Origin: Octopus vulgaris
Lineage: Eukaryota
Length of the DNA stretch: 64,000 nucleotides
Direction: 5' to 3'
NCBI GenBank assembly: GCA_951406725.2
Contig: OX597820.1
Location: forward strand, 106,826,001 to 106,890,000
Part shown: positions 1-64,000 of the stretch, piece by piece
How the letters are laid out: every line of letters begins with the position of its first letter
Position numbering within the stretch: position 1 is the stretch's first letter
Position numbers and translations under genes: made by a program
The notes under the pieces: model-generated
The model's database searches: none
The model's input: the letters and a program-made list of their open reading frames with translations, nothing else
Told to the model about the DNA's origin: nothing

Positions 1-740
1 CTGTACATGGCTTGCACAGCTCTGACTAACCATTCATCTATCCCTAGTTTCCTCATTGACCACTAGATAAGGGATCGGGGGTCCCTGTCGAAGGCTTTCT
101 CGATGTAAATGAAAGCCAGGTACAGGGGCTCATTTTTGGCTAGGTATTTCTCCTGCAGCTGCCTTACCAGGAATATAGCATCAGTGGTACTCTTCCCTGG
201 CACGAACCCAAACTGCATCTCATCTAAACTAACTCTCTCTCTCTAATTAGTTGGGCTATGACCCTCTCCGTAACCTTCATTACCTGATCCAACAGCTTGA
301 TACCTCTGTAATTATTTGTATCTCGGGCATCACCTTTACCTTTGTAGCAGTTGACTATTATGCTGCTACACCAGTAATTGGGTATGACTTCTTCGTGTAT
401 CACCTGATTAACTATACAGATGACTAGGCTATAGCCGACACTACCAGATATTTTGAGCATCTCTGCAGTGATTCCTGATGGGCCTGAGCTTTCCCTGTCT
501 TCATGCTTCTAATTGCCTTAACTACCAAGGAACTGTCAACTTTGATAGCTGGTCCCTCTGTTGGGTCAACATTTGGCAGACTCTCTTTATCCCATTCATT
601 TTCTTTATTCAGCAACCTTTCATAGTGGCGTTTCCAAGCCTCTCTCTTTGCATCCTCATTTAGCGCAAGTGAGCCATCATCCATGCGAACACATTTCTCT
701 CCTACCACATCACGATTCTCTCTCACACACTGTCTTGCAA
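1..740 (-). mobile_element. RTE-like LINE fragment (pre-RT/RT N-terminal part), runs off the window start
   Basis: Minus ORFs 424-726 and 224-460 (MKTGKA..., YKGKGDARDTNNYRGIKLL) are near-identical to the RTE copy at 52963-56293; frameshifted. Confidence 0.9.
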
Positions 741-3284
741 ATATGTATATTTAATATTTTTGGTTGAATGGGTATATGTTGATTAGTGTGTTGGGGTGTG
801 TTTCCATTGGATCTACTTCAGGAATTCCTCAGTGTTAGTTGAGATAATAATAATAATAATAATTGCTTAAGTAATGAGAAGGTGGATTTGGTATTAATCT
901 TTATTTTTTATTTTATGCAACAGCCATCTTAACCCATCCTGTTACTATCCAACATGCGTTGCATCAGTTTTGCAGGCTGGGTCTCATCAGGTACATTTAT
1001 ACATAAAGGCTTGTGTCTCACTAAAGATCCCAAGTTTTGGCTGCCAAGTTGTTATATACCCATCCGGTTAGGGAATGAAGCATCACTACAATATTCTATT
1101 ACTATTATCTTTTTTTCATTAAGAGTTGCAAACTCTTGTAAATATAGACAAATAAGTGATGATAAAAAAAGTTTGTTGGGGAAGTTAATGGATGGATAGG
1201 GATACACACACATATATGTATACACACGTATATCTATTCACACATACGTTGCTTTTTTTTGTTGTTTTTGCTTTAGAATACTCATAAGCCAAAAACATGT
1301 GTATGAATATTTTTCTGTGGGATACCCGCATATAAAAAAACATCACTGTCATCAGATTACTTTCAGAAGATTACATACATTAGGAAATACATTAACTGAT
1401 ATATTCTTAATATGATAACTTGTTTTGTTTATTTTTCATTAATCTGATTTTTAAAAAATTTAATTTGTTTCTATATTTTGATTTCAGGTTTTATTACAGT
1501 TACTTCTTATTTGAAATTATCAAATACAATGTTTTCACAGTAACTGGTTAATCTCAATAATTAAAATGTTTTTTTTAAATTAAGGTATTGTCACATTTAT
1601 AGTCCAAATAATTATTAAGTTATTAATTGGAGCAGTAGCAAGTTAATTGATCTTTGGGCGAAATAAAGTTATGTTACCTAATGTTTCAGGTGAAGTGTTA
1701 CATCATTGTTTTATCTGGTGGCTGGATTGAACAGTGTTGTCTTGAATGTTCTGTGTTTGAGTTGAGTAATGTTGCATTGCTTTATTAAGGTATTATCATT
1801 TTTATTTTTTTAAGAAGCAATTCCCGTTATCATGCTTGGGTCACTTATCTGGCTCAGAATATATCAGACTATGCCTGCTTGAAGTATTTTCTACTAATGC
1901 AATACTTATGCCTTCATATTATGCATAACTAACTGAATGTCTACTTCATGACACTAAACAGCACTTCCTATTCTATGTGGAAATTCTCTTTGCCTATCCT
2001 AACCCTTAGATGATATTTTGCTAAAAAAGCTGCTTCTGCTTCCTCCCTTTTCTTTTTGTCATATATTTTGCACCCTAAATGTTCAGTTTGCTATGAAAGT
2101 ATCATTTTAGTATTCCTATGTGTTGCAGCTGTTGAGGCCCATTCGGCCACACATGGTCATATCTGGTCACTGGCACAAGGTAATTTCGTTTTCCATTATT
2201 TTCTTTTAATATATCTTATTCCCTGCTGCTTCATTTCTAACATGATTTCTTTTATAACAATTAAAATGTTTGTCTCTTGCAATGAAAATCAATAATATTA
2301 TATTAAGATATACAGCTGTTTCCTGCTGTAAATAAAATGACTTTATTTCAAGAAATACATTATATTATTCTCTTTTCACACACCTTACTTCTCTTCAATC
2401 CTGTTACAGTATATGAAAGAATAGTTCCCTATTGAACTGGCAGAAAATTTCATGACCTGATGATCTACATATTAATTCATCATCATCATTTAACATCCAT
2501 CTTCCATACTGATATGGGTTAGACTATATTTCAATATGATTTCAATTTAGGACCATTCTCTCTGGCTGTTTTCTTGCAGTACATAATGATCAGATGTAGG
2601 CTTTAAAACTAATCTCCAGCTAACTGAATTTCACTTGTTGTCATCCTTTCAACCTACTTTTCACAAGCAACTCTCACTTCCTGTATAACCATATTCTAAT
2701 AATATCTTAATACATCTCTCAGATCATTCAAATAGTAAAAATTCTATTGGAAATATTGGATTTTACTACTTTTTTACGTCCCTTACTGACTCATGTTTTC
2801 TCATGACTACTAAGGGTCTGCCATAATACTTATGTTTTGAAAGCAATTTCTTTTACAATTATTTTACATGGTTGCAAAATGAGCTTGTTAACTACATACC
2901 TGCACCTATATATCTATATTATCATAAAAAGGTTAATTACCAAATGTAAAAAATGCCATAGTCACAAACTATAGCTTGTTAATTTTGGAATTTTGTCCTG
3001 TCTCTTTTACCAAAATTCCAGCACCTATTTTGTCTGTGAGCTTGCTAGTGGATGTAAAGTTTGGACAGCCAATACAGAGGTTAGCTAAGAAATATATATC
3101 AGCATAGATAGAATTGAGATTTTAATGTTATACATTTAACAATAAAATGAAGAAAAATAGAAGCAAAACAAACATATCTAATAAAGTTAAAATGATTCAC
3201 CAAAAATGAAATTAAAAGCTAACAGAGTTGGAGGGAGTTGTGCATATTTCATCAATAAACTAATTCTATTTTCCCTTTATCTAG

Positions 3285-3489
3285 GCAAATTTATTCTTGT
3301 GTGAGGATTGCTTGTCACAAGAAAATGATGATGGTGATTACTGGCCTGTGACAAGACGTGACCTCACATCAGAAGAAAACTATATTGAAATCAATTCTGA
3401 TGAGAAAAGTACTTTAGTTGAGATCATGGTGCCTACCTGCAGCTATCGGATGGGTGAACCTAAGATGGGTTATGGTGTTCTGGTTATAA
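3285..3489 (+). CDS. Internal exon of an MPPE1/Cdc1-like metallophosphoesterase
   Basis: Pyrimidine tract + ctag acceptor and A|gtaagt donor. Encodes ANLFLCEDC...EIMVPTCSYRMGEPKMGYGVLVI, resembling the E-x-x-V-P-S/T-x-S-x-R motif at the end of the MPPE1/Cdc1 phosphoesterase domain. The phase-1 end matches the next exon. Confidence 0.7.
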
Positions 3490-5057
3490 GTAAGTAATAT
3501 ATTATTTTTAAACTTTTGTGAAAAAAAAATAGTACTTATAAGAGATTTACTTTTTACTTTTTGTTCTTTGTGGCATGCCCAATTATAGTAAGTGTTGATT
3601 TAAAGTCTAACTATTAAGGTTTCACGTAGGAAATAAGTAAAATTACTTGGTAAAGAGGTACAGTATGTAAGAAGTAAATATACAGTTGAAAAATAGACTT
3701 GAATTAAACTGAAGATATCAGAAAAAGATGAAGTCTTCTCCTCTCCACTTCTGTCTACTACCTCTGTTAATGCTGATGAGAAGGTAGAAGGTGCATGACA
3801 GAGTTAATGCAAGAGGGTCAGTGTTAAATGAAGTTTAGATATTTATAAACATAGTTGTTATCCATCGAATAGACTGGAATGTCATTTGTTCAGATGAGAA
3901 AGTGTTGAAAATAAGTTTCGGTTATTATCATTAGAAAATGTATTTGAAGAACCTAGTCTCCTAAATTCCCTTCTAGTACTGAAATGCAAATCTTGAAATG
4001 ATTGTGTAGATCAGTACTGTATCACAGCACTGTACACATTTATGTTTGGTATTGTCTATTAGTCATAACCTATTCATATTGTTAGTTTTCTAGTCTGGGT
4101 TATCTTCTCTGTCATACTGATTCGGTTAATCTGACTCCAGCACTTAAGATAAAAGAGGTTAAAATTGGAGCTTTTGTATATAAAATTTAACAAATTGTTT
4201 GTTACCTTAGTGAAGACATCTAAATGTATGGAAAACATACAGAGTGGTGAGAAGGCTACAGCAGAATTGATGCAAAGAACATCGTCATCATCGCCGCCGT
4301 CGTCATCATCATTTAAAACCATTTTCCACAGTGACATAGATTTGATGGTTCAATTGGATTTAGTAAGTCAGAAGGCTGCGTCAAGCACAGTTTCTACAGC
4401 TGGATGCCCTTCCTAATACCCTGTAAAAAAATGGTACCCTGAACACACTTTACTTTTTTGTGGCACTAGCTCTACTGAAACTCTCAAAAAACTTTGAACC
4501 AGATGAGCATGACTTTATAGGCTGTGTTGGAATTAGGTGAAATGCCAAAATAAAGAATTACTAAGAAAGCTGAACCAAGGTAGGACAGAAAATTTTGCAA
4601 CCCAATTTGCACATAACCCATTGACTGAATGTGAGCAAGTGTAGACACAGGTAATGAATTGTTGCTTTTGCAAATTTACCTGACTCCTAACTTGTTCTTT
4701 ATTTCTCGTTTCTGTTCTCAATTTGCAAATTTTTCACAATGTTTGAGGTCTGCACAGGTAACTTCTACTTTGGTTTTCTGCTGCTATTTGTATCATTTAG
4801 CTGTGCTCTAGCCTGATTTTTGTGGATCGATTTGCTGTGTATCCACAAATTAGATCTTGGTCTTGAGCTGGGGTTTTCAAACCTAACTGCCCTTGTCATT
4901 ATTAACTTGTATGTGGGTAGGTGGGGAGTAAGTTATGTTATTTTTTAGATCACCACTTGAAAATTTCTGTTTCCAAGCTAGGGCCTTCTCTCTTGTATAT
5001 TATCTGGAACTTCCATGAGTGAATTGAGAGAAAATGTAACTTTGCTGCCAATGTTAA

Positions 5058-5273
5058 CCCTTTTGTTACTTCATTTCTCTTGGAACACACTTTTAATTAG
5101 TTTTTGGAAATAATGAAGAATTTAGTAAAATAATTTTGTCATTATTAAGCTGATGTTTGGAACATGAATTAACATGAAATTTTGATGGAAGGTCTTAATT
5201 TAAATTATTTTAAAACAGGCATTTTGTATCATAGAACAAAGAGTAGCCCCAGGAGAGTTGATATCAAAATGGC
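5058..5273. mobile_element. piggyBac-type MITE (family 2), degenerate
   Basis: TTAA|CCCTTTTG start and degenerate CAAAATGG|CTAA end; internal sequence recurs at 46581-46794 and about 22550-22950. Confidence 0.5.
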
Positions 5274-5351
5274 TAATGAAGTACAATAATCCTTCTATGA
5301 TCAGTAATTAATTCATTCTACAAATGTTGTTCTCTTCTCTCTTTATCTTAG

Positions 5352-5530
5352 ATGACAATGGTAATATCAAGTATATGACACTGTGGCTGCCACCAAGATA
5401 CATCTCGTTATATATGTATGCTGGATATGCAATATTCCTCTGCATAGTAATTATCTGCCAGATGCTAAGGAAGCTGTTTACAGCTATGCGGCGATTGCTA
5501 ACCCGAACACAGGTCAGTCATTATGAGTGA
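5352..5530 (+). CDS. Terminal coding exon of the MPPE1/Cdc1-like gene (C-terminal TM helix)
   Basis: ttatcttag acceptor; A+AT restores the frame. Encodes NDNGNIKYMTLWLPPRY, then hydrophobic ISLYMYAGYAIFLCIVIIC and a basic tail to TGA, like the LPR + TM end of MPPE1-family proteins. Confidence 0.7.
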
Positions 5531-7673
5531 TTAGTGATTCACAATGCAATGCCTTAGTCTCGACATCAAACTCTATTGTTGTAAGTATCCTAGGATTATC
5601 CTTTCTAAAACTAATTCTAAACTACACTAAATCACAACAAAACCTAGATCTAAATACTCCTTTTGGATTATATTCCAAACTGATAAAACCATAATCTATA
5701 AATCTGTTATCATTTCCCATCTCTCATAGCATCATTAAGGTTTTGTCTAGTTTTCTTAAAGTCGTATTCCTTTTGACTCTTTTTAACAACATGGTATTTT
5801 CTAATAGTAAACTGGTTCCATGATATAGTGAATAAAATCATTCTAACCATCATCATCATCATCCTTTAGCATCTACTGGCATGGGTTAGATGGTTTCACT
5901 GGAACTGGTAAGCTGGAGAGCTGCATCAGGTTCCAGTCTGATTTGGCAGGGTTTTTACCATGTTATAAATAGTTGTAAATTTCCCTGAGTTTAATCATAA
6001 CCCAGAAATGTATTTTATATCTAGACATCATCATTTTAACATTTGTTTTCTCAATGCTTGCATGAATTAGGCATAATTTATTTAACCCGCTTTGTGTGTG
6101 TGTGTGTGCGTAATGGATTCTCTCATCAATCTCAACATGTAAGGATCCAACAGCATTGCTATTTGCCGACCCACACAGATGACTTTTTTTTTCAGTGGTG
6201 AAGGCTTGTGCTGGCATGGCTAAGACAGTTTGACTGGAACTGATAAACCAGAAAGCTGTACAAGACTCCAGTCTCTTTTGGCTTGGTTTCTTTGGTTGGA
6301 TAGGTTTCTAACACCAACCACTCCATAGAGTGTACTGGGTGTCTTTTCTGTGTTGCCAGCACAGGTACCTTTTACATGTCACCAGCATGGGTGTCTTGCA
6401 CACATCATCAGCACTAGCCATGACTACAATTGTGTGTGTGTGCCATTATGCATACACATATAATGGGCTTCCATACATATTCTGTTTACCAATTGCACTT
6501 GCAAGACATTTGTCAGCCTGAAGCTATAGTAGAAGGCACTTGCCCATAGTGGGAATAATCCAAAAAATGTGTGATTTGTTTTGTGGGTTTTTTTACCTGC
6601 CAGAGATAAGACAAAGCATTTGAGAGTGGTTAACTAGCTGATCCAATATTAATATATTTTAGAATTGGAAAATTTTAATTTCATTTTAAAGAAACATGAC
6701 ATGAATACTTTTCTAATAAATTGACTAAGTTGTAATTTTCAGATTTTTCAAATTTAGTGGATTGAAGATAGTTGTTTAATACTAATTTATGCAGTCGTCA
6801 TCATCGTCATTTTAAAATCCATTTTTCCATGCTGGCATGAGTTAGAAAAATTAACATAAAACTAGTAATTGAATAGGGACCTAATCAAAATTGTACATAC
6901 CACTACTATTTTACTCTCAAAAATTTCATCATCATTATTTCCGTACTTGCATGAGATGGACAGAATTTATTGAGGCAGATTTTCTGTGTCTGGATGCTTG
7001 TTCCTGTTGCCAACTCTCACCTGTTTCCATGTTAGGTAATATTTCCCCATATCCAAATATGTTTCCCTTGAACAAATGACACTGCTTGTAACACAGTGAC
7101 ACTCATTTACAACTATTATGTGATGTCAAGACAAGGAGGCATAAGCATACACAAACACACACACATATATGATGGGCTTCTTTCAGTTCCCATCTCCCAA
7201 ATCCACTCACAAGGCTTTGGTTGGCCTGAGGCTATAGTAGAAGACACTTGCTCAAGACTAAATTGTTCATATTTGTTAATGTTTATAGACCATTAGCAGC
7301 AAGAAGGTGATCACATTCTGTGAAGATGTGGGATGAGAAGGAAATCAGAAAACTGTTTAGTAGAGAAAGTGGAATGTTGAAGGTTTTTCTGGGTATGTGC
7401 TTCACCTCTATTCAAGACATAGATCATTTAGTGCAAATAATTGGTGTAACATTCAGTTTAATGCAAATCCTTGTAATTGGAGCTAAAATGTAGGCACACA
7501 CTTTTTGTAATCAAATCAATCTGTAAGCATAACCTAGTAGAGGGAGAGACTGCTGCAACTAAACAGCAGTACCTAACCAGTTTGGTGCATTTGGATTAGT
7601 TGTTATTTTAGTATTACAGTCATTGTTCTGCTTTAATATACAAATATTGAAATTTTAAGACAGTATACTATCA

Positions 7674-7709
<36 letters not shown>

Positions 7710-8454
7710 TAAAGGTAGGACAGAAAGAACACAACAATTGGAAGTCAGCAAAACACAACATGTGGGAAAATAAACAATAGTACAACAAACAGCTCTGTTT
7801 ACAGAAGCAATATTATCATCTAAACATTTATTACATGATACTGTATAGGTTACCAGCTTTAAAAATAACAAAGAAACTAACTCTGATAAATAGTAAAATG
7901 TAAAGTGGAACAAAACTTTTGCTATGCACTTGGATACTAGTATGAAACTATGATATGGCTCTAATAGTGTAGTTACTAAACCATAAGTATACATTTATCA
8001 GACTTTTTGCACTATCCTAAAAGTGCATATTGAGCACATGAATACAAATATGTAATTAAGTTTTTGTGTGGTGTCTCAGGTAAGAGCTTCGATATCTTTC
8101 TTTGGTGTTGTCTTTTCCACTATTATACTTGTATTCTGTAGCAGTAATTGATACTTTACTGTAGACATCTCTGGAAATTTTGGTTGTTTTTTTTTTCTTT
8201 CTGTCAGAAACAACGAATGGTGCCATTTTAAGGTTGAAAGTTCAAATTAATCCACAAAGGCTCTTAGACCAGTTTCTGTAGATTTAAGTGAATGAGAGAT
8301 CTTTCTGTGAATCAAACACTAGTCTATTGCATGAAAATAACCTACAGAAATCGACTGCCTTTATCCTACAGATGTAATCAACTAATGCCTGCTCCCAAAA
8401 TTTCAGGTCATGCCTACAGTAGAAAGAATTATCAATGTTTACCACTGTTAAGTA

Positions 8455-8990
8455 TATGAATAATAATCCTATCCCCTATAGGCACAAGGCCTGAAATTTT
8501 GTGAGGAGGACTACTTGATTACATCAACCTCAGTGCTCAACTGGTACTTATTTCACTAACTCCAAAAGGATAAAAGGCAGAGTCAACCTCAGCAGAATTT
8601 GAACTCAGAATGTAATGACAGACATAATGTCACACTAAGCATTTTGTCTGGCATACTAACAATTCTGTCAGCTCATTATTAATGTTTTACTATAGGTAAC
8701 AACCTCAGCAGCATTTGAACTTGGAACATAAAGTTGGAAGAAATGCCTCTCAGCGAGTAAAATCGATCTGTTAACAATTCTGCCAGTTCACTGTCTTGTA
8801 TACAAATAATAATAATGGGTTTCAAATGCTGGTACAAGGCCAGCAGTTTTAAGGAGAAGGGATTAGTCAACACAATTGACCCCAGTACTTGACTGGTACA
8901 TTGTATTATTGACTCCAGAGACGTGAAGGGCAAATTTGGCCTTGGCAGATTTGAACTTGGAATGTAAAGAGCTGGAAGAAGTGCTGTCAT
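8455..8990 (-). mobile_element. Cluster of tRNA-derived SINE copies
   Basis: Repeated body (actggtactta...aaaggca.agtcaacc...atttgaactcagaa; GTTCAAAT B-box on minus). Further copies near 14530-15180 and 59030-59240. Confidence 0.65.
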
Positions 8991-11214
8991 AAAGCAAAAG
9001 CCACAATAGCCACATCTTGTTTTCTGACATTGTTATGTTGTAACCACTATATCAGCAAACAGTTTTAATTCTAATTTAATTCTGGATCTTGTCAATGAAT
9101 AACCTCACTTTGCCCGCAGTTGAATAACTATTGTAAAACTTTGTTCGTATCTTCTAAATAGTTTTGTTTTGGATGGTTGTTTATTTTTCTGCTTTCTGTT
9201 TTCCAAGATTTATTTCTCCACTCCCATCAAAGACTTCAAACTTTTATTATTGTCATTCAATAATCTTATTTTTATTGCCTGCTTTCACTGTGCTACCAAG
9301 CATAGTTCTATGTGTCTTGAGTATATGCTGTGATATGTTTTAGTATTGTTATTTTACTGCATTAATGGTTATTTATTATTATTATTATTATTATATCATT
9401 ATTGAATGAGAGAACAGTCCATGCCACCAGAGTGACACTGGTGTACAAATATATGAAACCCAATGTACCCACCATGACTACTCGTCTGATAAGTGTACAC
9501 CAGGCACATGCATCACAACCATGTGTGTGACATGGTGATCTCATATCAGGTAAAACAGCGCATGACCTTGCAAGTGAGGCTCAGTTAGAATTCTATTCAA
9601 GTCAATTAACCTATCCTGCTCAAAAGGCCCCTGAACAAGGTTTGTTTAAGGATGTTGAACGAAACACCCATGTTTCCAGAGGTGAAACCCCAAAGAATTC
9701 CTCTCAACACATGCCTCAGATTGGTACTTTTTTATTGTCCCAGAAAGGAAGAATGACAAAGTTGACCTTCACAGGATTTGAGCTCACATTGTGGAGAGCT
9801 GGAACAAACAACACAAAGCATTCTGTCCATCACTCTAACAACTTTGCCAATTTGCTGCCTTAGTGAATATTTTAAATGTAGTGAAATTTTTTTTTATGAC
9901 TTAGTAAGGGGAAGAGGCTATACCTATGACTTTGCAGGTCCTGGTAAAATCAATATGGTTTCTGTTCCTTGGTAAACATAGCTGAGATATTCCAGTATTT
10001 GGCTTTGTTTTCCAGTTTTCTAGATTTCAGTCTTATTGAAGCCAACTAAGTTTTACTTTCTGCTAAGATTGCAGTAGTTCAGTATAGCTCTTCTGCAAAT
10101 ATTAGCCCTGATCCCTGTTTAAAAATTTAATTGTTGTGTGCATCATTGTCGTCATCATTTTAGTATCTACTAAGAGTCTGGATGGAGTCTATTGAGGTAG
10201 ATTTTCTACAGCCAGATGTCCTTCCTGTCACCAATCCTCACTCGTTTCCAAGCAAGGTAATATTTCCCCATGGTCAGACATGCTTTCACAGAATTTTGGA
10301 AATGAGTGACACTCTATATTTTTACAATTAACACATGGTGTTAAGAAATGGAGACCCGAACACTCCCTCACATACATATACTTATATACCTATACATACC
10401 TATATACCTAACATTGCTTGTGTGAAAGTGATGCTCATGCACTGTCATCACATGATGCCAAGATAAGTGTACATACACATAAACAATGGGCTTCTTTCAG
10501 TTCACGACTATAGTAAAAGAAACTGTCCCAAGGTGCCATGCAGTGGGACTGAAACCAAAAGCCATATGATTGGGAAGCAAACTTTAACCACACAGCTACA
10601 TCAGTACCTAAAAGTATTGTTTTGTTTTTTTTAACAGCTTAATCTAAGGAGGGAAGAGCTGGACTCACAGACATTTTCAGGACCTATATGACCAGTAGGA
10701 GTAAGTTAGTCTAGTGAGTAGGCTTAAATATTTTCATGAGAGTGAACCCCTTTAAAGGCACCTATGGGCCAAGTAGTGGTGTTAAACTAAGCAATAGATT
10801 GAGTTTACCAATGTCATTGAGATATGGAAACAAATCCTTAAGACTGATAAGTTGGCAGAAACAGTAGAACACTTCTAATCATGTTGTTTATGACTGTAGC
10901 TATGTCATTCATAATACCCTCAAGAGCAACATCTCTTGGGATTCTGACACACTTTCATCAACAGAGTTACTATTTTCATGATCCTCATCACCATTATCAT
11001 TTACCATCCACTTTTTCATGCTTGCATAGGTCAGACAGAATTTGTTGAGTCAGATTTCCTACAGCCAGATACCCTTTCTGTTGCCAGTCCTGATCTGTTT
11101 CTAAGCAAGGTAATTCTTCACCAGGGTAGACTGAAAATTAACAACTTTGTATGACAGTGATGCTCATTTGCAATCATCACATGATGTCAAGACAAGTGTA
11201 CATACAAATAAAGC

Positions 11215-11249
<35 letters not shown>

Positions 11250-11279
11250 TATAACAGCATTGGCACAAAGCAGTGTTTA

Positions 11280-11431
11280 GAGCAGAATTTAGATTAGTTA
11301 AAATGTGTTTGTCACATATTTCAACTGCTAAAAGGTAAATACACTGCAGTAACCATGGTAAACACAATGTATTTGCCTTTTAGCAGTTGAAATATGTGAC
11401 AAGCATATTTCAACTAGCCTAAATTCTGCTC
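11280..11431. repeat. Fold-back inverted repeat / MITE-like element (about 67-bp arms)
   Basis: gagcagaatttag...ggtaaatacactg pairs with caatgtatttgcc...aaattctgctc around a short spacer; related arms at about 52450-52690 and 52900-52962. Confidence 0.75.
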
Positions 11432-12522
11432 ATATATATATATACATGCACATATATGACAGGCGTCTTTCAGTTTTCATCTATGAAGTCCACTCACATG
11501 GCTTTGGTCAGTAATGGGGTTACAGTAGAAAACACTTGCCTTAGGTGGCATACATTATAACTGAACTCAAGGCTTGGAAGCAAGCTTCTTAATCACACAG
11601 CCATGTGTATACCTATTTTACGTTTCTAAAATCCCAGGCCCATCTCAAAACACTTTAGCAATCTCAGCTACTTGGTGTTTTATCATAAATTCTGATTCGT
11701 TTTTTTTTCTTCTTTTTCCTTTTGCAATCTCTTTCACAGAATAAACTGCCATCATCTGAAATATAAATAAAATAAAAGTGCAAGGCAGCAAAGAGAAAGA
11801 ATCTACATTCCTGATTTTATTATTCAGGTATCATTGTCATTGTTTCTGACCAATTTCTCTCTTTTTTCTCCTCATTCTTTCCTGTTTCCAACAAAATTTT
11901 ATTTTGTCTGCATGCATTTCATTTATGTGTGTGCATTATTTGAAGTCAACTATTGACTTATTTCTTTATACCATGCACCTACTGTAAGAGCTCTGGTGAA
12001 TGCAGTATTATTGCTTTTGACCATATCTAATACAAAAACATCTAATCTAAGTTGGTCGTTTTTTGATTTTTTTCTGTCTCTCATCCCTTGGATCAGAAGT
12101 TATTTGTTGACATTGCAAGGTGCAGTTCTATATCGTATTTACATGCATCGTAACAACAATTTCTTCAGTAATTTGCAGCTTTATTTCCATACCAAACAAA
12201 ACTACTTGCTACATCTCTCTCTCTAGTCTGTCAAATCATTGAACTCCCATTGAACAAATATTTGCAGTAGTTCCTTAAATTATGTGAAGGATTTTGACAA
12301 ATTTGACTGTGGTATTTTTCATGTAATAAATTGGGATACTTTGGTAACTGTAAAAAAACTTAGATCTTTTGACTTCCATAAAAATTCCAATACTTGAAGC
12401 TAAAATGATTCACTCAATGAAATCTCTTATAGTTTTTTGGGGCTCTTATAAAAGACTATTCTCAGACACATCTTATTCTTCATCACATTCTTCATTCTCA
12501 GCCATATCTTATTCTTCATCAT

Positions 12523-12593
12523 ATAACTGAATACTGTTGTGGATTGACTTCCTGTCAATGACAGAGAGTCACTCCACAACAGTATTCAGTTAT
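12523..12593. repeat. 71-nt near-perfect palindrome/hairpin
   Basis: ataactgaatactgttgtgga...tccacaacagtattcagttat is a 21-bp perfect outer stem with further internal pairing. Confidence 0.85.
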
Positions 12594-13429
12594 GTGGACA
12601 ACACTGAGCTGTAAAGTGAAATAAATCACAAATGATACTCAAAGACAAGAGCTGAATCTGGACAGCATAGGCAACTAGGCAGAGGAGTTCGTTTCAACAA
12701 ATTTATATTACATCATCATCATCACCATTTTAATGTTCCATTTTTCATGGAATTTATTGAAGCAAGATTTTCTCCAGACATACAGCCTTCCTGCTGCCAA
12801 CACTCACCTGTTTCCAACTTAGGTAATATTTCCTCACGGTCAGACAACGATTTTACAGAATATTGGAAATGAATGACACTGCTTGTATGAAATAGACCCT
12901 TATTTACAAATCACAGGATGTCATGATAAGAAAACACAAACATACATACACACATACGCCTGCTCACATGTGTGCATATACATACACAATGGGCTTCTTT
13001 CAGTTACTGTCTGCCAAACTCACTCAAGGCTTTGGTTGACTGAACCCTAAACCATGTCACTGGAAAGCAAACTTTTCAACCTCTCTGTCCTGGAAAACAA
13101 TCTACTTCTCTCTTTCACACTTACATAATAAATTGTACTTTTCATTTTATTTCATTGCAGAAACCTTGATAAAGAATGATGCATTATCACCAAGTCAAAC
13201 CAAACAAGGAAAAACTGTGATATTATTGCTTTGTTTTTTTTTTCAAACAATTTTATTATTTTCAAAAATTCTAGAAAATCGTTTTATTCTCTAATACATT
13301 CCATGTTTTTTCTAGAATCTATGTAATCCATAGAATGCAACATAAGCCAAGATATTTCTTTTCTTATATATGGACATCATATATCTTCTCTTCCAAAATT
13401 CCTTTTTATCTATATTTTTTGTTTATTGC

Positions 13430-14410
13430 ATAGGTCTGCAAAATGAAACATTTTGATAATTGTATGTTACTCTATATATTTTTGTGGTGCTAATTCAAGA
13501 TATCAAAAAATCACTTTCCTTTACCTAAGGTTTTCTCACAACTTAATAATAGAATCTACCATAATTTGTAGGTAAATCTGCAAATGTTAGGACAAAATGA
13601 AGCAAATAAAAATTAATTTGGTACTTTATTGAGCAAAATAAAATGGCACAAATGCAATTGAAGTATAAGAAAGTAGATTTTTACAATAAGTTCCATTCAT
13701 CTTTTGGTTCAGCACCTGAAAATCTCTTCTTTTCCACTTGGGAGTTATACCTGAAACTCTTTCACTTGTGAGCATCTGGACATTCCTATTGACATCAAAT
13801 TGACATTCCATCTTCCCTGATATTCTTTCCATCTCCTTTATGTCATGATGAAACCTTTTTCCTAGCTCTTTACTCACATTACCCAGATTTTTCAGAAAGA
13901 AATCCTAATGGGCATTTAGGAAATGAACTTTAATGCATATTTTACATCCTAAGGCCTCCGAAATTCCCAGTATTCTTCCCACTATGTCTTTGTATTTTGG
14001 ATCCTTGTGATTACCCTAGAGGTTCTTCATCGCTTCATTAAAACTAATCCATGCATCTTTATAAGAATCACTAAGAGAAATTTTCAAAGTTTTCGTCCTT
14101 GACAAATTTCTTATATCTGAAAATACACCCTCTTCAACCTGGACACTTGCTATAGAAAAAACTTGAAGCCCTCTCCATCCTGTGGGAAAGCTTTTATAAA
14201 TTGCTTCATGAGACCATTTAATCTTGTGTAAGAAGACACCAAATTTTCATGTTTCCTTCATGATCACTAAGTGTCCAACAGGGATGGAAGCATATTTATT
14301 ATCATTTCTTCAAAAAGTCAGTAGAGAGTTTCCATTTATCAGGCTGTAACTTATGCTAAACTTTCCTATTAGACCTGATGGATCTGTTCAATAATCCAAA
14401 TTATTTTCTA
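13430..14410 (-). mobile_element. Degenerate DNA transposon, Chapaev3 (CMC)-like transposase relic
   Basis: Minus translation IKVHFLNAH*DFFLKNLGNVSKELGKRFHHDIKEMER matches the HFLHSHLDFFPENLG.VS.EQGERFHQDI motif. Superfamily name is recalled and boundaries are approximate. Confidence 0.55.
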
Positions 14411-17400
14411 GAGTGAAAAAAAGGAACAAATTCTATCACAGTTATGACACCAACAGAATGATGCATGTTGTTATTGTTGAGGCCTGTTCAGTCCATTATA
14501 TTACTTTCCTTACAAAATTAGCCTCAAAATCATTTATCCTCATTATCTCAATGGCTTCTGAATAAGGCACAAGGCTAATAATACCATCATGTCCATTATT
14601 TGGCTGGTACTCTATTTCAAGAGTCCCAAAATGATGAAAGGCAAAATTAACCTTGGCAGGTTTTGAGCTCAGAATGTTAGCAGAAATGCTACTAAGCAAT
14701 TTTTCCAATGCTCTAAATGTTCTGCCAGCTTACTCACTGCTGCCTTTATTGTCATTATCTTAATAATGAGTGAGTGAGTTAACAGAACTGGTAGAGTGCT
14801 TGACAAAATGCTTTGTGGCATTTATCCCTTGATTGGCCCTTTATTGTGTTCAGCTTACACTAGGGTCAACTTTACCTTTCTGCTTTCCAAATCAATAAAA
14901 CCATCAACAATTGGAGTTGATACAACTAATTATAGCCCTCCCACATGATCTTGAAAAAACATGGCAAAGTTTGTAGGGTGACAAGCAAAATAAAATGTCC
15001 TGAAGGATTTAGTTGTTACTTTATATTCCGTGTTCAAATCTCATCAGAGTCAACTTTGGTTTTCAACCTTCCTGGGTTGATAAAATATAGTACCAGCCAA
15101 ATCCTAAGATCAATATAAGCAAATCTTGTTTTTCATTTCAAAAGTGTAGTCTTGTGCCAATATTAGAAATCATTATTATTGTAAGCATAGCTAACAAAAA
15201 ACAAGAGGTAACCTCCTGAGGAGATAAGTCTACTCACCTCAGGAAAGGTACAAACATCACGTAAACCTATTCTCTTCACCAATAAAATATATGGCCTTAT
15301 CCTTAATTAAGGAGTAAAAATATGGTTTCTTTAATTAATTTATGACTACTTTTTTTATTATAATGATTATACTATTGTTATTGATTAGATAAACTTCACA
15401 CATTGAAAATCATCTATACTCCTCAATATTATTTGTTCCCCACTCTAACAGAATGTAATTCCAAATAAAAGTAGAGAATATCCTTCTAAGAAAGTGTATT
15501 GTAGAGATTAATTTAAAAAGCTGAGACACACAAACATTTATTTGATTTAGTGACATACTATGCCTGCATCTCTTGTTGAAGTACTGCACAATCAGTGATA
15601 GTCTTCATCGATTACTGATAGATAAACCTTATTGGCAGCACAGACGTTATGCCTTTCATTTCAGTGGTTCAGGGTTGACACAACGATGAAATACTACCAC
15701 TTTCACTGGTTCAAGCACACAGAAGGTATAGTGTAAAGAAGGGTAGTGATTCTCTGTTTCCCTGCATGGATGTGTCTTCTGTAGAAGTGTTGTATGGTCA
15801 AAGTCATTGACTATACCGATCACCAATGGATAAACATAACTTTAGAAATCTTCATCTTTTGGCTTCTTTATTTCTGTCCCTTTCTTTTATGTATATATTT
15901 TGTAGTAGTTACTAAGTCATTGTTAAATTTCATAGATGAGTTACCATTAAAAAATGTGTTAATATATCTCCTGCTTCTTGAATAGAAAAATATTTTTTGT
16001 CTCTAATATATTATATGCCATTTGCTAAAACTTTAATAACAGACAAGCTACATATAATGTAAGAAGTTGTTACATTATTTAATCTGAAAGCTTAGTTTTT
16101 ACCAGTTAGGATAAAAGTCACTTTTTATAGATGATTATGAGGAATGTGCCAAAACTATAACTTTAAAATGCAGCTACATAGACTTCAGGTAAAAGAATGA
16201 GATGTTGAGGCAAGTGAACACAGAGACATTTAGATATGTTACATATAAAGTGAATCTGATAAAAGGAATTTCATGCATTTGTTGGTTCTTATTTATCAAA
16301 ACCTCCAAAGAACTTCTTTTTTTTTATATCTTTAAAGATTCAAAAAATTTCTAGATTTATATATGTTTCTCATGATATTTGTCTTCAAAATCTCTTTTTT
16401 GAAAATTTTTTCATTTATTAATTTCATAACTGTAGACAATGCGAATCATATATTCAACAATATTTAGGTGATAACACTATTAATAGCATCTCTATGTTAC
16501 TAATGTAACTCTTTGAAAAATGTTAACTCAATCCTGAAAGTTAATGAAACATGTGTTAGTCATAGCATGACTATTATTTAAAGCAGAGAATTGTTTCCCT
16601 GTTGTACCTATTCATAGCTTAGTGATAACAAATCACTAGTTAAGTCTCACAAAATTTGATATTAAAAAGCAGTTATATCCCAAACATCATCCATTCATTA
16701 TACCAATAAACAAAAGATACAAAAGAGACCGATAGAATAAGTAATAGGCTTACTGATAAAGTCCTGGGGTTGATTTGTGCAACTAAAAGGCAGTGCTCCA
16801 GCATGGCTGCAGTCAACAAACAAATAAAAGTATATGTATATATATAAACAAAACATTCAAACACTAAGGTTTGAAATAAGATGTCACTATTGTTAATATC
16901 ATCTGTGGATAAAATTAAAAATTGATGGTATCAACACTAGTAACATAGGTTTGCAGGCAAAAAGCATTATTTAGCTATAAATTACAAATCAGCACAAAGC
17001 ATAAGGATGCAGAAAAGCATCAACCTGCTAGAAATAAGAGCTAAAGTCTTAATTAAACCACTGTAAAGCACCAAGGAAACAGAGAAATAACAGTAGGTGA
17101 GGAAACGGAAAGAATTACTACATTCAAAAGCACAACTATGAAAGATTACGCCATTTAGGACATCTACATACCTGAGTTTCAGCTTTTGGAAATTTAATCC
17201 TTGAGCCTCTTCAGTGTAGACCACCTAATAAAAATTGAAGACCGTCGCATTATATTCCATTAGTGTACTGGTTTTGTTTTGTATAAAAGTATGCATACTG
17301 TCTTAAAAGGGTATGTCTGTTTATAGCTCTTCTAATATATAGTTATATATACATGTATATTACTATATATTTAATATACATATATAACCAATAGAATTAA

Positions 17401-18921
17401 CAAATATAATATTTGTAATATTTCTTTGCACTTTGTATTATTATTGATATTTCAGTTTTAGATATATTATATAAGGACTTTGAAAAATTGCATTTTTCCA
17501 AGTCCTTTTATTGTTTGGGATTAAATGCAGTAATTTCTGCAAATCTACAGATCTTTCCAGTCTATGCTTCCATAAATTTAAGAGATCCACACCTCTTCCA
17601 TTTTCCTGTCTATGGTTGGTAGATGACCCATGGTTGGTAGATGACACCCACAAGAAAAAGTCAAAGACTGCACTGTAAGCCAACAAATAAAATTGCTATT
17701 TTTATGTACAACATTCCCTCTGCTTACAGCTGTGAGACTCTACCATGATGTAGTATCTATTTACAGCTCGGTGAACTGGGCTTTCAGTTGCTATGGACCA
17801 GTAAAATTATATAAGCTTGAATGGAGCTGTTACATTTCAGTAATTAGCTTGTTAGAGAATTATAAATATATCTATCAATGTTTCTCTCCACAATAAGACA
17901 ACCTTCTTTCCTTTTTTGGATTTTAAAGATTATCTTTGTATTATTATAAAGTTTACTGAAGAAATTTTTTATAACTTTGTTTCACTCATCGTTTAATTTC
18001 ATACTTTTATGCATGTTTGCCCATTTGTCTTTTGAATCTCTGATACCATTCTTATATTCTTCCATTCTGATTGGACAAAAATTTCCATTAAAAACTTTAT
18101 CTCTAAAAGCCATTTTAAGCAACTTCCAATTTACCACTGTTCTCAACTTTGCTTATCTATTCTAAATCTACAGTTCCTACTTGAGAGAATGGATGCCTTG
18201 GCACATAATGCAATAAGTAATATTGCAGGTAGAATAACAGAAATGTCTCCTTGGGCTCGAGTAAAAATAAAACAAGTTCTACTCTATGTTAGAGTGAATA
18301 TGTTTAACAATTAAATGCAGCCAATTTGTTAGGTTATGTACTGAATCATTAAAAAAATGACCATATTGGCTGAACAAACAACTCACTGTTATTGTACCAA
18401 CACACAGGTGAGTGTATAATAAATCATAGCAAGCAATCATGTCTAAAGAAGAAAAAATAGACACGACAATATTGCTCTAAATATATTTTTCTGTTTCAAC
18501 TTTTACAGTTTTGTTCACAATCTGACTGAGTCCTGCGCTTCCCCGATCATATATAGATGTAGATATATGCGCACACACACACACACACATACACCACAGT
18601 AACAAACCAAATTAATTTTGGTTGGTTTTGGGGGAAGGCTAGGGTACTGCTTCTGTTGTTTGGTGTCAAGTCTTTAAATTGTTTATACAATCTTGCAGTT
18701 GAAAGTATTAATTATTAATAAAAAGTATTCTTGTTATAAATTTCAAAAATGACAATATTTATGGAAAATGTGATGTACTCCAAGATGTAAAATATGTATA
18801 AAAAAGAAAATTTTAAATAAATCAGAATACCACAAATGTTCATTTTTTTTTTTGCTTTTTTTTTTCTTAATTTGGAATAAGTGATCTGTCCAAAAAGAGA
18901 CTGCACATCACCATCATTTAA

Positions 18922-19137
18922 CCCTTTAGGATTCAGATTACCCTGTAAAATGTGATGCTTATTTATTCTCATTGTTTTGTATTAATCATGCATTATTTTG
19001 TAGCTTCAAGATTTTGATGATGTGATTGTTAATTTTTAGAATGTCATTGCAGGGTAGGTATGAGAGACCAGATGTGGACAATGTGAACATAAAACAGGAT
19101 ATTTGGGTCTGATATGGCTGGTTTAAATGCTAAAGGG
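18922..19137. mobile_element. piggyBac-type MITE (family 1)
   Basis: TTAA|CCCTTTAG...CTAAAGGG|TTAG termini; same family at about 22620-22814 and 45308-46576. Confidence 0.65.
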
Positions 19138-19964
19138 TTAGCATCCACTTTCCCATGCTTGTATGGGTCGGACACAATCCATTGAGACAGGTTTTCTAAA
19201 TTCAGATGCTCTTTCTTTTGTCAATCCTCATCTATTTCTAGGTAAGGTAATAAACATCACTTGTATAATAGTGATGCTCCTTTACAACCATCACATGCTG
19301 TTAAGACAAGGATACGCACATATATACATACAAATCTATCCCTTTATCAATCTTCTCTACCCGCTATTCCTTGTAGGGATGTAGGTGTACACTCCTCAGG
19401 CACTTCCTCCACAGGGTCCTATCAGAAGCAAGCCATCACCAGATTTCTCAGCTGGATTGCCAACTGAGTCTATGGATATTACCCAACCATCTTGTTTCTG
19501 ATCTATTCCTAAGTCAGCTTGGCTTATAGAATCTATCTTGCTCTTCTTTCCTGTAACATTCTAATCACATGCCTGCAGTAATGGAGTTATGACCTGTCAA
19601 TGCAGAGGAGTCACAGCTTGACCTAGAGAGACTCCCTGAGCTACACATCCTATCAAGTAACATTACTCCAGAGACCTTTTGGAGGACCCCCATTCCAGCC
19701 ACTTGTTTTCGTGATCATACTCTTTTACCCAAAATTCATAACCATTGGTGAGGATAGAAATGAAAACCAAATAGAAAATAGTAAGTTTGGTTTTTTTACC
19801 AACCTCTCTACTTCTGAAGAACAAATGCTGGATCTAGCACACTACAGTGACAACAACTGCAATTCTAGCATTCAATTCAGATTTTGTGGTCATTTGTATG
19901 ACTTTAGAAAAAGATGCATAGCTGTACTTGAAAACAGATTAGTACAAATAATCTTGAGAATTCT

Positions 19965-20990
19965 TTTATTACATCTGTTCATTGAATCCATCATTAGCAA
20001 CAACAGCTCCTTCAATATACGACTGGAAGTGTTGAAATGTCCAAATCATATTATCTTTGTCAATTTTGGTTGACTTGAGAGATTGTATGATGTTATGGGG
20101 GTATTCATTGACCTCTCTCTCAACTACACTCCATACATAGTCATGCAGTTGATTGAGGTCTGTTGAGCTAGGAGGCCATGTGTCTGGGAGAACATGATCA
20201 TGGAGATTGGCATGCATCCATGCTCGGGTTGTCCTAGCCTTATGAAATGGCACAGGGTCTTGTTGAAAAACATATGATCTTCTGTTGCATACTCTGTCGA
20301 TCCAGGACCTCACAACTTTCTCCAACACTTCTGAGTAGACAGCAGCCCTATGAAAAAAAGTGAGGAGACATGACATCTTCACTGTTGGCAACTCTCAGAA
20401 CTATTACTGCTGCTGGAAACTTAGCATGCATGACAAGTGGAATCTCATTCAAGTCTCTAAATAACCATCTGTTATTCCTTCAGTTAACCTTTTGGTCTTG
20501 ATCAAAGTTTTTCCCATCAGAGAAAAACCAAAGCATCCAGCCTCTTAGTATTTTAGCTTCTTTAGCAAGCATTTTGTATGGATCAAATGATCCTTTCTTA
20601 TCACCTCCAGCATAAACTAACGTATGACTTGTACCTAATGTCCTCATGCACAACTCTTCTGGTGATGCATTATGAAGCTATAGAATGGCTCTGATTGACT
20701 TTCCATGTTTTTTTTTTATTTCTTTGATTTTGTTTGCAATGTAATAGTGTTCGAATGGTGTTAAGATCCTGCAAATGCATTTTGCGTTTAGCTGCTGATG
20801 TTGGATCCTAATCAGCCGCTCCCAACTTTGACAGCAAAAGATCAAGCAACTTTCAGGAAGTGAGCTATCTCTGTATCACAATGCTATGCTTTTAAGGTAA
20901 TAATTATAGTGTATCTTTTCATTTGCTGAGTCAACCTAATGTCTGAAATTATTTATTTGAAAAGGTAAGAGAAATAAGTTAGAAGAAAGT
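19965..20990 (-). mobile_element. Tc1/mariner (maT, DD37D-like) transposase relic
   Basis: ORF 19969-20391 contains YVFQQDPVPFH...WPPSSTDLNQLHDYVWSVVE, matching the FQQD.A.H / WPP.SPDLNPLD motifs; disrupted. Confidence 0.75.
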
Positions 20991-21449
20991 TAGAGCTCTT
21001 GAAAGAAGTGTCCTCAAAAAACATGCACCCTGTGTGTGTTTATATATATATATATATATACCTCTCCAACTATCTATCTATCCATACATATATATGTGTG
21101 TGTGTGTGTCATTCAAATTTACAGAAAACAAAAGACAAAAAAAGTAAAGGAACAACAAGCAAGTGTATTAGTTTAATGCTCGGGAAGAAAGGAAACGTCT
21201 TTGACATTTCATGCATAAGCTTTTTGTCAGAAAGGAACAAGAGAAAAAAAATGTGTAAGGATTAACAGTTCAACATATATATATATATATATATAACTGG
21301 CTCCTTTCAATTTCTGTCTACCATATTCATTCACAAAGCTTTGGTTGGCCCAAGGATATAGTAGGGAACACTTACCCAAGATACCTTGTAGTGGTATTAC
21401 TGAACTAGAGACTACATGGTTGGAATGCAAGTTTCTTAACCAAAGAGCA

Positions 21450-22450
21450 CAAATGTTTTGAAGAGACTTATCTCGTTCAAAGGTATTTTTTCTCACTTGT
21501 TGATACGCTGCTCTCAACATTTTTTCCCCGTTTTGGAACACATTTTCATCAATCTCTCCTAGCCTCTGAAATTCGTAACCTTACAAGGATTTCAACTTTG
21601 GGACCAAATTTGGAGAATTGGGCAGCTAAAGATTGAGTCATGTCTTGGTCCAAAAACCATGGAAAAAGAGCAACTTGTAAACTGTTCTGTTCTTGAGGCA
21701 TACCTTCAATTTTTTCTTTGTCCATGCCTCAGTACTTCTCTCAATTGTCTCATGTCAAGTAATTTTCTTTTTTGTCTATGTGGAACAAACCCATAATGAA
21801 TGATGCCCTGCCCATAAAAAGTCATCATTTTCAGAATTGAGTGACTCTAATAGGCTTCTTTTGATCCTGATGATGATGATTTCATGCATTGTGACAACTG
21901 TGTTTTGGTTAACATCATATCTTTATACCTGTGTTTTTTTTTATGTTTTGACATAGTAGTTATGCACCAGTGGTTATTATTTTGAGCATTTTTCAGAATC
22001 ATCAGCATTTGAACAATCGAGTAGCTCCTGTCAGTTAATCATTTCATTTTCTTTTTTCATCTGATAGCAGATGCAACATTATGCAGCTTCAAATTTTGTT
22101 TTAAAATCATGTGGCACATTCCCATTATTTCCAAAAGAAGTAGACAACAATCTACTTCTTTGGAAACTTCATGGATAGCCAGGCAATGATTTTCATGGAA
22201 CAAGGCACACACTTTCACAATCTGATTTTCCATTGATCTCTGGTGGTTGTTCTGATGTTGAAATGCTTATGATATTGGGTACAGCTCAGACAGTCCTCCC
22301 CTTGAGTATGTTGCATCATAAGAAAAGTTTTCATTAAGGTTTTCTCAATTTGAAATGGAATTTCATGCAAACACATTGCTCTTCCAAATCCTTCCTTTTT
22401 CAACTTCAGACAAATCACCAAATACATGAAATATATGTTCACGGTGTATA
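21450..22450 (-). mobile_element. Highly degenerate mariner-like transposase relic
   Basis: Fragmentary minus-strand similarity to mariner HTH/DDE regions; many stops; boundaries approximate. Confidence 0.4.
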
Positions 22451-23843
22451 GTGAGCACTAAAGAGTAAGAAATAAATTCCTGGCTAGTTAAATATGTGAT
22501 ATGAGTTTGAGTGCTGGTCAGAGCTATTTGACTTCATTTATTATTTGTACCATTTTGTTGTAAAACACTACCTTTGTTTGCATTATGAAAATAATATAGA
22601 ATTTGAAAAAAATATATTTAAACAGACCACATCCAGTCTATCATTTTTACTTCCAAACTGGCCAGATCTAGCTTCCCACACCTACCCTGCAATGTCATTC
22701 TAAAAATAATCGCATCTTTGAAATTTCAAAGCTACAAGGTAATACAAGATTGATTTTTTTAAAATCTGAATAAATAAGCATTACATTTGACAAAGTAATC
22801 TGAGTGCTAAAGGGTTAAAGTAATGTTTGGCACATAAATTAACCCAAAATGTTATTTGATGTAATGTTTTAATTTAGATCATATTAAAAGAGGAAGTTTG
22901 TGACAAAGAACCAGGAGCAGTCTCAGGTGGGTTGGTATCAAAAAGGTTACAGCTCTCATAACTTGAAATAGAATGCCACAATATTCCATTTTCGCAATCT
23001 CTAAAATAAAACACTTTATACGCAATAAAAAAGAAACCTGTTATATAACTCTGAATCTATATATGATTTCTAGGTTGAAACACTATCAGATTTATGCTTT
23101 GTTTTAGTAAATTACAGGCATATATATTTTTAAAATAACTTAGTTGTGATTCTGTTCTGAAAGGATTTCAGTCATGTTGCTAATTCAATTGAATACAACA
23201 TATTACTGGTAATTAGTTTATCTTTGTTGTACACTTCAACAAAGAATGTACTCAAGACAAAAATGCTGCAAGATGTTTCTACCAACATACCACTTTCAGT
23301 ATATAAAACTGAGAATGTGTGTCTGTCTGTTTCCCTAAAACTTGAGAACTACTCAACCAATTTCATTCAAATTTTACACATGCCTTACTTAGGGTCCAGG
23401 GAGTGTCATCAGCAAAAAAAAATGTTCAACTTCTTGCCTAGAGCGAGCCCATAGCAATATCATATCTTCTCCACTATTTCAGTATTATGTGTTAAAAGTG
23501 AAACAAAAACATTTCTCTATTTTATGTCAGATACTTTCACTTTAACAATAAAAATTAGAGATAATAATAACAATTGAAGTATATGTAGTAAGTAATAATT
23601 AAAATCAAACTAAAGTATAATATAATAAGTAAATCTTGACATAACAAAAGTAAAAATAGCAATTGGTATAAAATTGCATCAATGACTTGAACTTGAATAA
23701 GTGGTTTCACATGAATGGGAATAAATTTAAAATAAAATTAGCATGCACAAATGGAATAGTCCAGATGGATAATAAAAAATTAAATTGAAGAAAAGACTAT
23801 TGTCTATAAAGTATACAATGTAGAGAAAAAAGAAGATTTGAAC

Positions 23844-23857
23844 ACCTGGAGGAAATC
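23844..23857 (+). repeat. Target-site duplication copy 1 (ACCTGGAGGAAATC)
   Basis: One mismatch to the identical copies at 26497-26510 and 31697-31710. Confidence 0.85.
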
Positions 23858-25614
23858 TATTTGCGTGTTGTTATCTGTGATTAGACGTTGAAATTTGTTG
23901 TGCAAAGTGATTAATATCGCGCGAGGCATTTGCCTCCACGTGTGAAAACCTTCCGAAGAAGGTGAATTGACCCTCTAGTCATGGCGACTTACGCGGGGGT
24001 CACGGGAAAGAAAAATAATGATTACTCGATAATCGTGAAGGATGTTTTCTTTGAGAAGAGTAAACTCAAAGAATACGAAAAGCTATTCAAAAGGGAGGGT
24101 GATAGCGTGAAGCTAATCCCCCCCGCGAAAGCAAAAGAGGACAAAGAAAACAAAACTGTAACGTATAGAACCCAGGACAAAAGTACAAAGAAACTGGCAA
24201 GAGTGGAGATAGCAGAGATCGAAAAATGTCTGGGAGACATAATGGATAAATCGACCTACGTGAGTAGAGGAAAAAATTTGGTACGGTGGAGGTGAGATGT
24301 GCAACGGAAGAAATTGCAGCCTCACTGGCTACCACTGTTCTAAGAGCGGAAACATTTATAATGTGGCCCTCATACAAGGGAAGAAGAGGGGTCCGGGTTA
24401 AAATCCCGAATATACCCCCAGAAGTAAAAACAGAATGGCTGGCAACAGCTATTCTAGGAGCAGCAGAAGAGGAAGTGGAGGTGGAATCCTTTAAGGAGTC
24501 CAACGCAGTAAATTGGAGAGGATATGGGGTAGAACTGTGTTTGATGGCCACAAAAGAGGACATTGAAAGGTTCCCCTATAGAATAGAAATCGAAGACGAG
24601 AAAACCCTCAGTGTAATTGTAGAGGGAAGAAAGCCAAACTGCTACTTGTGCGGGACAAGGGGGCACATTAAAAAAGAGTGCCCGTTATACGAATTCATAG
24701 CGGAGTATGAGAAGGAAATTGAAGAAAAGAAGAATACGGTAAATGAAAAAGAAAACATAGAAAAGGAGACAAAACAACAAGAGAAAGGAAATAATAAGTC
24801 AACGAAGGAAAAAGAAATAAAAGAAAAGAAAGAAATAGAACCAAAACAGAGTCAGGAAAAGAAAAAGGAAAAAGAAACAACAGGAAAAAAACAAGAGAGA
24901 GATCAGAATCAAACGAAAAGAAAAGACGGCACACAAAAAGAAAAAGAAAAGGAACATAAAACACGAGAGAAAGAGAGAACAGACAAAGAACCAAAAAGAC
25001 AAGAGAAGGAAGAAGAAAGAAAAGAAGGCAAAAAGAGAGAAAGAGAGAAACAAAGAGAGGAGAACAAGGAAGAAGTAAGCCCGAAAAGAAAAACGAGAGA
25101 AAACGTAGGACGGAAACAAGATTACTACAAGTTAATAACCTTCCATTTCAGCCCCGAAATGAAGGAATTGACATGTAGTACGGAGGGACATGTGTGGGTC
25201 AACAGGATGACTGATCAGTGGCAGGAGACTGCTCTGATCCCCGAAGAAAGAGTCGCTGAGTTCCTCAGAGCAGCTGGAGAGAGTGTAATTTTTTACACGG
25301 GTGTTCGAATGAAAGAGCGGCTGCCTGAGGGCTCAGTGATTGACTTTAGAGACTTGAAAGGTATTATGGAATACGTGTGAGATTGTGAGAGGAGAGAGAA
25401 GAAAGAAGAGAAAAAAGAAAAAAAAAATTGTGAACTATATGTGACGAAAATGTAACCTCTCGATTCCGGGGATCGAGTGGGCATTTGCATCTCATTGTAA
25501 ATATTCTTTCATTTGTCATTTTTATTTTTATTTTTTCCTTTTCTTGTCATTTCGCTTTCTTATTTTAAGTTCCCCGATTGTATTGTCCCCTCTATGTTCG
25601 CCCCTTGTGGGTAG
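23858..25614 (+). mobile_element. ORF1-only (HAL1-like) non-autonomous Tx1-type retroelement, copy A
   Basis: Starts TATTTGCGTGT like the LINE at 26511. Has a single gag-like ORF, no EN/RT, and ends in the 3' tail shared with the LINE, clipped after GGGTAG. Confidence 0.8.
23981..25380 (+). CDS. ORF1/gag-like protein of element A (N-terminal region homologous to LINE ORF1, CCHC knuckle, K/E-rich linker, C-terminal domain); one frameshift near 24271
   Basis: ORFs 23981-24295 and 24286-25380 join at an A6 run to give RGKKFGTVEV. Contains CYLCGTRGHIKKEC zinc knuckle. N-terminal half is colinear with ORF1 at 26723. Confidence 0.75.
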
Positions 25615-26495
25615 AAAAGAAGAATACTGTAAATGAAAAAGAAAACATAGAAAAGGAAACAAAACAACAAGAGAAAGGAAATAATAAGTCAATGAAGGAA
25701 AAAGAAATAAAAGAAAAGTAAGAAATAGAACCAAAACAGAGTCAGGAAAAAGAAACAACAGGAAAAATACAAGAGAGAGATCAGAATCAAACGAAAAGAA
25801 AAGACGGCACACAAAAGGAAAAAGAAAAGGAACATAAAACACGAGAGAAAGAGAGAACAGACAAAGAACCAAAAAGACAAGAGAAGGAAGGAGAAAGAAA
25901 AGAAGGCAAAAAGAGAGAAAGAGAGGAGAACAAGGAAGAAATAAGCCCGAAAAGAAAAATGAAGGAAAACGTAGGACGGAAACAAGATTACTGCTTCTAC
26001 AAGTTAGTAACCTTCCATTTCTGCCCTGAAATGAAAGACTTGACATGTAATACGGAGGGACATATATGGGTCAACAGGATGACCGATCAGTGGCAGGAGA
26101 CTGCTCTAATCCCCGAAGAAAGAGTCGCTGAGTTCCTCAGAGCTGCCGGAGAGAGTGTAATATTTTACATGAGTGTTCGAGTGAGAGAGCGGCTGCCTGA
26201 GGGCTCAGTGATGGACTTTAGAGAATTGAAAGCTATTATGGAATATGTATAGAATTGTGAGAAGAAAAAAAAAAAAAAAAAAAGAGAAAAAAGAAAATAT
26301 TGTGAAATATATGTGACGAAAATGTAACCTCTCGATTCCGGGGATCGAGTGGGCATTTACATCTCATTGTAAATATTCTTTCATATGTCATTTTTTACTT
26401 TTATTTTTTCCTTTTCTTGTCATTCGCTTTCTTATTTTAAGTTCCCCGATTGTATTGTCCCCTCTATGTTCGCCCCTTGTGGGTAGTAATAAAAT
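25615..26495 (+). mobile_element. 5'-truncated sister copy B of the ORF1-only element
   Basis: Homologous to 24725-25614 with substitutions and in-frame indels; complete 3' tail ...GGGTAGTAATAAAA; C-terminal ORF 25959-26252. Confidence 0.85.
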
Positions 26496-26496
26496 C

Positions 26497-26510
26497 ACCT
26501 GGAGGAAAGC
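26497..26510 (+). repeat. Target-site duplication copy 2 (ACCTGGAGGAAAGC)
   Basis: Identical to 31697-31710; lies between the 3' tail of B and the 5' end of the LINE. Confidence 0.85.
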
Positions 26511-26722
26511 TATTTGCGTGTATAGTAAGTTATTATATTTTGCCGTCGTATTTATTCTCTCCGTTATATTCTACTGTGTGTCTACCTGTCTTTGTTTATT
26601 GTTGTACAACTGTTGAAGTCAGCCTTCGTGCGAGGACTCCGTGGTGGTGTTCCCCCCTTCGTGGGGGAAAAAATATCATTTATCTTGGATTTACCAAGGG
26701 CTTGTTAAGCCAGTTGTTCGAG

Positions 26723-28069
26723 ATGGAATCCCCCATCTCATATTCTCCCGTGACTAGTGAAGAAGAATCTCTGGCGGTGTTGCCAAAGAAAAAAGAGGCG
26801 GTGTCGCCAAAGAAAAAAGAGGCGGTGGCGCCAAAGAAAAAGGAAACCCCTGCACCAGCACCAGCACCAGCGAAAAAATTCTCAGAAGTAGCTGGCAAGA
26901 AAATCAAAAAAATAAACGTCGAAGACTTGGAAAAATATGTGGACTGTGTTACAAAAGAGGGCACGGAAGTGACAGTGGTCTCAAACGCCCAAAAACATGA
27001 AGAAATCGAAAAAAGAAGAATAATCTATAAGACCTTTAATACGACAACCAAAATGATACAAAAAATTGAGGAAAAAAAAATCGAGAATTGTTTAAAACCA
27101 TTAATGGACAAGATCACATACATCAACAGAGAAAAGAGATACGGCACAGTAGAGGTGCGTTTCACAACAGAGGAGATAGCAAAAAAACTGTCGATGGAGC
27201 CAATAAAAGCGGAGAATATTGTTCTCCTCCCCTTGTATAGAGGAAAAAGAACATCGAAAATCACGATGAATAACATTCCGCCAGAGGCAAATGCCGAATG
27301 TCTGGTGGCAGCAGTCATGGTAGGCCTGGAGGAAAAAATAAACATCCTCCAGGCCACAGTAGAGGAGGAGGAATTTTGGAAAGGGCAGCGGATAGTAATA
27401 GCCATTCAGGCAGAAATTCAAACACTGGAGGAGATTCCAGAAACCCTAAAAATAAGTGAAGACGATAGAATAACAGTTTTCGTAGAGGGCAGAAAGCCGA
27501 GGTGCTTCGGCTGCGGCAAGAAGGGTCATGTAAGAGCGGAATGCCAACCCCAACCCAAACCGCAGGAAGCACCTCAGCCAGGTGAAAAAGAAGATGAAGT
27601 GTCACCAGAAGCAGCGCCGGGTGGCCCAGAAGAGACGACTGAAGGTGTGGAAGTGACAGAGGCAGCAGAACCAGTGGCAGAGGAAAAAAAGAGCAATGAG
27701 GAGGGGTGGTCAAAAATCACCAGAAAAAAAAGAAAAACGGAAACCACCCCTCCAAGAGTGATCCAAAAGAAGAAAAGAGAGTCGATGAACCCATATATGG
27801 CCGTTAAGGCATCAAACAACAGACTCGGGAACGTGTTGGCAGCTATGGCCAAAGTGGAAAGAATAGGAAAAAAGAATGACTATATAGTTTACAGAATAGG
27901 CCGGAAGGATTACGGGCGGATAAAGTCCGAATTCTTTCATGACGTAGGCCCGCTCAGAATGGATTTAACATCTCCATATATATTCGAGGGCCTACGTCAG
28001 ACTCCCCCACGAGGCCCAGAAAAAGAGATAAACAAAGAAGAAAAAGAGAAAACCGAACCACTGATATAA
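26723..28069 (+). CDS. Tx1 ORF1 (gag-like, CCHC zinc knuckle), 448 aa, intact
   Basis: ATG at 26723 (MESPISY...); three AVxPKKKE repeats plus PAPAPAPA; CFGCGKKGHVRAEC knuckle. Confidence 0.85.
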   Translation: MESPISYSPVTSEEESLAVLPKKKEAVSPKKKEAVAPKKKETPAPAPAPAKKFSEVAGKKIKKINVEDLEKYVDCVTKEGTEVTVVSNAQKHEEIEKRRIIYKTFNTTTKMIQKIEEKKIENCLKPLMDKITYINREKRYGTVEVRFTTEEIAKKLSMEPIKAENIVLLPLYRGKRTSKITMNNIPPEANAECLVAAVMVGLEEKINILQATVEEEEFWKGQRIVIAIQAEIQTLEEIPETLKISEDDRITVFVEGRKPRCFGCGKKGHVRAECQPQPKPQEAPQPGEKEDEVSPEAAPGGPEETTEGVEVTEAAEPVAEEKKSNEEGWSKITRKKRKTETTPPRVIQKKKRESMNPYMAVKASNNRLGNVLAAMAKVERIGKKNDYIVYRIGRKDYGRIKSEFFHDVGPLRMDLTSPYIFEGLRQTPPRGPEKEINKEEKEKTEPLI

Positions 28070-28078
28070 AGGTAAGTA

Positions 28079-31000
28079 ATGGATTACATTTATGTTGGTT
28101 GTTTGAATGTGCGCGGCCTGGGAGCAGGCTGGAAGCAAGGTCGCTTCCTGCATGATATCAGGTCGCGTAATTTAGATGTTATTGTTGCTACAGAAACCCG
28201 GTTAGAGGGGCCAAGAGGTCTACTCCCGCTGTTTGACGGCTATGAGAGTTTTTTCTCTCCTGGCGGAAGTGGGGTGTTGGTCCTAATAAAAAGAAACCGG
28301 GTTTCTGAGAAAAAGTTAATTTTTGCAGATCCAGAAGGTAGGCTGGTCGTCATGGATTTGACATTCAGTAACGGTAAAGTTATCAGACTGGTTGCAATAT
28401 ACGCACCCAACCATACAGGGCAAAGTGATTATTTTCGTGAACTAGAAAACTTTCTTGGTACTTCGCATTCATTAGTTGTGCTAGGTGACTTTAACACAAT
28501 TTGCAAAGCGGATGTAGATTGTGTTGGCTTGCGTTCAGATAGAAAAGGTAACAGTGGCTTCATGGAACTGCTAAGCCGCTTTGAGCTAGCAGATCCTTAT
28601 AGGCTGGAATTTCTGAACGCTCCATTGTGGACATGGTCAAACAGCGACGGATCTTCCAGGTCATAATTAGATAGAATACTAATTAGAAAAGTAGACAGAA
28701 AAATAGCTAAGTGTCCACAGTTTTACCCGATCAGCTACAGTGATCATAAAATGGTCACCTGTAAGCTTGACATAGATAAGGTTAAAAATAGAGGATCCGG
28801 TTACTGGAAACTTAATACGTCCCTTTTGGCGATTAAGGAGTACAAAGACCGGATTAGGGATATAATTCAGAGGGCACTATCTGGTACCATCATTAATAAC
28901 AAATGGTGGTACGCCCTCAAACGAGCCATCAAGTTCGAGTCAATTAGATATAGCATAGGAGTAGTGGCTAGAGAGGCTAGAAGGGAAACTACTCTAGTTA
29001 AGGAATTAGAGGAAGCCTTGAAAACTGGCTCTGCGGCTCAGGTGGCGTCCAAGAGACTGGTGTTAAACCAGCACCTCGAGGCCAAACACATGGGCTGCAT
29101 TGTCAGGGCTAGAATCCGCCATATGGGATGTGAAGGAATCAACGCCGTGAGATGGGCCCGAGTGGTGGAAGCACAGCATGGTAACGATGCCACGATTCGA
29201 TCTTTGACGAACCAACAAGGTGAGTTGATAAACGAACCCGAGGAGATGTGTGAGGCCTTTCAGGAGCACTTCGCTCAGCTTTTCGGTGAGTGCGGCGGAC
29301 TGGATAGGAGGAGGGCCTTTACGGACCTACTTGACGGGCTGCCGCGCTTATCGGGGCGAGATGCGGAGGGCTGTGAAGGGCCAATCACGCCTGAGGAGGT
29401 GGTTGAGGCAATGGCGGACTGCGGCGCGGGCAAGGCGCCGGGTTTGGATGGTCTACCCTATGAGTTATATAAGAGTATGCCAGACTTGTTCGGGCACCTA
29501 CTAGCGGAGGTCTATGCGAACTGGCAGCAGAACGGGCTTATACCCAGATCTGTGCGCCGGGGAGTAGTGACTCTCGTCAGAAAGGACTCGAGCAAGGGGG
29601 AGTGCATTGATAATTTCAGGCCCATCACTCTGCTAAACACAGAGTTGAAGATTTTGGCCAAAGTGTTATCGAAAAGATTGGCGCGTGTCGCGGATGGTCT
29701 GATCGGAGGGGCACAGACATGTGCCGTTCCGGGCAGATCCATTCAGGATAATCTCCATCTAATGCGGTACACTATAGAGGGGTTTAATAGTGATTCTGGC
29801 AAGGGTGGGGCACTGGTCCATTTAGACCAATCTAAAGCTTTTGATAGGGTCGACCATCATTACCTGGTATCTGCCCTGGCACGGTTCGGGCTGAGCCTTG
29901 GCTTCCTCAGGTGGATTATCCAAATTTATGATAACATCGACTCGGTAGTTCGGGTGAACGGCTTCTTGTCGAAGCCGTTCAAAATCAAACGCTCGGTTCG
30001 TCAAGGGTGTCCGCTCTCCCCGCTTTTGTACGTGATGGCTCTTGAGCCATTACTGCGAAAACTGAGCGGCATCCTGAGACAGCCAGGTAATGGAAAATCA
30101 GTGTCAGCGTATGCGGATGACATCACCATCATCGTAACCAAAATGGACCACCTATGTAAAGTAGGCAAGGCCATAGAGGTTTACGAGACGGTGACAGGAG
30201 CAAAAGTTAATCGCGAAAAGTCAGTCGGCTTGCAACTCGGCACCTGGAGAGGCAAGTCGATGCCTCCTGACAGCGTCGTGGGACGTTGGACGGAGGGTCC
30301 GATTAAATTGCTAGGGGTCTGGTTCGGTCCAGACCTCCAAATAGAGAAGAATTGGGGCGAGGTAATGAGCAAGGTGGCTGCAGTAGCCAAGACCTGGTCT
30401 TGGCGGTGGCTATCCTTGAAAGGGAGGGCGGAGGTGGCCAATGTGTTTATCGCATCGGTTATCACCTACCGCCTTTCCGTCGTTCCTTGCCCTGATTCGT
30501 GGTTGATCAAGTTGGAAAGACAGCTCTTCTACTTCTTGTGGAAGGGCCGGAAACCACTTGTGAAACGCTCTACTTGCTGTCAACAACCGTTAAAGGGTGG
30601 GCTAGGGATGCCTTGGCTGATGATGCGCTGAGGTTAAGACATCTGTGGCTCTATCTGGATGGTGAACGGGTGTGGTCTTCGCTAGCAAAACTGATGTTTC
30701 CCAAGTTCACTAGTTTCGGTGGATGGGAAACCTGGCTGAATCGTAGATCGAAACTTGGTACTTGGTACACGGAGTGTCGCAAGGCTCTCCTGCTATTCCG
30801 TCGCTCGGGTAACGCCTGCGGTGGGGGTTCCACCACATTCTTCTATAGAGGGTTGGTAGAGGCGGAATGTGAAGATACCTTGGGAGAAGCCCTAGGTCTC
30901 GACGATAATCAGCTGGCCAGTCTGTTCTGACGTACGTTCAAGCCGAAGACACTGGACAACTTCCAGAAGTCCCTGGCATGGCAATGTTACAGAGGAGCTC

Positions 31001-31452
31001 TACCTGTTCGGGATAAACTCGCAAGGCACGGAGGCCAAGACAGTCCGATATGTCCAAGATGCGGGTGGGATAGGGAAACCGTCCCGCACGCTATTGTTCA
31101 TTGTCCGGACGTGTCTGAGGTGTGGGTTTATACCGAACAGCTGTTGTCAGGTACACGAAGAGTACAGCTGTCGACTGAGTCGATTACAAAAATTGACCCA
31201 CCGGATTTCCTCGCGAAAGAAGGTAAGTTTTGTTTTCTCGTTGTAGTAGCAATTGCGAAAGAGGTGATATGGAAGACGAGAATGAAAGGTCTACAGTCAG
31301 GCAAGTTCATCTCCGGCCCTGGTTTGATGAATTATTTCATCTTTCACCTGAAAAGGAAGATAGGGCTGGAGAGAATATGCCTGACTAGGAGAGTGTACGA
31401 AGAACGATGGAAAGATGTAGCACGTAAGTTGCGAGTGAAAGATACAACATAA
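28079..31452 (+). pseudogene. Tx1 ORF2 (AP endonuclease + reverse transcriptase + C-terminal zinc finger) with 3 visible lesions
   Basis: EN motifs NVRGL, IYAPN, LGDFN, LDR, SDH; GYWKLN linker; RT motifs PGLDG, FRPITLLN, LDQSKAFDRV, VRQGCPLSP, YADD (30110); CPRC...H....C finger. In-frame stops at 28664 and 30928 and a frameshift near 30625. Confidence 0.9.
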
Positions 31453-31696
31453 ATGTAAACCAAACGAAACCAAAAGTATCAGTGGGGAGGCGGGGCTCGT
31501 GGGGTCCGAGCTAAACCCGCACCCACTCCACCCGTAATGTCTTACGGTCTGTTCCATCATTCGATTTTGTGTCTATTTTGTAATTTCATGTAAATTTTTA
31601 AATTCGATTTATTGTAAAAACCCATTCGTGTGTCTGACCCCACATCAGATTGTATTGTCCCATCTATGTTCGCCCCTAGTGGGTAATAATAAAACA

Positions 31697-31710
31697 ACCT
31701 GGAGGAAAGC
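31697..31710 (+). repeat. Target-site duplication copy 3 (ACCTGGAGGAAAGC)
   Basis: Follows the LINE 3' tail and continues directly into the ORF1 relic. Confidence 0.85.
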
Positions 31711-32169
31711 ACCATTGAAAATATGAAAGATATCTAACCAGAGGTGGTAAGTTCGCCACAATAGAAGCAAGGTTCGAGTCAACGGAGCATGCAAGGGAGT
31801 ACTCGACTCGAACTCGCAAATTGGAAATATTTTATTTTTACCTTTATATCTGGGACGTGCTGGATAAAAATTTTTAATGCCCCCCACCTAGAAGTTGAGG
31901 TAGGCTGGATTGTAGCCATGCTTCTATACAAGAGGGAGCACAAGATACAATTGATCGAAATTGCAAGAGACGGGCTAACAATTCCAGTCTGTTATATATT
32001 TTGAGTATTGTTATCACTAGCGATATCAAGATATAATTTTGTATTTTATGTGTAGATGTATATATATAGATGTACATGTAATATGTACACATATATATAT
32101 ACATGCACTAGCACTATGACCCGGCAACGACGGGTCATAATGCTAGTAATGATATAAAGATTAATTATA

Positions 32170-32340
32170 CAAGGGCTGTATGGTTAAGAAGTCTGCTTTC
32201 CAACCATGTAGCTTGAGATTCAGTCTCCCTACATGGCACCTTGGGTAAGCGTCTTCTACTATATCCCTGGATTGATCAAAGCCTTGTGAATGGATTTGGT
32301 AGCCAGAATCAGAAAGAAGCCCATCATATATATGCGTGTG
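32170..32340 (+). mobile_element. tRNA-headed SINE (5' part)
   Basis: ggctgtatggttaagaag head and conserved body caaagccttgtgaatggatttggtag...aaagaagcccatc; many copies in the window (e.g. about 7165, 10485, 11455, 21295, 42310, 43690). Confidence 0.7.
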
Positions 32341-34135
32341 TATGTAAAGTAAAGAGTATGTCATATGATATATATATTATCAACCACATGCACTTAATAT
32401 ATATGTTCCAAATATTTGCATATGTGATTTGGCATGGTGGAGAACACTCTCTCAAAGTGCTAGGTGTTAAAACACCTGAAATTAATGGACAAGTGAGATA
32501 ACTCGCCTCTAATCCCATCCAAGAGTGACAGACCTTGATGTTTCACCATTTTTGTGGCTTATCAACATCACATACCTGAACAGGATCAGAGATGAATCAT
32601 ATAGCCAGTCCACAACTTATATGCGTATAGCATGTATGCCCAGACAATGTATAATGTGTGTGAGTGTCTTCTCATCTTGACATTGTGTGGTAGTTGTAAA
32701 CATGTGTCACTGTCACACAAGTGATGTTCATTTACAATCTTCCATGGAGATATGTTCAGCAAGGAATAAGAAAATACCTTGCTTGGAAGCAGGTGAAGGT
32801 TGGTGACAGGAAGGGGATCTGTCCACAGAAAATCTACCTCAATGATTTCCATCTGATCTATCAATGCAAGCATGGAAAAATAACCCTTAACAATGATAAT
32901 GACAATATTAACAAGTATTTTATTAGCTTGAGTACAATATCCAATCTTGCAATAGCGTACTGGAAAAGAGATAAGTACCATTGGCAGTTTTATATTTGTG
33001 TTAGTTTGACATGACTGAGCTAAATGGGTTTGATGTTGCTATTGAAAATCCTCTACTAAATATATCTGAACAGAGGATTTGCTTTGTTGTCTTCTTTCTT
33101 AAGTCCTTTGACTCCATGAAGAACACAGGGTACCAAAAAGAGGTCTCCATCTGTCTTGATCTTTGACAATGGATTGCATTTGTCCCTAGGTGTTAGCTGC
33201 TTGCCAGTGCATCAGTTTCAATGGAGCCTTCTCCATTTTGTTTTCCTTGGTGAGAGAAGGTTGTTCCACTTTGTAGTTTCCTTCCAGTTTTCACTATGTT
33301 GCTTCATATGCAATTGTCTGAGGACTACCTTTCCTTACCAGGTTTCATATGTTCTCTTGTTGGCGTTTCAGTAGAACTGCAGAAAATCGATTGTGCTTTA
33401 CCCTAACCCACCCTACCATTCTCTTTCTTTCTCAACTGGGCTTTGGATTGGCTATGGTGGAGTTATTTGCTTCATAAACAGGCTTTAAAATGTTGAAGGC
33501 TTAATCATATATCCAAGTCTTGCTTTGACATCTTCCTCTGTACTTGATGTAGTGAACACCATGCTACCTAGATACATAAAGCTTCACTTCATTCAACATA
33601 TGATTTTCAAGACAGTATTGGCAATTAATATACAAAATTAATACTGTGTCCACTGCCAGGCTACTAAGTTCATACTGGCCTATCTCTGACTGTGAATAGT
33701 TAGAACAGTGATAGTTCATAGCTATAACTATGTAGCTCAATGTTTCTCATAGTTGGAGGAAGGGGGCTTTGAGAATTGAAACTGGAGGGGACAAACAAAT
33801 TGCCCTTGGTTCAAAATGATCTAAGTTATAACCTTCCATCCAACTCTCATGCTAATTTATGTTCCAAATTCCACTTAATAATGACAAATTAAATTTTACT
33901 AAATTATTCATCATTATCATCCTTATTTAACATCTACTTTTTCATGCTTGCATGGACCAGATGGAAATTGTTAAGGCAGATTTTCCACAGCTGGATGCCT
34001 TTCTTGTCACCAATCCTCACCTGTTTCCAAGCAAAGTAATATTTCCTCAAGGCCAAACATGCTTTTCATTAGAAAACTGGAAATAAACAACGTTGCTTGT
34101 ATGGTAATGCTGCTCATTTACATCCATCATACACA

Positions 34136-36063
34136 CATCATCATCATCATGGTTTAACGTCCGCTTTCCATGCTAGCATGAGTTGGACGATTTGACTGAA
34201 GTCTGGCGAACCAGATGGCTGCACCAGGCTCCAATCTGATCTGGCAGAGTTTCTACAGCTGGATGCCCTTCCTAACACCAACCACTCCAAGAGTGTAGTG
34301 GGTGCTTTTACGTGCCACTGGCATGAGGGCCAGCCAGGCGGTACTGGCAATGCCCACACTCAAATGGTGTTTTTTACGTGCCACCTGCACAGGAGCCAGT
34401 CCAGCGGCACTGGCAATGACCTCATTCAAATGTTTTTTCACGTGCCACCGGCATTTTTACATGACACCAGCACAGAAGCCAGTCAGCTTCTCTGGCAACG
34501 ATCACACTCAGATGGTACTCTTAGCGCTCCACTGGCATGGGTGACAGTCATCGAATTTGATTCGATTTCGATTTCACTTGCCTCAAGCAGAGTTTAGTGT
34601 CCAATGAAGGAAAGGTACGTATAAGTGGGCTGGTTACAGCCCTGGCATAAGCCACGCGTTATGGTCTCACTTGGCTTGCCGGGTCTTCTCACATACAGCA
34701 TATTTCCTAAGGTTTCGGTCACTAGTCATTGCCTCGGTGAGGCCCAATGTTTGAAGGTCATGCTTCACCACATCATCCCAGGTCTTCCTGGGTCTACCTC
34801 TTCCACAGGTTCCCTCAACTGCTAGGGTGTGGCACTTTTTCACACAGCTATCAACATCTATTCTCGCCACATGACCATACCAGCGCAATCGTCTCTCTTG
34901 CACACCACATCTGATGCTTCTTAGGTTCAACCTTTCTCTCAGGGCACTAACACTCTGTCGAGTATGCACACTGACATTACACATCCATCGGATCATACTG
35001 GCTTCATTCCTTGCAAGCTTACGCATGTCCTCAGCAGTCACGGCCCATGTTTCACTGCCATGTAGCATGGCTGTTTGTACACATGTGTCGTACAGTCTAC
35101 CTTTTACTCTGAGTGAGAGGCCCTTTGTCACCAGCAGAGGTTAGAGCTCTCTGAACTTAGCCCAGTCTATTCTTATTCTAGCAGCTACACTTTCAGTGCA
35201 CCCTCCCCTGCTACTGACTTGGTCACCTAGGTAATGGAAGCTATCAACTACTTCTAGTTTTTTTCCCTTGAATGTGGCGGAAGTTGGTCTCTGGACATTT
35301 TCAGTGTTATTTATAGCACCAGAGCATCTGCCACATACAAAAACTATCCTCCCAGTTAGCCTTCCTTTGATATTGCTGTACCTCTTGTGTCCATAGCTTA
35401 CACTGGGTACATCTTATGGAGTTTCTACCTATGCCTTTTCTACAGATCGAACAGGGCCATCTACCTGAAGGCATTTGTGACTTGTCTACCTTCCTACTTA
35501 TTAGGACTTTGGTTTTAGCTAGGTTGACGCTAAGGCCCTTCAATTCTAATCCTTGCTTCCACACCTGAAACTTCTCCAGTTCTGATAGTGACTCAGCAAT
35601 TACAGCAAGGTCATAAGCATAGAGGAGCTCCCGGGGGCATGCTGTCTTGAATTCCTCTGTTATTGCCTGGAGGACTATGATCGAAAGGAAGGGGTTGAGG
35701 ACTGAACCTTGTTGGACCCCTACCTCTACCCGGATTTCTTCCCTGTACTCGTTGCCAGCTCTCACCTTACTATCCCTAGTTTCCTCATTGACCACCAGAT
35801 AAGGGATCGGAGGACCCTGTCAAAGGCTTTCTCCATGTCAACAGAAGCCAGGTACAGGGGTTTATCTTTGTCTAGGTATTTCTCCTGCAGCTGTCTTACC
35901 AGAAATATAGCATCAATGGTGCTTTTCCCTGCATCTCATCTAAGCTGACTCTCTCCCTAATTAGTTGGGCTATAACCCACTCCGTGACCTTCATTACCGG
36001 ATCTAACAACTTGATGCCTCAGTTATTATTTGTATCTAAAGCGTTACCTTTACCTTTGTAGCA
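34136..36063 (-). mobile_element. 5'-truncated RTE-like LINE with (CAT)n tail
   Basis: Minus ORFs 35307-35795 (GVQQGSVL, PHD-like cysteines) and 34667-35131 (MLHGSETW, RLRWYGHV, GRGRPRKTW); 3' UTR with short tandem units. Confidence 0.9.
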
Positions 36064-36488
36064 TATTGGGTCCACAGAAACTCGTCAGATAAAGTCTACA
36101 TATTCTTGGGTAGGTAGGGGTAGACCCACTCCATCGTCTAGTTTAACCTTTAACATCTCACACTTGGGTGCTTTTAATGGAGTTCCCTTTGTAGCAAGCA
36201 TTCGGATTGTTTTCCGATCTGACGATTGCTTAATATCTTTCTTCCCTTTCTCTCAGCTGTTTTGGAAGCCTTGCACGAAGTTCATGGGCGTAACCCTAAC
36301 TCATCTGACTCAGCCATAAACAATAAAAAAAAAAAGTGAAAGATATTTCAAGTACGTTAGACTCGAAACAGTTTTGATCCATATTAAAATGTGAAACTGT
36401 TAGAAGACATAAGTAGATAGTTGCCTTATGTATGTAATCTAGAGACAACCACACGCAACTTCAAATACTTAAGTTTTCAGAAGTGATT

Positions 36489-36533
36489 TTCCGGAACAGC
36501 TGTGACGTCACTGAGTGAACGGCAAAATGGCAG
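36489..36533 (+). promoter_or_regulatory. Putative FLII proximal promoter: ETS (CCGGAA), CRE (TGACGTCA), YY1-like (AAAATGGC)
   Basis: CCGGAA at 36491-36496, perfect TGACGTCA at 36503-36510, AAAATGGC overlapping the ATG at 36527. Confidence 0.55.
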
Positions 36534-36589
36534 CCACTGGGGTGTTACCGTTTGTCAGAGGCATAGATTTCACACGAAATGATTTTCAG
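36527..36589 (+). CDS. FLII: flightless-I exon 1
   Basis: MAATGVLPFVRGIDFTRNDFQ is the diagnostic FLII N-terminus; CAG|gtatag donor. Confidence 0.95.
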
Positions 36590-36961
36590 GTATAGCGGAA
36601 TCTATTCATTTTGACAATATCTTGTTTTTAATGTATACAGGTATACTAACATAACTACTCTGTTTTAGCGAAAAGTCAATTTAAGAATTTTGTTCGTATG
36701 CTATTCTTTCTAATCACCTCATCTACCTCCACCTTTGTTGCTCCCCGGCTTTCTCAATATTTTCTCTATTATTATTATTACTACTAGTAGTAGAAACATC
36801 TTTATATACACATATGTTCCCTTTAGAGCAAATCTTAATGGTAGTTACTTTTAGAAATTTGTTTCGTTTAGCAGTTGCAATCTTTCAAGATGATTACGAG
36901 TGATATTGTCCGAGTTCTCACAGCTGTCAATGGTTTATATATACACACACACACACACATA

Positions 36962-37014
<53 letters not shown>

Positions 37015-39746
37015 AACAAAAAAAAAATCCCTCTCCCAACCACATTAAAATGTTAGGTTTCATTAACGAAGAAAGGAACAACATGTTTATTGTTACCAGG
37101 GTTTAATATTATTTATTGAGGAAACAATTGCTAGGCTTACAAGATATCCGGGATTGTTTGCATATTCGCAACAAATGAGTAGCAGAACCCAACTACTTCT
37201 TCGTAGTTGGGTTCTGCTACGGCTGTGAGGAATACACTCTAAGAATATATTGTAAAGATGATACCTAACATTAATAGGACCTTAGGGGTTGTCTTAGTTT
37301 AGACATTACCTTACAGCTTCAGCGAGCTGTTCACTTGGATTCACTTTAAGATTTGCTGTTCTTACTAAGAATAGACATTCTCGACCAATTTCACTCATTT
37401 TTTTCTGATAGCTATTCTTAATTTTAAAGCAATTTTTATTTTTTGTACATACTTGTGCAGATAAATGCGTAACAAATAAGGTTATTCGTAGTAAATAATA
37501 CTTTATATACTTTTAGTTTGTCAAGTCTCCAATTATGATTGTCGAAGTTAGAAACTTAGTTTTCGGTTTATAATTAATATTTAGATTCGAACCTTTTTGA
37601 CTGATAGCAGATAAATAGATGACTTTAAATATGTATAAAGATTTAAGTCATGAACTCTATAAATTGTTTAATATCTTATTATATGTTGTTCTTAATTAAT
37701 TGGCAATTTTGCTTATATTTTGACTGTAGTGAAATATTTTAATTAGTTTTATCATCCTTCTGCAATTAATGAAAGTAACAATCAAATACTAGAGTTGATG
37801 GTATCGAATAACCCCCTCCCTTCAAAATTTCTGGCTGTGTGCCTAAATTTGAAAATAATTATTGAAGAAAATAGGAGCAACAATATTATTATTTTCCGTT
37901 TGGATCACCTGTAGCGAGTCTATGATCCAATATAGGTTCATTAATAGTGATTAAATCTATTGGCTACAGAATGTGTGCCAAAGTTAACGTAAAAAATTTG
38001 TAAACTTAAAGAACTAAGCTAACGTTTGGTTTTCCGAAAAAGTAGATATTTTCTCTCATCATTTTTTACTAACGTATTTCACCTTCTGTTTTTTGTTTTC
38101 TAAATATATTTTTATCGACTTAGATCATCAGTAATATTGAATTTCACGTCAGAATTAAGAGGACTTTTTTTCATGTAGATCTGGATTTTTAACGAGAGGA
38201 AATGAGATTATGCAACTTTCATGCAATTCTCAGAGGCATTAGACAAATATGATAAAAGTCATAGTTTTGACAAAGTAAAGCAATCACGGGCAAATAACAG
38301 TTCAAGTAATTAAATAATTAAATTGTAAATCACTTATCAACTGGCATTACACGGCTTGCACACAATGACAATGTTTTATAAACAAGGAAACAACTAAATT
38401 AGTCACTTATTGAAGTTTTTCTATGACTTTTTTTTTTCTTGAATTCAAATGAAACAACATACTTGAATGCGCAGTTTAGTTCGATAGGAAATCTATAAAG
38501 ATTGTTTTTGTCTTTTGATTACTAAGACAGTCTACTGCGCAGGGAAGTCTATTGTAATTTTTGGATGATGTATGTGTAGATGGCACGATCAACTTGGATT
38601 TTGGTCGTATTCAGATTGACATGAGAAGTAGACCAACTTAGAAAGTTGGTCTGCTTCTGGAATTTCAACATATTGAAATTTAACAACTAAGGTTATGGGT
38701 GGGTCTAATTTTGGCTTTTAGCCAGTTGATGTTTACATCTTCATGTGATCAGTAACCACAAAAATGCTGCAAGTAGAAAAATAATCTTGGAGCAATTTCA
38801 CAGTCTCTCTTTGACTCCATTTTAATATTTCTCTTGACAACCAAGATGTGGATGAAACCTCTGGAGTACTTCTCAATTTATTAACTCTTGCCGAAGTTAA
38901 ATAAAGGTGTGTGTATGCATCTTCATAATTATCATCATCATCATCATCATTATTTAACGTCCATTTTCCATGCAGGCATGGGTTGGACAGATTGACAGGA
39001 GCTGGCAAGTCGGTTTCTATGGCTGGATGCCCTTCCTAATGCCAACTACTTTACAGAGTGTATTCGGTGCTTTTTTACGTGTGGCACCAGCAGCAGTAAG
39101 GTTACCCAAATAACTTCTTGCAAGACTCCTCAATTGAGTGGGGAGTAGTATTGAGGGAAGTGGCTTTGTGCCAGGTGATGAGAAGTTAGAGTATGGATAG
39201 AGGGTCAGAAATAGGTGTCTTACAGTAAAAGAGATACATGGCTACGTCAGTAGGAGAGAGGTGGTGGTGAAGTGATGTGTTTAAATCTGTGTATACACGT
39301 CTTTTTGTACGCCATATATCATTAACATCGTTTCAACACCCACTTTTCCATGCTTGCATGGGTCAGACGAGATTCATAGAAACAAATCTTTTATGACCAG
39401 ATGCTCTTCCTCTCACCAACCCTCACCTGTTGCTATCTGAGATAATATTGCCTCTTGTCCTTTAAATGCAAATGGTACAAACGTTCAAAATGTTTTCATA
39501 GAAGATTACAGCAAAAAACATTGCTTGTGTAACAGTGACATTTGTTTACAACTTACATGCAATGTCAAGACAAGGGGATACACACATACATAACATACAT
39601 ATAGTGGTCTTCTTTCATCCTCCATCTACAAAATTCATTAACAAGTCTTTGATTGACCTGGAACTACAGTAAAAGACACTTGCCCAAGATATCACTGGGA
39701 CTGAACTCAAAAACATGTGGTTGCAGAGTGAACACTTTAACCACAC

Positions 39747-40968
39747 TGCCTGGAAGAGGTACCACAGATACCATCTTTCTAGTTAGGCAACTGCAGGGAA
39801 AGTACTTAGCTGAGAACAAGCTATTATATCTAGCATTCATTGACTTGCAGAAGGCCTTTGACAAAGTGCCATACTTGGTAATTTAGTGATGTCTAAAAAG
39901 ACTAGACATAGATGAATGGTATGCGAGGATTGTGCAAGCTGGTATAAAGATGTAGTTTGTAAAGTAAGAGTCAGTAATGAGTTCAGTAATAAATTTGAAT
40001 GTCCTTCATAGCTCAATCCTCAATCGCCTTCTTTTCATCATGTTTCTGTATGCCACCAACAAAAGAGTTAAAAACTGGATGTCTGTGGGGACTTCTATAT
40101 GCTTTTATGGAAGACTGTATAGAGGAATTTGAAGAAATTCCAAATAATACATAGCAAGAAGAGACCTCAAAATAAACTTAGCTTAGATAGGTTCCTTGCA
40201 CCCTCAAGGAAACAGCCTTGCATGATATGCAGAAAAGGAGCAACTCCCTATGTTATACTCAGTGTAAGCTATGGGTGCACAAGAGATATGGAATTACAGG
40301 CAGGTTAGCAAAGAAAGCAGACTTTGAATGTGACAGATGCACTGGAGCAATAAGCATTAAGTGCATGCTAGAAATTGATTCTCTTAAATGCCAGGCATCT
40401 AGGTGACATAATTAGCAGTGAATGTGGTCGCTCTTAAAGTACTGTAGGGAAGAATTAGCTGAAAAAGTTCAGGGAGTTATTACCTCTGCTGGTGACAAAG
40501 GCTTTCTCCTCCAGAGTAAAGGGCAGATTGTATGATCCATGTGTTCGAACTCCTGTATGGTAGTGAGATGTGGGCTTTGAATACAGAAGACCTGCAAAGA
40601 CAAAGAAGCTAGCATGCACTGATAGATGCATAATGTCAGTGTGCATTATGAGCTGTGAGAAAAATTGAGTATAAGGAGAATCGAGTATAGTGTGCAAGAG
40701 AGAAGATTGTTGGTATGGTCATATGATGTGTGTATGGAGGATGACTGCTGCATAAGGAAGTGCCATATGCTCCATGTTAGTGTAAGCTATGGAAGAGGGA
40801 GACCAAGGAAGACATGGAATGAAGTGATAAATGGTGACCCAAAGATGATGCATCTCACGGTGGCGGGGCTGACAAAGTACAGTATTAATTGACAGTAAGT
40901 AGATAAGTAGTGCTGCAGAAAATCCAACCAACCATGATGAAATGTGCATTGAAATGATGATAATGATA
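39747..40968 (+). mobile_element. Old, degenerate RTE-like LINE fragment in FLII intron 1
   Basis: PGRGTTDTIFLVRQLQ..YLAFIDLQKAFDKVP, PHD-like CKLWVHKR..CDRC, GRGRPRKTW; many lesions. Confidence 0.8.
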
Positions 40969-42308
40969 AAAGTTGGGATATCTATGTGTACATACTTACA
41001 TGTATGTGTGTATATGCATGTATATATATATGTTTATATGTGTGTGGATATATACATCATTAGCTTGCCCACCCTATATTTACTACCATCATTTATACCC
41101 CTCTCCTCTACCTGTTGACCACCTTCCTTTTTTCACACACCTCCCTATTCACTTCAATCTTCTCATCCCTCTATCACTCATACCCACCATCTCTTATCTC
41201 CCCACCATTTGTGAAGCTTACAAACTATAAATTGCTAGCCCCTATACCACTCTGTCACTACCTCTCCCCATTTTTTGCTAGGCTTATGTATGAGAGACTG
41301 TCCACTATCATTATTCTATAGATACCCACCTTCCCTCTTCCATCCCTCTACCCCCACTTCAGTCATCTCTCTATTGTTCATATCTCTCATCCTCACCACT
41401 CCCCCACAATCATTATCCTATCACTATCCATATCTCTTGTCTTACTACATGTGATGCTTTGCAACTTCTCTCACCGTTCCCCTCTCCAAAGTTTCTCTTC
41501 TATCTTAATACCATCTTGTCACTTTGGTCTACCCAGCATGAGGCCCATCCCTTGCTTTCATTGGCTCTCTCTGGATCATCACCACCTTGTCTATTCTCTC
41601 TTTTCCATGTTCCCTTTTGCCTTCATGCCTGCCACCTTTACTGTGGGACCTCAGTTTTGTGAACACCTCACATCACTAGCAAATCAATTTACAGTTTTTT
41701 TAACATAAAACATCCTGGGTGATGAATGGTGTCTCAAGTAATGACCATGCAAGGTGGCAACTATGGTTGGCAACAAGCTGGCAATATCACCAGGAGAATG
41801 TCAGTGTTTAGCTTTCACTCACTGCATGCCCCTGTCAGAATTCTCCATGCCTTCTCTTGAATTTCCTATAGGAAACATAGTTTCAGTTTATGAACAGTTT
41901 AGATGACAAATAGCCTTTAAGAACAAATTTAACTCATAAGCCAAAGTTCCATTGCACTCACCCTTATAACATAGGATAAGCTTAGACTCCTCCTCCCTAC
42001 ACAACCCATCTCATTACTCTTACCATCTAACCTCTGACACTTATCCCTACCTTAGTACAAAACCCGCAAATCATTGAGGAAGTTTATAGTCAATTGAATT
42101 AATCTTGTTTAATGGCTAGTTTATATTTTATTGAAACCTAGAAGATGAAAGCAGTCAGTCCTGGCAATGATATCAGTAAAGAAGGAGCTTTAAGCATCTT
42201 CTGGGTTTTTTTTTTGTTTATTTATTTTTTTGTACTTGTAGTTGGTTGCTCAAATTGATTTTGTTAATAAATATCCAGTGACCTTTAAATAATTTAAATA
42301 AAAAGTAG

Positions 42309-42732
42309 ATGCAAGCATAGCTGTATAGCAAGAAGCTTTCTTCCCAACCACATGGTTTTGGATTTGGTTTCACTCATTGTGCGGCACCTTGCATAAATGA
42401 CTTCTGCTATAGCTTTGGGCCAACCAAAGTCTTGTGAGTGGATTTGGCAGATGGAAACTGAAAGAGGCTCATTGTATATATACATATGTGTGTAGGTGTT
42501 ACAGTCTATTTACCTCAACTTTGCATGATAGTTTGTAAAATGTGTCACCTTCATGCAAGTGGTGATGTTCATTTACAGTCTTCTGTGAAAACATGTCTGG
42601 TTTTGGGGAAATATTACCTTATTTGGAAACAGGTGTGGGCTGGCAACAGGAAAAGCATCCAGCTGTAAAAAATCTGCCACACCAAATTCTGTCCAACCCA
42701 TGTGAGCATGGAATAGTGGATGTTAAGATGGT
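42309..42732 (+). mobile_element. Complete bipartite SINE: tRNA-like head, microsatellite linker, RTE-like 3' tail
   Basis: 3' part aggaaaagcatccagctgtaaaa...ccaacccatgtgagcatggaatagtggatgttaagatg resembles the RTE 3' end at 56150-56293. Confidence 0.7.
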
Positions 42733-42762
42733 CATATACATTATATATTTCTCTATTTTTGT

Positions 42763-43040
42763 GGGGATGAGGATTATGTACATTATTTACAATGTACGGA
42801 TAGGTGTCCTCACCTTGTTTGTTATTAACACAACATTTCGGCTGATGCACTCTCCAGCCTTCATCGGGTGTTCTGGTGGAATTTCAAACCCAACCCTTTA
42901 TTTGACTAATGGGGTACAGTGTTCTCATACCTAAGGTATGTCGCTGATGTTATTTTTCTGTTGATATTATATTTCAAGTCCCTGCCTTGGATTGAACTTA
43001 GAACCCGAGGGTTAGTAGCTTGTGCTCTTATCCACTACTA
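42763..43040 (-). mobile_element. tRNA-headed SINE carrying a degenerate minimal hammerhead motif
   Basis: Minus head gtagtggatataagagc...aagttcaatccaaggc (A/B-box like); hammerhead-like core at 42826-42872. Confidence 0.5.
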
Positions 43041-44794
43041 ACCCTTTTCTCCAACCAGACGACCTTCCTGTTGCTAACCCAGAAAATGCACACAATCCTT
43101 TGAAACCGGGTGTGATAATAAAAGTATTACACAATATAATTTGAAGTGTAAACCATAAACCTGTCATGCATGCACGCATGCATGCACACACATTCTCTCT
43201 CTTTCTCTCACTCTCTCTCTCTCAGGAAATAAAAATGTATACTTGCCTGTTAAAGAAGAGCCTGCTACTTCATAAAACAAGTTTCTACAAAAAAACAAAA
43301 TTGTTTCATAGGAAAGCATGAACTCCACCATAACATATTGTTACAATTTTTAATGCATGCATTGATAGTTAGGAGCAGCAGACATAGCTGCCTAGTTTAA
43401 GAAGCTCATTGTGGTTCCAGATGTAAGTCCACTATGTGCAGTATTTTGGACATGTCTTCAAACATAGTATTAAGTTAAACCAAACTCCCTGTTAGTGAAA
43501 ATGGTAAATGTAACTCATTGAGCATTTGGACACCATCACCCTAGGCTCTTTGGATTCCTTTGGTAGAGACTACTCTGTTACAAACATTTAGATTAGATCT
43601 CTGGCCTGAGAATAACTTATTGTAGCAACTCGTGAGTCATGGTTTCTTTCTCCTAGTTCCTGCTAGTCTTGAAGACTCTGCATATGGTTTCAGGCTGATT
43701 CCCACTGCATAGCACCTTTGGTAAACATCTATGATAGCCTTGGATCAACCAAAACCTTGTGAGTATTTTGGTAGACAGAAACTGAAAGAAGCTTATTGTA
43801 TATTTATTATATATATATATATAATTACATTGAGGATATTAAATCCTCTTAAAGGGATGTTACTATCCAGTGCTTCAGTGAAAATCCAAAGATTTAGTTT
43901 CACATTGATGGATATGTGTATATGAATATTCTTGTAAGAGAAAAAGAAAAACTGTAGATGTAAAGAATTTGATGTTATGCTGAATGGAATTTGTTCAAAT
44001 AAATTTCTCCCTTTTCTTTTCTCTTACAAGTGATATATATATATATACTGTATGAGTGTGTTTGTCTTCTTGTTTTGATAGCATGGGATATTCATAAATG
44101 AGCATCACCATTATACAGGCAGTTCTCTTTTTTTCCCATCTGTGAAAACATATCCAGCTATAATTACCTTGGTTGAAAGTTGGCAACAAGAACATCTGGT
44201 CATGGAAAATCTGCATTGACAACTTGCTTTGATCCTTACTAGCATGGAAAAGTAGATGTTAAAATAGTAATGGCAAGAGTACTTCTCTCATTCCCCCAAA
44301 AATTTTGGATGCTTTCAAATTTTAAAATTTCAGATAACAATTATCAACTGTATTTACTTCACTTATATCAATAGAAATAATATCCCATTTTAAATCATAT
44401 CAGACATACATTCTTGTATTAACTGATGTGAAAAGGATTGATGATCATGAAGGTAATGTTGATGGTGATGATGAAAATTACATCATTTCATTTTATAATT
44501 TTCTATATATCAGGAAAATGGTTGTTATTTTGGCCCTTGAATTCAATGTAAGCATATATATTCATAGAATTTCTCTGATGCCACTCAGCAAAGTAGAAAA
44601 CTTATTCATCAAATCAGTGAAAATGAGAACTATAATTCTTTCTATTTTAAGTGCAAGGCCTGAAATTTTGTGGGAGGGAGATAGTTGATTGCATTAACCC
44701 CTGTACTTGACTGGTACCTTATTGTATCGACTCTGTCCAAAACCAACCAGGGTGAGGGGATTTGGTAGGCAGATGCTGAAAAAGGCCTGTCATA

Positions 44795-44837
<43 letters not shown>

Positions 44838-45480
44838 TTGTGCATGTGAGTTAATGTCTTCTTGTCTTGACATCACATGATAGTTGTAAATGACCATCAT
44901 TATCACATGTGCAGTTGTCATTCCTTTCCAATTTTCCATGGAAACATGTTTGGCCACTGGGAAGCCAGGAAGTATTACCTCACTTGGAATCAGGTGCGGT
45001 TTGGTGACAGGAAGGGCATTGAGCCATACAGAACCTGCCACAGCTAATTCTGTCCAACCCATGCAAGTATGGAAAAGTGGACTTTAACATGATGATATTT
45101 TAGTTATAACTAAAATATATTCATGGAAAATAGTGATTTTTAAAAAAATGTTTTTATTCTTCAAATTTTAATATCATTTTTAGTCCCACTACTGCTAAAT
45201 AAATATATATTATTTTATGAAGATGCTGATTTTCAATGTAAATTCACTTTATGTAAAGTAGACAAGTTGAAATAATTAAATGAACACTTAATCCACTGTG
45301 ACTTTAACCCTTTAGAATTTAAAGCAGCTGTATCTGGCCAAGATATTGTTCCTATTTTATTTTCAAACTGGCCAGATCCAACCTCTCACACCTTCCCCAG
45401 AATGTTAGTCTAAAAAAATATGCAGTCACACAATCAAAATCTCAAAAGCTACAAAGTAATACTGGATAAATTCAAAACAA

Positions 45481-46528
45481 TCATCATCATCATCATCATC
45501 GTTTAGCGTCCGTTTTCCATGCTAGCATGAGTTGGACGGGTCAACTGGGGTCTGTGAATCTGGAAGGCTTCGTCAGGCCCAGTCAGATCTGGCAGTGTTT
45601 CTACGGCTGGATGCCCTTCCTAACGCCAACCACTCCGCGAGTGTAGTGGGTGTTTTTTACGTGCCACCTGCACAGGTGCCAGACAGAGCTGGCGAACGGC
45701 CACGAACGGATGGTGCTTTTACGTGTCACCGGCACGGGGCCAGGCGATGCTGGCAACGGACACGAACGGATGGTGCTTTTACGTGCCACCGACACGGGGC
45801 CAGACAGAGCTGGCAACCGGCCACGAACGGACGGTGCTTTTACGTGTCACCGGCACGGGGGCCAGCCGAGGCTGGCAACGGACGCGAACGGATGGTGCTT
45901 TTACGTGCCACCGACACGGTTGCCAGACAGAGCTGGCAAACGGCCACGAGCGGACAGTGCTTTTACGTGTCACCGGCACGGGGGCCAGCCGAGGCTGGCA
46001 ACGGACACGGACGGATGGTGCTTTTACGTGCCACCGACACGGGGCCAGACAGAGCTGGCAAACGGCTACGAATGGATGGTGCTTTTACGTGTCACCGGCA
46101 CGGGGGCCAGCCGAGGCTGGCAACGGACACGGACGGATGGTGCTTTTACGTGCCACCGACACGGGGCCAGACAGAGCTGGCAAACGGCCACGAACGGATG
46201 GTGCTTTTACGTGCCACCGACACGGGGCCAGACAGAGCTGGCAAACGGCTACGAATGGATGGTGCTTTTACGTGTCACCGGCACGGGGGCCAGCCGAGGC
46301 TGGCAACGGACACGGACGGATGGTGCTTTTACGTGCCACCGACACGGGGCCAGACAGAGCTGGCCAACGGCCACGAACGGACGGTGCTTTTACGTGTTAC
46401 TGGCACGGGGCGAGGCGAGGCTGGCAACGAACACGAACGGATGGTGCTTTTATGTGCCACCGACACGGGGCCAGGCAGAGCTGGCAAACGGCCATGAGCG
46501 AATGGTGCTTTTACGTATCACCGGCAAT
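45481..46528 (-). mobile_element. RTE 3'-UTR-only insertion with an expanded minisatellite
   Basis: (CAT)n tail at 45482-45500; 45500-45665 is the reverse complement of the RTE tail at 56115-56290. Confidence 0.85.
45650..46528. repeat. About 60-bp GC-rich minisatellite, about 15 units of two mostly alternating variants
   Basis: Core GGTGCTTTTACGTG followed by CCACCGACACGGGGCCAGACAGAGCTGGC or TCACCGGCACGGGGGCCAGCCGAGGCTGGC. Confidence 0.95.
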
Positions 46529-46580
46529 GTGGATAAATAAGTGTTAGATTTGATTGAATAATCTGAATGCTAAGAGTTAA

Positions 46581-46794
46581 ACCTTTTAACATTTCTGTTG
46601 AAATACACTGCTTTTGTTTCAATTAATTTTGAAAATCATGAAGAACTTAATAAAATATTTTAGTTTTATTAAGCTGGTATTTGGAACATGAATTCACATG
46701 AAATTTTGAGGGGAAAGTTTGTATTTACATCACTTAAACAAAAGCTTGCATCATGGAATTGTGGGTGATCTCAGAAAATTTGGCATCAAAAGGG
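46581..46794. mobile_element. piggyBac-type MITE (family 2) abutting family 1 at a shared TTAA
   Basis: TTAA at 46577-46580, ends CAAAAGGG|TTAA; homologous to 5058-5273. Confidence 0.55.
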
Positions 46795-46872
46795 TTAACC
46801 AATGTCATTTCACATTTGGTTTTTCAGTTTTCAAAAATTTGTATTTTGAAGTTCAATTATTTCTTTTTGCAG

Positions 46873-46983
46873 TGTGGTTCCTTCCCTTCTCAAGTGGCGG
46901 ATATGGCTGGTTTGAGATGGCTTCGTCTCAACAGAACCAGTTTAACTGAAGTCCCAGAAGAAATTAATAATTTGAAAAAATTG
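46873..46983 (+). CDS. FLII: flightless-I exon 2
   Basis: CGSFPSQVADMAGLRWLRLNRTSLTEVPEEINNLKKL; ag/gt boundaries; phase 0-0. Confidence 0.95.
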
Positions 46984-47100
46984 GTATGTGTCAAAATCTT
47001 TCTATATTTTAAAGTTTTTCATTTATCTCTTTGCATTTATAGTAATATTTTAAAATCTGTATTGAAATATTTCAATGAAGTTGCATTTATATTTCTTTAG

Positions 47101-47253
47101 GAACATTTATCTGTATGTAGGAACCAAATCAATGAACTAAGTCTTAAGCTTGGTGAGTTAAAGTCTTTGCGCTCCCTTGTCTTTCATCACAACAAACTTT
47201 CGGACAGTGGTATTCCTGACTCCGTTTTTAGCTCTCAGGAACTAACAGTTGTG
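47101..47253 (+). CDS. FLII: flightless-I exon 3
   Basis: EHLSVCRNQINELSLKLGELKSLRSLVFHHNKLSDSGIPDSVFSSQELTVV; phase 0-0. Confidence 0.93.
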
Positions 47254-47870
47254 GTAAGTATCGAGTGTAGTTTTTGATTTTATATGTGCATGTATATAAT
47301 TACACAAAAAAATATACTGCAAATTATCTCACTATAATAATAGCCAATATAAATGTTGGCTGATTGGTTTTTCCAGTCACACTTTACATTGTATAAAGAG
47401 AGTAAATGAGAGCTAGAGGGAGAGTTAGCATAAAAGCTGCAGGATAAGTCACTGGATAGTTGTTCAACATGCTAGAAATAGCAACTAAATTTCTTCAAAT
47501 TACATCCTACTGTCTTTAAAAAGGATTAACACATTGGACAATACAATCCTTGGTATACAAGACTCAGATGGTCATGGATGAATGCAGTAAGCCTGCTTGA
47601 TTAGAACTGATTTAGTGCAAAACAAAACAACATCCAGCATTTATATTTTATTCTTTTAGTCATTTGACTGTGGCTATGCTGGAGCACCACCTTGAAGGGA
47701 TTTTTTTAGTAAAAAAAATCGACCCTAGGACTTATTTCTTGAGCTTAGTACTTATTCTAATAGCCACTTTTGCTGAATCGCTAAGTTATGGGCACATACA
47801 CACACCGACACTGGTTGTTGAGCAGTAAGTGGTGGGGACAAAGAAAGACACACACACACACACATATATA

Positions 47871-47937
<67 letters not shown>

Positions 47938-48205
47938 TTGAGTGGCTTTAGCTTAGAGGAGAAGGACAATGTTATTCCAATGTTTTGTGTTGAAACCATA
48001 CTGATATCCATTTAGGCAGCTGAAGATGGAATGTTTGTTATATATTTTTTGTTGTGAACCTTTTGTATTCTCATTGTTTTGAAGTTGTCATCCAATGAGA
48101 ATTTTGTTCCATTAAGAGCAAAACTTGTCCAAGGAATTTATATGTTGTGGTGTTTTTGCTGTATGCATGTGTGTGTATTATATTATTTATTTTTTTCTCT
48201 TATAG

Positions 48206-48291
48206 GATCTGAGCCATAATAATTTAGTGGAAGTTCCAGAACAGTTGCAAAATGTTAAAGGTTTATTAGTTTTGAATCTTAGCCATAATGA
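48206..48291 (+). CDS. FLII: flightless-I exon 4
   Basis: DLSHNNLVEVPEQLQNVKGLLVLNLSHN; phase 0-2. Confidence 0.93.
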
Positions 48292-48572
48292 GTAAGTATA
48301 TTTGTATTGAAACGGTTTAAGTGATCTCTTTATGTAATCATGTATGTTTTGAGTTTGAAAATAATTACATAACCTTCTAACAACCATTCACATAATATAT
48401 TTGCATAAATCATATCTTTTTATATGGATTATGCATATACAATCTCATACATCTTATCCTTGCCTTTCTTGCTGTGTTGTTATTCTCATTTTGAACTAAT
48501 ATTTCCATAGTATAAGTGTAATTAAATATCATTATAAAGAAGAAACTCACCAGTCTCTATATTATCTTCCAG

Positions 48573-48649
48573 AATTGAGAACATACCAAATCTTCTATTT
48601 GTTAATTTGATTGAACTTATTTACTTGGATCTCAGTAACAATAATTTAG
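48573..48649 (+). CDS. FLII: flightless-I exon 5
   Basis: (E)IENIPNLLFVNLIELIYLDLSNNNL; phase 2-1. Confidence 0.93.
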
Positions 48650-49061
48650 GTATGTATTAAGTTTTTAAGTTAATGAAAGTGATGATGAGATAGATATGAG
48701 TTTGTGTGTGTGCTCACGTCCTCTGCATCATGCAACAATTGTAAGCAAGCATCACTGTCATACAAACTGTTGTTTCCAATCTTTCCTAAAAATACATGTG
48801 GCCACAGGGAAATATTACCTTGCTTGGAAACAGGTAAGTGTTAGTGACAAGAAGGATATCCAGCTGGAGGAAATCTGTCAAAAAATTACATCTGACCCAT
48901 GCAACCATGATAAAGTGGGTGTTAAAATGATAACTTATATTTTAAACACAGATGTGTATTTGACATGCTGAACATATATTTATATGTTCTTTTTGATATT
49001 GATATTCCTTTGATGAACTATTGATTATCTTAAAAAGTACTTAAGTGTTTTATAAATATCT

Positions 49062-50133
49062 GAAAATGTACAGAAAATAGATTCCATCAACTGCCAGGGG
49101 GATAAAGTAGAGGCAGTTGATAGCTTTTGTTATCTAGGTAATCATGTTAGTAGCCGAGTTGGGTGCTTTGAGAGAGTAGCTGTGAGAATAAGATTAGGCT
49201 GGGCAAAGTTGAGAGAGCTCCTACCTCTGCTGACAACAAAGGGCCTCTTCCTCAGAGTGAAAGGCAGATTGTATGATGCCTGTGTATGAACAGCTATGCT
49301 ACATGGCAGTGAAACATGGTCAGTGACAGCCAAGGACATGCATAGGCTTAAAAGAAATTAAGCCAGCATACTTCACTGGATGTGCAATGTCAGTGTACAT
49401 GTTTGACAGAGTGTAAGCATCTTGAGAGAAAAGTTAGGCATAAGAGGCTTCAGATGTGGTGTGCAAGAGAGATGACTGTGCTGGTATGGTCATGTGATGT
49501 GTATGGACGAGGACAGTTGTGTAAAGAAGTGTGGATCTCTAACTGTAGAAGGTACCTGTGGTAGAGGTAGACCCAGGAGTACATGGGACGAGGTGGTGAA
49601 GCATAATTTTTGAAGTTTGGGACTCACAGAGGCAATGACTGGTGACAGAGACCTTTGACAATATGCTGTGCTTGAGAAGACCTGTCGATCCAAGTGAAAT
49701 TGTAGTCATGGCTGATGTTAGTGTCATGTAACTGGCACCCATGTTGGTGGCATGTAAAAAGCACCTTTTGAACATTAGGCCTCACAGAGGTAAATTAGCT
49801 GATGCTAGTGACACATGAAAAACTCCTTTCAAGTATTGTGCTTCATGGAGGCAATGACTGAGACCTTTGGATTATGTCATGCTTGAGAAGACCCATCAAA
49901 CTAAGTAAAATCACAGTTGTGGCAGATACTGCTGTCACACAAATGGCACCTGTGCTGGTGGCATGTAAAAGCACCTATTACACTCTTGGAGTGGTTGGTG
50001 TTAGGAAGGGCATCCAGCCAAAGAAACCAAGCCAAATCAGACTGGAGTCTGGTGAAGCCTTCCAGCTTGCCAGCACTGGTCAAACCATCCAACCCATGCC
50101 AGCATGGACGATGAACATTAAATGATGATGATG
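49062..50133 (+). mobile_element. 5'-truncated RTE-like LINE in FLII intron 5
   Basis: Homologous to 55180-56293; (GAT)n tail at 50122-50133. Confidence 0.85.
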
Positions 50134-50264
50134 ATCTCTTAGACCTAAATGTCTGTTTACTGTTTTGAGAAAATATCCTCATTCTGACAATTGCTTAAAA
50201 AAAAAGAAGAAATTTTGTTTCAGTTAAAAAAAAAAAAAAAAGTGTTCTAACTCTCTAATTGCAG

Positions 50265-50349
50265 AGACTCTTCCACCCCAGATACGACGCCTAACAAGTT
50301 TACAAACTTTGAAACTGAACAACAATCCTTTAATTCATGCTCAGCTGCG
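50265..50349 (+). CDS. FLII: flightless-I exon 6
   Basis: (E)[27 protein letters not shown](R); phase 1-2. Confidence 0.95.
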
Positions 50350-50774
50350 GTAAGTTGGTTCTGTTCCATTTCATAGCATATACAATAGGGCTATTGACTA
50401 TTAACTGCATGTGTTCAACTGTGTGTGTGTGTGTGTCTGCTTTTGAGGAAACCATATATAGATATATATAGTTATATGTTTATATTACAAGAATACCTGC
50501 ACTCCACAGCAGAAGTGTTAAGCCTGGTCCCCCTGTTGGAAAAGACTGACCTGCAAGAGTCATGTGCTGGTGCCACATAAAAGCACTCAGCACACTCTGC
50601 AAAGTGGTTGGTGTTAGGAAGGGCATCCAGACATAGAGATCATGCCAAATCAGACTGGAGCTTGATGTAGCTCTCTTGCTTGCCAACTCTGATCAAAATG
50701 TCCAATCCATGACAATAGGTGTTAAGTGATGATGAGTTATGTGATATAAGTAGAAGGAGAGAAAAACTACAGTA

Positions 50775-51620
50775 GCCAACCAAATAAAGAAAGGAAAGGT
50801 GAAAAGCCACTATATGGAATTCATACAGTGTAGCCAACAGGGACAGTGTACCTCTTGGGAGGAGTTTGTGGTTGGGTGAAAGGTAGGCTGGAAAGAACTT
50901 TGGTCATGGAGACCATTCTGTCTACATGCTGCCTAATCTTTGTAAAACCTAAAGCATTTGAAGAAAGATGTGTGTGGTCTGTGGAAAGGTCAGAACAATG
51001 AGACAAATACTCTGCAATTGCCCATTAGATTTGGAGCACAGATACACATGGCAGCATAACCAAGTACTCAGAATATTAGCTGTTGCAGTGGTGGAGAGAG
51101 TAAAGCAAATAAGCAATGGTGAAAGTAGTGGAGCTTGGGATGATAGTTTTGCAGAGAAGGTGAACATTATATGCCAGCCACTGTAAGGAAGAAAAATTAT
51201 CCAAAATGGGGTGGGGGACTTGGGAAGTCTCTGTTGACGTTGATGGTAACTATTGCTTCCCACATTTTGCCACTAAAAGACCCAACCTTGTCATGTGGTG
51301 CAAGGAAAGGAAGTTGGTAAAGATATTAGAGCTGACAATTCCCTGGGAAGCAAACATCAAAGATGCTTTCCTCAAGAAATACAGAAAATATAGTGAGTTG
51401 GTTAAACCCTTTGAAAACAATGGATGGGAGGCAATATACCTTCCTTTAGAGACAAGTGTTGGGACAAGGGTCCACTCAATACTCAGATTTTTGGTCTAGC
51501 TTAAAAGGAGGAAAAAGATGTTGCCAGGAAATTGTCAGAAGCCACTGAGACAGTAAGCCATTACATTTGGTTCAAAAGAATGGATGAGTGGTATAGCAAA
51601 AATGAGCAGTGACAATGATA
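50775..51620 (+). mobile_element. Hero/R2-group non-LTR relic (zinc knuckle + restriction-like endonuclease)
   Basis: CVVCG...ILCNC...RYTWQHNQVL and RPNLVMW...ILELTIPWE...KKYRKYSELV...GWEAIYLPLE match RHN / RPD / E.TVPWE / K..KY motifs. Confidence 0.8.
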
Positions 51621-51868
51621 AAAACATCTATCCCAGAGTTGCATGATCTGATTCAGCCAAGCCCATACTGTTATGTAAGACTTTTGCCACCTACCTCAGT
51701 AGGTGGTTCCAGGCAGCTCTGATGTTGCATTGGAGGGGAGCTGAAACAACCACAGAGCTGCTTGATGAGAGATTGTCTCCTGTATTTGGAGACCGAGTAC
51801 AGCCAGAACCATCAGCATACAAGTGTTTACCCTAAAATATAGTGAACTTGTATTTCATTGTTTTGCAG

Positions 51869-51972
51869 CCAATTACCAGCATTGACTTCTTTAACAACAC
51901 TACACATGAAGAATTCAGAGAGACGTCTCAGCCATTTCCCACCAACACTGGACACTTTAGCCAATCTTCAAG
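51869..51972 (+). CDS. FLII: flightless-I exon 7
   Basis: QLPALTSLTTLHMKNSERRLSHFPPTLDTLANLQ; phase 2-1. Confidence 0.93.
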
Positions 51973-52962
51973 GTTAGTCATCCTCTTAATTATCATTCCC
52001 TGTAAATTTCATTACTAACAACATATAATTGTTTTCTTTTGTGTGTAATTCCTAATTGCCTTTTAATCTTAAACCAAATAAAGTTCCTATGTAGGTTCCA
52101 TTTCCTCTCCCTTTATGATCTTCATAACAACATTCAGCACCTGCAAATTACTGAAAATACATCTTAGAAATCATAGGACAGTTGACTGTTTAACATTTTG
52201 GTAGGGTTTACAAAAACTGTAAACAAACTGAACCCAAATTTATTGTAGTTAGCATTACAGCATTCTTGCCTTCCTTCCTGCACAAGTTGTATTCTTCCTC
52301 CTCTGTTTAAGCCATTACAAAAAAAAAAAATTGTGTTGACTCTTAATATATTCAAAAATGTTACTGGAATTTTCTAGAAAAAAAAACAAAACAATCTCTC
52401 AAGTATATCAAAAGATTCCGTATGTACAGAGTATGCATTTATTTGTTTTAGGTTAATTAAAATATATTTGTGACATGCTTTAACTTTAAAAGGCAAATTT
52501 ACTACAGTTACCATGGAGAATAAAAATTCTCTCTTATTGTAAACGGTGTAAAAATGCCATCTCTTTCCAGTGCTTCACTCTAACAGTGAATTTGCTTTTA
52601 GAAGTTAAAGTCAGTCACAAACCTATCTTAACTAACCTACAGTTTGTTTATTCCTAATCAGTGCTTGGCACTGATGCTGCTATTTTTATTCCAGCCCGGC
52701 AATCCACTAGCACCACTCAGTCATTGATGTTGACTGTTTTTAGTTAAATCTTTGGCTTTGAATCTGTCCAGGATTATCTTCCTTTGAGGAAGACTAAAGA
52801 ACCAGAAACATGTGTCTGGGAATTGCTAGAGGGAAGCACTGGGCAAATTATGATGTTTTTACACCTTTTAACATCGAGAGAATTTTTTTCTCAATGATAA
52901 CTGCAGTGAAATTCACTGCCTTTAGAAGTTAAAATATATCACAAACATATTTTAACTAACCT

Positions 52963-55900
52963 CACAGGCAAAGAACACAGGTACAAGATTTTCTGGGCAG
53001 GGAACACTGATGGGGTTGGGGGCATAGGTATACTTCTCGCTGAAAAATGGGTAGATAAGGTAATTGAGGTAATCAGAGTATGTGACAGAATACTTAAGAT
53101 TAGATTAGTCCTTCATCATGGATTAGCAACCATTATATCGGCCTATGCCCCTCAGCTGGGGCTACCCGATGGACAGAAAGACCGATTCTATGACACCTTA
53201 CTGCAGACTACCTCGTTGACGAAGGACAGAGACCTTCTCTTTGTGGCTGGTGACTTCAATGGGCATGTTGGACAACATACTGGGGGCTTCCGTGGTGTAC
53301 ATGGAGGTTATGGTTCCCGCAACGAGGAGGGAACCAGGCTGCTGGAGTTCTGCGATGCAAATGATCTTATGGTTTGCAAGACTAACTTCAGGAAACCTAC
53401 CAGTCACCTAGTCACCTACTGATCGGGCCGACATACTAGCCAAATTGACTACATCCTTGCCAGGAAAAGGGAAAGATGGCTGCTTATAAATGCCAAAACC
53501 TTCCCAGGCGAAGAATGTACCCCACAACATAGACTGGTAGTTAGTGACTTTAGGATCAGGACTAAGAGGACGACCAGAAGACGACCAACATGGAGAAGAA
53601 GGGTCTGGAAGCTTAAAGATCCTGCGAATGGACAGAGATTTAGGGACATATTATTTGAAGCCTTTGACGAAGTAGAAGGGGATATAGCTTCACATGGGGT
53701 AGAAGACAACTGGAGGTTTCTAAGGGACAACCTGCTGAGAGCCACTGACAAGATCTGTGGTTGGTGCAAAGTTCCCTCTTGACCTAAAATAACATGGTGG
53801 TGGAACAATATTGTTGACAGGGCTATTAGAGAAAAGAGACAGGCTTGGAAGGACTGGAAGAATGGTGGTATCAGGGAATCGTATCAGACTGCCAGAAGAG
53901 AAGCCAGGAGACAGGTTTATGTAGCCAGAGGGGAAGCAGATAAGAAAAAATTTGCCAATGTTCTGCGTTGTGAGGACCAAAGACTTGAGGTATTTCATGT
54001 TGCAAGACAGTGTGTGAGAGAGAATTGTGATGTGGTAGGAGATAAATGTGTTCGCATGGATGATGGTTCACTTGAAAGAGGTTTGGAGACGCCATTATGA
54101 AAGGTTGCTGAATAAAGAAAATGAATGGGATAAAGAGTCTGCTGAATGTCGACCCAACAGAGGGACCAGCTACCCAAGTTGACAGTTCCTTGGTAGTTAA
54201 GGCAATTAGAAGCATGAAGACAGGGAAAGCCCCAGGCCCATCAGGAATTACTGCAGAGATGCTCAAAATATCTGGTAGTGTCAGCTATAGCCTAGTCACC
54301 CGTATAGTTAACCAGGTGATACACAAAGGAGTCATACCCAATGACTGGTGTAGCAGCATAATAGTCAACTGCTACAAAGGTAAAGGTGACGCCCTAGATA
54401 CAAATAATTACAGAGGTATCAAGCTGTAGGGTCAGGTAATGAAGATTACGGAGAGGGTCATAGCCCAACTAATTAGAGAGAGAGTTAGTTTAGATGAGAT
54501 GCAGTTTGGGTTCGTGCCAGGGAAGAGTACCACTGATGCTATATTCCTGGTAAGACAGCTGCAGGAAAAATACCTAGCCAAAGATAAGCCCCTGTACCTG
54601 GCTTTCATTGACATGGAGAAAGCCTTCCACAGGGTCCCCCGATCCCTTATCTGGTGGTCAATGAGGAAACATGGGATAAATAAATGGTTAGTGAGAGCTG
54701 TGCGAGCCATGTACAGGGACGCTGCTAGTAAGGTGAAGGTTGGCAACGAGTATAGTGAAGAATTCCGTGTAGAGGTAGGGGTCCACGAATGTTCAGTCCT
54801 CAGCCCCCTCCTATTTATCATAGTCCTCCAGGCAATAATGGATGAATAGCTCCTCTATGCTGATGACCTTCCTCTAATTGTTGAGTCACTATCAGAACTG
54901 GAGGAGAAGTTTCAGGTGTGGAAGCAAGGATTAGAATCGAAGGGCCTTAGAGTCAACCTAGCTAAAACCAAAGTCCTAATAAGTAGGAAGGTAGACAAGT
55001 CACAAATGCCTTCAGGTTGATGGCCCTGTTTGATCTGTAGAAAAGGCGTAGGTAGAAACTCTATAAGATGCACCAAGTGTAAGCTATGGACACATAAGAG
55101 GTGCAGCAACGTCAAAGGAAGGCTAACTAGGAAGATAGTTTTTGTATGTGGCAGATGCTCAGGAGCAATAAACACTGAAAATGCACAGAGACCAACTTCC
55201 GCCACATTCCAGGGAGAAAAACTAGAAATAGTTGATAGCTTCCATTACCTAGGTGACCAAGTCAGTAGCGGGGGCGGGTGTGTTGAAAGTGTAACTGCTA
55301 GAGTAAGAATAGCTTGGGCAAAGTTCAGAGAGCTCTTACCTCTGCTAGTGACAAAAGGCCTCTCGCTCAGAGTAAAAGGCAGACTGTATGATGCATGTAT
55401 ACAAACAGCCATGCTACATGGCAGTAAAACATGGGCCGTGACTGCTGAGGATATGCGTAAGCTCGTGAGGAATGAAGCCGGTATGCTCCGATGGATGTGT
55501 AATGTCAGTGTTTCATACTTGACAGAGTGTAAGTACCTTGAGAAGCATCAGTTGTGGTGTGCAAGAGAGACGTTTGCGCTGGTATGGTCATGTGGCAAGA
55601 ATGGATGAAGATAGTTGTGTGAAAAGGTGCCACACCCTAGCGGTTGAGGGAGCCTGTGGAAGAGGTAGACCCAGGAAAACCTGGGACGAGGTGGTGAAGC
55701 ATGACCTTCGAACTTTAGGTCCCACTGAGACCTTTGGAAGTATGCTGTGCGTGAGAAGACCCGGCAGGACAAGTGAGATCATAACCCATGGCCTCTACCT
55801 GGGATGTAGCCAGTCCACTTATGCATACCTTTCCTTCTTAGGACACAAATCTCTGCTTGCGAAAACCTGTTGAGGCAAGTGAAAATCAAAATCGATCAAC

Positions 55901-56293
55901 ATCAATGGAAATTGTAGCTGTGATACCAGTGCCGGTGGCACATAAGAGAACCATCTGAATGTGGCCGTTGCCAGCGCAACCCCGACTGGCCTCCGTGCCG
56001 GTGGCACGTAAAAAGCACCATCCGATCGTGGCCGTTTGCCAGCCTCGTCTGGCCTCCGTACCGGTGGTACGTAAAAAGCACCATCCGACCGTGGCCGTTT
56101 GCCAGCCTTGTCTGGCACGTAAAAAGCACCCACTACACTCACGGAGTGGTTGGCGTTAGGAAGGGCATCCAGCCGTAGGAACTTGCCAGATCAGACTGGG
56201 CCTGGTGCTGCCTTCTGGCTTCCCAGACCCCAGATGAACCGTCCAACCCATGCTAGCATGGAAAGCAGACGCTAAACGATGATGATGATGATG
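52963..56293 (+). mobile_element. Long 5'-truncated RTE-like LINE (EN-RT-PHD-like insert-thumb, 3' UTR, (GAT)n) with AACCT TSD
   Basis: EN motifs AYAPQ, AGDFNGHVG, QIDYIL; RT motifs QFGFVPG, FIDMEKAF, LSPLLF, YADD; stops and frameshifts; AACCT at 52958-52962 and 56294-56298. Confidence 0.93.
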
Positions 56294-56381
56294 AACCTAA
56301 AGTTCATTTATTCCTAATCATTGCTTGGTTCTGATGCTGCTATTTTTATTTGTGTTTCTTTTTACATTTTCATTGTTTCAG

Positions 56382-56498
56382 ATATTGATCTGTCAAGCAA
56401 CAATTTGCCCAAAATACCCGAAGCTTTATACAAACTTAAAACTCTCAAAAGATTACAACTATGTGACAATGAAATAACAGAGCTGTCCTCATTAATTG
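56382..56498 (+). CDS. FLII: flightless-I exon 8
   Basis: (D)IDLSSNNLPKIPEALYKLKTLKRLQLCDNEITELSSLI; phase 1-1. Confidence 0.94.
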
Positions 56499-58549
56499 GT
56501 AAGTTCCCAATTGGTCTATTATTAAAAAGCAATTTAACTTACTCCTAAAATATACTGAAGACTGAGTCTCTGAGGTTGATTGTGTTATATTTCTGGCAAT
56601 ATAATCTAATTCCTTTTAAGTATTCAAATTTACCATTTCATTGGTAACATTTTTTTCCTGGAGTTTGTATGCAATCCATTATGAGCACTGTAACCTTGGA
56701 CTTGTAAATGATGTCTTTGCTTGGAAGTTCTTTTTGCAATTAAGCTGTTAATATTATTATGACTATAACTCCTAACTTTCACTCTCCTGTCTTTTTGTGT
56801 TTTATTCTGTGTATTGTATTTGTACTTCTTTTAGCCTTTCTTAACAAGCTATATACACTGTATGTACTAATCTCATTATTATTACAATCAAAATTTCATG
56901 CAGATTTATCAAAAGATTAGTACATACAGTGTATACAGCTAAATTTCAATTTAGTAACAAGCCTGTTTAATTTTCAACATCTTCACAATAGATTATTGCA
57001 AAATAAAATCTGTCAGTTTCCTTCTAATCAGTTAGGTTGGTGCCAAGTTCATCTTTCAGTCAGGAAACATGCTGAAGAATATCTGAATATTTTGTATAGC
57101 CCTTTTCATGATTATCCTTCCATTTTTGTTTCAAGAATTCTTTATCTTCCTCTCATTTTTTTTTTTCAATTTGATCTATTTGAATATCACTTTTACCTTC
57201 TGCATCTTGAATGTTTTATCCCTCATTATCTTCTCTATTGTGTGGTATTCTGAAAGGTGATTCTTTTTTTCCTTTGATTTTATTATGTCACACTTCCTAT
57301 TAAATGGCATGCAAACATTAGAACTGAAAATTCTGAGAGACTGTATTAAAGAAATTTGCACATTCTTAATTCTGAAGTAATGTTTGAGGTCATCCAGAAG
57401 TATCAGATGGGTTTGATTTTTTTTAATAAATTTTATTTTGTCTTTTTCATAATACATAAGACATAAAAAAAAAAACAAGTGAAGATAGTAAATCCTAAAA
57501 AAATGCTCTTTTAATCTCAATTTCATTCCTGCACACTTCACTGCCTGATAATTCAACTTTCAAGGACTATGTACCTTCTTAAAGTTTCATATTCTATCAA
57601 AGATGCCAATTATTTTCATGTACTTTAGAGGTGAGGAATAAGGGTTCATCCTAAATGCTTTCTGTTAATTAATCCATTCCAGTACCATTATTTTTTTCCT
57701 ATTTTTCACCTGAGATATCAGTTTGTCACTATAATAGGTTATCAGTTGCCCAATATTTCTTTTTAGTATCTGTTCTGTTTCATTACAATCAGCTTTCAAT
57801 GCTGTTAGTAGTTACCATATCAGTTGTAAAAATTAGTTACTTTACTCTAATCATTTTTTTTTTTTTACCTTTCTATAAGAAGAATTTTCCCTTTGTCATC
57901 TGTGATAAAACACTTTCTGTTAGGCATTGAATAAGTTGTTTGAAATTTTTTAAAAATTTATTCTATATCAGAAATTTTGAATCTCATTCCATTCTTTATT
58001 TTATGGTAGAATGTTCCAAATTCAAACATTACTGGGATAGAGTTACTGAAAAGGTCACAGGGTGTGTGATGAGAGTTTTGACAAAGAAACTAAAACAATA
58101 ATAATAATAATAATAAAGCTTAAGTGAAGACCAAATATACAGTGTGTGTTTGATTGGCAAAATGTGACTTGGGAATGGTCATATTTTGCCAATTAAACAC
58201 ACACTTTATATTTGTTCTTCACTTCAGCTTTATTATTATTACTTTAGCTTCTTTGTCAAAGTTCTTTCATCACACGTCCTGTGACCTTTTCAGTGACTCT
58301 CCATCCCATGTGTCTCCCATCTCCAAATATAACAATATCTCTTTCAATTCATGATTTCACATCAAGAATCTTGCAAAACAAATAAATGTGAAGTATCGCT
58401 TTTCATCCTTAACTCTTACATAAGTAACACTTATGTACTGAGGGCTAATTGTAATGTATTACACCTTTCCCTCAATTTGAGGCTTTGTGCTAATGTATGA
58501 ACAATAATTCAGCATTATTATTGCTTATTACATATCTTTCTTTGTTTAG

Positions 58550-58608
58550 ATACCTGGGTAAACTTGGAAATGCTAAATCTTTCCCGTAACAAATTGACTG
58601 CTCTACCT
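58550..58608 (+). CDS. FLII: flightless-I exon 9
   Basis: (D)TWVNLEMLNLSRNKLTALP; phase 1-0; gtgagt donor. Confidence 0.92.
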
Positions 58609-59772
58609 GTGAGTAATCAACAAAGCATTTTCTTTTACTTTGTATTTATTGTGGTGTGGTAGAAATATTAAAACATGAGACTAAATGTATGTATTCCGTA
58701 TTCTGGAATGGCAGAAATGCTTCAGCATGATGTTAAATTCTGCCAAATTTCATTTGTTAACCTTATATAGTTGATAAAGTTTGTGTCAGACATGTACTTA
58801 ATATAAATTTTAATTTTTATTCCTTCGCATATTGAAGATGAACTGTTTTCAATCAGTAGTTAAATTAACGTTGTTGCCTAATTAACTTAATTCTGAAGGA
58901 TCTTTTAATAAAATAGACTTTAGAGTTCAGAGTCTGTAAGAAATTTAGAGGATTACAAAATACTGCCTCTGATAGCAACTAAGTCTCTCTCTCTCTAAAG
59001 TGTAGACTATATGAAGCTTGGAGAGCAATAATAATTCCTTCTAATTTTGACACAAGGCCAGTAATTTTCAGTGGAGGAGGCAAGTCAGTTACATCAACTT
59101 AATTACTTGACTGGTACTTAATTTTATTGAGCCTGAAAGGATAAAAGGCAAAGTTGACCTCAGCAAGATGTAAAGAGGTGGAAGACATGCTGCTAAGCAT
59201 TTCGTCCATAACATTAACAATTCTACTAGCTCACTACCTTGGTAATAATACTTACAATGTGCTTATTGTATATAGTACTCAAGTGCACTACAGCTCATCA
59301 AAAAAGAGTAAAAGAGAGGACAGAGAGCAGCAATAAGTCAAGTGAAGACAGCAATGACAGGCAAAAGTACATGCATAGTACACAGGATAACTTACAAAAA
59401 TAAAAAATGGGCCATGAAAGAGCCATAGAGAGGAAAAGGATGCATACGCAGAAGTTGTATTGGGTGGCATAGAATTTTTGAAAGATGCAGTGTCCTGACA
59501 GCTAACAATTGATGTGGGTATTCTATTCCATGCTTCAGCAATTCTGAATATGAAAAAATATGGTGTTAATTTAGATTTTAGAGTACCTGCAATAATTGCA
59601 GAATGTTGTAAAAAATATTACCTTTACTTTTAAACAGGTGAGGGTTGGTGGCAGGGAGGGCATCTAACCACAGAAAATCTTGCCTCAATAAACTCTGTCC
59701 AACCCGAGCAAGCTTGGAAAATTGGGACAGTAAGAATGATAATATATGTGTATTTACTATTTGCTCTCTCTC

Positions 59773-59821
<49 letters not shown>

Positions 59822-60121
59822 TAGAGAGAGAATCCTGTGAAATTCTCACATGCATTTTTTTCCTTGGTCCTCTTTTTCTCCATCTTCTCTTCTTCCCTGG
59901 ATCTTTCTCTGTATAGCCAATAAAGGATGATATCTAAAATGTCAAACTTTTACTCTGTAACTTCATAACTTTTTTCTTTCTTTGAGCCTTTGATAATATT
60001 AACCGAACATTTCTTGCCAATATGTTGTTTTTGTATTTGATTTTGTCTTTTGTTATTGATTTTTGCCCCCTTTATATATATTGTTTTAATATATATGTAT
60101 ATATACTTTATTTTATACCAG

Positions 60122-60279
60122 TCTTCACTGCATAAACTTGGTTCTCTTAAGAAACTATATGTGAACAGTAACAAACTGGATTTTGACGGCATCCCTGCTA
60201 GTATTGGAAAACTGCATAATCTGGAAACTTTCAGTGCCACTGACAACAACCTTGAGATGATTCCTGAAGGACTTTGCAG
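60122..60279 (+). CDS. FLII: flightless-I exon 10
   Basis: [52 protein letters not shown](R); phase 0-2. Confidence 0.95.
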
Positions 60280-61084
60280 GTAAGTTTCCATTTAAAGTAT
60301 AACGACAATAACAGAAATGAATCATTGATCATTAAATATGCAAGATATTAGAAAGAAAGAAATGGATTAGAAAGAAATAAAGTAATTATATTCTCATAGA
60401 TGTGTAACATTCATTACCTGGAAAGTAAAGCATCTGAGCTGAGAGAGAAAGAAAGGAAGAGAACATTTAGCAAATGAAGATACTGGTTGGTGTCTGCAAG
60501 ATAAAGTCAGCTATTTGGCTATGGACATGTAATGCATGTGTAACGAAATATTTGTTGTTGGTGGTGTTGTTTAGTCCCAAGTCCTGATCAAGCAGATCTA
60601 CAATTAAAAGTGTCTTATTTTCCATATTGTCATAAGTTTATCTCAGACCACATCTTATATTTCCTTCCTTCTTTTTTAAGACAGTACAGTGTCACCTGAA
60701 AGTAATATGGTTGCTATTCTAGTAGATCAAGTAACCCTGTAAAAACCTCATTAGTTTTTATGTGTGCTCTTTCTACAGGCAAGAATAAAGTTATCTGATC
60801 AAGGATTTGAAATTTAGAATTAGAGCTAATGATGTTCCACTGTTTAAACATTGACACCATCTTACATTAGCCGGACACAAGCTTTGTTTTTGTACTAAGG
60901 CATTTTTCAAATATACCAGTTCATTTACTTGTAATCAGGAAGTAAGAATAATATACAAAAGTTATATGTCCATCTTCAGTTGTGTCAGGAGATAAACATT
61001 TCAGATGCATTAGACTCACTAAATCAAAACTGATCTTCATATAAAATTATTGAATGAATATTTAAATTATATTTTCTTTTTCAG

Positions 61085-61169
61085 ATGTGGTAAACTAAAG
61101 AAACTTCTTCTAAGTCAAAATCGCCTGATCACTCTTCCAGATATTCTTCATTTACTGCCAGAACTTGAG
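61085..61169 (+). CDS. FLII: flightless-I exon 11 (gene continues beyond the window)
   Basis: CGKLKKLLLSQNRLITLPDILHLLPELE; phase 2-0; cumulative CDS 1098 nt, open throughout. Confidence 0.94.
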
Positions 61170-61575
61170 GTAAGAAAATCTTTTCCTTCAAACTGATATT
61201 TGGGCTCATATTTGTGAAAAACAACCTCTTTAGTGACATTTTCTTGTGACTATGTTCTTTAGTCTAAACTTTTACTTTAATCATATATATATAGAAAATG
61301 ATTAGTAAGTATTGAAATAAAATTCTATTATATGGTGTGATGTATATTAGGATTTGATGAATTGCATGGGGACTTCTATCTCTAAATGACATATATTTCC
61401 TTATCGAGCATAAATCATTTTATTTGAATCCCTGTGTCGCTGGAATTTTTATTCCATAATAAATAAAATAATACATAGATATATATATATTATATTTCAG
61501 AATGGTCATTTTGCCAGTTTATATATATGTATATATATATATATATATATATACATATATGTATATATACATATA

Positions 61576-61615
<40 letters not shown>

Positions 61616-61619
61616 GGTG

Positions 61620-61661
<42 letters not shown>

Positions 61662-62153
61662 CAAAATAAGAAAATGGAGAAATACACCTTAATCAATAAT
61701 CAACTACCAGATAATACCCAATCACATAATTTATTAAACCACTACATATGAACATCAAGGTCAAACATAATAGTATAGAACAAAACAATGCACATCAATG
61801 AGTAATATGATACAATAAGTACAATATGTATAAGAGAATATAAATAAATATAATTGTAAACTACATCTTAGAGCTGTTTCAGCCATGAAGATATGGGTAT
61901 CTCATTATGGTCATATTAGCCAGGTGTGATAAGTTAATATGTGGTTATAAATGAGACACTTACAATAATATCCCAAGGCCGCTTCAGAAATTATAAAGTA
62001 CAAACTAAACTAAATATGAATATCAGAGGAGGTACACCCATACAAGAGTGGGTACAGCCATAATATATATATATTATATATATATACATATACATATGAG
62101 TGCATATGTTATCCCATGGTGGGTTGCACTCACAACACCTATCTCAATTTGTA

Positions 62154-64000
<1,847 letters not shown>

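Follow-up and report, generated by a model that had tools for sequence, protein, structure and literature searches.

We propose, with a probability of about two in three, that the LINE C and the ORF1-only families A, A2 and D share one fixed insertion site within a Helitron of Octopus vulgaris, stack there in arrays, and do so by target-primed reverse transcription assisted by an RNA leader. The target is a dead ORF1 fragment carried by a non-autonomous Helitron; the invaders are one L1/Tx1-group LINE (C) together with no fewer than three families that code for ORF1 only (A, A2 and D). The window is the whole 64,000-nt O. vulgaris stretch that was analysed; coordinates are positions within it and all features given below lie on the + strand.

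The insertions in the window and their Helitron host

The 5' backbone of the Helitron (23300..23762) has a boundary that is common to empty copies and resembles RepHel elements, although its 5'-terminal TC has decayed in the window copy. It is followed by the left part of a retroelement fragment (23763..23857), which ends in the 5' copy of the site-1 duplication (23844..23857), altered at position 13. The fragment is of the short form: after 23769 it lacks some 570 bases of the 5' UTR and the beginning of ORF1. Element A (23858..25614) is an ORF1-only unit of a young subfamily with its final tail bases clipped, and its ORF1 (23981-25380) has a CCHC knuckle and one frameshift near 24280. Next comes B (25615..26496), which holds only the 3' half of an older A copy (91% alike to A) and has no duplication on its 5' side, at the boundary with A; it likely arose by a deletion following insertion or as a truncated copy. 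The middle copy of the duplication (26497..26510) precedes element C, the L1/Tx1-group LINE (26511..31696), with an open ORF1 (26723-28069) and an ORF2 (28079-31452) for APE endonuclease, RT and zf-RVT domains; two stops (at 28664 and near 30929) and one frameshift (near 30630) interrupt ORF2. The 3' tail of C (31648..31696) is common to A, A2 and C and, within the window, to A, B and C, with further copies at 25576 and 26448. Beyond it lie the 3' copy of the duplication (31697..31712), which equals the empty-site allele exactly, the right part of the dead ORF1 fragment (31697..31975) and the Helitron 3' backbone (31976..32146), with a subterminal hairpin at 32118-32136 and a CTRR end at 32143-32146, then T. 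A second insertion site (31981..31996), empty in the window copy, sits at the edge between fragment and backbone.

A sequence-only reading of this DNA had placed a 14-mer motif at 23844, 26497 and 31697, and it is indeed there without mismatch, every copy at an element junction. A fourth match, with one mismatch, lies at 48862; shuffled sequence gives a mean of 0.72 matches to the 14-mer at up to two mismatches. The same reading took the two flanks to be one sequence split by the insert, which is borne out by 1,494 uninterrupted sites that match at no more than one mismatch. Its duplication is real, only not of 14 bases: where a duplication can be read at truncated copies, it is 15-19 bases long and mostly 16.

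The host has the hallmarks of a Helitron, namely a 5' TC, a 3' hairpin and a CTRR end. Among 40 empty loci the 3' end could be located in 24, each time with T behind it. At the 5' end, 35 bases match the terminus of a RepHel-coding Helitron with 86% identity (E 8e-6), and 10 of the 20 stretches surrounding RepHel (PF14214) hits end in a similar hairpin and CTRR-T. Most copies have A before and T after them, and their flanks are often TA runs.

Target sites and invading families

We sampled 53 clusters on contigs C1-C7, taken from the first 100 of 215 exact tail matches. By hand tally 36 lie in the Helitron (29 at site 1 and 7 at the second site); another low-copy repeat holds 5, a SINE holds 1, and 11 are elsewhere. 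Under the rule of Kojima an element is target-specific when more than 20% of its flanks are of one sequence type, and here 36 of the 53 clusters are in one Helitron. The proposals of sequence-specific insertion with repeated use of one site (29/53) and of a multicopy safe harbour are both supported, and the targeting extends over the whole genome: at least 121 exact tail-site junctions exist, against no fewer than 1,494 empty sites. The 30 D tails comprise 8 that abut site 1 directly, 20 that abut other units of an array or DNA of the Helitron, and 2 in other places. The constant part of the sites is the upstream flank, with wide variation on the downstream side. Full-length copies hold the 3'-most position at 37 of 42 repeat sites and at 1 of 11 nominally 'single' sites (hand tally; P 1.5e-6); selection against full-length copies could account for the excess of truncation at the latter.

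ORF2 of C has an N-terminal APE endonuclease (PF03372), an RT (PF00078) and a C-terminal zinc motif (PF13966), and its best solved relative is human L1 ORF2p (E 3e-53, versus 6e-24 for R2). Its ORF1 has an aligned CCHC knuckle and no Pfam match, PF00098 being found in the A ORF1; the atlas look-alikes are CCHC/RRM proteins at 0.90-0.92, which we take as a lead. The Tx1 label for C is provisional and rests on the ORF1 type as described in the part of PMC5203782 consulted; the searches run returned no named Tx1 reference among its relatives. The A, A2 and D units are 1.67-1.92 kb long, carry ORF1 only, end in LINE-type 3' tails that are related to one another, and have duplications around copies of their own. 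Among the A variants common to at least three arrays, 37 are synonymous and 11 non-synonymous over codons 1-240, which indicates, for A among the ORF1-only families, that ORF1 is under selection. Two of 57 A copies read through, and 40 share a C-run that is one base shorter, either an assembly error or real.

A conserved RNA structure or internal guide in the A 5' UTR was considered and rejected: the A 5' end folds with the unaltered junction (z -3.05), and most junction variants break the pairing rather than keep it. Over 23200-32300 Rfam gave no hit at the gathering score, only low-score hits on TA-rich DNA, and no known ribozyme such as the HDV-like leader of the R2 type.

Altered 5' junctions, array growth and the proposed mechanism

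The 5' copy of the duplication is altered in a way that depends on the completeness of the insertion. In full-length first insertions at site 1 the 5' 14-mer differs from the 3' copy in 25 of 27 cases, as against none of the 11 truncated copies with a readable duplication (P 6e-8). The 3' junction is fixed, with the host allele preserved. About half of the first-insertion changes touch bases 13-14 only and may be the element's own first bases; by hand, 13 of the 27 have a change within the first 12 bases. Taking all full-length junction pairs, 32 of 84 are unchanged. The differing base in the first 14-mer of the window does not reflect decay: the same change recurs at the 5' junctions of many full-length copies. 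That the 14-mer might be part of the element's 5' end is wrong insofar as the duplication is real, and right insofar as its 5' copy is often overwritten.

The changes recur and travel. The same multi-base patches are found across host alleles, array depths and families in S0, S24, S33, S36 and S40, and a second recurring set in S6, S18, S19, S25, S37 and S41. In S22 a variant private to the host has been reverted, and S2 and S18 show a swapped host allele. The C copy of S48, although in the Helitron site, begins with 16 bases of the site in the second repeat; the copy of S12, at a 'single' site, carries the junction of that repeat; and two copies within the second repeat (S42 and S45) share one additional 5' piece. 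A11, A21, A31 and A65 are near-identical A copies (7-12 base differences where compared pairwise) with four different junctions, and a changed junction matches that of the nearest relative elsewhere only for A24 in S9. The counted changes, which are not independent, include 69 transversions among 80. In family D a loss of target bases upstream of the nick has become fixed.

Based on these data, we put forward a mechanism in which target-primed reverse transcription uses an RNA that probably includes, in addition, a short stretch copied from the 5' junction of its donor. The ORF2 endonuclease would nick both strands in a staggered manner, the bottom one at the site and the top one some 16 bases downstream of it, and the C-type RT would copy A, A2 and D in trans by way of the tail. 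Transcripts would start within the 5' duplication of the donor or further upstream, and the cDNA would thus end in target-like sequence, which could anneal to the new site, prime second-strand synthesis and overwrite part of the 5' duplication; in the absence of such homology, integration would end in truncation. By analogy with what has been shown for R1 and R2, it is likely that the transcripts carry the donor's junction and anneal through it. Each insertion would rebuild a usable site at its 5' edge, and arrays would hence grow there. A more far-reaching version, which we regard as tentative and rather doubtful, is that the address is largely written in RNA: a loose endonuclease would open many sites, and full-length integration would occur where the donor-derived 5' leader pairs. 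If leader pairing decides full-length success, target choice would be inherited with the transcript, held in common by autonomous and ORF1-only families by way of the arrays, and rewritten on landing in a new repeat, and the arrays would be dated records of address evolution.

Targeting by protein only is, in our judgement, an unlikely account. It holds that the endonuclease or another ORF2 domain reads the DNA upstream of the nick and that junction changes arise anew, by error-prone copying or short template switches, some of which yield inverted copies of nearby target or tail. The constancy of the upstream flank beside a variable downstream side agrees with it, as does the loose link between junction type and body subfamily; in addition, 5 of 13 'single'-site insertions start with the four bases that open the commoner site-1 allele, and several patches are, post hoc, reverse complements of neighbouring target or tail bases. 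However, identical patches at unlinked loci, the reverted private variant, the allele swaps and the 16-base cross-target pieces need a template from another locus, and truncated copies made by the same enzyme are unchanged in 11 of 11.

It had also been claimed that the flank encodes a piece of ORF1, from a third, free Tx1 family that is disabled by the insertions. The first part stands: the uninterrupted copy L080 is 38% identical to the C ORF1 (101 aa, E 3e-23), 34% to that of D and 30% to that of A2, so the main site does lie in ORF1-derived DNA of a related family. The second is not supported: the ORF1 piece ends before the zinc knuckle and lies between Helitron ends. A search built to find the fragment without a downstream Helitron gave 19 matches, of which 18 are inside the Helitron and one has neither Helitron similarity nor ORF1 context; it used an exact anchor, which a diverged family could escape. 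A free third family as target was rejected, as this search found no uninterrupted ORF1 continuing past the fragment outside the Helitron; a protein search gave no relative of greater length, which is weak evidence. That the lineage evolved to hit the ORF1 of a free competitor, and that the Helitron later gained a piece of this target, is very improbable. A long form of the Helitron, with the fragment's 5' UTR and start, does account for half of the empty sites examined (20 of 40), and diversity within the group is greatest in it (6.1% versus 4.5-5.0%), which implies that the fragment is old and that its source family may be extinct. Yet the long form is never filled, the short form being present in every one of the 32 filled hosts whose backbone junction is readable. 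ORF1 DNA is also dispensable for targeting, given the 7 clusters at the second site, which lies at the fragment's 3' edge, and the 5 in an unrelated repeat; one second-site cluster is in a Helitron copy without any fragment. Helitrons without the fragment number 92 sites, and the tree gives no order for the forms with and without it.

Array structure speaks for repeated insertion. Mixed head-to-tail arrays reach 23 units with the youngest unit at the 5' side, and the distance to a young A copy grows toward the 3' end in S3, S9, S10, S16, S26 and S52. Private host variants have been duplicated in place in S7, S18, S45 and S48. In 9 pairs of unlinked arrays, chosen for close A copies, A differs by 0.2-1.1% and the host flank by 2.9-12.6%; the flanks being more diverged than the cargo, insertion came after the Helitron had spread, and cargo much younger than its dead hosts also counts against a free competitor as the original target. 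Least probable of all is that a few Helitrons caught the LINE by chance, spread by rolling-circle copying and formed arrays by unequal crossing-over: S33 and S36 have an array architecture in common and part of the 22-unit A array of S52 consists of identical neighbours, pointing to some local amplification, but host flanks several-fold to about 30-fold more diverged than the cargo contradict this as a general account, filled hosts are scattered among empty ones with no filled clade, arrays mix families and subfamilies, and four families use the site.

Relation to known systems

It is already established that some Tx1 families target other transposons. In the part of PMC4494074 consulted, Xenopus Tx1 targets the piggyBac Tx1D, crocodilian Tx1-Mar and SINEU target Mariner-N4_AMi, Tx1-9_AMi targets Harbinger, and Tx1-8_Crp and Tx1-4_AMi target LTR retrotransposons. 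A retrotransposon inserting into a retrotransposon, which the sequence-only reading held to be undescribed, is thus on record for Tx1 (PMC4494074). What we did not find in print is a Helitron as target, nor this octopod system, in a literature search with Repbase entries, subscription papers and the supplements of PMC4494074 outside its scope. As far as that source goes, the octopus system shares with these elements an APE-type L1/Tx1-group LINE, a multicopy, non-autonomous transposon as the place of the fixed site, riders that are non-autonomous and use this same site, and a duplication between tandem copies; its flanks also exceed the 20% threshold set in that paper. It differs in its Helitron host, in a site within captured ORF1 DNA of a relative, in riders that code for ORF1 instead of being SINEs, and in arrays of up to 23 units with four or more families mixed; altered 5' duplications are not mentioned for transposon-targeting Tx1 in the part of PMC4494074 consulted. 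A Helitron can be added to the transposons that serve L1/Tx1-group elements as landing pads, here as one dispersed site shared by a whole community of one LINE group and at least three ORF1-only families.

The closest mechanistic parallel is with R1 and R2. According to the parts of PMC2718515 and PMC3774820 consulted, new R1 copies enter the duplication on the 5' side of one already resident, and tandem arrays build up in this way; in melanogaster-type R1 and many R2 upstream target RNA anneals to the site, so that junction variants are passed on. The fixed loss in family D parallels the 9-base deletion of R1. Unlike the 28S rDNA, the octopus target is a dispersed dead transposon and not a co-transcribed essential gene, no known ribozyme was found (Rfam, 23200-32300), and numerous junction variants occur side by side and pass from one family or target to another. 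The ordered arrays offer many natural before/after pairs of one junction, from which the least understood step of LINE integration, top-strand cleavage and second-strand priming, can be read in the genome. If the leader helps to choose full-length landing sites, this would offer an explanation for the frequent target switching of Tx1-group elements and bear on site-directed insertion with non-LTR elements.

The A, A2 and D families resemble HAL1 (half-L1) in being non-autonomous, coding for ORF1 only and having a LINE-type 3' end, although HAL1, in the part of PMC5753468 consulted, derives from mammalian L1 and is not site-specific. Several such families, unlike HAL1, coexist at one octopus site.

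HeT-A is not known to encode an RT. Together with TART and TAHRE it forms one-direction head-to-tail non-LTR arrays, as seen here, and in those arrays upstream sequence contributes to the transcript of the downstream element (PMC5537684, as far as consulted). By the same source these are Jockey-clade elements of chromosome ends that have a host function and no duplication between units, in contrast to the octopus arrays, which are interstitial.

The insert and its Helitron host

The 14-mer that the sequence-only reading had placed at element junctions does fall on one in each of its copies, at window 23844, 26497 and 31697, and the insert runs 5' to 3' in the order A, B, C. Element A (1.76 kb) carries ORF1 only, B, which is 91% like A, represents only the 3' half of an older copy of that element and adjoins A with no duplication at the boundary, and C (5.19 kb) is a LINE with an open ORF1 and an ORF2 containing APE endonuclease, RT and zf-RVT domains that is broken in the window copy. 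The closest named protein relatives of the C ORF2 are from Argonauta hians (64%), and of the solved structures human L1 ORF2p resembles it far more closely than R2 does; the Tx1 label for C is provisional.

Across the 2.8 Gb genome searched, at least 1,494 empty copies of the main insertion site (site 1) were found, and these align as one sharp-ended element of ~1.05 kb in its short form to 1.7 kb in its long form. This host is a Helitron, with a 5' TC, a subterminal hairpin and a CTRR end followed by T; similar hairpin ends occur in 10 of 20 stretches around RepHel matches, and one stretch has the 5' end in common. It encloses a piece from the 5' end of a retroelement: a 5' UTR followed by an ORF1 of which about the first 170 codons are present, ending before the knuckle. 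This ORF1 is 30–38% identical to those of C and of the ORF1-only families D and A2, and the site lies in ORF1-derived DNA, as the sequence-only reading had it. A further 92 Helitron copies are without this captured fragment. It had also been suggested that the target was a third Tx1 family, a relative whose gene was under attack. A search for free copies, using the fragment-end pattern with no Helitron behind it, gave 19 matches and no free family (18 belong to Helitron copies that carry small indels or are broken, and one is unrelated), and a protein search for a longer relative of the captured ORF1, which is weak evidence, found none. Since the fragment resides in the Helitron and neither search returned a free copy or longer protein, nothing points to a live third family, and an attack on a relative's gene is unsupported. 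Over its first 16 bases the captured fragment agrees with site 1 at 11 positions (long-form loci L032 and L062; window 23763-23769), as if the fragment might begin with a junction of its own, a likeness noticed post hoc.

Targeting, arrays and families

The tail shared by the inserted elements has 215 exact matches genome-wide, the first 100 of which, on contigs C1–C7, form 53 clusters that were assigned to targets by hand. Site 1 of the Helitron accounts for 29 and its site 2 (window 31981, the edge between fragment and backbone) for 7, two of these 36 (S9, S48) being assigned by the 5' flank only; a second, low-copy repeat holds 5 and a SINE-like repeat 1, and 11 match none of the named targets. 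Exact junctions of tail and site 1 number at least 121 genome-wide, or ~7–8% of sites, where junction and empty-site counts differ in stringency. The sequence-specific insertion first read from the window is a real, target-specific system operating genome-wide. The separate family D, with 123 exact tail matches, shares this site; of the first 30 tails, 8 run straight into site 1, 20 into other array units or into Helitron DNA, and 2 lie elsewhere. Every one of the 32 filled hosts whose backbone junction can be read is of the short form, versus 16 short, 20 long and 4 unclear among 40 empty sites (P 9e-8), and none of the sampled clusters showed a long-form marker.

Hitch-hiking with the Helitron is not the general cause, since in nine pairs of unlinked arrays (picked for close A copies) A differs by 0.2–1.1% and the host flank by 2.9–12.6%, filled hosts are interspersed with empty ones in two trees, and private host variants are duplicated in place. 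The usual array order, 5' to 3', is D, then A or A2, then C, and the copies of one array stem from different subfamilies with the youngest at the 5' side. One Helitron holds 22 A units and a C (L158–L165, G000:C7:100087000-100147000). Part of this array is local amplification; a partial second copy lies 15 kb downstream, and several neighbouring units are identical.

Shared variants in codons 1–240 of the A ORF1 comprise 37 synonymous and 11 non-synonymous changes, and this purifying selection identifies A as a family and not debris. In the assembly, most A copies are shifted by one base in a C-run; of 29 near-full-length copies of C, three have an ORF2 of at least 1,129 aa. A candidate autonomous partner of D is a LINE that shares 77% identity with C, bears a D-type tail and is located within the D part of an array (L102, about G000:C1:108563100-108566800). 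Several arrays have at their 5' end units of ~1.8 kb (L253, L252, L143, L258, L263) that bear a tail variant of their own and gave no match when compared with A, A2, C and D; these are likely a fifth family.

Published Tx1 families have piggyBac, Mariner, Harbinger and LTR elements as their targets, form tandem copies and are accompanied by non-autonomous riders (PMC4494074), and ORF1-only derivatives are known as HAL1 (PMC5753468). With R1 and R2, arrays grow at the 5' duplication and target RNA is present at the transcript 5' end (PMC2718515, PMC3774820). An annotation of Octopus vulgaris repeats lists 13 recently active L1-Tx1 families, and the words "target" and "nested" are absent from its main text (PMC13282606). 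We found no Helitron-targeting Tx1 element in the literature, Repbase being outside that search. The interest of the system lies in its Helitron host, its ordered multi-family arrays and the sign of a landing address borne by RNA.

Altered 5' duplications

The 3' copy of the duplication retains the host allele. Among 27 full-length first insertions at site 1 the 5' copy is changed in 25, and in 13 of the 27 the change falls within the first 12 bases; for all full-length junction pairs together the figure is 52 of 84. Of the 11 truncated copies whose duplication can be read, none shows a change, those lacking a readable one (S5, S6, S11, S17, S21, S28, S49) being left out of the 11. Identical patches turn up at loci that are unlinked, with either host allele, at various depths and ahead of A, A2 and C; at junctions one private host variant has been reverted and in two cases the allele has been swapped, and pieces of one target are found at another (S12, S42, S45, S48). 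Where full-length D copies stand at the 5' edge of an array, one recurring junction mostly takes the place of the duplication together with several bases upstream of it. Of 42 repeat sites, 37 have a full-length 3'-most copy, versus 1 of 11 other sites, and that single site resembles the presumed leader of its copy, the donor-derived 5' piece that the element RNA would carry.

The simplest reading, which we infer from these junctions, is that the RNA would begin within the donor's junction or upstream of it and that the end of the cDNA would anneal to the new site. Two findings count against it: the junction is only weakly linked to body subfamily, and the changes are mostly transversions, for which it gives no account. 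We regard the junction sequences as a sign that the landing address may travel with the RNA. Many altered junctions gain a CpG missing from the empty site, and in one common 5' variant a run of 7 bases could pair with the tail; either promoter selection or fold-back copying might lie behind these features.

Other repeats

The second target repeat (L216–L227; clusters S23, S30, S42, S44, S45) has 56 pattern matches and adjoins a remnant that we take to be mariner-like from its transposase motif. The SINE-like repeat, presumably OR2-like, contains one truncated C insertion; it is abundant (L098, G000:C1:66314961-66315050 and many other loci), and its last 25 bases are nearly those of the A, C and D tails. 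Elsewhere in the window a further LINE family is represented, in both orientations, by fragments (34667-35819 on the minus strand, 49045-49697 and 52910-55729) with RT, endonuclease and a PHD-finger ORF. The window also has a stop-free low-complexity stretch that gives long frames (45526-46547) and a long microsatellite block (61348-64000).

What the first reader, a model, noticed from the sequence alone, without database searches (positions are those of the whole stretch)
23858..26495. ORF1-only 'half-Tx1' non-autonomous partner sharing both termini with the autonomous LINE
Seen: element A (about 1.76 kb) encodes only a gag-like protein with a CCHC knuckle and has no EN/RT. It begins with the same TATTTGCGTGT as the LINE, ends in the same tail, and sits at the same target. 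Its ORF1 is only distantly similar to the LINE ORF1 (TVEVR..TEEIA, NIPPE and VEGRKP.C are shared) and the UTR interiors differ, so it is not a recent deletion derivative. Known analogy: HAL1 (half-L1) elements. Inference: an old, protein-coding, site-specific parasite that supplies its own ORF1p and borrows ORF2p in trans.
Basis: partly seen in the sequence, partly recalled or inferred. Interest (0 to 1): 0.8.

Follow-up and report, generated by a model that had tools for sequence, protein, structure and literature searches.

The report
Ancient RNA-binding-gene-only retrotransposon clan in octopus
This octopus jumping gene keeps only an RNA-binding protein gene, which has stayed under purifying selection through a long history, and it stacks head-to-tail with complete retrotransposons at one spot inside another transposon, likely borrowing their copying enzyme.

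Summary
Real, and larger than the window shows. Element A (23856-25614) is one copy of a 1.78-kb family that encodes only ORF1 (two predicted RRM-like domains plus a CCHC knuckle). It belongs to a deep ORF1-only clade (A1-A5, 48-100% identity, support 100/99) that includes Octopus bimaculoides proteins. In 0 of 146 clade copies examined did ORF1 run into its own endonuclease/RT. ORF1 dN/dS is 0.06-0.27. The frameshift in the window copy is absent from three short-read runs, so it is probably an assembly error. A shares about 45 nt of 3' tail with an APE-RT LINE whose ORF1 is only 34% identical. Both insert at one site inside a non-autonomous Helitron-like repeat, in polar arrays of up to 22 A copies. 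5'-truncated A copies with 14-18-bp target duplications show LINE-type insertion. One correction: the shared 5' 11-mer is a variable junction (5 of 50 A1 junctions), not a fixed family end. The kind is known (HAL1, HeT-A, Ag-Sponge). I found no report of a site-specific L1/Tx1-type member this far from its partner. Trans-mobilisation is inferred, and Tx1 membership is only weakly tested.

The parts
23298..23842 (+). 5' half of the host non-autonomous Helitron-like repeat; its last ~60 nt begin a decayed, captured ORF1-like fragment
   Evidence: 1299 first-look candidates; TC...TATATAAAACTGAG starts in sister copies; fragment matches ORF1 families at E down to 1e-16
23843..23855 (+). left copy of the target CACCTGGAGGAAA, followed by a variable 5' linker
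   Evidence: empty site intact in 24 of 30 Helitron loci
23856..25614 (+). element A, subfamily A1, full length except the last ~10 nt of the tail
   Evidence: 97-100% matches on many contigs
23981..25380 (+). ORF1 (465-466 aa in intact copies): two predicted RRM-like domains, CCHC knuckle at 24640-24681, K/E-rich linker, conserved ~95-aa C-terminal domain; 1-nt loss in the A-run after 24270 in this assembly
25449..25484 (+). conserved 3' UTR hairpin of the A clade, absent from the LINE
   Evidence: 18 variants, 95.5% of cells paired, 4 of 11 pairs with changes on both sides
25576..25614 (+). 3' tail shared with the LINE (cut short in this copy)
25615..26495 (+). A', older 5'-truncated A1 copy with a complete tail
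   Evidence: 90.7% identity to A, old haplotype with a 6-nt insertion
26496..26508 (+). middle copy of the target
26509..31695 (+). autonomous-type LINE (ORF1 26723-28069; ORF2 from 28079 with APE endonuclease, RT and zf-RVT; this copy broken), the likely ORF2p donor family
   Evidence: Pfam PF03372, PF00078, PF13966; many sister copies with a 1132-codon open frame
31696..31708 (+). right copy of the target
31709..32146 (+). 3' half of the Helitron-like host: rest of the decayed ORF1 fragment, terminal hairpin 32118-32136 and CTAG 32143-32146

Best explanation
Element A is a member of an old, independently evolving clade of non-LTR retrotransposons that encode only ORF1 and likely retrotranspose by borrowing ORF2p (endonuclease plus reverse transcriptase) from co-resident L1/Tx1-type LINEs. 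Shown: ORF1-only structure across the clade, purifying selection on ORF1, a 3' tail nearly identical to the LINE's, a clade-specific 3' UTR hairpin, target duplications and 5' truncations, co-insertion with the LINE at one site in a Helitron-like repeat, and arrays whose oldest copies lie at the 3' end. Inferred: A's RNA is coated by its own ORF1p; the tail recruits the LINE's ORF2p; that enzyme nicks the Helitron site and primes reverse transcription there; each new copy enters at the 5' junction, where the upstream Helitron sequence is still present, so arrays grow leftwards; and the insertion site follows whichever LINE subfamily supplies ORF2p.
For: Copies: 40 of 40 scored matches at 97-100%; 48 full-length copies in 7 arrays, up to 22 in one; 24 more A1 ORF1 hits in six further stretches. 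No own ORF2: 0 of 102, 0 of 24, 0 of 20 basal copies, while 19 LINE-type ORF1s in the census were followed by EN/RT. Selection: dN/dS 0.06-0.27 in 10 of 10 A-clade pairs over residues 1-238; LINE ORF1 controls 0.06-0.08. One clade, support 100/99, apart from all LINE ORF1s and including an O. bimaculoides protein. Three 5'-truncated copies at unrelated sites carry 18-, 14- and 14-bp duplications. 12 of 13 close LINE relatives end at the same Helitron site. A-clade copies also sit with a different LINE subfamily at a second repeated target. The most diverged A copy is 3'-most in 6 of 7 arrays, and 2 of 5 further arrays show the same gradient, none the reverse.
Against: No mobilisation assay. 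No run on record as RNA, so transcription is not shown. Only 2 of 49 assembled copies have an open ORF1; the case that this is assembly error rests on short-read contigs over two homopolymer runs, which show only the common form. Searches score at most 150 candidates, so a rare autonomous A-clade parent could be missed. One decayed copy (L213) runs into the last third of an ORF2, though only after a broken 3' UTR hairpin and without EN or RT core. The genomic context of the O. bimaculoides proteins was not seen. The match between endonuclease variant and target has exceptions (L163, L164 and one copy in the C10 array).
Confidence: 0.85

Rival explanations
1. A-clade ORF1 evolved under selection inside autonomous LINEs that are now extinct or unsampled, and each ORF1-only subfamily is a separate, short-lived deletion product whose own ORF1 no longer matters.
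For: dN/dS between subfamilies cannot by itself say where selection acted. Searches are capped. Most assembled copies are frameshifted.
Against: Subfamilies from 48% to 100% identity all end ORF1 in the same C-terminal domain followed by the same hairpin and a tail, which points to one loss of ORF2. dN/dS is 0.11 even between young and old A1 (13.5 synonymous against 5.5 non-synonymous differences). No parent was found in 146 copies.
Confidence: 0.07
2. A is a mutualist of the HeT-A type: its ORF1p, not only the LINE's endonuclease, helps deliver both elements to the Helitron site.
For: Long-term selection on ORF1, mixed polar arrays, and the HeT-A/TART precedent (PMC2173066, abstract read).
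Against: The LINEs carry their own selected ORF1 and sit alone at the site in L153, L154 and L159. The target tends to follow endonuclease loop variants. A1 copies occur at two different targets.
Confidence: 0.12
3. The arrays and the copy number come mainly from DNA-level processes (unequal crossing-over, or Helitron rolling-circle copying of an occupied element), not from repeated retrotransposition of A.
For: Adjacent copies are about twice as similar as copies from different arrays. Six neighbouring C7 copies differ by 0-1 substitutions. No A-to-G strand bias, which an edited RNA intermediate might leave, was seen.
Against: Arrays mix haplotypes that recur on other chromosomes, mix families in different orders and show age polarity. 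Single and 5'-truncated copies have their own target duplications. This rival may explain some runs within arrays but not the family.
Confidence: 0.06

Closest known systems
HAL1 (half-L1) of mammals (PMC5753468 and PMC5786205, passages read; the original Bao and Jurka 2010 paper was not held)
   Same: Non-autonomous non-LTR element that encodes only ORF1p and depends on an L1-group partner.
   Different: HAL1 is described as arising several times from L1. Here one clade persists across at least two octopus species, is only 34% identical to any partner ORF1 seen, and is site-specific and arrayed.
HeT-A with TART of Drosophila (PMC2173066, abstract; PMC5786205, passage)
   Same: ORF1/Gag-only element in polar head-to-tail arrays mixed with an RT-bearing partner at a dedicated site.
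   Different: Jockey clade and telomeric, with a host function. HeT-A and TART Gags are described as very similar, and HeT-A Gag is shown to target its partner. None of this is shown for A, which inserts internally with target duplications.
Ag-Sponge of Anopheles (named in PMC5786205 and PMC3414825, passages)
   Same: ORF1-retaining non-autonomous LINE.
   Different: CR1 clade, described as an internal-deletion product.
Tx1L/Tx1D of Xenopus; Tx1-Mar and SINEU-3 of crocodilians (PMC4494074, passages and section 15)
   Same: Tx1 LINEs that target a site inside a non-autonomous DNA transposon, with non-autonomous partners forming tandems around a target duplication.
   Different: The hosts there are piggyBac, Mariner, Harbinger or LTR elements and the partner is non-coding. 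Here the main host is Helitron-like and the partner codes for ORF1p.

Membership tests
ORF1-present non-autonomous LINEs (HAL1, HeT-A, Ag-Sponge class) | Encodes ORF1 but no EN/RT | tested here: met
   0 of 146 A-clade copies have their own EN/RT
ORF1-present non-autonomous LINEs (HAL1, HeT-A, Ag-Sponge class) | Multiplies as a unit with LINE-type hallmarks (target duplication, 5' truncation) | tested here: met
ORF1-present non-autonomous LINEs (HAL1, HeT-A, Ag-Sponge class) | ORF1 kept functional | tested here: met
   dN/dS 0.06-0.27; frame open in read contigs; protein expression not tested
ORF1-present non-autonomous LINEs (HAL1, HeT-A, Ag-Sponge class) | Mobilised in trans by an autonomous LINE's ORF2p | not testable with these tools
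   inferred from the shared tail and shared targets
HAL1 in the strict sense | Internal-deletion derivative of an identifiable L1 whose ORF1 it resembles | tested here: not met
   29-36% identity to the LINE ORF1s compared; C-terminal domains do not align (shallow profiles); no parent found
Tx1 clade (partner LINE) | Two ORFs: CCHC ORF1; ORF2 with APE endonuclease, RT and C-terminal zinc domain | tested here: met
   (this layout is shared with other L1-group elements)
Tx1 clade (partner LINE) | RT groups with reference Tx1 elements | tested here: inconclusive
   No labelled references for a tree. 1 of 120 listed RT hits is named 'Transposon TX1 uncharacterized 149 kDa protein' (38% identity, E 1e-80), the only clade name listed; none
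Tx1 clade (partner LINE) | Preference for one site in a repeated sequence | tested here: met
   12 of 13 close relatives end at the Helitron site
Non-autonomous Helitron (host) | 5' TC start, 3' hairpin then CTAG, no terminal inverted repeat (features recalled from general knowledge) | tested here: met
   exact hairpin motif in 16 of 30 loci, followed by a CTAG-type end in most
Non-autonomous Helitron (host) | Autonomous RepHel partner with matching ends | not tested
   not searched
HeT-A-type mutualist | Own ORF1p targets the partner's particle | not testable with these tools
   needs co-expression and localisation

The most novel reading that the evidence does not exclude
The A clade is a free-living ORF1 lineage older than the LINEs that now move it. 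It lost ORF2 once, before Octopus vulgaris and O. bimaculoides split, kept its own RNA chaperone and its own 3' UTR hairpin, and has survived by repeatedly exchanging its last ~45 bases to match new ORF2p donors, inheriting each donor's target site. That would be a natural experiment showing that a LINE's ORF1p-RNA pairing is private while ORF2p recruitment needs only a short swappable tail.
Probability: 0.5. Interest if true: 0.72.

Novelty: new variant of a known kind. Interest (0 to 1): 0.58.

Why it matters
Why a non-autonomous LINE keeps ORF1 at all is an open question, argued so far from HAL1, HeT-A and Ag-Sponge. This system offers young copies of both partners, a defined target present in over a thousand mostly empty hosts, several ORF1-only families, and LINE subfamilies with nearly identical ORF2 but different endonuclease loops and targets. 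It makes three things directly testable: whether ORF1p acts in cis on its own RNA through the 3' UTR hairpin, whether a ~45-nt tail suffices to recruit ORF2p, and what sets the target. A short site-specific passenger would also interest people building retrotransposon-based insertion tools. It also warns that these ORFs are annotated as octopus genes.

Tried and rejected
Rfam scan of 23200-32300: 14 weak matches, none at a gathering score, no ribozyme. I considered an HDV-like ribozyme in the 5' UTR by eye and found no convincing fit. Long 5' inheritance from the neighbouring copy: not supported; adjacent-to-between-array difference ratios were 0.35-0.57 in all seven windows, with no special drop at the 5' end. 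RNA-editing marks: none in 64 A1 copies (A>G 23, T>C 12, per-site ratio 0.96), 28 LINE copies or 36 Helitron controls. Copy number from the 24-nt tail: 107 exact matches, but 11 of 20 newly fetched ones were LINE tails, so it is not a count of A. Expression: no RNA holder listed; two runs guessed to be RNA hold A contigs, which is no evidence either way. C-terminal domain: no Pfam hit above cut-off, no PDB sequence hit, no profile match to LINE C-termini; its structure prediction had not returned. The wide fold search did not run because the machine was busy. Atlas searches gave only generic CCHC and EN/RT clusters. Earlier scan notes by sequence and by place: nothing. No complex prediction was run, as no binding is claimed.

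Full report
Setting. The window lies at G000:C7:106826001-106890000 in a 2.8-Gb genome. All 8 protein hits to A's ORF1 carry the source name Octopus vulgaris. The region reads, on one strand: host repeat 5' half, target, A, truncated A', target, LINE, target, host repeat 3' half.

The observation. The 11-mer, the tail, the target and the distant ORF1 likeness are all present. The LINE has ORF1 and an ORF2 with APE endonuclease, RT and zf-RVT domains; this copy is broken, but many sister copies have a 1132-codon open frame. A joins A' without a target, over 2 nt of microhomology, and lacks its last ~10 tail bases.

A is a family. A search with its 5' half gave 239 candidates; the 40 scored were 97-100% identical. 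All 30 loci returned held a ~1.75-kb unit followed by another A-type unit, a LINE 5' end or the host repeat. Seven arrays read end to end held 48 full-length copies, 22 of them in one array. Six more stretches added 24 A1 ORF1 hits. Three 5'-truncated copies at unrelated sites have 18-, 14- and 14-bp flanking repeats, the usual mark of target-primed reverse transcription (general knowledge).

Is ORF1 alive? Only 2 of 49 aligned copies are open; 39 of 49 lack one C in a C-run at codon 46, and the window copy lacks one A at codon 97. Copies with no substitutions between them differ in these runs. Short-read contigs from 3 of the 3 runs that cover A carry the extra A and list no loss in the C-run (a fourth run covered only the host). 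I read the frameshifts as mostly homopolymer errors of the assembly; contigs show only the common form. Pairwise Nei-Gojobori dN/dS over residues 1-238 is 0.06-0.27 in 10 of 10 A-clade pairs (the lowest has saturated dS), against 0.06-0.08 for two LINE pairs. The K/E-rich middle is freer, and the C-terminal domain gives 0.16-0.40, or 1.06 in one near-identical pair. The model of residues 1-239 (pLDDT 79) matches tandem RRM proteins weakly but consistently (best E 7.5e-5, TM 0.31).

No own ORF2. In the first census, 102 A-clade ORF1 hits were scored after dropping 1 spurious antisense hit. None ran into EN/RT: three had EN/RT within 2.5 kb, all beyond the A-type hairpin or tail, while 19 LINE-type ORF1s were followed by EN/RT. 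The same held for 24 hits and for 20 basal copies found with the most distant member. One decayed copy, L213, joins the last third of an ORF2 in the middle of its broken hairpin; I read it as a deletion inside an A-LINE tandem. These loci were picked from ranked lists capped at 150 rows, so the census is not complete.

Age and origin. In a 37-row tree the A subfamilies form one clade (100/99) apart from all LINE ORF1s; deeper nodes are open. The clade includes P0182 from O. bimaculoides, and P0189 and P0205 from that species have their best matches in it. PMC13282606 cites 13.3-33.5 million years for that split (part 1 of 3 read). Whether those copies also lack ORF2 was not seen. Members share a C-terminal domain and a 3' UTR hairpin with 95.5% of cells paired and 4 of 11 pairs changed on both sides (related sequences can exceed the shuffle control). 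One loss of ORF2 is the simplest reading.

Target. The flanks belong to a ~1-kb repeat with 1299 candidates and Helitron-like ends. Of 30 loci, 24 were empty, 5 held A and 1 was a deletion variant; the sample is biased towards the window's copy. The site lies within a decayed ORF1-like fragment about 30-41% identical to the families compared. Of 13 LINE loci with endonuclease at least 94% identical to the window's, 12 end at this site; four more distant ones lie elsewhere. In the deletion variant, insertions fall at a different sequence at about the same distance from the same upstream A-rich stretch. This suggests recognition upstream of the nick (inference) and would explain leftward growth: the most diverged A is 3'-most in 6 of 7 arrays. 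A second repeated target is used by a LINE subfamily with a different loop after the YAP motif, and A1-, A2- and A4-type copies sit there too. The loop-target match has exceptions.

Ends. The 3' tails of A1-A3 track the LINE's at over 90% while ORF1 identity is 34%; basal subfamilies have other tails. The 5' junction is not fixed: 25 different linkers in 50 A1 junctions, only 5 with the window's form, against 22 of 25 canonical targets where the sequence runs into the host's 3' half. Linkers are often shared within an array across families, and some recur on other chromosomes, even in a single insertion whose right target is canonical (L017). An RNA leader that carries the target, plus copying from the resident junction, could explain this; it is untested.

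Prior knowledge. Kojima 2018 (PMC5786205, passages) lists three ORF1-present non-autonomous LINE groups, from the Jockey, L1 and CR1 clades; the word Tx1 does not occur in that text. Tx1 LINEs targeting DNA transposons are known (PMC4494074). The O. vulgaris repeat annotation lists 13 recently active L1-Tx1 families, and its main text has no occurrence of ORF1, non-autonomous or nested; its supplements and library were not seen and may hold these families. Searches listed no paper on an ORF1-only Tx1-type or Helitron-targeted family, judged from listings for most. Subscription journals and Repbase entries are outside the library. It is not independent support, and I did not see its RNA-editing signal in my copies.

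Verdict. A real, recently active, ORF1-only retrotransposon clade of a known kind, unusual in its age, its distance from its partner and its site-specific stacking. Confidence in the mechanism 0.85; interest 0.58.

Noticed in passing
L005, L007, L080, L155-L157, L160-L162, L169, L170: A second, unrelated ORF1-only clade ('B', 26-36% to A, two subfamilies 60% apart, dN/dS 0.12) with its own hairpin and tail; it enters the same Helitron about 10 nt further upstream, always 5' of A and LINE copies in the arrays seen.
   Followed up: partly
L131, minus strand, about 4000-5560 in element orientation: Chimeric ORF1-only element: an ORF1 head outside the A clade joined to an A-type C-terminal domain, hairpin and tail.
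   Followed up: partly
window 23790-23855 and 31709-32000: The Helitron-like host carries ~130 codons of a decayed ORF1 from a further family, so the LINEs target a captured piece of a relative's gene; the source family was not found.
   Followed up: partly
junctions in L061-L080 and L201-L210: Hypervariable 20-25-nt linker that changes stepwise along arrays, mostly by transversions, and sometimes forms an imperfect fold-back of the target; mechanism unexplained.
   Followed up: partly
L191-L199, L131-L134, L138: Second shared target inside another repeat with a mariner-like remnant (motif recalled), used by a LINE subfamily with a different endonuclease loop; a third loop variant forms LINE-only arrays on C27 and C30.
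   Followed up: partly
L065, L076, L112, L120: LINE subfamilies with closely similar ORF2 (mostly 87-98%) carry different 5' UTRs and ORF1s (69-85% identity), suggesting 5'-module exchange.
   Followed up: no
L116:8837-9600; L162:9286; L164:9380: Short repeats elsewhere end in a tail much like the LINE's, probably SINEs using the same machinery.
   Followed up: no
window 45655-46526, 34306-34454, 55986-56116: Arrays of a 61-66-bp GC-rich unit, one of 14 copies.
   Followed up: no
window 34667-35953, 49045-49697, 52910-55729: Other dispersed repeats on both strands with several ORF fragments.
   Followed up: no
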